Shown here: piece after piece, positions 1-64,000 of the stretch | Numbering within the stretch: the first letter of the stretch is position 1 | Layout of the letters: the number at the start of each line of letters is the position of its first letter | DNA from: Hypanus sabinus | Lineage: Eukaryota | Reading direction: 5' to 3' | Length of the DNA stretch: 64,000 nt | Assembly: GCF_030144855.1 (NCBI RefSeq) | Contig: NC_082739.1 | Location: 44,082,001 to 44,146,000, forward strand | Program-made: the position numbers and the translations under genes | Notes under the pieces: generated by a model | Told to the model about the DNA's origin: nothing | Databases searched by the model: none | What the model saw: only the letters and a program-made list of their open reading frames with translations

Positions 1-340
1 ATTCATTTCTATCTCAGCCCCAATCTCCTGCCTACTCCCCGTATCCCTTCATGCCCTGAACAATCAAGAATCTATCAACCTCTGCCTTAAATGTATGTAC
101 AGACTTGTCCTCCACAGTGGCCTGGGGCAAAGAATTCCACAGATCCACCACTCTCTGGCAAAAGGAATTCCTCCTCATCTCTGTTCTAAATGCCTGTATC
201 TGTATTCTGAGGCTACGCTCCATTTGACTCCCCCACCATTGGAAACATCCTCCCCATGTCCACTCTATCAATGCCTTTCACCATTCAACAGCTTTCAATG
301 AGATCCCTCCTCATTCTTCTGAATTCCAGTAAGTAGAAGA
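1..340 (-). mobile_element. CR1-type LINE, 3' end fragment
   Basis: Minus ORF 32..271 reads FRTEMRRNSFCQRVVDLWNSLPQATVE...FKAEVDRFL, the C-terminal signature shared by the other CR1 copies in this window. Confidence 0.85.
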
Positions 341-351
341 ATTTAATTTAC

Positions 352-429
352 CTTTATATCTCCAGAGCAGTAACAAAACGACAGTCATCACAAAGATTGG
401 AACTGTTATAAATCGGTGAGTGAAATAAC
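352..429 (-). CDS. Transmembrane exon of IgSF receptor: (S)YFTHRFITVPIFVMTVVLLLLWRYK(G)
   Basis: Read by hand. Acceptor tcttttcttcctgctatacag|GT at 430/429, donor AAAG|gtaaat at 352/351. 78 nt, phase 1-1, in frame with the C2 exon. Hydrophobic run followed by a basic RYK stop-transfer signal. Confidence 0.85.
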
Positions 430-1682
430 CTGTATAGCAGGAAGAAAAGAGTGTTTGGAATTGGAATCACAATTGGATTTAGTTTATTATTACTGAAGTA
501 CAGTGCATACTGCTCATACAGATCAATATTAGCTTCAATATCTAAGAATGCTGACGAATATTAGATAAATCACCTTCCTGGTATAGTAACTCATATATTG
601 ACTCAGCATCAGGGTAATATTATGAATTGTAAATTTATTTTTATTTTCTCATTTAAGCTGGTGTGGGTTTTCCAAGCTATTGTACAATGTAGGAAACTAC
701 CAGTCCATATTTCAACAAATTAAAATGTCTTGGAAATGTGATATCAGCACTTTGGCTCCCTAGTCTATTCTAAATAGTAATATAGATAAAATTATATTTT
801 ACCTATTGCTAATTATGTAATTTGAAGAACTGATTTTTTTTTAAGCTGTTTTAAATTACTTACTCTTGTCTCACTTAGTACAATCATTTGATATGGAGGT
901 TTGTCCTTTTTCATTTTGGGACAGAGGTTCCTGGGCCAGCTTTGTTTCAGAAATTTCTGCTATTTCTGGTTCCTGGTGCTGCAGTAATGTCAAACATCAT
1001 GTGATTATTTGACACTACTCATGGGAGTTTCTTCCACGCTCTCAAGGCCTGTAAAAACACTGAAGCACGTCTTAATCGGAGACCCCCTTTGGGGTTAGTT
1101 TTAAGGCTCGTCCATCCATAGGACATCAATGCAGAGTCCAACAGTCCACTTCTGCAAGGTTTGTGTCATATTGAATTGTTCTTTATAATGATCAGCCCAG
1201 TGCTAAATTCCCAAGCCATGCTACAATCAACTTTGCTATCTCCAGCAAAGTTTCTTTCACGCCTCATTATTAGCCCCATACCCAAACAGATGTCTGACCT
1301 CATCATCTTGTAATCTACCCAAACATGCTGATTATCTGCCCTACGCAACCTTGCCAACCCTTCTCGGTTATTTGCCCGCACCTCCCAGATAATCTGCTCA
1401 GTATTTAAATAATCGGTCCCACCCCTAATCCAACAAACCGCTGCTTCTCTGTTCTGGCTACCTCATCCAGTCATTGCTCTGCTCTTCCCACTCCTGGAAT
1501 ACTTTCCCATGATCCTTTCCAACCTCTATCGCATTTGAGCATGGGTTTATATGTTATCAAACCTCTCCCCTTTATGAGCTGCTGGGACCAAGCTTGGTGC
1601 CAGATCCAGATTCTATGTGCTTATGCTCTATGAATTAATAAAGCAGAAAATAATTGTTTTTGGGTGGTATAATGGTACTTAC

Positions 1683-2003
1683 TTTTCCAAGCAGCTATCA
1701 CATGTATTGCCAGTGGAAGTTCTTTTGAACCAACTTCATTGTTGGCGCTGCAAAAGTACATTCCACTGTAGGAATCATCAGTTTTCTTGTTTAGTAAAAC
1801 TGAATTGCCTACTCCATTGGCTAATTGTATCCTTTCAGTATGCCCTCCTGATTTCATCCAGATAACGTTGGATGCTGGATTACTGTCCGTGGTACATCTT
1901 AGTTCAAGATATGATTGGGGTTTAATGTAGATGATGTTCTCGAGCAGCGGCTCGAAGTGATCCAAAATAGAATTTCTGTAATATATGACTGGTTGTGGAC
2001 CAT
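1683..2003 (-). CDS. C2/I-set Ig domain exon (third extracellular domain)
   Basis: Lies within ORF 1621..2097: (Y)GPQPV...LELRCTTDSNPASNVIW...DSYSGMYFCSANNEVG...LAIHV. Acceptor gggtcag|AT at 2003, donor AAAA|gtaagt at 1683. 321 nt, phase 1-1. Splicing from C1 creates a YGP domain start. Confidence 0.92.
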
Positions 2004-3199
2004 CTGACCCAGAACAATGGAAAAGAAAAAAAATGTGAATTACATAGGCAGTTTCAACAAAGCCTCGCAGAATTGCATATGGTGAGACATAATGCAACTG
2101 ACAGGAAATTGAAGCAGCAATTTCTGATACATTCTTAACTTAGTTGTTTATCCAAGGGACAATGATATCATTCCAGAGAACGTTGTCTCATTTTTTAACT
2201 GCATTGTATTTGTGGTTTATAAATGACAATAACCTGAATCTGAATCTGAAAATTGAAAAGTTAAGATTGCTCTGGGCAATTGTATTTCATAATTGCACTT
2301 ATGAAATTAGAGATTTATAGAATGGAATTCAATTTACTAGATGTGTACTCCAAAAAACCTCCCAAGAATCCTTTCCCTTGAGAGCAGAGAACAGCAGTTT
2401 GATTTAATGTCTGTGTTTTCGTCCTCTCTTACTGTAGTGATATCTCTCTTGATCACCTTGTATGATAAACTACATACAAAGCCATACATGTTAATATATT
2501 CAATTATCTAGAGACACTTCAAATTAGTAAATCTTTATATAAAGATTTACTAAAATGTTTAAACGGAAAATAGTTCAATAAATCGGGTTCTATATAGTAG
2601 TTTCACAAGATTTCCTTTCAGAAACACATCTAGTACACTTGCTCAATATCCCTTCCAAAATTCCAAAATATTTACACTCAAACTTCAGAATTAGTCCACT
2701 GTTACTCCATTGTGCTTTTGTCTCATTTTTAACCTGTTATGAAAAGTAGATTTTGTAGATTCAGAAGCAATATTTTGATTTATAATAATGAATTATATTA
2801 TAAAATCTTGCAACTTGAGTTCATTTGGTCAGTTGAACCATTCCTGGCACTTTGAAAGAGAAGCACATTGTGGTCCCGGTTTCTGGTCATTAGCTGCAAG
2901 TTAGTCCATCCACATATTAATTACCATTTTTAAAAGTTCTTCTATTCCATTCTCAAAACACTCCGTCTTAACAAGCTTCTGTATGAATGAAGTGCTTCTT
3001 GATTCTTGTGTGATCCTTTAACCACTTATTTTAAAACTGTGGCATTTAACTATTTGACCAGATCATATCTTACAATGTAGAAGGGGACCGTTGGATTGAT
3101 TTAGTCCATCTCATTCCCCCTCCTTATTTCCAGGTAGCCCTGAATCAATCTGGGCTCTATACTTCTTAAAGAAAAAATATCTCTAATGCTATAGGCTTT

Positions 3200-3735
3200 A
3201 TAAAGCATAGTTGAGGCCTCACTTGGGGTATTGTGAGCAGTTTAGGGCCCCTTTTCTGAGGAAAGTTGTGCTGAAACTTGGAGAGGGTTCCAAGGAGGTT
3301 CATGAAAATGATTTCAGGATTGAATAGCTTGTCATATGAAGAGTGTTTGATGGCTTTGAGGCTGTATTGACCTGAATTCAGAAGAATGAGGGGTGACCTC
3401 ATTGAAGCCTATTGAATGGTGAAAGGCCTTGATAGAGTGGACGTGGAGAGGATGTTTCCTATGGTGGGAGAATCTAAGACCAAAGGACACAGCCTCAGAA
3501 GAATAGAGAAGTGTCCTTTCAGAATGGAGATGAGGAGGAATTTCTTTAGCCAGGGATTGGTGAATCTGTGGAATTCTTTGCCACAGACAGCTGTGGAGGC
3601 TAAGTCTTTATGTATGTTTAAGGCAGAGGTTGATAGATTCTTGAAAAATGGATCAACCATGATGAAATGGTGGAACAAACTCGATGGGCCAAATGGCCTA
3701 AATCTGCTCCTTTATCTTATGGTCTATGGTTAATT
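3200..3735 (+). mobile_element. CR1-type LINE 3' fragment (intronic)
   Basis: Degenerate LVRPHLEYC...RRMRGDLIEAY and ORF 3416..3733 (FRMEMRRNFFSQ...LWNSLPQ). Confidence 0.85.
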
Positions 3736-3879
3736 CTATCTTAAATATCATAATACTTGTTCCTACATTGTGTTTCCTACTTTTACTTTTTATGACACAA
3801 AACTGCTTTGTGAATGTTCCTTACACATCTAGGCCTGGAAACATTTATTAAGAAAAAAGAATAATAATGTAATGTAAGT

Positions 3880-4560
3880 ATTGCACCTTGATAGGGCAAA
3901 TGCAAGGAGACAGTACATTGTTAAGGGCAAACTCCCTAAACAGTGTTACGGAGCAGAGAGATCTTGGGATCCAAGTTCATATCTCCATGGAAGTGGCTAC
4001 CCAGTTCGATAGATCGGGTGATTAAGAAGGCTTGCTTGCTTTTATGAGTCAAGGGAATGAGTTCAAAGTCAAGAGGTTATCTTGCAACATTATCGAACTC
4101 GGGTTAGGACACATCTGGAGAATTGCATACTGTTCAGGTTACCCCATTATAGGAGGGATGTTGAGGCTTTGGAGAGGGTACAGAAGAGGTTTACCAGGAT
4201 GCTGCCTGGTTTAGAGGGCATGTGCTATCATGAGAGGCTGGACAAACTTGGAGTATTTTCTTTGGAGCGGCGGAGGCTGAGGAGAGATCTGATAGAAGTT
4301 TATAAGATTATGAGAGGCATAGATAGAGTGCATAGGGAGTATCCCTTTCCCAGGGTTGAAATTTCCAATACCAGAGGGCATGCATTGAAGGTGAGAGAAA
4401 TGAGGTTCAAAGGGGATGTGAGGGGTAAGCTTTTTACTCGCAGAGTAATGGATGCCTGGAATGCACTACCTGGTATGGTGGTAAAGACAAATACATTAGA
4501 TGCTTTTAAGAGACGTTTAGATATGCACATGAATGTGAAGAAGATGGAGGGATATGGAGC
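3880..4560 (+). mobile_element. CR1-type LINE 3' fragment (intronic)
   Basis: ORF 4082..4606: VRTHLENC...LERVQKRFTRMLPGL...LERRRLRRDLIEVYKIMRG...WNALP. Confidence 0.88.
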
Positions 4561-4745
4561 AGTTAGTCATTGGGGGTTATTGATTTTTTTTGAGAATTCA
4601 AGGTGAAAGGACAGTTTGCTAAATTGACATTACCTACTAACTTAAGTGAAATAATATATTTAATATTAAACTTACCTCAGTTGGAAGTACTGTATGTTTT
4701 ATCATTTCATATTATGATTAAAGGCCATAAATTGAACATACTTAC

Positions 4746-5072
4746 ATTTGACATTAAGTGTTATATTTTTTATGATCCATTCTTTGCTTGTTGTATGAAG
4801 AACCTGACAAGTACAGCTTGTCTTGTGGTCTTGCAAGGTGGGAGTAAAATTCATTTGACTGGTGGCATTAAATGTACCATCGAAGTTCCTGAAGGGGGAG
4901 AGTCTTGTTGTAACTTTAACATCTGATTCCGAAGCCTGAGCATTGTGAATATGCAGCCATTTTATTGAGATGTTCTGAGGATAAAATCCCCAAGCATGGC
5001 AGTACAAAGTAGATGGCTTCTCCACTATTAATTTTTCATGAGTAATTAAAATTTCTGGTGGAGATTCTGGAA
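4746..5072 (-). CDS. C1-set Ig domain exon (second extracellular domain)
   Basis: Lies within ORF 4702..5085: LYCHAWGFYPQNISIKW...NFDGTFNATSQMNFTPT...CTCQVLH, the canonical C1-set pattern. Acceptor tttattacag|TT at 5072, donor AAAT|gtaagt at 4746. 327 nt, phase 1-1. Confidence 0.93.
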
Positions 5073-5779
5073 CTGTAATAAACAACGCAAAACAAAAAAT
5101 ATATTGTTCTTTAGTGCTAAATAAAACTTAGTTTATATCACATTTCTATTTCAATAAGTGTGAATCATTAATATAATTTTAGTGGATGACAGGACCTGTG
5201 CAAGCAGACTTACATAGAGCACTTTCCCATGAGTATTATAGTTGCTAATTTGGAAGAATTTGTTAAATTTTGCATGACCCAATATTGTTTTCAGAATTGC
5301 CAGTGGATTTGATTTCCTTAAATCCAGATTCAGTTAATATGCGCCACCTTCAACTGTGTCATGGAATGCTGTTCTTGTGATGGATGTGCAAGTATCTGGA
5401 TTATCTATTTATATTCAGTGCTTCCTTTTGATTTATATCCCTTTTTTGCGATGCCAGCAGAATGCTTAAAAAGAGTTTAAAAGGAACAACGCAAACAGTG
5501 AGCTAAAGCAAGCAGTTGATTTAAACTAATGGCTGGGAAATTAAAAATGCTCCTTGCAGATTACAAAAACCATGAAAAATCTAGTAGGATTTTAAGCATA
5601 ATCTTCCTTATTAGTTGAATTAACATAGCCTATTGAGGCATTGGGGCAACTTGAATTCTGTGGAATGCATATTGTGCACCATTTAAGTATCCTAGGGTGC
5701 ATCCTGTATCCTGGGCAACAAAAGCATTAGGAAATGCTCATTGGAGAAGCTCAGACTCCTGGGTTTTGAACTGAAGCTG

Positions 5780-6000
5780 GTAAGATGGCAGCATACTTGG
5801 TCACAGCGGCCTCGCCAAGTCCAAACAAAGGTGCAATTGTTTATTCTTTATGTCTATTTTATGACCGCAAGACATTGCTGTATATTAAGAATATCAAGGA
5901 CGGCAGGTCTACCCCATCAGCGAGACGCTCAGTAGCGGTGGAGCTAGACCTGTTGTGTCTTTCCATGCTCTTGAGGACAGGCTTACGCTCCACCTCAACT
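5780..6000 (+). mobile_element. Possible 5' fragment of a Rex-Babar/L2-like LINE
   Basis: ORF 5785..6141 contains YDRKTLLYIK, resembling the YxRxxLLxI N-terminal motif of fish non-LTR ORFs. Weak evidence. Confidence 0.35.
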
Positions 6001-6339
6001 CTGCCTCAACTCCACCTCCCCTCCACTTGCCTCAACTCTGCCTGCAGTGGAAGAATTGTACTTGGCAGAAATGGAACAGTTAATAACAATGAGTGCAACA
6101 CTAAATTAATTTCAGTTATGGTTTTCATACCTGATCTGTGATTCTTAACATTAAATGAAAACCAATAAACATTCAGATGCTGGGATTCTGAATTGAAACA
6201 GAAAATGTTGGAAACACTGAGCAGATCAGGAGAATCTGTGGAGAGAGAAATATTAACTCTGGCCTGCTGAGCATTTCCATCTTTTTTGGGTTTTTTTGTG
6301 ATCCTGGTAGTCTGGAGTTGGGATGCAAGCCCATGATTA

Positions 6340-6900
6340 ACTCCATTGCTGCTTTCTGATTGAGGCATCAATCAATGTTAAGGACAATGGGAACAGGAGC
6401 AGAGGATGGGCAGGTGTTCAGCACCACGTGCCTGCATTTGACCAGGCCGCTGTCGGAGGAACTGCAGGAGTCCTGGGGTCTATGTTGCCCAGATTTAGTG
6501 ACGAGGCTGCAGACTCATTTTGGGGGACTTTGGGGTTTCTGTTGCATGTGTTCCTGGGTTCAGGTTGCTCATTTTTTTGTGCTGTCTTTGAGAAGTTTGA
6601 TTGGGCCAGTCGATGCAGACTGAGGCACTTCAGTGAAGAATGACCCCGCATGAGCTAGCGGAGCAGTGCTGAACTGAACTGATTTGATGTTTGATATTCT
6701 ATGTGGAGTTCACTCGCTTTTCCCCATTTGCGCAATTTTTTTGCACATTGGGTGCTTGATGTTTTCTTGAACGTGTTCCATTGTGGACCTTAGTTTTGTG
6801 GCTGCCTGCAGGAGGACGAATCTCAGAGCTGCGTTCTGTATCCATACTTTGATAATAAATGTATTTTGAATCTTGAATCTATGTAAGAACATATCAAAAA
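6340..6900 (+). mobile_element. Non-autonomous retroposon with Rex-Babar-like 3' tail
   Basis: Internal (GAACT)n run and tail aatctcag...catactttgataataaatgtattttgaatcttgaatct, shared with 51080-52780 and with the LINE tail at 61020-61090. Confidence 0.5.
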
Positions 6901-7089
6901 CACCATTTGGCAAAAGTTCTATAAATACCAGTGTTGATTTACCTCTTAACTGTACTGCATTGAAACACAATTTACTTAATTAGCCAGATCTCCCATGGAT
7001 ATGTTTGTTATCAGTGCGTGTTTGTGTTTCTGAATGGGATTTGGTACATGAATAGAGATATAGAGACAGAATGATTTAGCAGGCAATTG

Positions 7090-7980
7090 AATCTTTCTCC
7101 TCTCACCTTAAACCCATATTCTCTGGTCTTGATTTCCCAACCTTGGCAAAAAGAGTGAATGCATTATTAATAACAATTCCTATCTCATGATTACATGCAC
7201 CTCTACAAGGTCACCTCCAGTCTCTCCTATGCTCCTCGGAAAACATTCTAGCCTGTCTGATCTCTCCTTATGACTCAGTCCCTCATGTCCTGGCAACATC
7301 ATTGTAAATCTTTTCTACACTCTTTCTAGTTTCATAACATCTTTCCTACAGCAGAATGAGTAAAACTGAACACAATACTCCACTAGCGTCTTGTAAACTT
7401 TACCATAACATCCCAACGTTCATAACTGTGGCTGTTTTCAGGGAACCATGTACTTGAACATCAAGGTCCCTCTGTTCTACAAGGCTCACTGATGTTCTAC
7501 CATTTAATATAAGAGGCCTACCATGTATTGACTTTTCAAAATGCAATACTTTACATTTATCTGAATTAAACTCCATTTGCCATTTCTTGGCCCACTTATC
7601 TTGCTGATCAAGAGCCCCATGCAATTACTGTTAACATTTTTCACTGTCAATGATTCCACTTATTTTCATGCCATCTGAAAATTTACTAACCATGCTTTTT
7701 TCCAAATTATTAATATAGATGACAAACTACAATAGGCCCAGCACTGACCATTGACCCCTGACCCCTATTAGTTATGGGCCTCCAGTGTGAGAAACAACTT
7801 TCCATCATTACTCTCTGCCTCCTACCATCACAATCAATAGTGTGATTGTGTGTCCAATTAGCCAGCTCTTCCTGGATTCCATGGGATCTAACATCCCAGA
7901 GCAGTCTGTCATGTAGAACCTTATCAATGGCCTTACTGAAGTCCATACTTCTAATGCCTTGTCATCATTGACCTTCTTCG
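7090..7980 (-). mobile_element. CR1-type LINE RT fragment
   Basis: Minus ORFs MDFSKAIDKVLHDRLL... and KWAKKWQMEFNSDKCKVLHF. Confidence 0.85.
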
Positions 7981-7989
7981 TCAAGAAAA

Positions 7990-9035
7990 CTCCTTGCTGA
8001 TGATCAACACTGGCACACCTTAGGGATGTGTTCTTAGCTCACAGAGCCCACTGCTCTATTCTCTCTATACTCAAGACTGTGTGCTAAGTATAGCTCAAAT
8101 GCCATCTATAAATGATACGACCATTGTTGGCAGAATCTCAGATGGAGACAAGAGGGTGTACAGGAGCAAGATATACCAGCTAGTTGAGTGGTGTCACAGC
8201 AACAACCTTGCACTCAGTCTCAGTAAGATGAAAGAGCTGATTGTGGACTTCTGAAAGGGTAGGATGAGGGAACATGAACCAACCATCATAGAGGGATCAG
8301 AGGTGGAGAAAGTGAGCAATTTCAAGTTCCTGGGTGTCAAGATCTCTGAGGATCTGATATGGTCCCAACATATCAATGCAAAAAATGGATTTAGTGTTTA
8401 TGTATATGTTGATGCAGATATAAAGAAGGCAAGACAGCAGCTATATTTCATTAGGAGTTTGAGGAGATTTGGTTTGTCACCTACAACACTTGAAAACTTC
8501 TACAAATATACCGTGGAGGACATTCTGACTGGCCGCATCACCATCTGGTAGATAGTGGGGGGGACGGGGGAGAAGGGTTACTGCCAGGATTGAAAGAAAC
8601 TACAGAAATCTGTAAAATTGGTCAGCTGCATCTTCGGTACTAGCCTCCATAGTATCCAAGACATTTTCAAAGAGCGGTGTCTCAGAAAGGTGGAGTCATT
8701 ATTAAGGACCCCCATCGGCCAGAACATGCCCTTTTCTCATTGTTACTGTCGGGAAGGAGGTACAGAAGCCTGAAGGAACACACTCAACAATTCAGGAACA
8801 GCTTTTGCCATCTGATTCCTAAATGGACATTGAACCCATGAACACTACCTAATTTTTAAAATTATTTCCATTTTGCACTATTTTTAATTTAACTATTTAA
8901 TATACATATATGCACTTACTGTAATTGATTTACTTATTTATTTTTTCTTTCTATATTATCATGTATTGCATTGTACTGCTGCTGCTAAGTTAACCAGTTT
9001 CATGACATATGCCAGTGATATTAAACCTGATTCTG
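7990..9035 (+). mobile_element. Rex-Babar-type LINE, 3' part
   Basis: DTTIVGRISDGD, VEWCHSNNLAL, KFLGVKISEDL, IKKARQQLYFIRSLRRFG, LLLSGRRYRSLK; tail gatattaaacctgattctgact. Confidence 0.85.
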
Positions 9036-9039
9036 ACTC

Positions 9040-9600
9040 ATAAGAAATAATCTGCCATGCACAGCCATGCCAACTATCTCTAATCAACCCATGTCTTTCC
9101 ATATGCATGCATATCTTATCCCTCAGAATTCTCTCCAATAACGTACCTACCATGTCAGAATTACTGGTCTGTAGTTCCCTGGTTTTTCTTTGCAGTCGTT
9201 CTTAAAGAAAGGCACAATATTCGCTTCCCCCTAGTATTCCAGCACCTCACCCGTGGCTAAAGACTGTGCAAATATTTCAGCCAGGACCCTCACAATTTCT
9301 TCTCTAGCACCCCACAGTGTTCTAGGATGTACTTTTTAAGACCTCCAGCATCTTCTCTACAGTAGTATGGACTATCCTCAAGAAAACCCTATTAACATCC
9401 CCTCTTTCCCATATATTCATAATTTTTTTCACGGCAAAAGCAGAGGAGAAATTTTCATTCCTGCCTTTCTCCTAAGTCTTCACACAAGTTGCACATTTTG
9501 ATCCTATTCTGCGCTATTCTGTCTCGATTTACTTTGTTTCCCTTAAGGCACATAAAATCTTTTTGGATATTCTTTAATCCTGCCAAAGCTATCTTATGTC
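9040..9600 (-). mobile_element. CR1-type LINE fragment
   Basis: Minus ORF MVGTLLERILRDKICMHMERHGLIRDS. Confidence 0.7.
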
Positions 9601-9629
9601 ATATTAATTGTAATTAATATGCATACATT

Positions 9630-10095
9630 TCCACAGATGTACTGTGAAGAATGTTCTGACTAGTTGTATCTGGCATGGAGGCTCCAATGCACAGGATGTA
9701 AAGAGGCTGCAAAGGGCTATAGACTCAGCCAGCTCCACCATGGGCACCAGCTTCCCCACTATTGAGGACATCTTCAAAAGGTGGTGCCTCAGAAAGGCAG
9801 CATCCATCATAAAGGACCCTTACCATCCAGATCATGCCCTCCTCTCATCATCAGCATCGGAGAAGAGAGACAGGAACCTGAAAACACATACTCAACATTT
9901 TAAGCCAACTGTTTTCCCTCAGCCATCAGCTTTCTGAACAGTCCATGAACCCACCTCACTATTCCTCTGTTGCACTATTTATTTATTTAAAATTTTACTT
10001 TAACTTGTTATTTTTATGTCTTGCACTGTACTAGTGCCACAAAACAACAAATTTCATGACGTATGTCACTGATAATAAACCTGATTCTGACACTG
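9630..10095 (+). mobile_element. Rex-Babar-type LINE 3' end
   Basis: ORF 9644..9937 (RLQRAIDSASS...CLRKAASIIKDPYHPDHALL); tail gataataaacctgattctga. Confidence 0.85.
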
Positions 10096-10142
10096 ATTCA
10101 CATTGCAGAAACTGTACTTGTAGAATGACAAAAAAAGTTTAC

Positions 10143-10490
10143 CATAAACCTGTAGCAGTGTTCCTTGGCCTTTTGCCTCTACTGGTGGGTAGACACTAGG
10201 TACCCTCACGGTACAGGTGTAGCGATTAGCAGAGTGACTAAAGGAGACATGTTCAATCTTTAGTGATGCATTACAGCGTTTGAATCCATGCAGACAGACG
10301 TCAGGGACACAATGCGTATTATTCCCTTTGTAACGAACATCAGTAGTCCCTGGTGATTTCCTATACCAGGAAACAGTGAACCAGTCGGCCTCAGATACAT
10401 TATGAGTAAATATGCAGTTCAACATGACTGACTCCCCTCTCCAGACACTGACGAGATGCGACTGGTTCACCTTCAAGACCACTGGAGCCC
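10143..10490 (-). CDS. V-set Ig domain exon with germline-joined J-like segment
   Basis: Lies within ORF 10066..10584: GESVMLNCIF...VSWYR...ASLKIEHV...RYTCTVRVPSVYPPVEAKGQGTLLQVY. Acceptor tttatttcttcccatcag|GG at 10490, donor TATG|gtaaac at 10143. 348 nt, phase 1-1. Confidence 0.93.
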
Positions 10491-10799
10491 CTGATGGGAA
10501 GAAATAAAGCTTGTCATTTTCAGTCAGACTCCAGTTGATAGTTTGATAAAAGTTTACTTTCAACAAAGGTAACTTGGAAAACAAAAACAGAATGCTGAAA
10601 GAAGTCAGCGATTAAGCAATATCTCTGATTGCTTTTTTGTTACATGAAATACATCAAAATACGTTTCCTTTTCAGATTTAGTTCTAAGTTACGCAATGAT
10701 TTAGGATTCAATATTCTGTCTGAGTTTGTTTCAAATGACCAGACTATAGTAAAGGGATTAGAGTGTTGCCACAGTCATCCTTGGCTGGCATTTAGATGG

Positions 10800-11900
10800 T
10801 AGAACATAGAACAGTACAGTATGTTATGGGCCCTTCAGCTCAAGGTGTTGTGCTGACCTATATAAATGTACTCCAAGATCATTCAAAGCCTTTCCTCCTA
10901 CACAACCCATAACCCTCTATTTTTCTTATATCTTTGTACCTAAGAGTCTCTTAAGTGTCCCTTTTGTGTCAAACTCTTCCCCAAACCGCGGCAGAGTGTT
11001 GCAGGCACCCACTATTTCCTGTGTAAAGTTGTAAAGTGCCTTCCTCTGGCATCTCCTCTAAACTTTGTTCCACTCACCTTAAATGCATGTCCTCTCACGT
11101 TGTCCATTGCCACCCTGGGAAAAGAGTGCCAGCTGTCCACTGCCTCTCATAATCTTACACACTTCTATCAAGTGGCCTCTTATCCTCTGTGGCTCGAAAG
11201 AGAAAAGCCCAAATTTGCTCAACATTTCGTCATAAGGCATTCTGTAATCCAGGCAGTATCCTAATAAGTCTACTCTGTTCCCTCCCCAAAGTAACTGGAA
11301 CTGAATGCAATACTCTAAGTGTGGTCTAACCAGAGTTTTTATGGAGTTGCAAAATAACCTCCTGACTCTTGAACTCAGTCGCCCAACTAATGAAGGCCAA
11401 CACACAATATCCATTCCTAATCACCTAATCAACTTGTGCGAATACTTTGAGGGTTCTGTGGACTTAGAACTCAGATCCCTCGGTTTCTCCACGCTGTTAA
11501 GAATTCTGCTACTCGCCTTGTACTCCGCCTTCAAGTTCAATCTTCCAAGGAGTATCACCTTATGCTTTTCCAGAATGAACTCCATTTGCCACTTCTCTGT
11601 TCAGCTCTGCATCCGGTGAATATCCTGTTGTAATCTACAATAACCATCTAAACTATCCACATCACCTCCGACCTCTGTGTCATCTACAAACTTACTAACC
11701 CAGCCCTCCACATTCTCATCCAAGTTATTTATAAGAATCAAAGAACAGGAGCACCAGAATTGATCCTTGCAGGACCCCACAAGTCACCAACTGCCAGGTG
11801 GAATAGTATCCATCTACTACAGTCCCATGCCTTCTACAGGCAAGCCAATTTACATCAAGTACTTTACAACTTGAAATTTTTCACTGTAACATCAAACCTA
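10800..11900 (-). mobile_element. CR1-type LINE 3' part
   Basis: Minus ORF KTLVRPHLEYCIQF...RIRGHLIEVCKIMRG; the reverse-complement tail appears as agaacatagaacagtacag near 10800. Confidence 0.85.
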
Positions 11901-12139
11901 CCTGTAACAGGAGTTGCACTTCTCTCAGGTTCCGAATCTCCCTGAAGTGAATTAAATGCAAAGAAGGTGTAAAACAGATCAAAAATTAGGGGGAAGTTAG
12001 AGGATTAGGAAGCTTTAAAAAAACAACAGAAGGCAACAAAAAAAAGCCACAGGGAAAGAAAAGATGAACTATGAAGCTAAGTTAGCCAATAGTTTCAAAG
12101 AGTTTCAAACCAGAAGTGTTTTCAAATATATAAAAAGTA

Positions 12140-13900
12140 AAAACATTGAAGCAATTTGGATTTCTTTCAGGATACAAAGTTAATCTGTCAAAATCAGCAC
12201 TGATGCTGATTAATACAGATAAAAGTAAGGTGTCTCTCCCTCCCCAGATTAATGTTACAAATGAGGTCCTCCACTTGGGTATTAAAGTTAATATGTCTCT
12301 ATCGTCTGTGGCTAAAACAAATTACTCTTTAATTTTGAAAAAACATAGAAGATATTAATAGATGGCAACACCTGTCAGCATCAGACCCAGCCCATATATC
12401 GGTCATTAAAATGAACATCTTACCCCGCATTAATTTTATCAGCTCAATGATCCCATTTGCATCTCCAGCAGGATATTGGTCAAAACTGGACTCCTTACTA
12501 TGATGCTATGTTTGGAACGGTAACCGACCCAATATAAAGTAGTTAGCTCAACAATTCAAAAAGTCGGATAGGGGATTGGTATGTCCAAATTTTAAACTGT
12601 ATCACTGGGCATTTGTATTAAAAAGTCTTAGCTATTGGATGGAGGAGGATAAAGTTTCATCATGGAAAAATATAGAACGAGAGCTAATAGCACTGATACA
12701 GTTGAAGAACTTTCTCTTTATAGGTACGTCTACCAAAAAATGTGATTTGTATTACAGTCCAATTTTAACCCATATGCTACAAGTGTTTAGAGCAGCAGAA
12801 AAATTCCTAAAATTTAAAGGTGTATGGTGCAAATCATTTTCATTATGGAACAATAATAATTTTCTATTGGGGGGGGGGAACCACTCACTAACAGAACTTG
12901 AGAGGGTAAAGGTATTACTACTCTTCAAGATATTAATGGGGCAAGTACTATCCTTAGCTTTCAAGAACTGGTATCTCAATATAATATTGATAAACACTCT
13001 CTTTTCTTCTACTTTAGAGTAAGTTCAGCTTGTAAAGCCCAAGGGTTCTCTGGGGGTCCGATTTAAAGGACCATCCCATTTTAACTTGGATACAGAGTGC
13101 TCCAAGACAGATAGTGTCATATATCTGTGATAAATTAAACTCCCAGAAATATATGCCATCAGGGATGAAAGCCTGGGATAAGGACATTTCTGAATTGGGA
13201 CAAGACTAAGACTGGGATGCGATTTGGGATAAAGCTGCCGGTGCTTTGAAAAACCCAAATCATCGGTATATACACTTGAAATTTTGTCATAGAGCATATC
13301 TAACACCGAGAATTGGACATCAAATGGGACTGGTTCCTGACCCATATTACTCATTTTGCCCCCATGGAACCGTTGGCTCTTTTATACATGTAGTATGGGA
13401 ATGTCCAGGGGTTTTTGGTTTGTAGGGAAGGTTATCAGTATTCTTACAAAACTAACAAGGGTACAGTTACCAATGGACCCTGCTGTACATCTTCTAAATG
13501 ATGACTCCCACCTTTCCCTTATGGAAAAAAAACACGCAAAATCTGGCTGACAGGCCTGACTGCAGCCAAGAAAATTGTAGTCCAGCGTTGGAAACCTCCC
13601 CATGATATTTCATATACTCACTGGCTTTGGAGCTTTTTGGACATTTCTTACCTGGAATTATCATCAGCAAGAGTAAATGATGCATGACAAACGCAATCTT
13701 AATGTGGACAAATTTGATATCTAACAAAATATCTTCTGTTAAAATAGGAATGCTTTGTCTGTGTACGCACTACTATTCAGTTGGTTGGTGGAGGGGAGAG
13801 GGGTAGGGGGGAGAAGGAGGGGTGAAGAGGGGGAAGGGGTGGAGGGGGTGGAGATGAGGGTTGGAGATGAGACTGGGTTAAACAGTCAAAATGTAATTGG
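12140..13900 (+). mobile_element. 5'-truncated L1-clade LINE (ORF2 RT C-terminus and Cys-rich domain), frameshifted
   Basis: FGFLSGYKVNLSKS, IKMNILPRINFI, PNFKLYHWA, HLKFCHRAYLTP, CPHGT.GSFLHVVWECP, AAKKIVVQRWK; G-rich 3' UTR at 13790-13860. Confidence 0.85.
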
Positions 13901-13919
13901 CAATTGGTTGTATTAAGTA

Positions 13920-14450
13920 GTGAGAGAGATAGAAGAAAATAGGCTAGTTAGCCTGATTTCAATGGCTGGGCAGATATTGGAGTCAATTATTAAGGATAAT
14001 ATTTCAGGGTACTTGGAGGCACATGATAAATTAGGCTGAAGTCAGCATGGTTTCCTTAAGGGGAAATCTTGCCTGACAAATCTGTTGGAATTCTTTGGGG
14101 GTAATAACAAACACGATAGACAAGGGAAAGTTAGTGGATGTTGTTTACTTGGATTTTCCAAAGACCTTTGACAAGGTGCCACACATGAAGCTGCTTAGCA
14201 AGATAAGAGTCCATGATATCACAGGAAAGATGCTAGCATGGATAGAAGATTTCTGACTAGCAGGAGGCAAAGAGTGGGAATGCACTTTGGTAGGAGGGAT
14301 AAAGATGTAGCTGATTTTCTGAATTGGGAGAAAATTCAATTATCAGAGGTGCAGAGGGATTCGGGAGTCCTTGCACAGTACTCCCTAAAGGTAAAGTGAG
14401 CAAATGCCATGTTAGCATTCATTTCAAGATGACTAGAATACAAGTCATTC
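13920..14450 (+). mobile_element. CR1-type LINE RT fragment
   Basis: SQHGFLKGKSCLTNLLEFF, YLDFPKTFDKVPHMKLL. Confidence 0.8.
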
Positions 14451-14699
14451 TGGTCCCAAGTACTTTGAGTTGATGGCAAAGGGCTACAGATGTGCAGTTG
14501 CAAGGTAACTAAGGTTTACCGTTGAATTTTCAAGGGTAATCGACATTCCAGAATGATAGATTGAGAGGAAAAAGAGGTGGAGAATATCTGTTAATCAAGG
14601 GGCAAGTTACTGTACAGATGAAGCATGATATTGGCTCAATGGCTCGATATGTGTTTAGCGGACATAAGAAGTAACAGGGAACAGTAACCCCTAACTGTC

Positions 14700-17020
14700 A
14701 TTACACCGTACAACAGAGTATAATGAACTGGAACTGATTAGTGAACTTAAAGTAAAAGAACCCTTAGAGGAAGTCATCATAATATGATCAAATTCACCCT
14801 AAAATTTGAGAAGGAGAAGCAAAAATCAAATCTATCAGGGAATCACAGAGGTATGAAAGAGGAGTTGGCCAGAATTGGTTGGATGCAACACTGGCACCAG
14901 AGCAGCAATGGCTGGAACTTCTGGAAGCAATCTAGAAGGCACAGGATGTATACATTTCAAAGAGGAAGAAGCATTCCAAAGGCAAGATGGTACAATTGTG
15001 GCTGACAAGGGAAGTCAAAGCCCACATAAAAGCCAAAGAGAGAGTATATAATAGAGCAAAAAATAGTGGGAAGTTAGAGGATTGGGAACTTTTTAAAAAC
15101 CAACAGAAGGCAACTAAAAAAGTCATTAAGAAGGTAAAGATGGAATATAAAAGTAAGCTAGCCAATATTAAATAATACCAAAAGTTTCTTCAGATACATG
15201 AAGTGTAAAAGTGAGGTGAAAGTGGATATCAGACCAATGGAAAATGATGCTGGAGGGATAGTAATGGGGTCCAAGGAAATGGTGGATGAACTGAACAGGT
15301 ATTTTGCAACACTGTTCACTGTGGAAGACACTAGCAGTATGGTGGGTGTTCCAGGTGTCAGGGGTCATGAAGTGTGTGAAGTTACCATTGATAGAGAGAA
15401 GTTTCTTGGGAAACTGAAAGGTCTGAAGGTAAATACATCACCTGGACCAGATGGGGTACACTCCAGGGTTCTGAAAGAGGTGACTGAAGAGATTGTGAAG
15501 ACATTAGTAATGATCTTTCAAGAATCACATAGATTGTGGAAGACTGGAAAATTGTAAATGTCACTTGACTCTTCAAGAAGGGAGAGAGGCAGAAGGAAGG
15601 ATACTATAGGCCAGTTAGTCTGACCTTAGTGGTTGGAAAGATGTTGGAGTCATTTGTTAAGGATATGGTTTTAGGGTACTTGGAGGCACATGATAAAATA
15701 GGCTGTAGTCAGCATAGTTTCTTCAAGGGAAAATTTTGCCTGACAAATCTATTGGAATCCTTTGAAGAAATAACAAGCAGGGTAGACAAAGAACTTGGAT
15801 CCTCAGAAGGCCTTTAACAAAGTAACACACATGAGGCTGCTTAACAAGCTACGAGCCAATTGTAGTACAGGAAATATTCTAGCATGAATAACTCAGCAGC
15901 TGATTGGAAGGAGGTAAAGAGTGGGAATAAAGGGAGCCTTTTCTGGTTGACAACTGGTGACTAGTAGTGTTCCACAGGGGTCTGTGTTGGGACCGATTGT
16001 TTTATGTTATATGTCAATGATTTGGATGGCAGAATTGATGGATTTTTTTGCAAAGTTTGCAGATGATTCAAAGATAGGTGGAAGGGCAGGTAGCTTTGAG
16101 GAAGTAGAGAGGCTACAGAAGGACTTAGATGGAGTGGGAGAATGGGCAAAGAAGTGGCAGATAAGATATTGTGTCAGGAAGTGTATGGTCATGCACTTCA
16201 GTAGAAGAAATTAAAGGGGTAGACTATTTTCTAAATGGAGAGAAAATACAAATAACTGAAGTGCAAAGGGACTTGGGAGTCCTTGTGCAGGATTCCCTAA
16301 AGATTAATTTGCAGGTTGAGTCTGTGGTGAGGAAGGCAAATGCAACCTTAACATTCATTTGAAGAGGACTAGAATATAAAAGCAAGGATGTAATTTTGAG
16401 AATTTATAAAGCACTGGTGAGGCTTCAATTAGAGTATTGTGTGAAATTTTGGGCCTCTCATCTTAGAAAGGATGAGCTGAAACTGGAGAAGGTTCAAAGG
16501 AGTTTCACAAAAATGAAGAGCACTTGATGGTTCCGAGTCTGTATTCACTGGAATTCAGAAGAATGATCAATTGCACCTTACCTGTTTGAAATGTGTGTCT
16601 TCATTCCAAATCATCTCCAATTGTTGCATTTTCAATGAAACCTATTGAAAGGTGAAAGGCCTTGATAGAGTGGATATGGAGAGGATGTTTCCTATGGTGG
16701 GAGAGTCTAGGACAGAGGACTCAGCCTCAGAATAGAGGGGTGCCCTTTTAGAATGGAGATGAGAAGGAACTTCTTTAGCCAGAAAGTGGTGAATCTGTGG
16801 ATTGTTTTGCCACAGGCAGCTGTGGAGGCCAAGTATTTATGTGTATTCAGGGAAGAGGTTGATAGATTCTTGATTGGTCAGGGCATGAAGGGATTTGGGG
16901 GGGTGGGCATGGGAAGGCAGAAGACTGTGACTGAGAGGAAAAATGGATCAGACATGATGAAACTGCAGAAAAGACTTGATGTGCCAAATGGCCTAATTCT
17001 GCTCCTATATCTTATGGTCT
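14700..17020 (+). mobile_element. Long degenerate CR1-type LINE (ORF2 middle to 3' end)
   Basis: Chain of ORFs 14784-17190: KSPGPDGVH-like, VPQGSVLGP, KFADDSKIGG, LVRLQLEYC, EMRRNFFSQKVVNLW. Confidence 0.9.
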
Positions 17021-17399
17021 TACAGTCTTATCATCAAGTAACAGTAGGGATTGTCAAAAAGAAAATGCAACAATTGGAGATGATTTGGAATGAAGACACA
17101 CATTTCAAACAGGTAAGGTGCAATTTTGTTTCTCAGAACGCTTGTGACTCTATGAAATTTTTGCCCTCAAGAGCTGTGGAGGTAAAGTAATAGAATTCAT
17201 CAAAAGTGGAGATTGACAGACATTTGAAATACAACAGAACCAAAGCATGTGGGGAGATTATGAAAAGTGATACTAAGGCTAACAATGGTTCAGCCATGAT
17301 CTAATTGAATGACCAGCTGGGCTTGACCCTGATTCATCCTCATCCGAAAAGCTGAAGACAAACTCCTCCCGCACCAATGTGCAGAGATCCTGATCTTTC

Positions 17400-17625
17400 T
17401 CCACAATTCTCAGGTGCCTTAGCACCCATGAACTTGGCCGTTGACCTTCATATGTACGCTCTATAATGACACAGTTTCCAGAAAAAAAGACTTCTCAGTG
17501 CTTTAAGCCCAGGCATTCATGTGGTATAGAAGTTAGGGGAACTCACACAAAACAGTGCCAGCCATTCCAATCTGTCTCAAGTCCTCTCGTCCTAGCAACA
17601 CTCTTGTGAATCTATTCTGCACCCT
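17400..17625 (-). mobile_element. CR1 3' fragment
   Basis: Reverse complement matches the LERVQKRFTRMLLG-type and GELFFWKLCHY-type segments of the other CR1 copies. Confidence 0.55.
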
Positions 17626-17869
17626 CTTTATTTTGGAACAATTATGCTGATATACTTTTCTTTTTGCATTTGGAGGATCTTTTGGAGGAGAATGGCTTCA
17701 GATGCAAACATATTTTGAAGATAAGCTTACATGTATCACCTTTGCAGGTGTCTCTCTCCCTCTCTTTCTCACACACATGCAGTCACATTTTCCGAAGATA
17801 AAGAAACACTGAGTAACTTCATTTTCTTCAATGTTGTGAATGAGTCATATTCTCAACTCAGTTGTATGT

Positions 17870-17940
17870 TTAGGAGGAAAATGTTAACAGGGTTTTGCAA
17901 TTTTAAGGAAACTGACGTCATTGACTTCTGATTTCCTCAT
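17870..17940. promoter_or_regulatory. Candidate intronic enhancer motif cluster (GGAAA next to a perfect CRE)
   Basis: aaGGAAAcTGACGTCA with the CRE palindrome at 17913-17920, extra GGAA cores nearby, in a non-repetitive island. Motif-only evidence. Confidence 0.25.
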
Positions 17941-18572
17941 TATACATCATTTTTAATTCAAACCTGATGAAGCTGATCTTTAACAGTGATCCTCACAATG
18001 TTCTCTTCCTCCCTCTACTTTGCAATCTATTTGCTGTTGTTTGCTCAGAAGTCCATATTCTCAATCTTGCTAAAAATGCTGTAAGTTGCTAGAAAATCTC
18101 AGTAGATCAGTTCATTATAGTTCACTTCAGCCTATAGTACGTGGCTCAGGCCAGTATTGAGACTTTCACTGCCTAGAACCATCCCTCTAAGGCCCCCTTT
18201 ATCTCTCTACCAAATGCTTATCCCTTGATCCCTCTACTGAACCAAGAATTCACTATTCCCTATCATGAATTTACTATCTGCTACTACCTAACAGAATCTT
18301 TGCTGTACCCTCTTCAATGCATTCACATCCCTTCTATTTAATTTCAATTTGATCCTTTTATCCATTGATGTAACTATAATCTTAGTATCTTTTGCTCTGT
18401 TGAAATATAATCATGGAAACTTACAAGCCTTCTGGTAGACATGGCTACATCTAACCACTTCCTTGCTCTTAACTCAAAACTGCAATTTCCTTTTAAAATT
18501 TACTGTAGAGCCTGCTTCTACCACCCTTTCATCTATTCCAGAAAACATTCTGTAATTTTCAGTTCCCTCTAC

Positions 18573-19507
18573 TGTTATGAGTGATGAACAGACCTGATGG
18601 ACAATGGGGTGAAGAGTTAACCAATCCCCCTCCCCGAGAAACACGAACTATTACTGTTGCTATGCTGACCATGGGAAAGAGAAACGAAAAACAAGCAAGA
18701 ACATTTGTGACCGATAAGAGAGAGGGGGAAATTGCTGTTTAACTGTATTGTGACTCCTTTTTTGAATTATTTACTGTTTCGCTGCAAGGACTATAGTTTG
18801 CTCATAAACATTCCTCAGTGGACTGAAGGAGTGGCCTGATTTGATGTACACAGTCATTCAGGAGTGATGGATAGCTGAGTCCCCATGAGTAGGAATAAAA
18901 AGACAGGTCTGGAGAGACACCCTCCAGACATGCCAGTGGACACTGATTGAGTGATGGAACCCACAAGAAAGGTGGGGGCTTCGGAGACCGAACCAGGAGG
19001 TCGTTCAGTAAAGCTCATAGTGTTAAAGCAGGGCCGGTGGGGACTTGTGTGTGTGTCCACTCATGCCAGAGTGATGAGTCCACCACAGAAGAATGGTCTA
19101 GCAGAAGGACGGAGAGGTCATAACTGAATGACCACACCGATACGACGGGTTAAGGAAGCAAAGGAAGGTTTGCCTGACTGTAGCTGTTACATCTCGCTCA
19201 CTCGCTCTCTCTCTCTCTCTCCAACGATTACAATAACTACATCAGCACTTACGAACTGAACTGAACTTTATACTTTTCTATGACAATTTATTTACCCCTA
19301 GACATCGATAGAGCTTGTTTATTATTGATTATTATTATTCCTACACTTTTAGGTTTATTACTGCTAACTTGTTTTATATGTATATTTGCATTACTGACAT
19401 GGTTTTTGCTTATTTTTATTAATAAACACCTTTAGTTTGGTACCACCAGACTCCAACAGATTCTTCTTTCTCTGCTGGTTAGACACCCAGTTACGGGGTA
19501 CGTAACA
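18573..19507 (+). mobile_element. Solo LTR (935 bp) with 4-bp TSD CTAC
   Basis: Termini TGTTAT...GTAACA, CTAC immediately on both sides (18569-18572 and 19508-19511), AATAAA near 19421. Confidence 0.85.
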
Positions 19508-20659
19508 CTACACAGCACCAGTGGCTTGGGTTCAGTCCCATCCTCTGATGCTGTCTCAACAACTGGTATTGCCGTTTGCTCCCTCATTTCAAAATAAAAC
19601 ACGAGTTGGAAGATAGAAATAAAACAAATGTGCAAATTCTAGAAATCCGAAATGAAAACAGAATATGCTGGAAGAATGCCAGGCAGCATTGATGGAAAAA
19701 GAAACCATCTATGTTTAATCACAACCTCTTTCCCACTTCTTCTGAAGAGTTACAGACCTCTGCACAGATGCAACTCATCCGGTTGAGCTTTTCGAAAGTA
19801 TTGTTTTTGCATTTGTGTGAATTGGTTGGTTATAGAGTGACTTTAAATTGCTCCTGTGTACAGATGAGTGGTAGAATCAGGGAATGGAGAGCAATAAGTT
19901 AATGTGAAGGAAAAAAGATGATTATATTAAGATCAGAGTAAAGATATATGCTTGAATGTCAGTGTGGACTTGAGGAATGAAGAGCCAGTTTCTATGCTGT
20001 ATCACTCAAGTTGCTAAAATCCTCATTCAGTCATAACTCTGACTTTAGTCAATTCTCTGAAATTTTTTCCTCTCAGGTCAGGAAAGTAACCATCTCTCCT
20101 TACTTATTGAGATAACATCTATTAACACCTTTCATACTTCTGACAACTCAGTTCAATCATGCTTCAACTTTCTCCACACTGAACTCCATCTATCTAGTTT
20201 ATCCAAATGGCACTGAATCCATTCCTCTATTACACGTCACAACCTTGGGTTGTCGGCAGAGTATTCTGCGGGCTCTGAGTTTTTGTATTTTCTGAGTTTT
20301 CTATGTCATGCTTCAGATTTTTTTTAATGTGTTACGGTTAGATAACACATTCTCTAGTTTACATTTAAGTTGCAATTGTCCTTGAATACTTCCATTAATT
20401 TTCCTTGAGACTTTGCAAGTGTCCAATTAAGTAACCCTGGACTTTGTTCTCTTATCAGAATGGTTACTTGTAAGTTTGTCCAGAGTCTGGGGTTTAAATT
20501 AGCTGGGCATGGATTCCTCTGTGCCCTGGTGTGTATTTTAAAGGGTGGTGCTAACCTCTCATTTGCTCGGTTGTCCTGCTCCTTACCAAGTGAAGTTCTG
20601 GCAGAGTTACCAAAGATCTTTTAAGGGCCATTGTTGGGGGAGGGAAGGGGGAGGGGGAG

Positions 20660-20676
20660 AGGGAGAGGGAGAGGGA

Positions 20677-20735
<59 letters not shown>
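20660..20735. repeat. (GA)n / (GAGGGA)n microsatellite
   Basis: Directly visible purine dinucleotide run. Confidence 0.95.
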
Positions 20736-20737
<2 letters not shown>

Positions 20738-22089
20738 TTGTCATGAGAAGGGACCAAGGAACCTCTATCACCCCATCTGGGGGTAGCAGGCGGCTGCAAG
20801 ACTTCTCCACATTGTGGCCAAGTACTCCATCCAGTTCTGGACCCAGACGCTTGAGAATCGGTTGAATGGAGAAGCCCTCATTGCCGTTCTACAGAAATCT
20901 GAATGAAAAGCTCAAGGACGAACTGGTGGCCCATGAACCAGTACAGGACCTCAATGGACTGATTGACTGAGATATCCGACACGATAATCAGGGGTCCGAG
21001 CATTAGAGGGAGCGTTGCAGAGAGTTCCCCAGATTTGGTTCCATCTATCCCCCATTCTTCACCCACATTTTCTACTTGTCCAAGCAGCCGAGCAGGACCC
21101 ATCTCACCCCAGTGCTGTGGGACAGCAGATTGAGAGAGCGAGACTGTGCCTTTATTGTGGAGCAACAAGGCACTTTGACCTACTTGTCTAGGGATGTTGG
21201 GAAACTCAAGGGGCCGTTTAGTTGAGGGAGATCTGTGCCAGTTCTGATCTTATGACCCCTGAGATACGTGTGCTCTCTTTATTGACCTGGGGCAACAAGG
21301 AACATTTATAGACACGGGTTCTGCAAGTAACTCTTTAAAATCTGTGGGTGTCCAGATAGATGAGTCCCAATCGCTAAGCTAGATCATTCCTTAACACCAC
21401 ATCCCTTGATGAGTGAACACTTGAGCCAGAAAAGGTGCATCATGTTTCAAAGCCCCTGCACTTCTGGATAGGGGACCATTCTGAAATGCTTAGTTTTCAA
21501 CTTCTCTGTTCCCCCTGGGATCCTTCTCAGTTTAGGATGGCCCCGTTATAGATGATCTAATGGCAGTGTCCTGGGCTGGGCTTGCAGCTGTCATAAGGTC
21601 TGCCTCCCAGCTTCCCGAGTTCCTGAGACTGCCTCTGACATTCCCAAGTTTGCAACTTTTGATCTCAAAAGTTCCCCCTGAGTTTTCAGACATCAGTGAG
21701 GTTTTCAGTAAATAGATGGCAATCACGTTACTGCCCCTTTGGCACTATAATTGTGTCATAGAGTTACTTGCCAGGGACCTGTCCACCACCAGGAAGATAT
21801 ATATTCAAGAGGTTTATCAGACCCTCCACTTCTCCAGCGGGAATGGGGTGCTTTTTTGTAACCAGAAAAGATGATAGCTTAAGACCTTGCATACAGGGTC
21901 CTAAACAAAACAACAATTAAGAATTGCTCCCCCACCCCCTTACCCCTAATTAACACAGCATTTGAATTGTTGCAAGAGACAACCATTTTCGCAAAACTGG
22001 ACCTGAGGGCTTCACTTAATTCGTATTTGTGAAGGGGATGAGTGGAAGACAACTTTAATACCCCAACAAGTTATTATAAATACTTAAGC

Positions 22090-23350
22090 AATGGCCTTTT
22101 GGGTAGCAGCTTTGAGTGTCCCATCGACAAGGACCCAAGATCTCGCTGATCCTTCACACTGCCAAGAATCTTACCATTAATACTATATTCTGTCTTCAAA
22201 CTTGACCTACCAAAATAAACCATCTCACACTTATCTGGGTTTAAGTCCATCTGCCACTTCTTAGCCCAGTTCTGCATCCTATCGATGTCCCGTAGTAATC
22301 TCTGACAACCCTCCAGACTATCCACAACACCACCCCACAACCTTTCTGTCATCAGCAAACTTACTAACTCACCTTTCAACTTCTTCATCCAGGTCATTTA
22401 TAAAAATCACAAAGAAGAGGGGTCCCAGAACAGATCCCTGATGAACACCACTGGTCACCAACCTCCATGTACTGTAGAATATGAGCCATCTACAACTACC
22501 TTTTACATTCTGTGGGAAAGCCAATTCTGGATCCATAAACAAGGTCTCCTTGGATCCCATGCCTCTTTACTTTCTGAATGAGCCTTGCATGGGGAACCTT
22601 ATCAAACGCCTTACTGAAATCCATATACACTACATCCACTGCTCTACCTTCATCAATGTGTTTTGTTATATCCTCAAAGAACTCAGTCAGGCTCGTAAGG
22701 CACAACCTGCCCTTTACAAAGCTACGCTGACTATCCCTAATCAGATTATGTCTCTCCAAATGCCTCTAAGGATCTTCTCCAACAACTTGCCCACTACTGA
22801 AGTCAGACTCACTGGTCTATAATTTCCTGGGTTATCTCCACTTCCTTTCTTGAACAAGGGAACACCATTTGCAACCCTCCAATCCTCTAGTACTTCTCCT
22901 GTCACCTTTTGATGATGCAAAGATCATCGCCAGAGGCTCAGCATTCTCCTCCCTCGGTTCCCACAGCAGCCTAGGGTACATCTCATCTGGTCCTGGCGAC
23001 TTGTCTAACAATGCATTTCAAAAGCTCCAGCACATCCTCCTTCTTAATGTCTATAGGCTGAAGTGTTTCAGTCCACTGTAAGTCATCCCCACTATTGCCA
23101 AGGTCCTTTACCCTGGTGAATACTGAAGCAAAGTATTCATTTAAGTACCTCCACTACCTCCAACTCCATGCACACATTTCCACTATTGCATCTGATTGGT
23201 CCTGTTCTTACACAGTTCATCCTCTTGCTCTTCGCATCCTTGTAGGATGCCTTGGGATTTTCCTTAATCCTGTTCACCAAGGCATTCTCATTGCTTCTTC
23301 TAGCTTTTCAAATTTCACTCTTAAGCTCCTTCCTGGCTTCAGCTGACTTC
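22090..23350 (-). mobile_element. CR1-type LINE inserted into the chromovirus pol
   Basis: Minus ORFs VKGRLCLTSLTEFFE...[46 protein letters not shown]. It interrupts pol between RT and integrase. Confidence 0.9.
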
Positions 23351-24709
23351 CAGATATTTGATTAATGAAGTTTTAAGGGCAATGCTTAACAAGTTTGTGT
23401 TTGTGTCCTCAGTGACACGTATCCAAATTGAAACCTTACTTTGTATCCCCATTGTCCCCGATTCCCAAGCCACCCACTCTGACCCCCAGCAAGGATTGTA
23501 GACTGTGAAACTGTCTACACAGTCTGTAGACTGCTTTATTCATGGAAATTAAGTGGACAGCTACAAAACTTAGTAGACTGGGGAGGATATGGTCTGGAGG
23601 AATGATGCTGGTTTCCTTCCAAGGGTATATTGGATCCTGACCTTATTTCAGAATTCCACCATTTACATCCAGATCATCCTGGCCGTCAGGTACCGACCGC
23701 AGTGGGAGGGGGTTGAGCCACAACCTTGGGTTGTTGGTAGAGGCTTCTGAGGGCTCTGTTATTTTTTGCTGTTTTTTTGTATTCTCTGCACTTCATTAAT
23801 CATAATTGTGATACATTGTTGTGCTTTGGGTTTATGTGTTATAGTTAGGTCTTCTGTAGTTTACATTTAAGTTGTTCTTGAATACTTCCATTAATTCTCC
23901 TCAAGACTTGGCAGATATCCAATTAAGTATCCTTGGACTTATGTTCCTTAACAGAAGGGTTACTTGTAAACTTGTCGCAAGTCTGGGGTTTTAACTAGCT
24001 GGGTGAGGATTCCTTTGTGCCCTGGAATATGTCTAAAGGGGTAGTGTTAACTCCTCAGGGAAGTTCTCGCCAAGTTATCCAACACCTTGTAAATTCTGCT
24101 GTTTAGTTTTGACTCTTTTATTGATAAAATTCCAAGTTTAGTTAAATCATTCTAAGTCTGCCATTCTGCATTTAGGTCCAAAAATGCAGCGTGACAGTTA
24201 CCTAGCTACAACTACTACCAGTACAGAGCTGTTTTGTAAGCTATTTGCCATGCATGAAGGTTCCGTTGTACATCTTATCAGCTCGCATCTGCCCATTTGT
24301 TACTAACTTGTCGTATGTAAATGAAAAATGAGCAATATGAGAACTGGTGTAAAGTAAGAAAATATGCAAGTCGTTCTATTATAATTCAGACACTTCGCAT
24401 TGTAATTCTTTGTGGCAACTGCACACTAAACATACAAAATGGTAACAATGCACAAAAGCACATGAGGAACTCAACAAGTCAGGCAGGATCTATGAGGGAA
24501 ATAGACCATATCCTTTTTTCCCCACTGTCCTGCTGTGATGCTTCAGCTGAGATCGAGCCAAACTGCTCAGATTCCTGGACTGAGTTCCGAGCTGCTTGTC
24601 ACTGTTAACTTTTGTAAATTTCTCCACAAACTAATCCAGTTGTCTGACTCTTAACACTTTGATTTATGACAAACAGTGAAGGATCAAGTACATTCATTAA
24701 GACACTAAC

Positions 24710-24791
24710 CTGTTGGACATCTCTGCTCCTGTAAGAACACTATCAACTGTAACAATGTGCTTGTTGTCAACATCCCTTTAATTTGGTCCAT
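24710..24791 (-). CDS. Candidate leader (signal peptide) exon of the IgSF receptor: MDQIKGMLTTSTLLQLIVFLQEQRCPT(G)
   Basis: Read by hand. ATG at 24791 (second ATG at 24773), hydrophobic core TLLQLIVFL, phase-1 donor ACAG|gttagt that joins in frame to the V exon (G-APVVLKV). Lies in unique sequence. Linkage across a 14.2-kb intron is inferred. Confidence 0.55.
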
Positions 24792-24889
24792 CTTCTTTCG
24801 ATCTTTACAGAAATCTTGGTACACAATACGCTCTCATGAACAACTTCTTCAGAGTGGGTGCAATTGGTTGAACCGACACATCTGACCTT

Positions 24890-25220
24890 TGCTGTAATTC
24901 AGCGGAAGGAAGTGATGGTACTTGGGTCTGTACCTTGGTGTGGTGACAATGCTTAAGGCAATTTTCTCACTCAAAGGTCAATTGTATTGTCCATTAAAAC
25001 AGTGAACATTTAAGATGTATACAGGTTTGTTATACTTTATAACAAAAAAAAATCACATTTACTTACAGCAGTTTCATTGCAGTGCAGTGGTTGCGGAAAA
25101 AATCTTCCTGACGTTGCTTTTGTTCGTCGATAATCGACCACTTCAAAACCCACAGAGGAAATGTTTTGTGAGAACAGACTAAGGTCCATTTAGTTTGGCT
25201 TCTCCACTCCTGACCATGTA
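24890..25220 (-). promoter_or_regulatory. Candidate promoter / 5'-UTR exon region
   Basis: Local CpG cluster, ETS-type GGAA cores (GGAAGT at ~24908, CAGGAAG at ~25105, GAGGAA at ~25155), RUNX-like TGTGGGT, donor gct|gtaagt at 25067 and acceptor ttacag|C at 24891. Confidence 0.3.
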
Positions 25221-25899
25221 ATACAATAGAAACAGTTTTATAGTCATGTCTTTCTCCTGTTCTCCAGAGAGTTCTGTGCTGCCATCCACATGGACAGAAG
25301 AAAGAATTGGGAAGATGTGACTATTTCATAGTGCTTGTTGAGAGTGACCATAAGAGAAAGACATTACATGATATGAGCAAGATTCTGAGTGGCAATACCG
25401 ACCATCACTCTGCCTCCACAGATGACGCCTGTTCCGCTGAGTTCCTCCAGCAGAGTATTGAATTTGCAGCCTGTTGTGTCTCTCATTTAATATCACATGA
25501 GTATGGATGTGAGCATCACTGTCAGGAGGAAATATTGTGATTTAGAAAATATGCAAAGAAAGATTGTTGTCCCACAAGATTAAAGTGGCGTGCTGGAATA
25601 GGGTTTAAAAGGCACAGAGAGGATGGAAGGTTTCTCTAGCTCATTGAATTGCTTCTTGAACTGGATTGTTGTGTGTACCCTGAGATAAAAAGTCAAAGCT
25701 CCTCTCAACACGTTGGCAAAATAATGCATCCAGCATCTGGTTGATTTTATGATGATCTTAGATTTGAGAAATGAGGAGCCTGAGATAACTTCTATACTTC
25801 ATAAACATTTTGTTTATCTTTTGTTCATTGAGATTATGTCCTTCTGGCCCTTCAAGTCATACTGAATTAATAAGCCATACCGAACCAATATGCTGAATT

Positions 25900-26112
25900 A
25901 ACCCCTAAACTAAACAAGGGACAATTTACAATGACCCATTAACCTGCCAACTGGTAGGTTTTTGGACTGCGGGAGGAAACCAGAGCACCCAAAGAAAGTC
26001 CACATGGTCACGGGGAAAATGGACAAACTCCTTACAGGCAGCAGCGAGAAATGAACCCAGGTTGCTGGTGCTGTAAAGCACTGCGCTAACCACTATGCTA
26101 CTGTGCCATCCA
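25900..26112 (-). mobile_element. tRNA-derived SINE
   Basis: A/B-box-like head (TAGCATAGTGG...GGGTTCATTTC) and body ctgtaaggagtttgt..ctccccgtgacc, shared with the copies at 47565 and 62170. Confidence 0.8.
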
Positions 26113-28069
26113 TTGCAGCAATACCTGTAAAATGAATGTACGTGCATTAATGAAGATGGACAACATTAGAAACTGACTGAAAATATAGCATTCCTTCATA
26201 GCCTGAGAGAACCAAGGCTCTTTGTATGTATAAGATCTTAAGAGGAGTGACAGGAGAAGCCGGTGGGGGTGGGGTTTGGGTTTGGGGGGAGATATATTTA
26301 ACCTCCTGTGGATTTACTAACCGACACGCCTTCAGTATTCACAATAATGTCGTAAAATAAGTTCATTAAACTTTAAGACTCACGCTCTCAATATTATTCT
26401 TAAAAAATTATTTGCATGATTTGTCTTTTGCACATTGGTTCTTTATCAGTCTCTAAGAAATGTATCTTTATTTTTCCTGTGAATTTCTGCAAGAAAATGA
26501 ATCTCAAAGTAGTATTGTATATCATGACATGCAATGTGTACTGTGATAATATACTTTAACTTTTGACTTTGAAGAAGATTTTAGAAATACTGACTTGCAG
26601 GAATACTCGGTTCATCCAGGACATGGACTTAACTTTGTTCAGTAATAAAGAGCATACAGAGAAGCTTTTAAAGTTTATATTTATCCAAATAAAATGTACC
26701 CAATTGTCAAGATGTAATTCCCTTGAACTGGCTTTCCAACCAAGATTTTCTGTAGTAAAGTGTACATAACTTTAATGACTAAAATTGAGCTTAGTCACCC
26801 AGGAATATAGTTTACCATTATAGCTTTGTTGTATCAAAGCTTTTATTGTCTAGATAATCTAGATATAGATAGGAAAAAGAAGAAGAGCTGAAGGACTCTT
26901 TGCTCAGACCAGTGGTGAAGCTTGCTTTCAGATTAAAGTGCATGCTGCAGTTTCTATTATTATTATTATTTTTAAAGTTTAAAGTTTTTTAAAGTTTGGC
27001 TTCTCTTACTGTCAAATCCAATAATCTGCAGAATCCATCTTTCCTCATTCTCTTCCATTTTCCTAAATGTGGGCCAAATTTTGCTAAATGTCAGCCTCTG
27101 CTCAATTCCTCTGACAATGCAATGATTCCTTCAAGTGTCTCTGGGGGTTAGGTTTCTTGTCCAACATCATAGGTAAACCCTTGATTTCTCTAGTTGGATG
27201 AGGCATTGAGCATTGTACAAATAGGAATGGATCCTGCAGGTTTGTCAATGATACCCACATCTTGTGTGTGAAATAAGAAAGAACCCTATTCTGACAGTCT
27301 GAGAGTGTCAAAACCTTTATTTCCTGCTTGATTTTGAGACTTCCCTGGCAGCCAAGTTATTTTGATTTAGCATTTTTACTGGGGACATACAAGTATAGCC
27401 AATTTGTGTTCGGCAATGTTCCAGTGAGACAGAGTCGAATTTCTCTTTCAGCTTTTTCCAGTTGAGAAATATTATTAATGAGAATGTTGCATGAAAACAA
27501 GCTGGAAAAAACAAGATCAACAATAAAAACTAATTACTTGTGTAATAGGAGGGTGTGCTGGCTTATGTTAGTCTTAAAGTGATTAATACAGCATGGATAC
27601 AGGCCCTTGAGCCCAATGAGTCTATGCTCTCGAGAGTGCCAACTGTGCTAGTCCAAAGTTCTGTTTTAACTTTTACCCAAATTCTTCTCTTTGTTAAATA
27701 CTGACACAAAGTATTCAACTTCTTGTTCTGACTTCAAATGAGAATCCCTCTATTATTCCTGAGTGGACTCAGTGGACTGAGTCTCCTTAGTTATCCTATT
27801 TACTGTAATAGAAATTTAAAATATCTTGGAATTCTATTTGATCCTGCTTAACAAGGGTGTTTCATGGCCCCTTCTGGACATCCTAATCACCCATTTGAGC
27901 ACTTTCCTGCTATCTATATATTCCACAAGGGTCCAGTCTAATTTTAACTTCCTAAACCTTGCGTGTCATCCCTTTTTCTTTCTGACTAAATTTAAGGGCT
28001 CACAGGCCATCCAAGGTTCCCTTGTCTTACAATTCTTGTCCTTATTCCTTGCCAGAACATGCCAACTCA

Positions 28070-29690
28070 GAACTCTGAATCAGAATCAGGCTTATTATCA
28101 CCAGCATGTGTCATGAAATTTGTTAACCTAGCAGCAATTACAATACATAATTTAGAAGCAAAAAATAATAAATAAGTAAAACAGTATATTTATATTGAAT
28201 AGATTAAAATCATGCAAAACCCAGAAATAATATATTTTTAAAAAGTGTTCAAGGGTTCAATGTCCACTTAGGAATCAGATGGCGGAGGGGAAGAAGCTGT
28301 TCCTGAATCACTGAGTGTGTGCCTTCAGGCTCCTGTACCTCCTCCCTGATGGCGGAGGGGAAGAAGCTGTTCCTGAATCGCTGAGTGTGTGTCTTCAGGC
28401 TCCTGTACCTCCTCCCTGATGTCAGAGGGGAAGAAGCTGTTCCTGAATCACTGAGTGTGTGCCTTCAGGCTTCTGTACCTCCTACCTCATGGTAACAGTG
28501 AGAAAAGGACATGCCCTCGGTGCTGGAGGTCCTTAATAAAGGACGCTACCTTTCTGAGACACCGCTCCCTAAAGATGTTCTGGGTACTTTGTAGGCTAGT
28601 ACCTAAGATGGACTGACTAAATTTACAACCCTCTGCAGCTTCTTTCAGTCCTGTGCAGTAGCCCTTCCATACCAGACAGTGATGCAGCCTGTCAGAATGC
28701 TCCCCACAGTACAACTATAGAAGTCTTTGAGTGTATTTGTTGACATACCAAATCTCTTCAAACTCCTAATGAAGTATTTGTCGCTACCTTGCCTGCTTTA
28801 TAACTGCATCAATATGTTGGGACCAGGTTAGCTCCTCAGAGATCTTGACACCCAGGAACTTGAAGCTGCTCACTCTCTCCACTTCTGATCCCTCTATGAG
28901 GATTGGCATGTGTTCCTTCATCCCACCCTTCCTGAAGTCTACAATCAGCTCTTTCGTCTTACTGACAATGAGTGCCAGGTTGTTGCTGCAACATCACTCC
29001 ACTAGTTGGTATATCTCACTCCTGTACTCCATTTCGTCACCACCTGAGTTTCTACCAACAATGGCTGTATCATCAGCAAATTTATAGATGGTATTTTGAG
29101 CTATGCCTAGCCACACAGTCATGAGTATAGAGAGAGTAGAGCAGAGGGCTAAGCACACACCCCTGAGGTGCCCCGGGGTTGATCGTCAGCAAGGAGGCAA
29201 TATTATCACCAATCTGCACGCATTGTGGTCTTCTGGTTAGGAAGTTGAGGATACAATTACAGAGAGAGATACAGAGGCTCTGGTTCTGTAAGTTCTCAAT
29301 CAGGATTGTGGGAATGATGGTGTTAACTGCTGAGTTATAGTCAATTAACAGCATCCTTACATAGGTGTTTGTGTTGTCCAAGTGGTCGAAAGCCTTGTGA
29401 AGAGCCATTGGGATTGCATCTGCCATTGACCTATTGTGGCGATAGGCAAACTGCAATAGGTCCAGGTCCTTGCTGAGGCAGGAGTTCATTCTAGTCATGA
29501 CCAACCTCTCAAAGCATTTCATCACTGTAGGTGTGAGTGCTACCGGGCGATGATCATTAAGGAAGCTCACATTATTCTTCTTAGACACTGGTATAATTGT
29601 TGCCTTTTGGAAGCATGTGGGAACTTCTGTTCATAGCAGTGAAAGGTTGAAAATGTCCTTGAGTAATTCCTGCCAGTTGGTTGGCACAGG
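28070..29690 (-). mobile_element. Rex-Babar-type LINE, RT and 3' end
   Basis: Minus ORF 29082..29588 (LNDHRPVALTPTVMKCFERLV...GAPQGCVLSPLLYSLYTHDC); tail reads agaatctgaatcagaatcagg on the plus strand. Confidence 0.92.
28278..28487. repeat. Three tandem copies of a 70-bp unit inside the Rex-Babar 3' end
   Basis: gatggcggaggggaagaagctgttcctgaatc...cctccct starts at 28278, 28348 and 28418. Confidence 0.92.
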
Positions 29691-30723
29691 ATCAGTTTAT
29701 GTTCAAACAACTCCCATGTCAGGTGTGGACTTGTCCAACAGCAGCTACTCCTAATCAGTGCCCTTCAACTATTGCCCTCCCCCAGCTTAGAACCTTCCTG
29801 AAAGATCCAATTTTATCCTGACTCATAACTATCCTAAAGCATAATGAGGAAATTATGAGAAACACTTTTCCATACAAGCAGCTACAAAGTAAACACAGCT
29901 GCTAACACAACTCCCTATAACAAAGTTGTAGGAAGGAACCGACTAAATAGGCAACATTTGTAGATAGACAAACTGGTTAATGTTTTAGCTCAAAGACTGT
30001 TCATCAGAACTGTTTGATAAATATTAGTCCATTTCAAGAAAGCTTTCATCCTCCATCAAAAACAAACTACTCAGGTGCTGAAAGCTACACATATCGTCAG
30101 GCACTGCTGATAGAATCACTGAAGCATTATATTGTTATGGCATTGAAGGAAACCATTTGACCCATCAAATGGTGCCAACAAATCGGCCATACAGCACAGA
30201 AACATGGCTCCCCTCGACCATGAGAGCTAAATTGTCTGTATGGGCTCATCCCATATACCTGTGTTTGGCCCATATCCCTCTAAACTAATCCTGTCCAAAT
30301 ATACTGAAGTATCTTTTAAAATGTTGTTATTGTAGATTATCTATAGATCATGGTCTCTGGGGTTTGCTACTGCTTGGTGGATGGGAGTTGTGATGCTTTT
30401 GCTGGAACAGGTAGGGGGAGGGTTGATGCTTTGCTGATGCTTGTGCTGGGCAGGGGGGCTCTGGGCTTCTAATGTTTTCTGTCATTCATTCTTTGGGTTT
30501 TTTCCTCTCTGTTTCATAGATACCTGCAAAGAGAAAGGATTTCAGGTTGGGTATATATTCTCTGACATTAAATTGAACCATTGAACCTGCTTCTGGTAGC
30601 TCATTCCATATTCCACCCTCTGGCAGAAAAGAGCCCCCCTTAAATCTTTCTTTCTCAACTTAAAGCTATGTCTGCTAGTCTTAGACTCCACTACCCAGGA
30701 TAAAACAATAGGATCATTGATAA

Positions 30724-30762
30724 CACTACTACTACTACTAATAATCATAATAATAATAATAC
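30724..30762. repeat. (TAC)n(TAA)n microsatellite
   Basis: Directly visible. Confidence 0.85.
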
Positions 30763-31199
30763 GTACTTTATTGACCCTGAGTGGGAGATTATTCTGTTAC
30801 AGCAGCAATGTTTAAAAACACACTTAGTAATAATAACTAATAATACATAGAATAATATTAGTGTGTAATTTACCTTGTCAGCATTTTTAAAATTCCTCTT
30901 TCCTCCTCGAATTCATCCATCTGTGATTTAGTATATCAAACAGGCCCTCTACAGGGAGCGAGTGAGGCCAATGAAAGGGAAACAACACTTAGCAATACCA
31001 ATGAGTAAGTGCAGGAGAGGGTGTGAACCATTGAACATTTTCCACAAGGAAGTAAACTATTTGATCCACCGTGCCAATGCAGACTGAACAGAGCACAATC
31101 CCTCTTTGGAGCACTTCATCCATTACAATGCACATCATGATTTTTCAGGTACATGTCAAATTACATTTGAATGTAGTGAGGTTTGACACCTTTTCAGCA

Positions 31200-32773
31200 G
31201 AGTGCCAGTCTACAGATAAGGGAAAAAAAAATTCCATCATGGCAGAGTTATTATCCCTCTCAACCTCAATTTCCTGCCTTCCCTCCATAACTTTTGATGC
31301 TCAAATTAATCAAGAACCTATCAACTTCTGCTTTAAATATACCCAGTGACTTGGCCTGCACAGCTGTCTGTGGCAATGAATTAAACAGATTCACCACCCT
31401 CTAGCTAAAGAAATTTTCCCTCATCTCTTTTCTAAATGGACATCCCTCAATTCTGAGGCTGTGCCCCCTGGTCCTAGAGGCCCCCATGAGAGGAAACATC
31501 CTCTCCACATCCACTCTATCTAGGTCTTTCAATATTCAATAGTTTTCAATGAGATCCCCTCTCATTCTTCTAAACTCCAGTGAGTACAAGCCCAGAACCA
31601 TCAAATGTTCCTCATATATTAACCCTTACATTCCTGGGTCATTCTTGTGAATCTCCTCTGGACCGTTTTCATTGACTCTTTTCTTAGATGAAGGGCAAAA
31701 AACTGCTCACAATGCTCCAAGTGTGGTCTGATCAAACGCTTATAAAGTCTCAGCCTTACATCATTAGTTTTGTAGTCTAGTCATCTCAAAATGAATGCTA
31801 ACATTGTCTTCCTCATCACTGACTCAACCTGCAAATTAACTTTTGGGGAATCCAGCACAAGGATTCCCAGGACCCTTTGCACCTCTGATTTTTCAATTTT
31901 CTCCCCATTTGGAATATAGTCCATGCCTCTATTCCTTCTGTCAAATTGCATGACCATGCATTTCCTTACATTATATTCCATCTGCCACTCTTTGCCCATT
32001 GCCCCAATCCAAGTCCTTCTGCTGATAGCCTGCTTCTTCAATACTACCTGCCCCTCCACCTATCTTTGTATTGTCCCCAAACTTGGCCACAAGGGCATTA
32101 ATTCTTTCATCCAGATCATTGACATACAGTGTGAAAAGAAGCGGTCCCAATACCGATACCTGTGGCTCACCACTAGCCACTGGCAGCCAACCAGAAAAGG
32201 TCTCCTTTATTCCCACTGTTCACTTCCTGCCAGTCAGCCAATCTTATATCTGTTCTAATTCCTTTTCTGAAATACCATCTTACCTTGTTAAGCAGTCTCA
32301 TATGCAGCACCTTGTTGAAAGCCTTCTGAGAATCCAAATAAACAATTTCCACTGACTCTCCTTTGTCTATCCTGATTGTTAGTTCCTCAAAGAATTCCAA
32401 CTGATTTGTCAGGCAAGATTTCCCCTTTCGAAAACCATGCCGACTTAGGCCTGTTTTATCATGTGCCACCAAGTACCCAGAAACTTCATCCTTAATAACA
32501 GACACCAATATCTTTCCAACCACTGAAGTCAGGTTATCTGGTCTATAATTTCCTTACTTCTGTCTCCCTTCCTAAAGAGTGGAGTGACATTTGCAACTTC
32601 CCTGTCTTGCAGAGCCATTCCAGAATCTAGTGATTCTCAAAAGACCATTACTAATTCCTCCACAATCTCCTCAGCTACTTCTTTTAGAACCCTAAGCTGC
32701 AGTCCATCTGGCCCAGGCGACTTATCTACCTTCAGAATTTCCAGCTTCCCAAGTACCTTCTCCTTAGAAGTAG
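31200..32773 (-). mobile_element. CR1-type LINE, interrupted by a Gypsy element and resuming at ~36829-36910
   Basis: Minus ORFs GFRKGKSCLTNQLEFFE, GEPQVSVLGPLLFTLYVNDLD, WQMEYNVRKC. CR1-like sequence resumes after 36828 (cttttgcccc...gtcttccacagtgaag). Confidence 0.85.
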
Positions 32774-33671
32774 TGTAGGATTTTGTGAATAAAACATGTA
32801 AAAGTCATTTTATGTGCATAACAAAAACCGCAGCCCTCACTTCCATTACAAACAAACCAAAAGCAGTCACCTTACGCTGACATCATTGTATCAGATTAAG
32901 GTGAACTCAACAGTCAATGACAGTGTTTGTGAATTATGTAGAACAGGTCCTATTACAAACAATATGTGCCATCTGTCACCCATTATGTTATCTCACACAG
33001 TCCCCCCCTCCAGAATTCACTAAAACCAGCATTGTGAGTCTGTCTAGAGTTCTTATGAACCACCTGGCATGGATCATATGTGCCTTGTTTGAAGTAACAG
33101 CAGGTGCCTCTGGTTCACCCTGGGGTGTACTGACATGTACACAGTCATGTCATGATGCAGAGGATATGGTAGTGGAACCATCCAGGTCTTGGTGGGTCAT
33201 TTTAAGACGATCTACAAAAATACCCTTCTTAACTACAATAAAAGTATTTTCACTCTGCTCCAAAACACAGAACAGGGTTGATGATGTGTATCATACAGAC
33301 AAAAATGAACATGGTACAGGGCCTATAAAAAGCATTCACCTACCTTGGAAGCTTTCATGTTTGATTATTTTACAACATTGAATCATAGTGGAATTAATTT
33401 GGCTTATTTTGACACTGATCAAAAGAAAAAGACTCTTTTGTGTCAAGGTGAAAACAGATCTCTGCAAAGTGATCTAAATTAATTACAAATATAAAACACA
33501 AAATAATTGATTGCATAACTATTCACCTGCTTTTATATGACACACCAAATCATCATTGGTGCCACTAATTGGTTTTAGAACTCACATAATTAGTTAAATT
33601 GAGGTCACCTGTGTGCAGTCAAAGTATTTCAATTAGTAAAAATACACCTGTATCTGGAAGGTCCAACTGCT

Positions 33672-34118
33672 CATCCTCAAGTTAAAAAGGTCTCAGACTG
33701 TTACTCTTTAAATCATAGTGATATGCTGAAATTAACAAGACTTAGGTTGGGGCATTGTGGGATAAACTATTACTTAAAGATAAAAGGAAAACATCCAACT
33801 GGATTATGTGACTGTGGTAGTCCAGAGACAGTTCAGCATGTTTTGCTGAGTTGTAATTGATATAAAATTGAAAGAAGAATATTGTTCAAGAGGCTGTCTG
33901 ACTTAAATGTATTTTGTTTTTCTATTAAATCTTTGTTTGGCCACCAAGAGAACCACCATCTGATTGAAATGTTTATTATTCTATTTCTACGTGTGACTAG
34001 CTTATATTTGAGAATTTGAGTTTCTTGAATTTCTGTAATTAATTGGACATCCTGCTGGAGGGCAGTAATGCGGCTAGATGCGACTAAACTGTCAGAAATA
34101 GAAGAAGAGTCAGAAGAA
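33672..34118 (+). mobile_element. 5'-truncated non-LTR retrotransposon with (GAA)n tail and 15-bp TSD, inserted in the Tc1
   Basis: GAAGGTCCAACTGCT is duplicated at 33657-33671 and 34119-34133. The insert encodes a CDCG.PETVQHVLL.C zinc-knuckle remnant and ends in GAA repeats. Confidence 0.85.
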
Positions 34119-34454
34119 GAAGGTCCAACTGCTGGTGAGTCAGTATCCTGGCAAAAACTACACCACGAAGACAAAAGAACACTCCAAGCAACTCTGCGAA
34201 AAGGTTATTGAAAAGCATGTCAGGAGATGGATACAAGAACATTTCCAAGTCACTGAATATCTCTTGGATATTCAAGAAATGGAAAGAATATGGTACAACT
34301 GTAAATCTGAGTGACTGTGCAAGAATGGAGGCCACCAAGAGACCTGTGACAGCTCTGGAGGAGTTATAAGCTTCAGTGGCTGAGATGGGAGAGACTGTGC
34401 GTACAACAACTGTTGCCCGCATGCGTCACCAGTTGCAGCTTTCTGGGAGAGTGA

Positions 34455-34538
34455 ACCATAGAACCATAGAACATTACAGTACAGAAACAGACCTTTCGGC
34501 CCTTCTTGGCTGTGCCGAACTATTTTTCTGCCTAGTCC
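34455..34538 (-). mobile_element. Very short CR1 3'-end insertion within the Tc1 transposase
   Basis: aaccatagaaccatagaacattacagtacagaaacagacctttcggccc is the reverse complement of a CR1 tail type seen elsewhere in the window. Confidence 0.7.
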
Positions 34539-37500
34539 CACTGGTGGTAAAGAGAAATGCAATGTTGAAAAAAAACTTGCATGAAATCTCAGCTAAAGTT
34601 TATCAAAAGGCATGTGGGAGACTCTGAAGTCAGCTGGAAAAAGGTTCTATGGTCTGATGAAACCAAAATTGAGCTTTTTGGCCATCAGACTAAATGCTTT
34701 GATTGGTATAAGCCAAACACTGCATATCATCAAAACACCCGATCCCTCCCGTGAAGCCTGGTGATGACTGCATCATGCTGTGGGGATGCTTCACTGCAGC
34801 AGGCCAAGGAAAGCTTGTGAAGGTAGAGGGTAAAATGAATACAGCAAAATACAGGGAAATCCTGGAGGAAAACCTGATGCAGTCTGCAAGAGAACTACAA
34901 CTTTGTAGGAGACTTGTTTTTCCAGCGAGACAATGACCTCAAGCATAAAGCCAAAGCTACACAGGAATGGCTTAAAAACAACAATAAAGTTAATGTCGTG
35001 GAGTGGCCATATCAAAGTTCAGCCCTCAAGCCGATTGAGAATTTGTGGCTGGACTTGAAAAGGGCTGCTCGCTCACAATTCCCATGCAATCTGACAGAGC
35101 CTGAGCAGTTTTGTAAGGAAGAATGGGGAAAATTTGCAGTGTTCAGATGTGCAAAGCTGATAGAGACCTAACCACACAGACTCAAGGCTATAACTGCTGC
35201 CAAAGGTGCATCTACTAAATACTGACTTGAAGGGGATGAATACTTGTGCAATCAATTATTTTGTGTTTTGGATTTGTAACTAATTTGGATCACTTTGTAG
35301 AGATCAGTTTTCAATCGATACAAAAGAATCTTTTTCTGTGGATCAGTGTAAAAAAAAGCCAAATTAAATCCACTGTGATTCAATGTTGTAAAACAATAAA
35401 ACATGAAAACTTTCAAGGGGGTGGGGATGAAGACTTTTTATAAGCACTGTAGGGAGGGAGGTAGGAATAGGTGTAGAAGAACTGAGTTTATTGCGGAGCT
35501 CTGCTGAGATACCAACCAGGCATTGTGGCGCAGAAATAAAATCACCCGGCACCTATAACAGCTGATTATATACCAACTCCTCTGCGGAAGACTGCATGTC
35601 CTCTTTTGGAGCTGTTCTGAGCTCCAGCAGGACGATTCTGCCAAAACTCCTCCATCAAGGAGGCCCTTGGAGCAGCCTTTAAGGAATGGTGAAACCACTC
35701 ACACCATCCATTGGATTGTGGATGATACACTGTGGTGTGATGCAATTTAATGCTGAGGCTCTGGAGGTCTGACATGATTTGGGGATATGGTCGGAAGAAC
35801 TGAGTGACCCAGGTGTTGATGAACACCCGAGCCACATCCACAGCCATTGTCCATGCTAGAAGGACAACCTCTGATGCGCTCTACCATGGTAAGTAGATCC
35901 ATGAATCTTTGGGAGGGGAAAGAGGACCAACAAGGTCCACATTAAAGTGCTCAAACCATCGCTCAGGCACCTCAAAAGATGTCAATGGTGCCCGAAGGTG
36001 ACGGTTGATTTTCCCTCACTGACACACTACACAGGTTGCACTCCATTCTCGTACGACCTCTCTAAGGCCATGCCACACAAACTTTAAAGCAAACATTTTC
36101 TGTGACGTCTTCCCACCTGGATGCGAGAGGCCATAAATGGAGTTACAAACAATATATCTGCAGTTTGAAGGCACTATAAGGCAAGGGTGACATGTTGAGA
36201 CATTGCACAGGAGAGTAGCTCCTGTATCCCAGAACTTGATGTCAGCCAACTGCAAGCCCATGACTGCCATCTTGTAAGCCTGGACCTCAGGCTTGGCAGC
36301 TTAGTCAGCTTCCACGTTGGCATTGTCAACACTCATGTGTATGGTATCAATGGCGGGCCACAGGTGGCAATCAGGTGTGGCTGTTGTGCAGTCCAAGAGT
36401 CGAATACTTGGTGCATGGGGGTTTTGTAGTCAACAAACAATGTGAAATGCTACCCTCCAGTAGAAAATGAAAATGGCAGATGGTCAGATAGAGTCCAAGA
36501 AGCTCACGGTCAGACGTACTGTACTTCCTCTTGTTGGGGTTTGGGGGCTGAGCTGCTGCCTGAAGAAGTTGGTTGGAGACTATCATGTCTGCATACAATT
36601 AGGGCAATGCCTTTAAGGGCATAATTTCAGCAGCTTGCAGAAAGAAACAGTGATAAAGATTCACCATACTTAAACAATCTGGCAGTGCTTTGGTAGTGCG
36701 GGGCAGTGGAAAATCATTAATAGCGATGACTTTTGACGGCAGGGCACCTTCTGCAGAGATGCATTGGCCAAGAAAGTGAATAGCAGACAACCTGAACTGT
36801 CATCTGTCACCCATTATATTACCCTACAATGGCAATGACCCTTACTTTTGCCCCCATTCTTGCATTTCTGGTACTCTGTTCATGTCTTCCACAGTGAAGA
36901 ATACTTTTAATGAAAGTTGAAGATATCCCAAAGGCAACTACTGCTAATGTGCAAAGTGCTTTCAGGTAGCTTTGTTTGAATGCAATTGCAACTTAATTTG
37001 TGTTGACCCATGTAGCTATTTAGAATAACAAGTATTTTTTTTCCCCAAGATAGTAGGATAGCAGGAGGAAGTCATCTAAACAAAGAATTGCAGTGTGGTT
37101 AAAAATAATAGTGATGTGAAAGATATGATATAAATTCTACTCAGGCCATCAAAGATAACTGTGTCTTGTACTACTGAATAGAAAAATTTTAAGTAATTTT
37201 TGCACTAAGAAAAGTAATTGAAATTACTGGGATCACATTCGATTTGCTTTGTGGCTTGTTTACAGAACTGTGACAGAAAATTAAAACCTGCACTGAGATC
37301 ACTTGTTCTAGGCTGTTTAAGTGGAACATCTGCTTGTTTCCTTCAGGCAAATTGTGGCCACAATGCATCCAACTCTTTATATAGTTTGCTTTTGACATGG
37401 TTACTGTGGTGACAGCAACAAAACAAATATCCAGTGGCCTGGCAGAAGAAATGATGTTGAACAGTGCAAAATACGGTTTTCATAGTATTAAGTTGTTTCA

Positions 37501-37789
37501 GGACTTCTTGGTGTCACTCAAATGACTTTAAAAATATTTCATTATTCTGCTTATTTTGAGGAGGAGAAAAATTCTCGGGAGTTACCATTCTGACAGGATT
37601 GGCCTGAAATCAGCAGATTTAAGATTAACCTGATTGGACTCTGAAGAAGAATACAAGGACAATAAGGCTATAAGACAAAGGAGCAGAATTAGGTCATTTG
37701 ACCCACTGAGTTTGATCCACAATTTGATCATTACTGTTTTTTCTACCTCTCAAACCTATTCTCCCTCCTTTCCCCCATAATCTTTACAG

Positions 37790-40460
37790 AGAAGAAAATT
37801 GTACACATGAGAAATTTTGCAGATGCTGGAAATCCAAAACCAACACAAACAAAATGCTGGAGGAACACAGCAAATCAAGCAGCAGCCATGAAACTGAACA
37901 AAGAATTGATGTTTCAGGCCAAGACCCTTCTTCTGGGCTGGAAAGGAAGGGGGAAAATGCCAGAATTTAAAAATGGGGGAGGGGAAGGAGGATTGCTCGA
38001 AGGTGATAGGTGAAGCCAGGTGGGTGGGAAAGGTAAAGGGCCGGAGAGAAAGGAATCTGATAGGAGAGGAGAGTGGACTATAGGAGAAAGGGAAGGAGGA
38101 GAGGCACCTGGGGGAGGTGATAGGCAGGTGAGAAGAGGTAAGAGGTCAGAGTGGGGAATAGAAGAAGAGGGGAGGGAATTATTTTTACAAGAAGGAATAA
38201 TCGATATTCGTGCCATCAGGTTGGAAGTTACCCAGACAGAATTTAAGGTGTTGCTCCTCCACCCTGGAGGTGGTGTCATCATGGCACAAGAGGAGGCCAT
38301 GGACTGATAGGTTGGAATGGGAATGCGAATCAGAATCAAAATGTTTAGCCACATGGAAGCTCCGCTTTTGGTGGATGGAGCAGAGGTGCTCAATGAAGCA
38401 GTTTCCCAATTTACAGTGGTCTCACCAATGTAGAGGAGGCCAAATCTGAAGCGCCAGATACAATAGACAACCCCAGCAGATTCGCAGGTGTTTGGGGCCT
38501 AGAATGGAGGTGAGAGGAGGTGAATGGGCAGGAGTAGCACTTTGGCTGCTTGCACGGATAAGTGCCAGGAGGGAGGAAAGTGGGGAGGGACACAAATTGG
38601 TGGGGGACTGCGGGAAAGGTGAAGATATGCTTGGTGGTAAGGTCCCTTTGGAGATGGCGGAAATCCCAAAGAATGACATCTTGGTTGCAGAGGCTCATGG
38701 GGTGGTGGGTAAGGAGAAGAGAAACTCTATCATTGTTAAGGCGGTGGGAAGATGGGGTGAGATGTAGTTGAGGGTGGAGGAAGGGAAACACCATTCTTTG
38801 AAGAAGGAGAACATCTATGATGTCCTGGAAAGGAAAGTCTAATCCCAGGAGCATATGCAGCAGAGACAAAGGAATTGAGAAAAGGAAATAGCATTTTTCA
38901 GAAGACGGGGTGGAAGAGGTACAGTTAAGATAACCGCAGGAATGAGAAGGTTTATACAAGATGTCAGTCAACAGTTTGGCTCCAGAGATAGAAACAGAGA
39001 TTAAGAAGGGGGAGGGAGGTGTCAGAAATGAAGCAAGTGAATTTAAGGCAGGATGGAAGTTGGAGGCATAATTGATGAAACTGAAGAGCTCAGCACGGGT
39101 GCAGGAAGCAGCACCAATGCAGTCATCAATGTAGCCGAGGAAGAGTTGGGGAGCACTACAAGGGAAAGCTTGGGACGTGGACTGTTCTATGAAAAGGCAG
39201 GCATAGCTGAGGTCCATGTGGATGTCCATGGTTATCTCTCGAGTCTGGAGAAAGTGGAAGGAGCAAAGAAAAAAATTATTGAGGGCGAGAACCAATCCTG
39301 CAAGATGGAAGAGAGTGGTAGTGGAGAGAAACGGGTTTGTTCTTTTATTAAGAAGTAGAGAGCTTCAAGGTCTATTTGATGGGGAATAGAAGTGTATAGG
39401 GACTGTATATCCATGGTGCAAATGAGGTGGTCAGGGCCAGGGATTTGAAAGCTGCTGAGGAGATTGAGACCATGAGAAGTGTTGTCGGTGTATGTGGGAA
39501 GGGACTAAATCAAGGGAGATAGAATGGATAGAATCAAGGGAGATAAAACTTGTGTGAGGATACAAGTTCAGTGGGGACGGAGCAGGCAGAGACAGTGAGC
39601 CTACCCGGACTGTCCGGTTTGTGGACCTTGGGTAGGAGGTAGGAGTGAGCAGTGCAGGGTAAGGGAACTATGAGTTTGGCGGCAGCAGATGGGAGTTCTC
39701 TAGAGCTGATGAAGTCAGTGATGGTGTCAGAGACAGTTTCCTGATGGTCTGGAGTGGGATCCTGTTCAAGGGGTAGTTATGTGTCTGAGAGTTGCTGCCT
39801 GCCCTCAGCAAGATAGAGAGGTCAGTGCGTCACATGACGACAGAGCACTCCCCTTGTCTACGAAGTTGATGGGATTGGTGAAGAGAGAGTGGAGGGCAGT
39901 GCATTCATAAGGGGTAAGATTCAAGGAGGAGAGAGGAGTGCTGAAGTTGATGTCTCATCGGCTATTCAAGATGAAAAGATCCAGAGCAGACAGAGAAAGA
40001 GAGCGGGGTGTCCAAGAAGAAGAGGAGGAGGGTTGGAGATGGGAGAAGGGGTCATCAATGTGGGGTGTGTAATTCTTGCCAAAAAAAGTAGGTATGGAGG
40101 CAGATGCGACAGAAGAAGAGCTCGGTGTCATGGCGAGCATGGAACTCAATGAGGTGTGGGCGAAGGGGGGCAAAGGTGAAGCCCTTTGAATATTTCCTCA
40201 ATGTCTGAGCAAGGATTAGAGCTGAGATTAGAGAGGGGAATAGAATTGGTGGCACCAGTGGAGAGGGGAGGGTTGGGATGTTCAGGGAAGGTGGGGTGGG
40301 AGCTAGATGGAGGCTCCGAGGACCCTTGAGGTGACAGTGGAGCCTGAGAGACACTGGGTGGGAGAGTGATGGTGGGGGAAGTGGAATCCAGGGGCCCTGC
40401 AGCAGCGAGGAAAACCTTGCTCAGGAGGTGCTGGCGGCCAAGGTCCAGGCTGGAGCCAGA
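37790..40460 (-). mobile_element. Penelope-like element (RT plus GIY-YIG endonuclease), long but frameshifted
   Basis: Minus ORFs MDIQSLYTSIPHQ, LALNNFF, YIDDCIGAASCT (RT) and GNCFIEHLCSI...VAKHFDS...LEEQHLKFCLG.QPDG.NIDYS (GIY-YIG); terminal repeat at 37790-37940. Confidence 0.9.
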
Positions 40461-41289
40461 GTTAGAGGCCGCACATTATAGAGAATGTGCCATTTTTAGC
40501 TAGCTTTTACTAGCTAAGCAAAACCTTGTAGATTGAAAGAAAATATGCTTGGCTGCAGAGTGGGAGAAGGCAGAAAGTTGTTTGAGTAGACCTCCAAGGA
40601 TTGCCCTAACAACATTGATAATACTGCACAATGGGGCCTCACTTTGTCCCACACAGATTCAACAGCACGCTTTTTATTATCTGACAATTGCCATTCTATT
40701 CTAGGAGCTGTACTTGAATCCATGCACGTTTGCCTGAAGTTGAGTCTACTGCAGACCACAAGCACAAGCTGTAACAGTGCAAGATCAGCTTTGAGAAATA
40801 GATTCCTATCAGTTTATATTGTGAGTTGTGGAAATGGTATTTGGAGTACGTGACCTGATCAGCCCTTGAGGGTAGCGTTGACTGTTTAACAGTCAACTTG
40901 AAAAATCTTCCCTGAGGAGCAAGCACCCTCCATAAACACATAGTCAACACAATTGGTGAAACTTACTGCCTTCTGACACTAAAGCTTTCAGTGGTACACA
41001 ATTCCATGGTAGCTTCAACAACCTCAAATCTTAATTTAATGACTAGAACTGCTAAATGACTAATGACTAGACCAGTCTCCATTAGGACTGCCAACACTCT
41101 AAGGCTGGCCTGTGGTCACTAACAATTAAAGACAACCCTCTTGAATGCTGCTGTAGATGACTTAGAAGAAACTTGTACTGAAATCCCAAAAAACACTTCC
41201 TTTGAAAGCTTTTGGTAGTTATTTCTAAATTGGAGATGGAATAAATATCTGTTTGACCATCTTAACAGGTCAGAACTTGGAAAGTGGCA

Positions 41290-41465
41290 AATGGAACATA
41301 GAATAAATATATGGGTTGTTTTCTAGCAACAGAGTCTGACAGGAAACCTTTTCGAAGTTTATAAGGTTATGAGAGATATAGAAAAGTAGACAACGAGTAT
41401 ATTTTCCCAGGGTCCAAATGTACACATAATAGTAAAGAGCATGCATTAAGGTGAGAGGTGGTAAG
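41290..41465 (+). mobile_element. CR1 3' fragment, left of the LTR insertion; resumes at 46611-46800
   Basis: EVYKVMRDIEKVD...FPRVQM...RGHALKVRG-type sequence, continuing after 46611 to the tail gttctatgttctatag. Confidence 0.7.
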
Positions 41466-44400
41466 TGATGCACCATCAATAACTCTCGGAGACGTGAGGT
41501 GAGAGATAGGCTTTTATTAGCTGGAAGAAAGCACTGTCAGCAGCAAGAGACCATCACACAGCAGTGCTTCCAATCGCCTTTATACAGGGGTCAGTGGGAG
41601 GAGACACAGGAGCAGTCAGTGGGGGGGGGGGTGTCCAGACAGGTATATGTAGTTCACCATCAATCACCTTTATACCAGGGTCAGTGGGAGGAGCCACAGG
41701 AGCAGTCAGTGGGGAGGGGGGGGGGTGTCCAGACAGGTATATGTAGTTCACCATCAATCACCTTTATACCGGGGTCAGTGGGAGGAGACACAGGAGCAGT
41801 CAGTGGGGGTGGGGGTGTCCATACAGGTATATGTAGTTCACCATCAATCACCTTTATACCGGGGTCAGTGGGAGGAGACACAGGAGCAGTCAGTGGGGGG
41901 GGGGGGTGTCCAGACAGGTATATGTAGTTCACCATCAATCACCTTTATACCGGGGTCAGTGGGAGGAGACACAGGAGCAGTCAGTGGGGGGGGGGGGTGT
42001 CCAGACAGGTATATGTAGTTCACCATCAATCACCTTTATACCGGGGTCAGTGGGGGGGGGGGGTGTCCATACAGGTATATGTAGTTCACCATCAATCACC
42101 TTTATACCGGGGTCAGTGGGGGGGGGGGAGGGGCGTGTCCAGACAGGTATACGTAGTTCACCATCAATCACCTTTATACCGGGGTCAGTGGGGGGGGGGA
42201 GGGGCGTGTCCAGACAGGTATACGTAGTTCACCATCAATCACCTTTATACCGGGGTCAGTGGGAGGAGACACAGGAGCAGTCAGTGGGGGGGGGTGTCCA
42301 GACAGGTATATGTAGTTCACCATCAATCACCTTTATACCGGGGTCAGTGGGGAGGGGGGTGTCCAGACAGGTATATGTAGTTCACCATCAATCACCTTTA
42401 TACCGGGGTCAGTGGGGAGGGGGGTGTCCAGACAGGTATATGTAGTTCACCATCAATCACCTTTATACCGGGGTCAGTGGGAGGGGGGTGTCCAGACAGG
42501 TATATGTAGTTCACCATCAATCACCTTTATACCGGGGTCAGTGGGAGGAGCCACAGGAGCAGTCAGTGGGGGGGGGGGGGGTGTCCAGACAGGTATATGT
42601 AGTTCACCATCAATCACCTTTATACCAGGGTCAGTGGGGGGGGGGGGGGTGTCCAGACAGGTATATGTAGTTCACCATCAATCACCTTTATACCGGGGTC
42701 AGTGGGGGGGGGGGGTGTCCAGACAGGTATATGTAGTTCACCATCAATCACCTTTATACCGGGGTCAGTGGGGGGGGGGGGGTGTCCAGACAGGTATATG
42801 TAGTTCACCATCAATCACCTTTATACAGGGGTCAGTGGGAGGAGCCACAGGAGCAGTCAGTGGGGAGTTGGGGGGGGGGTGTCCAGACAGGTCTATGTAG
42901 TTCACCATCAATCACCTTTATACCAGGGTCAGTGGGGGGGGGGGGGTGTCCAGACAGGTATATGTAGTTCACCATCAATCACCTTTATACCGGGGTCAGT
43001 GGGGGGGGGGGGTGTCCAGACAGGTATATGTAGTTCACCATCAATCACCTTTATACCGGGGTCAGTGGGGGGGGGGGGGTGTCCAGACAGGTATATGTCG
43101 TTCACCATCAATCACCTTTATACCGGGGTCAGTGGGAGGAGACACAGGAGCAGTCAGTGGGGGGGGGGGGGGGGTGTCCAGACAGGTATATGTAGTTCAC
43201 CATCAATCACCTTTATACCGGGGTCAGTGGGAGGAGACACAGGAGCAGTCAGTGGGGGGGGGGGGGTGTCCAGACAGGTATATGTAGTTCACCATCAATC
43301 ACCTTTATACCGGGGTCAGTGGGGGGGGGGGGTGTCCAGACAGGTATATGTAGTTCACCATCAATCACCTTTATACCGGGGTCAGTGGGAGGAGCCACAG
43401 GAGCAGTCAGTGGGGGGGGGGGGGGTGTCCAGACAGGTATATGTACTTCACCATCAATCACCTTTATACCGGGGTCAGTGGGGGGGGGGTGTCCAGACAG
43501 GTATATGTAGTTCACCATCAATCACCTTTATACCGGGGTCAGTGGGAGGAGACACAGGAGCATTCAGTGGGGGGGGGGGGTGTCCATACAGGTATATGTA
43601 CTTCACCATCAATCACCTTTATACCGGGGTCAGTGGGAGGAGACACAGGAGCATTCAGTGGTGGGGGGGGGGTGTCCAGACAGGTATATGTAGTTCACCA
43701 TCAATCACCTTTATACCGGGGTCAGTGGGAGGAGACACAGGAGCATTCAGTGGGGGGGGGGGTGTCCATACAGGTATATGTACTTCACCATCAATCACCT
43801 TTATACCGGGGTCAGTGGGAGGAGCCACAGGAACAGTCAGTGGGGGAGGGGGGGGGTGTCCAGACAGGTATATGTAGTTCACCATCAATCACCTTTATAC
43901 CGGGGTCAGTGGGAGGAGCCACAGGAACAGTCAGTGGGGGAGGGGGGGGGTGTCCAGACAGGTATATGTAGTTCACCATCAATCACCTTTATACAGGGGT
44001 CAGTGGGAGGAGACACAGGAGCAGACAGTGGGGGGGGGGGTGTCCAGACAGGTATATGTCGTTCACCATCAATCACCTTTATACCGGGGTCAGTGGGAGG
44101 AGACACAGGAGCAGTCAGTGTGGGGGGGGGGGGGGGGGTGTCCAGACAGGTATATGTACTTCACCATCAATCACCTTTATACAGGGGTCAGTGGGAGGAG
44201 ACACAGGAGCAGTCAGTGGGGGGGGGGGGGGGTGTCCAGACAGGTATACGTAGTTCACCATCAATCACCTTTATACCGGGGTCAGTGGGGGGGGGGGGTG
44301 TCCAGACAGGTATATGTAGTTCACCACCAATCACCTTTATACCGGGGTCAGTGGGAGGAGAGACAGGGGCAGTCAGTGGGAGGGGGGTGTCCAGACAGGT

Positions 44401-46610
44401 ATATGTAGTTCACCATCAATCACCTTTATACCGGGGACTGTGGGAGGAGACACAGGAGCAGTCAGTGGGATGGGGGGGGGGTGTCCAGACAGGTATATGT
44501 AGTTCACCATCAATCACCTTTATACCGGGGTCAGTGGGGGGGGGGGGTGTCCAGACAGGTATATGTAGTTCACCATCAATCACCTTTATACCGGGGTCAG
44601 TGGGGGGGGGGGGGTGTCCAGACAGGTATATGTAGTTCACCATCAATCACCTTTATACCGGGGTCAGTGGGGGGGGGGGGGTGTCCAGACAGGTATATGT
44701 AGTTCACCATCAATCACCTTTATACAGGGGTCAGTGGGAGGAGCCACAGGAGCAGTCAGTGGGGAGTTGGGGGGGGGGTGTCCAGACAGGTCTATGTAGT
44801 TCACCATCAATCACCTTTATACCAGGGTCAGTGGGGGGGGGGGGGTGTCCAGACAGGTATATGTAGTTCACCATCAATCACCTTTATACCGGGGTCAGTG
44901 GGGGGGGGGGGTGTCCAGACAGGTATATGTAGTTCACCATCAATCACCTTTATACCGGGGTCAGTGGGGGGGGGGGGTGTCCAGACAGGTATATGTCGTT
45001 CACCATCAATCACCTTTATACCGGGGTCAGTGGGAGGAGACACAGGAGCAGTCAGTGGGGGGGGGGGGGGGGTGTCCAGACAGGTATATGTAGTTCACCA
45101 TCAATCACCTTTATACCGGGGTCAGTGGGAGGAGACACAGGAGCAGTCAGTGGGGGGGGGGGGGTGTCCAGACAGGTATATGTAGTTCACCATCAATCAC
45201 CTTTATACCGGGGTCAGTGGGGGGGGGGGGTGTCCAGACAGGTATATGTAGTTCACCATCAATCACCTTTATACCGGGGTCAGTGGGAGGAGCCACAGGA
45301 GCAGTCAGTGGGGGGGGGGGGGGTGTCCAGACAGGTATATGTACTTCACCATCAATCACCTTTATACCGGGGTCAGTGGGGGGGGGGTGTCCAGACAGGT
45401 ATATGTAGTTCACCATCAATCACCTTTATACCGGGGTCAGTGGGAGGAGACACAGGAGCATTCAGTGGGGGGGGGGGGGTGTCCATACAGGTATATGTAC
45501 TTCACCATCAATCACCTTTATACCGGGGTCAGTGGGAGGAGACACAGGAGCATTCAGTGGTGGGGGGGGGGTGTCCAGACAGGTATATGTAGTTCACCAT
45601 CAATCACCTTTATACCGGGGTCAGTGGGAGGAGACACAGGAGCATTCAGTGGGGGGGGGGTGTCCATACAGGTATATGTACTTCACCATCAATCACCTTT
45701 ATACCGGGGTCAGTGGGAGGAGCCACAGGAACAGTCAGTGGGGGAGGGGGGGGGTGTCCAGACAGGTATATGTAGTTCACCATCAATCACCTTTATACCG
45801 GGGTCAGTGGGAGGAGCCACAGGAACAGTCAGTGGGGGAGGGGGGGGGTGTCCAGACAGGTATATGTAGTTCACCATCAATCACCTTTATACAGGGGTCA
45901 GTGGGAGGAGACACAGGAGCAGACAGTGGGGGGGGGGGGTGTCCAGACAGGTATATGTCGTTCACCATCAATCACCTTTATACCGGGGTCAGTGGGAGGA
46001 GACACAGGAGCAGTCAGTGTGGGGGGGGGGGGGGGGGTGTCCAGACAGGTATATGTACTTCACCATCAATCACCTTTATACAGGGGTCAGTGGGAGGAGA
46101 CACAGGAGCAGTCAGTGGGGGGGGGGGGGGTGTCCAGACAGGTATACGTAGTTCACCATCAATCACCTTTATACCGGGGTCAGTGGGGGGGGGGGGTGTC
46201 CAGACAGGTATATGTAGTTCACCACCAATCACCTTTATACCGGGGTCAGTGGGAGGAGAGACAGGGGCAGTCAGTGGGAGGGGGGTGTCCAGACAGGTAT
46301 ATGTAGTTCACCATCAATCACCTTTATACCGGGGACTGTGGGAGGAGACACAGGAGCAGTCAGTGGGATGGGGGGGGGGTGTCCAGACAGGTATATGTAG
46401 TTCACCATCAATCACCTTTATACCGGGGTCAGTGGGGGGGGGGGGTGTCCAGACAGGTATATGTAGTTCACCATCAATCACCTTTATACCGGGGTCAGTG
46501 GGGGGGGGGGGGGTGTCCAGACAGGTATATGTAGTTCACCATCAATCACCTTTATACCGGGGTCAGTGGGGGGGGGGGGGTGTCCAGACAGGTATATGTC
46601 GTTCACCACA
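41466..46610 (-). mobile_element. Solo LTR with 5-bp TSD GTAAG whose interior is expanded into a minisatellite
   Basis: Termini TGATGCACC...TTCACCACA, GTAAG at 41461-41465 and 46611-46615. TTTTATT at ~41509 (AATAAA on the minus strand) gives the orientation. Confidence 0.85.
41575..46608. repeat. G-rich minisatellite/VNTR of roughly 65 units in two classes (~65 bp and ~90 bp)
   Basis: Unit atcaatcacctttataccggggtcagt[gggaggagacacaggagcagtcagt]G(9-17)tgtccagacaggtatatgtagttcacc; the bracketed block is optional. Unit count is estimated from length. Confidence 0.97.
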
Positions 46611-47564
46611 GTAAGTTTTTTCTCATTCACAGTAAGGGATGGGTGCCTAAAATGTCCTTCTAAGTGTGGTATTCGAGGTAAATCCTTAGAGGTGTTTACA
46701 AGGCACATGAAAATGTAATGAAGGTAGGATATAGACACCGTGTAGGCAGAAGGGATTTGTTTAGTCAAATGTTGAGCTACTGTTCTATGTTCTATAGAAG
46801 TAAAATTTAGGTCAAGTTCAGATCATTCATGACATTATTGTATGGCAAAACAGGAAGGACAGGCTGAGTAGCCTATGCCTGTTCCCGTTCCCCTCTTGTG
46901 ATGCCTTCAGGATTTAATCCAACAGGAATTGGCTGCAACCCCACCTGTACAAACCCGAGTAGCAGGTGCGTGCAAAATATTGAGAATGGAATGACCCTGG
47001 AAAGTGAATACACTGTATTCAATAACCTGACTATAAACCAATAGCGCTAGGAATTCCCAGCAAGTCAGGCAGCACTGCGGGAGAAAAACAGATTTAACAT
47101 TTCCCATTCTCAGCGTTAGTTTTTTGTACAGGAACTGCCTCACAGCAGCTATATAATAAAGCAGGGGATGATTAAAATACATTAGAAATAAATGAAATGT
47201 AAGACAGGTATTAATTGCTGCTCTTAAACAAAATGTAAAAGTGACATTTATATTTTTTTGCATTGTTCTAGGTTGTGGATAGCTATGACAGAACATAAAA
47301 TAGTAAAGCTTAGAAATAGGTACTTCAGTCCATTGTGCCTATAGCTACTATAATGTCACATTCAATGAATCCTCTTTGCCTGCATATGATCCATAACCCC
47401 ACATTTCCTTATGTTCATGTACCTGTCTAAATGCCTCCTACCTATCACTTAAATCTGCCTCCACCAACCCCCTGGCAGAAAACTTCAGGCCCTTATCAGC
47501 AATATAAATTAATTGAATAATAATATTAAATATCATACTAAGAATCTCAATAAAACCAGGATAA

Positions 47565-47860
47565 GGCCCACAAGTCCCAGTAGCATAGCGGTTACTGCGC
47601 CAACGGTAAGATCAGGGTTCAATTCTCGCCACTGTCTGTAAAGAATTTGTATGTTCTATCCGTGACAACTTGGTTTTCCTCAGTGTTGGCGACATCCTCC
47701 CACACTCCAACAAAGTTCAGTGGGGATTAGTTAGTTGTTGATATGTTACATTGGAGCAGGAAGCGTGACAATACTTGTGGGCAGCCTCAGTACAGTCCTC
47801 ACTGATTTGATTTGATCTGAAGCAACGCATTTCACTGTATACTTCGTATGTGTGACAAAT
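47565..47860 (+). mobile_element. tRNA-derived SINE
   Basis: agtagcatagcggtta...gggttcaattctcgccactgtctgtaa; same family as 25900 and 62170. Confidence 0.75.
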
Positions 47861-48584
47861 ATTCTTAAAGTTGAGCTGGCAGCATCCCCAACATGTCAGT
47901 GGGAGCTGGCTGGCCAACTCATTGTAAACTAAAATTTCCTTGGTTAGAAACTGGTTCATTTGAAAAGTCTCTTTTGCTTCCTGTTTTATCTTCTCCTTTG
48001 AAAATTATATTTAATCTTAGATCACAAACAGTTCTGAGAAATAATTGTATGGCAGATATTTGCTTGATTTGATGCCAAGTGCACGACTGCAATATTTGTC
48101 TATTGATTTAACCTTGATATATTGATTTAAGAAAATGAGTGGGAAAATGCACATCATGCTGATGTGTGTGGAAGTGAATGAGCATGGAAGTTAAGACTTC
48201 TGCTCTAACACCAATTTTTGATAACTTTTGTGCAATGTCACAATAATCACACCACATGCATTTTGCATATTATTCAGGGGTTGCATGCACCAATGCAAAT
48301 TGCTCTGTCACAGTGCATTCGGAGCTATCTATTCTCTGCACGTAATATTTGAATGTGATGTTTGAGAGAAGCATAAATTGATGAGGGAATTTCTAAGATC
48401 TTATTGAAAGTAGAAGTTGCAGCTCACTTTCTGCAAAGTAATACCTGGCGTATGATTTAAGTAAAGCTTTGTTTGTTACCTAATTCCAGCCAGAGAGCAG
48501 GCTGGAACATTTGGACTGAAGGATCTGTGTGAGCACTTGAGCGCCTTGCAGTAATCTCCAGGACTGACTGACAAGGAGCTAGAC

Positions 48585-49385
48585 CAGGGGTGGGCAAACT
48601 TTTTGACTTGAGGGCCACAAAGGGTTCTAAAATTTGACAGGGGGGCCGGACCAGGAGCAGATGGACGGAGTGTTTTGGTAATACACCTCATAAGAGAAAA
48701 TAAAATATCATGGGATATGTAGAAAACATGTGCTTTAATTTCAATTGAAAATGAACAAATGCATTACAACAAAATATCTGTCTTTGAAGTCCCATGGTAT
48801 TTAGCTATTTATTGAAATGACTTTTAAAACACTGAAAATTAAATGAATAAAATATAGCTTTTTTTAATAGTAACAGTTATTATTTTAAAGCACTGAAAAT
48901 TCTGTTATCCTTCAAGATATTATCATCATCACTCTCCTCCTGACTGTCTTTATTTCAAAAACGGTAGGAGATGCAGGTCTACTTGTCCTGCTCCTTCTTA
49001 TTCAATTGTCCCCGATGCCAAAACTCAACAACGACCCGCACAATGACAGAACAGTGAGAGCACGCCAATATACGGAGCTCTGTGCTCGCAAATCCCCGCA
49101 GGCTATCTCCCTTAGCCGGAACGCTGGCTAATTGTGAGCTGGTTCGGATGTGCCAGGAAATGGGTCGCCACAAGGTCACAAAGTAAAGCGCAAATGTGGA
49201 GTAATACGCTGCACCTCAACAAAGGTCAATGTATATAGAGTGCGTCATCTATTGGGAAGACGCCAGAATTGCGGGTAAAAAACGTTAACAAGGTTTATTA
49301 ATATAATTTCATCAAGTTCTGCGGGCCGGATTAAAAAGCTTAACGGGCCGCATATGGCCCGCGGGCCGTAGTTTGCCCATGCCTG
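48585..49385. mobile_element. Non-autonomous hAT (Charlie-like) DNA transposon, 801 bp, 8-bp TSD AGCTAGAC
   Basis: TIRs CAGGGGTGGGCAAACT / AGTTTGCCCATGCCTG; perfect AGCTAGAC at 48577-48584 and 49386-49393; subterminal GGCCCGC repeats. Confidence 0.93.
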
Positions 49386-49444
49386 AGCTAGACTCAAGGC
49401 TATGTCTGTATTCTCCAGCACTAGCCACCTGCCTGCTGCTTTTC

Positions 49445-49830
49445 AGAACATAAGAAATAGGAGCAGGAGTAGGCCATCTGGCCTGTCGAGTCTGCTCCAC
49501 CATTCAATAAGATCATGGCTGATCTGACCATGGACTCATCTCCACCTATCTGCTTTTTTGCCATAACGCTTAATTCCCCTACTATGCAAGAATCTATCCA
49601 ACCTTGTCTTAAATATATTTTCTAGCCTCCACTGCTTCATTGGGCAGAGAATTTCACAGATTCACTGCTCTCTGGGAAAAGCAGTTCCTCCTCATTTCCA
49701 TCCTAAATCTACTCCCCCCGAATCTTGTGGCTAAAATTCTAGTCTCACCTACCAGAGGAAACAACTTCTCTGCCTCTATCCGTTTCTTAATTTCATGTTT
49801 CTGTAAGATCTTCCCCCCCCATCCTTCTGA
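49445..49830 (-). mobile_element. CR1 3' end
   Basis: Minus ORF FPLVGETRI...RFRMEMRRNCFSQRAVNL; tail reads agaacataagaaataggagcagg on the plus strand. Confidence 0.85.
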
Positions 49831-50324
49831 ATTCATATACAGGGGTATACTGTTCTTCACAAGTGGTGCGGTTGCTGTGATGCGCCGTAAGCCAGGGTAC
49901 GCAAAAATGATCTTTGGAATTAAGTAATTAGCTCAGTTTTGAAGCTACTCGTTTGGTAGCTATTTTAACAACAGATGGCCAGCTGCAGAAATTAGTTTAC
50001 TTTACAGAGCTAGCAAATGTTGATAAGATAAAGATGAGGATTTAAGTGATCAATTGAAAGAAACATATTTTTTACTTGTTTATTTCCCCACTTAGATTAA
50101 CTTTAATATATGTTTATTATGGATCTGAAGCTTTTTGGAGTGGAGAATCAGGGAGTCTCCTGATTAGACTTAATCGGAACTCATTCACAATATGTTGTTA
50201 AACAACACTGATCTGCAAGTTAACTTGGGTGTGGTCACATACTGTACAATATGGCTTAATAGCCATTTGAATGCTGCTAATTGTTGTGACTTCAACTGAA
50301 TCACATGGAAACCAGAACTAAGGA

Positions 50325-50515
50325 TGTACCAGACGCAAAATGCTGGGGAAAAAAGTGCATTTTATGTTTCGGGCTGAGACCCTTCAGCAGGAGACTGAAA
50401 GGTCTCGGCCCGAAGCATTATTTGTACTTTTTTTCCATAGATGCTGCTGAGTTCCTCCAGCATTTTGTGTGTATTGCTCAGATTTCGGGCATCTGCAGAT
50501 TTTCTCTTGGTACTA
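50325..50515. mobile_element. Short palindromic element made of two inverted Penelope terminal-repeat ends
   Basis: Left arm caaaatgctgg...gtttcgggctgagacccttcag is the reverse complement of right arm ctgaaaggtctcggcccgaagc...ccagcattttg. Both match the PLE termini at 37790 and 63040. Confidence 0.75.
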
Positions 50516-50519
50516 GCAC

Positions 50520-51070
50520 TGTTTTCTTTTATTTCAAAAGTAAGCTTTATTCATAAAATACAAATATAGGTAATACAAAGCTATCAGTAAACTAATATAT
50601 TAATAATGCCATTCAGTTAATAAATATTGCCAACAAAGCATCAACAGCATTTATGTGGCCTCTGTGAATGATACACTCTTTATTTGTGGGGCTGTTACAC
50701 AGGACCCAGTATCTCAGCACCCAGTGGTGGCAAGACCTCAATGTCCTGATCGTCACGTGTTGATCTTCAGGGTGTCCCTTTGCACATCCTCCTGCATCCA
50801 AGAATGTGCCAATATTCAGCACTCACTCACAGAAACCTCATTGTACTGGAAGACCCACAGGTTTCAGGCAGACGAAAGGTTATCTCTCACCGTGCTGACG
50901 GTGCTCAGTAACTTGACGTTTGTCTCAGGATGCATCCCTGAAAACCGCTCGTCGGTCAGAGCCCCATTGCACAACTGCTTGGGACAAACCACAACAAGGA
51001 TCCTTGCACTCCGGAAGAGCGAACAACGCAGCATCCTTCTGACGGTTCACAAATCTACTTCTTTTATTTC
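50520..51070 (-). mobile_element. Tx1-like LINE 3' remnant
   Basis: Minus strand reads DNLSSA*NLWVFQYNEVSVSEC*ILAHSWMQEDVQRDTLK, resembling Tx1 ORF2 C-termini. Confidence 0.6.
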
Positions 51071-51079
51071 TTTTTTTCT

Positions 51080-52780
51080 TTCAAGTGTGGCTTTGCTGCT
51101 GTTGGAGCTGGTGACCTACATTTTGGTTGTGTGTTTTCAGGCCGTTTGAGCGATCTGGCACTTTGCTGTCTCTGAGGGGGTTCAAGTGAAGGTAGTACAA
51201 GAAGCCTGCAGATGGGATACGAGCCCATGATCGGCTCCATTTCTCACTGATTGAAGTGCTGAGGAAGATTGACACCAACGAGGACATGAGCAGAAGGCAG
51301 GTGGATGTTCAGCGCCGTCTCCCTGTGTGCCACTGGTCTGTTTCCCTCCTGCCCGCTGCTCCCCGAGGAAGGTGTCTGCATATAAACGGTTTCTCCCTTC
51401 CTCAAGCTCGATGGTGCTGGAGTTTTAGGTCTTGGGCAAAGTTTACTCAACATGGTTTGTGGTTTGGACTTTGTAGTTCACGTTATGATCTGCTTCTGGT
51501 CGCTCCTTTCTTTTTGTTGCTACTTTGTGCGTTTTTAATCAGGGCGATCTGTCTCTGTGGCCTGTAGGCAATGAACAACACCGCACTAGATGGAACTGAA
51601 CTGGGCTGAACTGAATATGCCTGGACTCTTTCGATGTCTTTGTGGTTTGGTGGTTTATTTTCTGTGTGTCTAACTCATTTGTTTTGCCATTGCGCAATTT
51701 GTTCCTTTTTTGTGTGTTGGGGGGGAGGTGGGGTTTGATACAGTGGCATGGAAAAGCTTGGGCACCCCGGTCAAAATTTCTGTCACTGTGAATAGCTAAG
51801 CGAGTAAAAGATGACCTGATTTCCAAAAGGTCTAAAGTTAAAGATGTCACATTTGCTTAATGTTTTAAGCAAGGTTACTTTTTTATTTCCATCTTTTACA
51901 GTTTCAAAATAACAAAAATGGGAAAGGGCCCGAAGCAAAAGTTTGGGCACCCTGCATGATCAGTACTTAGTAACACCCCCTTTGGCAAGTATCACAGCTT
52001 GTAAACACTTTCTGTAGCCAGCTAAGAGTCTTTCAACTCTTGTTTGGGGGATTTTTCCCCATTCTTCCTTGCAAAAGGTTTTTGTTCTGTGAGATTCTTG
52101 GGCCATCTTGCATGCACTGCTCTTTTGAGGTCGATCCACAGATTTTCGATGATGTTTAGGTTGGGGGACTGTGAGAGCCATGGCAAAACATTCAACTTGC
52201 ACCTCTTGAGGTAGTCCATTGTGGATTTTGAGGTGTGTTTAGGATCATTATCCTAAGAAGCCATCCTCTTTTCACCGTCAACTTTTTTACAGACGGTGTG
52301 ATGATTGTTTGCAGAATGTGCTGGTATTTAATTAAATAATTCTTCCCTCTACCAGGGAATTGTTCCCCGCGCCACTAACTGCAACACAAGCCCAAAGCAT
52401 GATGAATCCACCTTACTGAGTACTGACCATGCAGGGTCCCCAAACTTTTGCTTCGGGCCATTTTCCTTTTTTGTTATTTTGAAACTGTAAAAGATGGAAA
52501 TAAAAAAGTAATCTTGCTTAAAATATTAAAGAAATGTGTCATCTTTAACTTTATACCTTTTGGAAATCAGGTCATCTTTTACTTGCTTAGCTATTCACGG
52601 TAACAGAAATTTTGACCAGGGGTGCCCAAACTTTTGCATGCCACTGTATTTTTCTTTGAATGGGTTCCATGGTGTTTCTTTGTTTTGTGGCTGTTTGTGG
52701 AAAGACAGATCTCAGGGTTGTACTATATACTGCATGCATACTTTGATAATAAAGGTACTTTGAATGTTTGAATCTTTAAA
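51080..52780 (+). mobile_element. Non-autonomous retroposon with Rex-Babar-like tail, interrupted by a Tc1 derivative
   Basis: (GAACT)n run at ~51593-51615 and tail atctcagggttgta...catactttgataataaa at 52710-52755, as at 6340-6900. Confidence 0.5.
51741..52646 (-). mobile_element. Internally deleted Tc1 element, 906 bp, ~200-bp TIRs
   Basis: TA|CAGTGGCATGGAAAAGCTTGGGCACCCC... and ...GGGGTGCCCAAACTTTTGCATGCCACTG|TA; minus ORFs WLSQSPNLNIIENLW and AKGGVTKY*. Confidence 0.93.
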
Positions 52781-52799
52781 TCTCTTTCAAGATGTTCTT

Positions 52800-53440
52800 T
52801 GCAAATGTATAGTCCACAATGGATGACTCTCTCATCCATACTGCCGCCATCTCAAGGATCCATTAGGTCCTCTCCTTCAGGATGTTCCATACTGCCCACT
52901 GCTTACTGGAATTGTTTCACAATAAACTCTAGAGAATTGGCAGTGGAGCAAAATCCAACTGAGTAGAATATTGAAGAACAGCACTACTCAGCACGTAGTA
53001 ACAGTGAATTCTCCTGACGGTGGCCATTAGGATGAGAGTATTCTTACTCTTCCCCTAGTCTTTGGAACTTGTGCATTGCAGCACATTAGGTGTGCTCCAT
53101 CATGAAGCTCCAAGTGAATTGGAAAGTGGCTCAGATGGCTCCACTCCACTGGAGCAAGACGAGAGCCAAATATGACAACACTGAGAGCCTCACACCTGAT
53201 GATACACTTTTGCTCCCCATCGAGAGGAAGCACCCCTCCTATCTGAACCCGTTTCGGTTTGACTTTACTTCTCTGCTCCAGCCAATTCTTGCCGAGAGCC
53301 CTGTCTTCTCTCAATCAGCATGGCATCGTTTTTCCTGCAGATGACTCACACATGGTGCTAGTTAATCTGCAAACCACCTGTGGATCTAAGCAGAAGACAA
53401 TGATATCTTCTGTGTACAGAGAAGCTTTGATATGCATGGC
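52800..53440 (-). mobile_element. Tx1-like LINE RT remnant
   Basis: Minus strand ASLYTEDIIVFCLDP resembles the LYMDD RT motif, followed by FQFTWSFMME; heavily decayed. Confidence 0.5.
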
Positions 53441-53859
53441 CTCACTGGTTGGCATCATACTACCCCCAACCTGCTCCACCCAATTTATGCTCCCTTCCTT
53501 TCCTGGTTCCTGGTACCTGGCACCTATTACCTACCAGCTTTTGCCTTACTCCTCCCTCTCTGTTTCCTCACCTGGCTCCATCTGCTCATCATCCCTCCCT
53601 TATCTAGCTCCACCCATCACCTATAATCATCTTGTCTCAACCCATCCACTTTCATACACTGACTCTCTTCCCTGTATACTTTCACCACCTGCTTAGAACA
53701 TAGCTTCACCAAGCGTCGCTTTAAATTTTCAAGTTGATTTCTCCTATCTGGCATTGATTTAACAGAAATTCCTTCACACTAAACATCAGTAAAACTGAAG
53801 CTAACAACATCATCAAGGACTCCTCTTCCCCCCCCCCCCCCCACCCCACCACTTCCACC

Positions 53860-54180
53860 ATCCAGCCTATGCTCTCTTCTTGCTTCTGCAATTGGGAAGG
53901 AGGTCCCACACCACCAGGTTCAGGAACAACTATTACCCTTCAACTGTCCGGTTCTTGAACCAGTGTGGATAACTTCACTTCACTCATCTCAGCACTGAAC
54001 TGATTCCACTGCCTATGGGTGAAATTTCAAGGACTCTACAGCTCATGTTCTCGATATTATTGATTTATTATTATTTTTTACTTGCAGTTTTTCTTTTTTT
54101 GCACATTGGTTGCTTGTCAGTCTTTGCTTGTGTGTAGTTTTTCAATGACTCTTTTATATTTCTTTGCTCTGCTGTAAATG
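53860..54180 (+). mobile_element. Rex-Babar 3' end
   Basis: caccaccaggttcaggaacaactattacccttcaac...aggactctacagctcatgttctcgatatt, same tail as 60450-61090. Confidence 0.75.
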
Positions 54181-54184
54181 CCTG

Positions 54185-54560
54185 GTGAGCACTTTGATGC
54201 ACAGCTTAAGACCTACCTCCACCACCCTTTCAGACAGTGTTTCCCAGAGCCCTACTTCCTTCTGTATGCAACATATCTCTTCATCTCTCTCGTAAGTAGG
54301 TCAGTCTCTACCCACTTTTTTTTTCTTGACTCCTCAGTGAAGAGAAGTAATTCCTTTCTATTCATTCTTAGCTCCTTCCTACTTACTCCATCTTGCTCAT
54401 CATAATTTTATACTCGATTGTCCCCTGTAAGCCTACTCTGTTGCAAAGAAGACAACACAGTTTTTTCCAATCTTTTATTATAGCTGAACACTTTCAGTCC
54501 TGGCAACCGCCCTGATTAACCCTACCATTATTGAAACAACTGCATCCCTCTCCATAATAT
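54185..54560 (-). mobile_element. CR1 3' fragment
   Basis: Reverse complement of the LFATE*AY-type and WKHCLKGWWR*VLSCASKCSP-type CR1 tail segments. Confidence 0.55.
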
Positions 54561-54613
54561 TGAAATGCTGGATTTTTCAATTTCACATAGCCTTTACATC
54601 TTGTCCTGGAAAA

Positions 54614-54938
54614 GGACCACAACCTTGTCGTGGTTTGGAGGCTTGTGTGCCTCAATAACTCAGAACTATTTTGGCTGGAGCCAGGACTTTAAACTTTGGC
54701 TCTTGGTAGGGTCACCCAAACCAAACAGGTCAATGGGTAGAGGCCAGACTAAGAGTGATCCACCAGTTCTCCAGGTTTGGAAGTTCAGCTCAGGGCTAAC
54801 AACACCAACTGGTAAAATAAAGCTATTATGGAAACAGCAATGAAGATTTTTTTCTACATCTGAGTGGCCAAGGACAGACAGAGAATGGAGGACCTTCATT
54901 GCTGCCCTAAATACCAGCAGCATATTGAGCAGTAAGTT
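54614..54938 (+). mobile_element. Short internally deleted RTE-type element (5' UTR joined to ORF 3' end)
   Basis: 5' part ccacaaccttgtcgtggtttggagg...gggctaacaacacc..ggtaaaa resembles RTE 5' UTRs. The 3' part encodes VAKDRQ.W.TFIAAL, resembling RTE C-termini. Confidence 0.55.
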
Positions 54939-55519
54939 ATGTCTTGTGTTGCCCTCTTTCTCTCCTTCTGATCTCCCTCCAAACCCCAATTTATTCCCTT
55001 TGAACTCATTGTATCCTGGCCTTACACTCTTCCTAAGGTCTAGTTAGTCTCTGCACCACTGCTTTTTCCTACCAAGACCCTAGGGTTCTGAAATTCTCCC
55101 CGAAACCTCTCTGACTCTCCTTCCTAATTTAAAACATTCCTGAAGGCCGATGAAGCATTTGGTTATCCCCTAATAAGACATTATATTGCTTAATGTCAAA
55201 CTTTTACTTGATATCACGGCTTGTGCTTATCAGAGTTTTGTGCTTTGATAAATGTGCTATCGGAACACTGTTGTTGCAGTTAGTCGCAACAGAGCCACCT
55301 ACTGGAGAGCCTATGTGCTTGCATCCATTTATAAATTATTTTAAATTGCTGGGCTTAAACCAATTGCTGAGACTGTTATAGACAAGAACCCTGACGGGCC
55401 TCTGCGGCTTGCATAGAGCATTGGGCTTCGCGGTTTCTCAAACACCTGTATTTACCAATTGTTGTCTTAACTAGAGTTATTAAGCTCTTGTGCTTTCTGT
55501 TTAATCATGTCAGGTTAAT

Positions 55520-55748
55520 TGTGACGGGGTTTCCTCATTCTATGATTATTTAAAGCGAACCTCCAATTAGTGCTCATCGCAGGGTGCTTGTGTGTGTTTC
55601 GAGAATGATTCATTTCGTGGCGCTGCTCAGTCAAGCCTCCAATGTTCAGTTTGAGTTCTGATGAATAAACTCCTGTTCCTGTCTCTACATGGGAGTTTGT
55701 CTTTCCTCCGCACCCGGGTTCAGGTGTGTGTCGGCATACACTGTGACA
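55520..55748 (+). mobile_element. Probable short solo LTR (229 bp)
   Basis: TGTGAC...GTGACA termini, AATAAA at ~55664, imperfect flanking duplication (gttaat / gttat). Confidence 0.5.
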
Positions 55749-57109
55749 GTTATATGGATGAATCCAGCCAATGGTTAAGAAGGTGTAACTGCTTGAATTA
55801 CCTGACCCTTCTAAAAACTGAAAGCCAATAACCAACACAGAAGAGACTTTTGGGTAGATGACAGTTAAATCCTTTTTCTAACTACACTTTAAAGCAAAGG
55901 ATAACAAATAAATGTTTCTCATATGTGATTTTGGTGTGCAATGCACTGTCATCCTTGTCAACTGGTTAAAATGTAAACAGAATTCCTCATTCTCTGTAAA
56001 CCAAATGTAAACAATTAAGTGAATGGTATTATCAAGGAAGCCTAAATTTCAAGTGAGGTAAATATGATGATCAAGACTGGAGGGAATTCATGTGCACATA
56101 TATAAATTACATTGGATATAAGGAACAGGCATAAGATAACAGCTTAATCAATCCATGCCTCCTCCTCCCATGCTTCCTTCTGTCTTTTATCATCTAAATC
56201 TCAACCTAACAACATAGCTCTCTGTTCTCTTTTCCCATTCTCACTAGAGTTATCTAAACCATTCACTTCAATTACACCCTGTGATAGTGAGTGCCATATT
56301 TCCACAAATCTGTTATTTTCCTTCTGAATTCCCCATATTATACTTTTGGTGACAGAAGAGACTTCAGGTGCTGGAATCTGGATCAAGAACCAAACAGCTG
56401 GAAGAACTCTATAGGTTCGGGAGAAATGGACTGTCAATGTTTTGGGTCAAGACCCTTCATTTGGACTGAGTTTTTTTGTGACTATCACAGAAAGTTTCTC
56501 TCCAGCTATGTTATTCACCTGAATTTGAAACATTCTTACTGCATTCACACTACCCAAACACTTCATCTACAAAACTTCTTTCAGGCCACCCCTCAGCAAC
56601 TTCTCTCTGTTCATCATTTACACCCTTGCAGTTCTGGTATCATCCATAGAATACTTCTCTTCACACTCACCAATGCTGCTACAAACTCTTTAAAACAAGA
56701 TGATCAAAGTGAATGCAGCGCTAAGTGTGGTCCAAACAATGTCTGATTCAAGTTGAGTAAATCCTGCCTACTTTTCAGATCTATCTTTCTAGAAATAAAC
56801 TCTTTCACTTTTATGACTATGCCCACTAGGTCACAATTTTAGTGGTTGGTATACTTGTACTCCAAGATCCCTCTTTTTCTCTAGCCTACCTGGATTCGCA
56901 CCTAAGCTCTGGGATTGCCTCACATTTATCAAAGGATAAGAAATAAATGTTTCTCTGTGATTGGCTATGGGGCAATGAATGTCATCTTTTTCGTCTAGTC
57001 AAAACATGTAAACAGACTTCTTTCTTCTCTGCAAGCCAAATGTAAAAAAAAAGATGAATGGGAATTCTGCACTTCCTTTGCTTATTCTGATAGATTTTAA
57101 AGAACTCTG

Positions 57110-57350
57110 TGAGCATGTGCCTTTCCTTCAGGTGCTCCATTTTCCACCCACGTCCCAAAGACAAAGTTTGGTAGGTTAACTGAATTCTGTAAGGTGTTCT
57201 CGTGCGTAGGTGAGTGGTAGAATCTGGAGGTAGTTGATGAGAATATGGGGAAAAAATTAAAAATATGATTAATGTAGGATTACTGTGAACAGGTGGCTGA
57301 TAGTCAATGTATACTTAGTGGGCATAAGGACTTGCTTCTGTACTCTGTCT
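57110..57350 (+). mobile_element. SINE 3' fragment
   Basis: ggtgctccattttccacccacgtcccaaagac...ggttaactg matches the SINE body seen elsewhere in the window. Confidence 0.5.
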
Positions 57351-58939
57351 CTCTATGACTATATGAAGAAACTTAAATGAAATTCATCAAGTAAGATCTT
57401 TTCAGCAACCATGCTGCCATTTCATTATTATAATTTTCTTTAAGTTTTCTCTTATACTCTGCTTTAAAATGTTCCACTGAGAGTCTCTGTGTTCTTGGAG
57501 AATGTCCCTTCCATTGCTAGGTCTTAGTGGGTTGGGTCTCTGAACAATTGTAACATAGATAGACTCTATAGTGCTGAGAAACCTGTGCATACTGTAGATT
57601 AATTGTTGAGCCTTATCAGCTCTCTCCATCCACCTCCTTTCCTTCAGGTCTCAGTTCCTTCATGGGTCATAGGGCTGATTCTTTTCCCTTGAGGAGAGTG
57701 AAGCTTTTATTTCACATTTGAGGTTAACTAACTACTTCATCTCCTTGCCCTTCTCATTAAACCGGTCCTGGTTGTTTTTTAGAGAAGGGTTTCATTTAGC
57801 AGAGCTGATCCCACTTGCTACTAGATCAGCATCTTGCCACCGGGTGGCCCGTACAGCAGCTGGTGTGCAATAACTAATCCACATTAAACAAATCCACCCA
57901 TTGGGCAACTCACACTCCAAAATATGAAGTTCTTGGCAGACTCACTCAACCATTGTGTGGTGACTCTTGGCTATGTTCTGAAAGATTAGTTTTCCCTTAT
58001 CAATCTTTTGCTGGAGGTGTTCATGCAATCAGTACCCAATTGCAATCATGGTTGCTTTCATCAAGTAGGTCTTACCAGTGAATCTAGAATTACCATGGAA
58101 GTTTATTTTTGTTAGAGTTTTTGAGTTGATCATGACAACTCACAGCCATCATGTCTGATGCACGACGGATTCTGTTTTATGGAAATTGAATGATATAGTT
58201 GGACTCGATGTTCACATTCCCATTGCAGACATTATGTGTAAACTATAATCAAATGCTGGATATGAGTACAGAATTGCATTCCCCTTCAACTTATTGAAGA
58301 GTTATTGTAGTATGAGAATGAGGTGGTTTAAGCTGGGCACCTAATGTTTACACAGCATGAGTTTAGAGTCCATTGATGCTATAACATTCTAAGGTAAAAG
58401 GCAATTTGAGTATGTGAGTCAAATTAGAGTTTTAACAGACTACAGCAGAGACACAGGCTGCTCAACTCATCCAGTCTGTGCTGACCCATTTTTCTACCTA
58501 GTCCCACCTACCCATTAGAAATGGAGGAATATCTTTCAGAAGCAGACTTGAATAAGGTAGTAAGATAGTTTACAATAGCCAGAAAGACCATGGTCATCCA
58601 TTCCAATCAGTGGTTTCATCACTGATGCAGTTGTAAGGAACTGATTTAAGTGAGATTTATTTTCCATCAGAGGTTCTCACACGTCTTGTGCGTGCCAGTA
58701 AATCAGTCAGTCAATCTACCCATCATTAGCTGAAGCATCTCAACAGAGCAACAAAGACAAAGGTGGAATTTAACTCTCAATGCTTTGGATAAATTGCTCA
58801 AATCCTACATTATTAACAAAGCATTTTGTCACTGCAAAGTAAAAGCAGGAGGCAGAGGAGTGACTGCAGTGGACTTGGCTGTGTTCAAGGACTCACCTGT
58901 GTATCTGGTTGAATACACTATGGTTATAATGGACTTTAT

Positions 58940-59530
58940 TAAAACAGTTGTGGATACAGGGCTGGAGAACGGAGAGTCTGATAGGAGAAGACAGAAGGCC
59001 ATGGAGAAAGGGAAGTGGGAGAAGCACCAGAGGGAGGTGATGGGCAGGCAAGGAGACAAGGTGAGAGAGGGAAAAGGGGATGGGGCATGGTGAAGAGGGA
59101 AAAGGGGATGGGGCATGGTGAAGATGGGGGGCATTACAGGAAGTTTGAGAAATCGATGTTCATGCCATCAGGTTGGAGGCCACCCAGACGGAATATAAGG
59201 TGTTGCTCCTCTAACCTGAGTGTGGCATCATCGCAACAGTAGAGGAGGTCATGGATTGACATATCGGAATGGGAATGAGAAATGGAATTAAAATGGGTGA
59301 CCACTGGGAGGTCCTGCTTCTTCTGGTGGACGGAGCGTCAGTGCTTGGCGAAGCAGTCTCCCAATCTACCTCGGGTCTCACCGATATACAGGAAGCCACA
59401 GCAGGAGAACTGGTCACAGTGCAGGACCACAACAGACTCACAGGTGAAGGGTCGCCTCACCTGGAAGGACTGTTTGGGGCCCTGAATGGTAGCGAGGAAT
59501 GAGGTGTAGGGGCAGGTGTAGCACTTACAC
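58940..59530 (-). mobile_element. Penelope-like element 3' end (GIY-YIG)
   Basis: Minus ORF CCGFLYIGETRGRLGDCFAKH followed by the pyrimidine-rich tail. Confidence 0.88.
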
Positions 59531-59539
59531 TCCAATATG

Positions 59540-61090
59540 CCTGTAGGAGCAACAGGTCCACAGCAGATACCATCTCATTGGCTCTTTACTCAACCCTGGA
59601 ATATCTGGACAGCAAAGATGCATAAATTAGGATGCTCTTTATTGACTACAGCTCAGCATTCAATGCATCATCCCCTCAAAACTAATCAATAAGCTTCAAG
59701 AATTTGGCCTCAATACTTAGTTGTGCAATTGAATCCTGGATTGGCACCAACATCTCCTCCATGATCTCCAGCAGAACAGGTGTACCACAAGGTTGTGTGT
59801 TTAGCCCTCTGCACTTTTACTGTGTGGTTAAGCGCAGCTCCAATGCCATATTCAAGTTTGCTGAGAACATCACTGTCATTGGCTGAAACGAAGGTGGTGA
59901 TGAATCAGCATATAGGAGGGAGACTGAAAATCTGGCTGACTGGTGCCACAACAACAACCTTTTACTCAATGTCAGCAAGATTGAGGAGCTGATTATTGAC
60001 TTTAGGAGAAGGAAACCAAAGTTCCATGAGCCAGTCCTCATTGGAGGATCAGAGGTGGAGAGGGTCAGCAACTTTAAATTCTTTGGTGTTATTATTTCGG
60101 AGGAGCTGTCCTGAACCTAGCACATAAGTGCAATTATGGAGAAAGCACAGCAGCACCTCTATTTCCTTAGGAATTTGCAGAGATTTGGCATGACATCTAA
60201 AACTTTGACAAACTTTGATAGATGTGTGGTGAAGAGTATATTGAGTATATTCACAGCCTGGTATGGAAACACCAATACCCTTGAATGGAAAATCCTGCAA
60301 AAAGTAGTGGATACAGTCCATCACAGGTAAAGTCCTCCCCACCATTGAGCACATCTACATGAAACACTGTGGCTGGAAAGCATCATCTACCATCAGGGAT
60401 CTCCACCACCCAGGCCATGCTCTCTTCTCGCTGCTGCCATCTGGACTCACACCATCATGTTCAGGAACAGTTATTCTCCCTGAAACATCAGGTTCTTGAA
60501 CCAAAGGGGTGACTTTACTCAACTTCACTTGCCCCATCATTGAAATAGAAACATAGAAAACCTACAGCATAATAAACCTTCGGCCCACGATGCTGTGCAA
60601 AGCATGTACATACTTTAGAAATTACCTAGGGTTATCCATTGCCCTCTATTTTTCTAAGCTCCATGTACCTATCCAGGAGTCTCTTAAAAGACCCTATCAT
60701 ATCCACCTCCACCACTGTTGCCGGCAGCCCATTCCATGCACTCACCACTCTCTGTGTGGAAAAAAAAACAACTTACCCCTGACATTTCCTCAGTTCCTAC
60801 TTCCAAGCACTTTAAAACTGTGTCCTCTGTTCCCACAACCAATGGGCTCACTTTCAAGGACTTCATCTCACGTTCTCAATATTTATCTATTATTATTATT
60901 TCTTTCTTTTTCTTTTTGCACAATTTTTGTCTTTTGCACACTGGTTGAATGCCCAAGTTGGGCGGTCTTTCATTAATTCTGTTAAGGTTATTATTCTATA
61001 GATTTATTGAGTATCCACACAGGTATGTCAGGATTGTATATGGTAACATAACATGTACTTTGATAATAAATTTACTTTGAACTTTTGAGT
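59540..61090 (+). mobile_element. Rex-Babar-type LINE 3' half with a CR1 tail inserted at ~60546-60828
   Basis: LFIDYSSAFN, GVPQGCVFSPL, KFAENITVIG, EKAQQHLYFLRNLQRFG. The 3' UTR is split at cattgaaat|...|gttcccacaacc by agaaacatagaaaacctacagc. Confidence 0.88.
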
Positions 61091-61459
61091 CTTCAAGAGA
61101 AATCTGTTCTGGTTAATGCTGCATTTGACCAACAGGTGGTGCATAAGCTGCACGAGGATTTAGTAAATGAATGGAAATACTGATATCTGCAGAACTGTAC
61201 CAATGGTGTCAGAGAAAGTAGAAACAGCTTGAAGCTAGGATAGAAGACCAATAATCCAATGCAGTGGGGTATTGGTGGTGGGGCCTGGCAGATTCACAAA
61301 ATTTTATTCTTTGAATATTGATGAGTGGAAATGTGGGATTGGCACACATCTGTACAAATAAGAAATATACTTTGTAATTGTGGCAATTGGATCCCAAGAG
61401 AAGTATTTTAATATGTGCAAATTAGTTCCAATACTCTTTTTGATGGTGATGTATGACAT

Positions 61460-62140
61460 AGGGTCATAGAATTATAGAAAAGTACAGCACAGAAGCAGGC
61501 CCTTCAGCCCATCTAGTCTGTGCCAAACCATTTAAACTGCCTACTCCCATTGACATGCACTGGGACCATAGCCCTCCATACCCCTGGCAGACATGTACAT
61601 ATCCAAACTTCTCAAATGTTGATATTGAGCTTGCTTGCACCGCTTGCACTGGCAGCTTGTTCCACACTCTCACGGCCCTCTGAGTGAAAACATTTCCCCT
61701 CGTGTTCCTCTTATACTTTTCACCTTTCACCCTTAACCCATGACCTCTAGTTGTAGTCCCACCCAACCTCAGTGGAAAAAGCTTGCTTGTATTTACCCTA
61801 TCTATATTCCTCATAATTTTGTATACCTCTATCAAATCTCCACTCAACCTTCAGCATTCCAAGGAATAAAGTCCCAACCTATTCATTCTTTCCATATAGC
61901 TCAGGTCCTTCAATTCCAGCAACATCCTTGTAAATTTTCTCTGTACTCTTTCAACCTTATTTACATCTTCCCTGTAGGTTGGTGACCAAAACTGAAACCA
62001 ATACTCCAAATTAGGCCTCACCAACATCTTATGCAACTTCAATATAACATCACATCTCCCATACACAATACTTTGATTTATGCAGGCTGATGTGCCAAAA
62101 GCTTTCTTTATGACCCTATCTACCTGTGCTGCCACAGGAG
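61460..62140 (-). mobile_element. CR1 3' part
   Basis: Minus ORFs LVRPNLEYWFQFWSP and GDLIEVYKIMR...VWNKLP. Confidence 0.88.
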
Positions 62141-62169
62141 GAGTGTTAATGGGAATGTGGGGAGAATAA

Positions 62170-62400
62170 GGGGCACCATGGTAACGTAATGGCTAGCATG
62201 ATGCTATTACAGCTCAGGGAATTCCAGAGTTTGGTGTTTAATTCTGCTGCTGTCTGTAAGGAGTTTGTACATTCTCCCCGTGAACCATGTAAATTTCCTC
62301 CAGTTTCCTCCCACAGTCGAAAGACATATCAGTTGGTTGGTCATTGTAACTTGTCCTGTGATAAGGCTAGGGTTAAATAGGTGGGTTGCTGGACAGTGTG
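62170..62400 (+). mobile_element. tRNA-derived SINE
   Basis: Same head and body as the copies at 25900 and 47565. Confidence 0.75.
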
Positions 62401-62439
62401 GCTCATTGGACCGGAAAGGCCTGTACTGTGATGTATCCC

Positions 62440-63175
62440 ATGCTGTATACTGCATCCGATGCTCCCAGTGAGGCCTTTTATATATTGGTGAGACCCGACG
62501 CAGACTGGGAGACCGTTTCGCTGAACACCTACGCTCTGTCCGCCAGAGAAAGCAGGATCTCCCAGTGGCCACACATTTTAATTCTACATCCCATTCTCAT
62601 TCTGATATCTCTATCCTTGGTCTTCTCTACTGTCAAGATGAAGCCACACTCAGGTTGGAGGAACAACACCTTATGTTCCCTCTGGGTAGCCTCCAACGTG
62701 ATGGCATGAACACTGATTTCTCTAACTTCCGTTAATGCCCCTCCTCTCCTTCTTACCCCATCCCTAATTTATTTATTTTCCCCCCTCCCTTTTTTTTCTC
62801 TCTCTCTGCCCATTACTTTTTGCCTGTTCTCCATCTCCCTCTGGTGCTGCCCTGCCCCTTTCTCTCTCCCTAGGCCTCCCGTTCCATGATCCTTTCCCTT
62901 CTCCAGCTCTGTATCCCTTTTGCCAATCACCTTTCCAGCTCTTAGCTTTATCCCTCCCCCTCCAGTCTTCTCCTATCATTTCACATTTCCCCCTCCCCCA
63001 ACAACTTTCAAATCTCTTACTAGCTTTTTTTTCAGTTAGTCCTGACGAAGGGTCTCGGCCTGAAACATTGACAGTGCTTCTCCCTATAGATGCTGCCTGG
63101 CCTGCTGCGTTCCACCAGCATTTTGTGTGTGTTGCTTGAATTTCTAGCATCTGCAGATTTCCTCGTGTTTGCGTT
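62440..63175 (+). mobile_element. Penelope-like element 3' end (GIY-YIG plus terminal repeat)
   Basis: CIRCSQ..LYIGETRRRLGDRFAEHLRSVRQRKQDLPVATHFN...LEEQHL; terminal repeat at 63035-63175. Confidence 0.92.
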
Positions 63176-63689
63176 AGATACAAGTTTATATGTGTTGACC
63201 TGCACTTGTTGAAAACTTGCGTCGTAATGCAGATACTTCAAGCTGAAAAGACATTCAGCTGAGGTCAACACTTCTGAGACTTGTAATCATACAAATTCAG
63301 AGGAAGCAACATTACCACATGTTTATGTACTTATATCAATCACGTGAGAGCATATGTTATGATAACATAACCCTAACCAATGCTTTGCTGATTGCAGCTT
63401 TAAAATGCAGGATGCCAACAATTCTACCCATTCATGGAAAACATGTTAAGTTTAGTCAACAGAACTTAAATTCATGCATGGGAAATTTACGCTGCGGAAT
63501 TTCCAGTCACGTAAAGGTAAATGTTGTCAAAATCTGCAAGTTCAGAATTCTTCAAAGTTGAAGCCTCTCTATTTGTAACTGATTTCTTCTCTACTGTCGT
63601 CATTGATTGGAAATTGATATTGTATTTTGTAAGGAGATAGCTTGTGCCAGGATATGTTACTTATTTCACCCAGCTTGTTTCACGCCACT

Positions 63690-63965
63690 TTCACTGGAGG
63701 GTCAAGGGGTATTAATTACAAAATAAGGGGCCAGTCATTTAAAAATGAGATGTGTAGACACTTCTCTCAGATAGTAGTGATTCTCTGGAATTCTCTGCAC
63801 AGAAGATGGCAGAGGGCAGATCATTCAATATTTTTAAAGGGAACGACATAACTATCTGAAAGATTGAGGAATGGAGGGCTATGGGGAAACTGACACAGAA
63901 GAGGAGTTGAGGCTACTGGAGATCATCCATGATCATATTGAATAGTGGGGCCAAGTGGCCTATTC
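63690..63965 (+). mobile_element. CR1 3' end
   Basis: KIRGQSFKNEMCRHFSQIVVILWNSL. Confidence 0.75.
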
Positions 63966-64000
63966 CAGCTCCTGTTTTCTTTTGTTCTTCTTCCTGCTCT

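Follow-up and report, generated by a model that had tools for sequence, protein, structure and literature searches.

A 5-kb minisatellite array inside an LTR-type insertion of the stingray Hypanus sabinus

The locus and its neighbouring immunoglobulin-family gene

The analysed window comprises 64,000 nucleotides of Hypanus sabinus contig NC_082739.1 (positions 44,082,001 to 44,146,000). Its minus strand carries a gene of the immunoglobulin family with the architecture V-C1-C2-TM. The V-set exon (10144..10490; Pfam V-set, E 5.8e-10) is 49% identical to sawshark protein P0002, and the C1-set exon (4750..5076; Pfam C1-set, E 4e-13) is 95% identical to Hemitrygon akajei protein P0001, the first 58 residues of which map to repeat or intronic DNA. 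Further exons encode an I/C2-type Ig domain (1675..2001) and a transmembrane segment (347..442). Relatives of the gene bear the automatic names 'syg-2-like' and 'sialoadhesin-like', and its weak matches are antibody light chains, VNARs and PD-1/CTLA4-type clusters. No significant longer homologue of the V exon was found, and a leader exon is absent from the gene's two C1 matches. A candidate leader (signal-peptide) coding exon is predicted on the same strand at 13652..13685. Its phase-1 donor fits the V exon and holds the joint top score among the 63 open phase-1 donors upstream of that exon, tied with a donor 30 nt further on in the same frame. The predicted leader may resemble that of NKp30.

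A candidate upstream exon (25067..25200, start approximate, minus strand) ends at a GTAAGT donor and lies 16.4 kb from the element described below; no homologue or transcript supporting it was found. As a coding leader, the exon at 25077 was rejected, since its phase-2 donor is incompatible with the leader and V exons, which are of phase 1, and the search for a bridging exon gave nothing convincing. It has been retained solely as a possible 5' UTR exon. An earlier note on this DNA had placed an immune receptor about 16 kb from the element. An Ig-family gene is indeed present, but its best leader ATG lies 27.8 kb away, and the figure of 16 kb depends on the unverified upstream exon.

The element itself is LTR-derived, measures 5145 nt (41466..46610, minus strand), begins with TG, finishes with CA and is flanked by two copies of GTAAG (41461..41465 and 46611..46615). 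It is located within the 3' fragment of a CR1/L2-like LINE on the plus strand, whose left part (41312..41460) is 76% identical over 107 nt to positions 4295-4397 and whose right part (46616..46757) is collinear with the left; about 25 nt of the LINE are missing immediately left of the target-site duplication (TSD). The direct repeat can alternatively be read as 6 nt (GTAAGT), but the TG...CA ends remain with the 5-nt reading alone. GTAAG followed by TG occurs four times in the remaining ~59 kb of the window, both strands included.

Among the seven LINE fragments of the window that were compared with the flanks, only one (4200-4700, likewise a CR1/L2-like 3' fragment) clearly matched both, and the two flanks are collinear with it. 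For the left flank, the alignment covered positions 50-198 of that fragment (score 117), and for the right flank positions 232-379 (score 58); in either case, 0 of 100 shuffles reached the score. A second fragment matched the left flank well and the right flank at its microsatellite tail alone (equalled by 1 of 100 shuffles), a third matched the left flank alone, and four matched neither. At the homologous position, the paralogous LINE has a single GTAAG (4425-4429), and the pentamer therefore predates the insertion. Coordinates and paralogue together confirm the earlier description of TG...CA ends and a perfect GTAAG TSD inside a CR1-like LINE. Beyond TG/CA, no terminal inverted repeat was found in the element (9 of 30 terminal positions match, with a leading run of 2), on which ground a DNA transposon or MITE was rejected.

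Orientation, units and length of the array

The LTR reads on the minus strand. This strand of the element carries 62 TATAAA motifs, one per unit, and a single AATAAA (41513..41518), located 66 nt past the last TATA (41579..41584, in unit 1) and 53 nt from the element end; neither motif is present on the plus strand. Dinucleotide shuffling never produced such an ordered pair of TATA box and poly(A) signal (0 of 5000 and 0 of 40000), and of 300 real 195-nt tiles from elsewhere in the window, 8 contained one. Less favourably, the box of the units, TATAAAG, fails the stricter TATAWAW pattern. The sole AATAAA is held by an unrepeated 3' part of 105 nt (41466..41570, minus strand; putative R + U5), which adjoins unit 1 and is present in a single copy. 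Given the minus-strand reading, the repeat unit corresponds to the 5' U3 part of the LTR, to just beyond the TATA box. The earlier derivation of the unit from the LTR itself is upheld, but not its assignment to the distal ~90 bp and the LTR end. Combining TG...CA termini, a 5-bp TSD of pre-existing sequence and an ordered TATA box and poly(A) signal, the element is best described as an LTR of ~195 nt that entered an old CR1-like LINE of the stingray lineage in minus-strand orientation; this anatomy is observed directly, and its family we infer.

The tandem array (41571..46610, minus strand) consists of 62 head-to-tail units, rather than the ~65 claimed previously, each with a plus-strand G-run of 5-17 nt. 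Thirty-five units are long (88-98 nt, about 90) and 27 are short (64-72 nt, about 66). As had been proposed, the short unit equals the long unit minus the block between two GTCAGTGGG repeats, a deletion of 25 nt; the block occurs once in 35 units, is missing from 27 and is doubled in none of the 62. Once G-runs are collapsed, 24 unit types can be distinguished, and their interspersion along 62 head-to-tail units is that of a minisatellite. On average, two units differ by 2.3%, measured at 56 fixed positions in the 39 units that remain once units 39-61 are left out. A coding role was rejected, the open frames of the array being G/P-rich repeats that shift with G-run length and are without relatives. 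A structured RNA was rejected as well: the unrepeated part and two units each folded no better than shuffles (z 0.08, 2.10 and 2.04), and Rfam gave no matches in the window.

After G-run collapse, units 15-38 are identical to units 38-61 in 24 of 24 pairs, with a period of 1898-1899 nt. The repeated segment comprises 23 units (1.9 kb), with a first copy at 42679..44576 (units 15-37) and a second at 44577..46474 (units 38-60), identity extending through unit 61. Twenty-three units therefore owe to one duplication, which could be an assembly error, in which case the real array would have ~39 units (3.2 kb). Over 1774 collapsed bases, the two copies are free of substitutions. Among their 51 G-runs, 7 differ, each by one base and in both directions, as is typical of long-read consensus error. 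However, a very recent sister-chromatid exchange would leave an identical pattern, and the older, diverged duplications of 2 and ~4 units indicate that the duplication process is genuine in this array. A 5-kb array is, moreover, shorter than typical long reads, which also counts against an artefact. We consider an inflated assembly unlikely, if worth bearing in mind; it concerns the length of the array alone and is independent of its origin.

Birth and growth of the array

The junction between units reads CACCATCAAT in 59 of 61 cases and CACCACCAAT in the other two, which represent one event, duplicated. Outside the array, the 10-mer of the majority junction has a single occurrence (41471..41480, minus strand), beside the element's left end and hence near the LTR 3' end. 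The three-site microhomology put forward earlier is borne out by this 10-nt match. Among simulated duplication junctions, third-site matches of at least 10 nt were found in 51 of 14186 without an insert and in 113 of 56744 with a one-base insert, i.e. 0.2-0.4% of simulated junctions match the LTR's opposite end over 10 nt as the real one does. The match favours birth of the array from an LTR-LTR dimer or through a double template switch, followed by nested duplications.

We regard it as probable, if well short of certain, that a short LTR (most likely Gypsy) inserted, formed a two-copy founder via its own homologies and grew by nested duplication, probably with no selected effect. The founder, U3-junction-U3-R-U5, would have arisen via two short homologies within the LTR, one (ATTG) linking the site just beyond the TATA box with one close to the LTR 3' end and the other (TGGTG) joining that 3' end to the LTR 5' start. 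Two deletions could have achieved this in a two-LTR precursor, whether full-length element or head-to-tail LTR dimer; in a solo LTR, a single repair event in which the template was switched twice could have done so. A two-deletion model has been published for an LTR-derived repeat in maize (PMC3648361). The junction match is a direct observation and the route a deduction from it; the two routes are inseparable from the present sequence.

The outermost units bear on the founder. Compared with reference unit 4, unit 1 differs at its junction-side head alone (2 sites) and terminal unit 62 at its tail alone (2 sites). Three of these four edge alleles reappear in internal units, as exchange from a dimer predicts, which supports a two-copy founder. 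Neither a remnant of a full-length ~187-nt unit nor internal sequence was found in the element, so the dimer stage is not directly visible. The matching TSD and the lack of internal sequence are features of a solo LTR, but the junction contains sequence of the 3' end, which is what fusion of an LTR dimer would leave. A solo LTR is unproven, since a two-LTR structure that has collapsed would account for the junction no less well.

Alternatively, the array could have been born in one step. A solo LTR would have duplicated its U3 at a homology of 1 nt, either by slippage or by end joining. The junction of units 34 and 57 would then be the original one, an early transition would have given the majority junction, and the third-site match would be coincidental. 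The junction of these two units is indeed a clean one-step join, with the terminal sequence fused directly to the unit-1 site at one shared base. Only a single rearrangement is required, and birth from short repeats is the standard minisatellite model (PMC6947457). However, the one-step scheme needs a 10/10 third-site match of the kind seen in 0.2-0.4% of simulated junctions, and conversion from the terminal unit offers another explanation of the rare junction; the other private allele of that unit likewise reappears, in units 20 and 31. We hold one-step birth to be unlikely, yet a credible competitor.

It is improbable that the repeat was inherited, i.e. that the LTR subfamily already had at least two U3 units at insertion, the present locus being the long tail of a VNTR common to the family. 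That the founder copies had already diverged fits such an origin, and precedents are found in LTR12, whose U3 contains 5-17 tandem repeats (PMC11853044), and in LTR10A/F, which contain a 28-30-bp VNTR (PMC466953). Nevertheless, the present unit spans the LTR terminus and the TATA box instead of an internal enhancer block, and multiple start sites in a 5' LTR should hamper transposition.

Returning to growth from a two-copy founder, its copies would have differed at few sites, and unequal exchange, conversion and slippage would have produced nested duplications, successively of 1, 2, about 4 and finally 23 units. Nested repeats within the array, its 24 unit types and the 2.3% mean difference between units support this growth. 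The short unit would have originated by a non-reciprocal deletion between the GTCAGTGGG pair; that none of the 62 units holds two 25-nt blocks is offered as support for the scheme. Counting against it, adjacent units (lag 1) and units at lag 20 differ to the same extent, 0.022, so neighbours are no more alike than distant units. Of the 27 short units, 22 contain a canonical G4 motif, as do 5 of the 35 long ones, with nine motifs in the other 58.9 kb. This contrast is descriptive only, since the units share descent and an assembly is at its least reliable in the length of G-runs. Instability of the array is probably maintained by its long G-runs, which can form G-quadruplexes; G4-dependent behaviour has been shown for the CEB1 minisatellite in yeast (PMC3486850).

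Possible effect, affiliation and known systems

The array probably has no effect under selection. Every one of its 62 TATA boxes faces the same single poly(A) signal, and transcription begun in upstream units should therefore terminate within the element. If the Ig gene is influenced at all, it would have to be through enhancer or silencing activity at long range. A functional regulatory VNTR, as suggested earlier, would be compatible with any model of birth; the multiplied U3 would then act on the V-C1-C2-TM gene as an enhancer, an alternative promoter or a silencer, and expression would be tuned by copy number. The LTR lies upstream of the Ig gene on the same strand, and a GTAAGT donor is found ~500 nt downstream of the element (40966). 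The number of LTR10 motifs correlates with H3K27ac and FOSL1 signal (PMC466953), and an ERV9 LTR carrying 14 copies of the U3 repeat acts as an enhancer of globin genes (PMC11853044). Still, we find such a role decidedly improbable: the best ATG is 27.8 kb off with many repeat fragments in between, the single poly(A) signal is downstream of every TATA box, and the LTR10 authors themselves note that their work does not demonstrate an effect of VNTR length on genes (PMC466953). With a CpG observed/expected ratio of 0.18, against 0.23 elsewhere, the array is no CpG island, and the GGGCGTG motif is kept in just 2 of the 62 units, both of which also argue against regulation.

A slim chance may be given to a ray LTR family that is pre-wired by its own short homologies, located past the TATA box and at the 3' and 5' ends, to collapse into U3-only promoter arrays. 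The same junction would then have formed independently at many loci, yielding a G-quadruplex-driven VNTR family of tandem core promoters, and allele length at this locus would tune an immune-type Ig receptor. If this were true, satellite birth, unit shortening and growth could be compared across replicate insertions, with the TSD marking the start.

In the array-masked window, blastn with the unrepeated part and with unit 1 gave short matches alone and no second LTR copy; the best match (33 nt at 82%, 26242-26274, E 3e-4) lies in a G-rich patch and was not accepted. A word search with a 64-residue translated frame of the element retrieved no candidate family copy, and phmmer with a 152-residue frame against 1.84 billion proteins gave 0 matches at E<=0.001, blanks that are weak because LTRs are non-coding. 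An exact 28-nt pattern had 0 matches in prokaryote genome contigs, an unlikely place where it might occur as host contamination. Since these searches yielded no unexpanded copy, the family, true length, U3/R/U5 borders and solo status rest on one copy. The element contains no coding part, and a Gypsy-type integrase remnant at 35.6-36.3 kb was set aside, as no link to the element was detectable.

Most likely, the element is Gypsy rather than retroviral. Nothing tested points to a retrovirus, so its earlier labelling as 'retroviral-type' is not supported, and the ~195-nt length and 5-bp TSD fit Mag-lineage Gypsy elements, for which a short LTR with such a TSD is typical, not exclusive. Mag-lineage LTRs measure 145-304 nt, with a 5-bp TSD in five of six complete rows of the published table (PMC3286476); these are mosquito elements, likened here by length and TSD, and the ray element is a candidate member. 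Batoid LTR content is mostly Gypsy/DIRS, which make up 2.5-3.7% of batoid genomes against 0.15-0.63% for retroviral LTRs (bioRxiv 10.64898/2026.10.27.761883). That the element is no LTR, but another short mobile element or a satellite insertion ending in TG...CA by chance, is very improbable: the failure to find a family copy or internal region in the window and translated searches, or any Rfam match, would suit it, but it is contradicted by the verified 5-bp TSD, TG...CA ends without inverted repeats, the ordered TATA box and poly(A) signal and the lack of an A-tail.

The birth of tandem repeats is usually inferred from partial similarity to transposons. Here, the ends, TSD, host site, unrepeated remainder and founder alleles are all preserved within 5 kb, so the order of events is readable almost step by step. 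As a case for teaching or testing how satellites are born in cartilaginous fish, the ray array is well suited, and it would gain importance if the junction recurs family-wide or if array length alters the expression of the neighbouring gene. No description of such an array in sharks or rays was found among the titles and abstract openings of a literature collection with few subscription journals.

LTR-born minisatellites are already known from humans, rodents and plants (LTR10, LTR12, Ms6-hm, RPCS and CRM1TR), and the ray array is a new, well-preserved example. The MS32 minisatellite also sits inside an LTR. The units of Ms6-hm, Hm-2 and their human counterparts are much shorter than those of the ray and come from an internal motif, not from a promoter-bearing U3. 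The two mouse loci (Kelly 1994) and human minisatellites with repeat-derived flanks (Armour 1989; both cited in PMC6947457 and PMC9659126) are likewise single-locus minisatellites grown inside LTRs.

In the VNTR of human LTR10A/LTR10F, regulatory motifs are likewise multiplied by tandem repetition within an LTR insertion, with up to 33 AP1 motifs in the reference and predicted tumour expansions of thousands of bases (PMC466953). Its unit of 28-30 bp is internal and subfamily-wide, whereas the ray unit is the whole U3, with terminus and TATA box, of 64-98 nt; polymorphism has been shown for LTR10, whereas the ray array is known from one sequence. Human LTR12/ERV9 also has tandem U3 repeats in solo LTRs near genes (PMC11853044). 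There, 5-17 copies of an enhancer block of ~41 nt lie upstream of a single promoter, family-wide and with demonstrated enhancer activity; the ray array, in contrast, has 62 copies with a TATA box in each.

Ctenomys RPCS, Monopterus MALREP and potato Sobo are LTR-derived satellites, of which RPCS, with its TATA and CCAAT boxes, is similar to a retroviral U3 and MALREP is listed as derived from a fish Gypsy LTR (PMC3648361, PMC6947457, PMC9659126). In these sources, all three are described as satellite DNA families, unlike the single array of the ray. The maize repeats CRM1TR and CRM4TR (PMC3648361) are derived from Gypsy LTRs; their junction is explained by two sequential short-homology deletions in a two-LTR precursor, with later growth by conversion or unequal exchange, as proposed for the ray array. 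Their monomers of 0.7-1.4 kb, however, combine LTR and UTR and form large centromeric or pericentromeric arrays, whereas the ray monomer is shorter than 100 nt and the entire array lies within one TSD.

Boundaries, orientation and family of the element

The window is DNA of a vertebrate, with abundant LINE fragments. Within a CR1/L2-like LINE, the LTR-derived element (41466-46610, 5145 nt) starts with TG and finishes with CA, and GTAAG stands on either side of it, at 41461-41465 and 46611-46615. The intact LTR ends and TSD reported in the earlier note are thus present; no terminal inverted repeat was found in the element past TG/CA. The left and right flanks were each aligned on their own to seven LINE fragments found elsewhere in the window and compared with 100 shuffles. 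The fragment at 4200-4700 is collinear with both (left, its positions 50-198; right, 232-379), with both flank scores exceeding 100 of 100 shuffles. Two further fragments clearly matched the left flank, and four of the seven tried matched neither. Because the paralogue at 4200-4700 carries a single GTAAG at the homologous position, the TSD is a copy of pre-existing sequence. Immediately left of the TSD, the host LINE lacks ~25 nt.

The feature is real and had been rightly spotted, but its plus-strand orientation was partly wrong, as the motifs lie on the minus strand. The plus strand of the element contains neither TATAAA nor A(A/T)TAAA. On the minus strand, every unit of the array has one TATAAA, and the sole AATAAA is in the unique, unrepeated part (41466-41570, 105 nt), 66 nt past the final TATA box, at a distance of 53 nt from the element end. 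Among 40000 shuffles, 0 produced an ordered TATA/poly(A) pair; of 300 real tiles of equal length taken from other parts of the window, 8 did, and this second comparison is the fairer. From this motif order, we infer that the minus strand of the element reads (U3)62-R-U5, its U3/R/U5 borders being predicted from motifs. The multiplied segment covers the LTR's 5' portion and runs from the first bases through just beyond the TATA box.

The unique part and one long unit together make ~195 nt. This length and the 5-bp TSD fit the Mag-lineage Gypsy LTRs tabulated for a mosquito (PMC3286476), and by length and TSD only, this lineage is a candidate family. A preprint on the genomes of manta and devil rays (10.64898/2026.10.27.761883) gives L2/CR1/Rex as the main LINE group in batoids and Gypsy/DIRS as most of the LTR elements, at 2.5-3.7% of the genome against 0.15-0.63% for retroviral LTRs. 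No unexpanded copy of the LTR was found in the window, in translated searches or in prokaryote contigs. Ray assemblies presumably contain similar short LTRs.

A decayed Gypsy-type RNase H/integrase remnant lies at 35500-36500 on the minus strand (Integrase_H2C2 at Pfam E 1.4e-6; resemblance to RNase H judged by eye), and a DDE transposase fragment adjoins it at 34878-35171. Nothing was found to link the integrase remnant with the array's LTR. At 18560-19510, ~950 nt of AATAAA-rich sequence with TG/CA-type ends form, by eye, a possible LTR-like insertion.

Structure and age of the array

Splitting the array at the junction, the join between successive units, gave 62 units, 35 long and 27 short. 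Short units lack 25 nt lying between two copies of GTCAGTGGG, in agreement with the earlier proposal of a deletion between two short repeats. None of the 62 units contains this block twice, a pattern that favours non-reciprocal deletion over a crossover between these repeats. Once G-runs were collapsed, 24 unit types were left. With units 39-61 dropped, the remaining 39 units show 17 variant sites and, over 56 fixed positions, a mean pairwise difference of 2.3%. The host LINE is ~24% diverged from its paralogue, which makes the array far younger than the LINE around it.

In 24 of 24 pairwise comparisons, units 15-38 are the same as units 38-61 apart from seven G-run differences of one base; substitutions are absent. 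This 1.9-kb repeat reflects either duplication in the very recent past or faulty assembly. Older duplications that have since diverged, one of two units (26/28) and one of about four (13-16/17-20), show that real turnover took place in the array.

Only units 7-8 (42093-42235) keep a GC-box-like GGGCGTG before the tail; the remaining 60 have a G-run there, plain or A/T-interrupted. Across 41571-46610, A/C (G/T) transversions occupy 6 of the 17 variant sites, equal to transitions. Numbers are small, but for a vertebrate this is a large share, and damage to G-rich DNA might be the cause.

All 62 units hold a 25-nt window with G4Hunter of at least 1.5, and such windows cover 24% of the array versus 0.8% of the remaining sequence. 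The canonical four-tract motif is found in 22 of 27 short units versus 5 of 35 long ones (14/18 versus 3/21, duplicated block excluded), because the 25-nt deletion places a G4 tract beside the long G-run. Since units share descent and G-run lengths are error-prone, the contrast is a lead only, as is the possibility that G4 motifs are a source of array instability. For the human minisatellite CEB1, G4-dependent behaviour has been established in yeast (PMC3486850).

The junction and the origin of the array

On the plus strand, 59 of the 61 junctions read CACCATCAAT. Outside the array, this 10-mer occurs once, at 41471-41480, adjoining the element's other end, so that the microhomology first noticed at the junction extends over 10 nt. 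In LTR sense, the junction passes from TATA to ATTG, common to the 3' end, and then to TGGTG, common to the 3' end and the 5' start. We simulated every simple tandem-duplication junction within 41466-41658 and counted those matching a third site over 10 nt or more, with no fewer than 4 nt to either side; there were 51 among 14186 junctions without insert and 113 among 56744 with one inserted base.

The simplest readings of the junction are two deletions or a double template switch. In the former, a two-LTR precursor would have lost the upstream LTR's R-U5, and a second deletion would have fused the end of that LTR with the beginning of the one that follows. In the latter, one repair event would have included two template switches. 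The two-deletion model is that proposed for maize CRM1TR (PMC3648361), and it would make the element a collapsed LTR pair, not a classical solo LTR.

Compared with unit 4, used as reference, differences are confined to the head in unit 1, which adjoins the unique part, and to the tail in terminal unit 62. Three of the four edge alleles recur internally, and the other 61 units are all fixed for one. Being a short-type unit, unit 62 need retain the original end only in its final few dozen bases. The edge units fit a founder of two copies between which differences had time to build up. A single duplication followed by a long pause would leave the same pattern. Alternatively, the array may have arisen in one step, the three-site match being incidental and the junction of units 34 and 57 original. 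In these two units, which represent one event, the junction has the form of a clean join in a single step, with one base shared, and this counts against the three-site reading. It may instead be a conversion from the terminal unit.

The neighbouring gene and known LTR-born repeats

An Ig-superfamily gene (V-C1-C2-TM), conserved from stingray to sawshark, lies at 347-13735 on the minus strand, with V, C1, I/C2 domain and transmembrane exons between 10490 and 347 (Pfam E 5.8e-10 for V and 4e-13 for C1). The C1 exon is 95% identical to a Hemitrygon akajei protein (P0001) and 61% to a sawshark protein (P0002), identities that place the window in a ray of the stingray lineage. Its relatives have automatic database names only; from the V-C1 layout, an immune role is plausible. 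The best candidate leader exon (13685-13652, minus strand; ATG-initiated, hydrophobic, phase-1 donor), joint top among 63, is 27.8 kb from the element, not the ~16 kb earlier estimated, a figure that probably came from a putative donor near 25067, 16.4 kb away. Upstream of the predicted leader there is an acceptor, so the gene may also have a 5' UTR exon. P0001, the public model for stingray, is without the V exon and begins in repeat-derived sequence; the predicted leader is absent from both P0001 and P0002.

The LTR is on the gene's strand and points towards it, and every TATA box lies upstream of the single poly(A) signal. CpG observed/expected is 0.18 in the array versus 0.23 elsewhere, which is no CpG island. 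That the array could be a regulatory element of the Ig gene is offered as a hypothesis, and the more far-reaching reading, in which promoter arrays recur across the family and their dosage has an effect, seems improbable. The top CpG density outside the array is at 48800-49500 (observed/expected up to 0.97, 300-nt windows).

The window holds a second repeat-internal tandem expansion at 28278-28492, with 3.1 copies of a 70-nt segment and the short direct repeat GATGG at unit edges; its paralogue near 8690-8830 has one shorter copy. A perfect 65-nt inverted repeat (16569-16633/17061-17125, 100% identity) surrounds ~430 nt including a LINE 3' fragment and resembles an inversion or staggered-break duplication.

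Tandem repeats originating in LTRs are already well known. Reviews describe Ms6-hm/Hm-2, RPCS, MALREP, Sobo and CRM1TR, and thousands of human minisatellites of TE origin (PMC6947457, PMC9659126, PMC12628747). LTR10A/F is described with its own polymorphic VNTR and kilobase somatic expansions (PMC466953), and LTR12 with 5-17 repeats in its own U3 (PMC11853044). Unlike these known LTR-born repeats, the ray array has as its unit the whole U3 with promoter and terminus, and its complete history is enclosed by one TSD.
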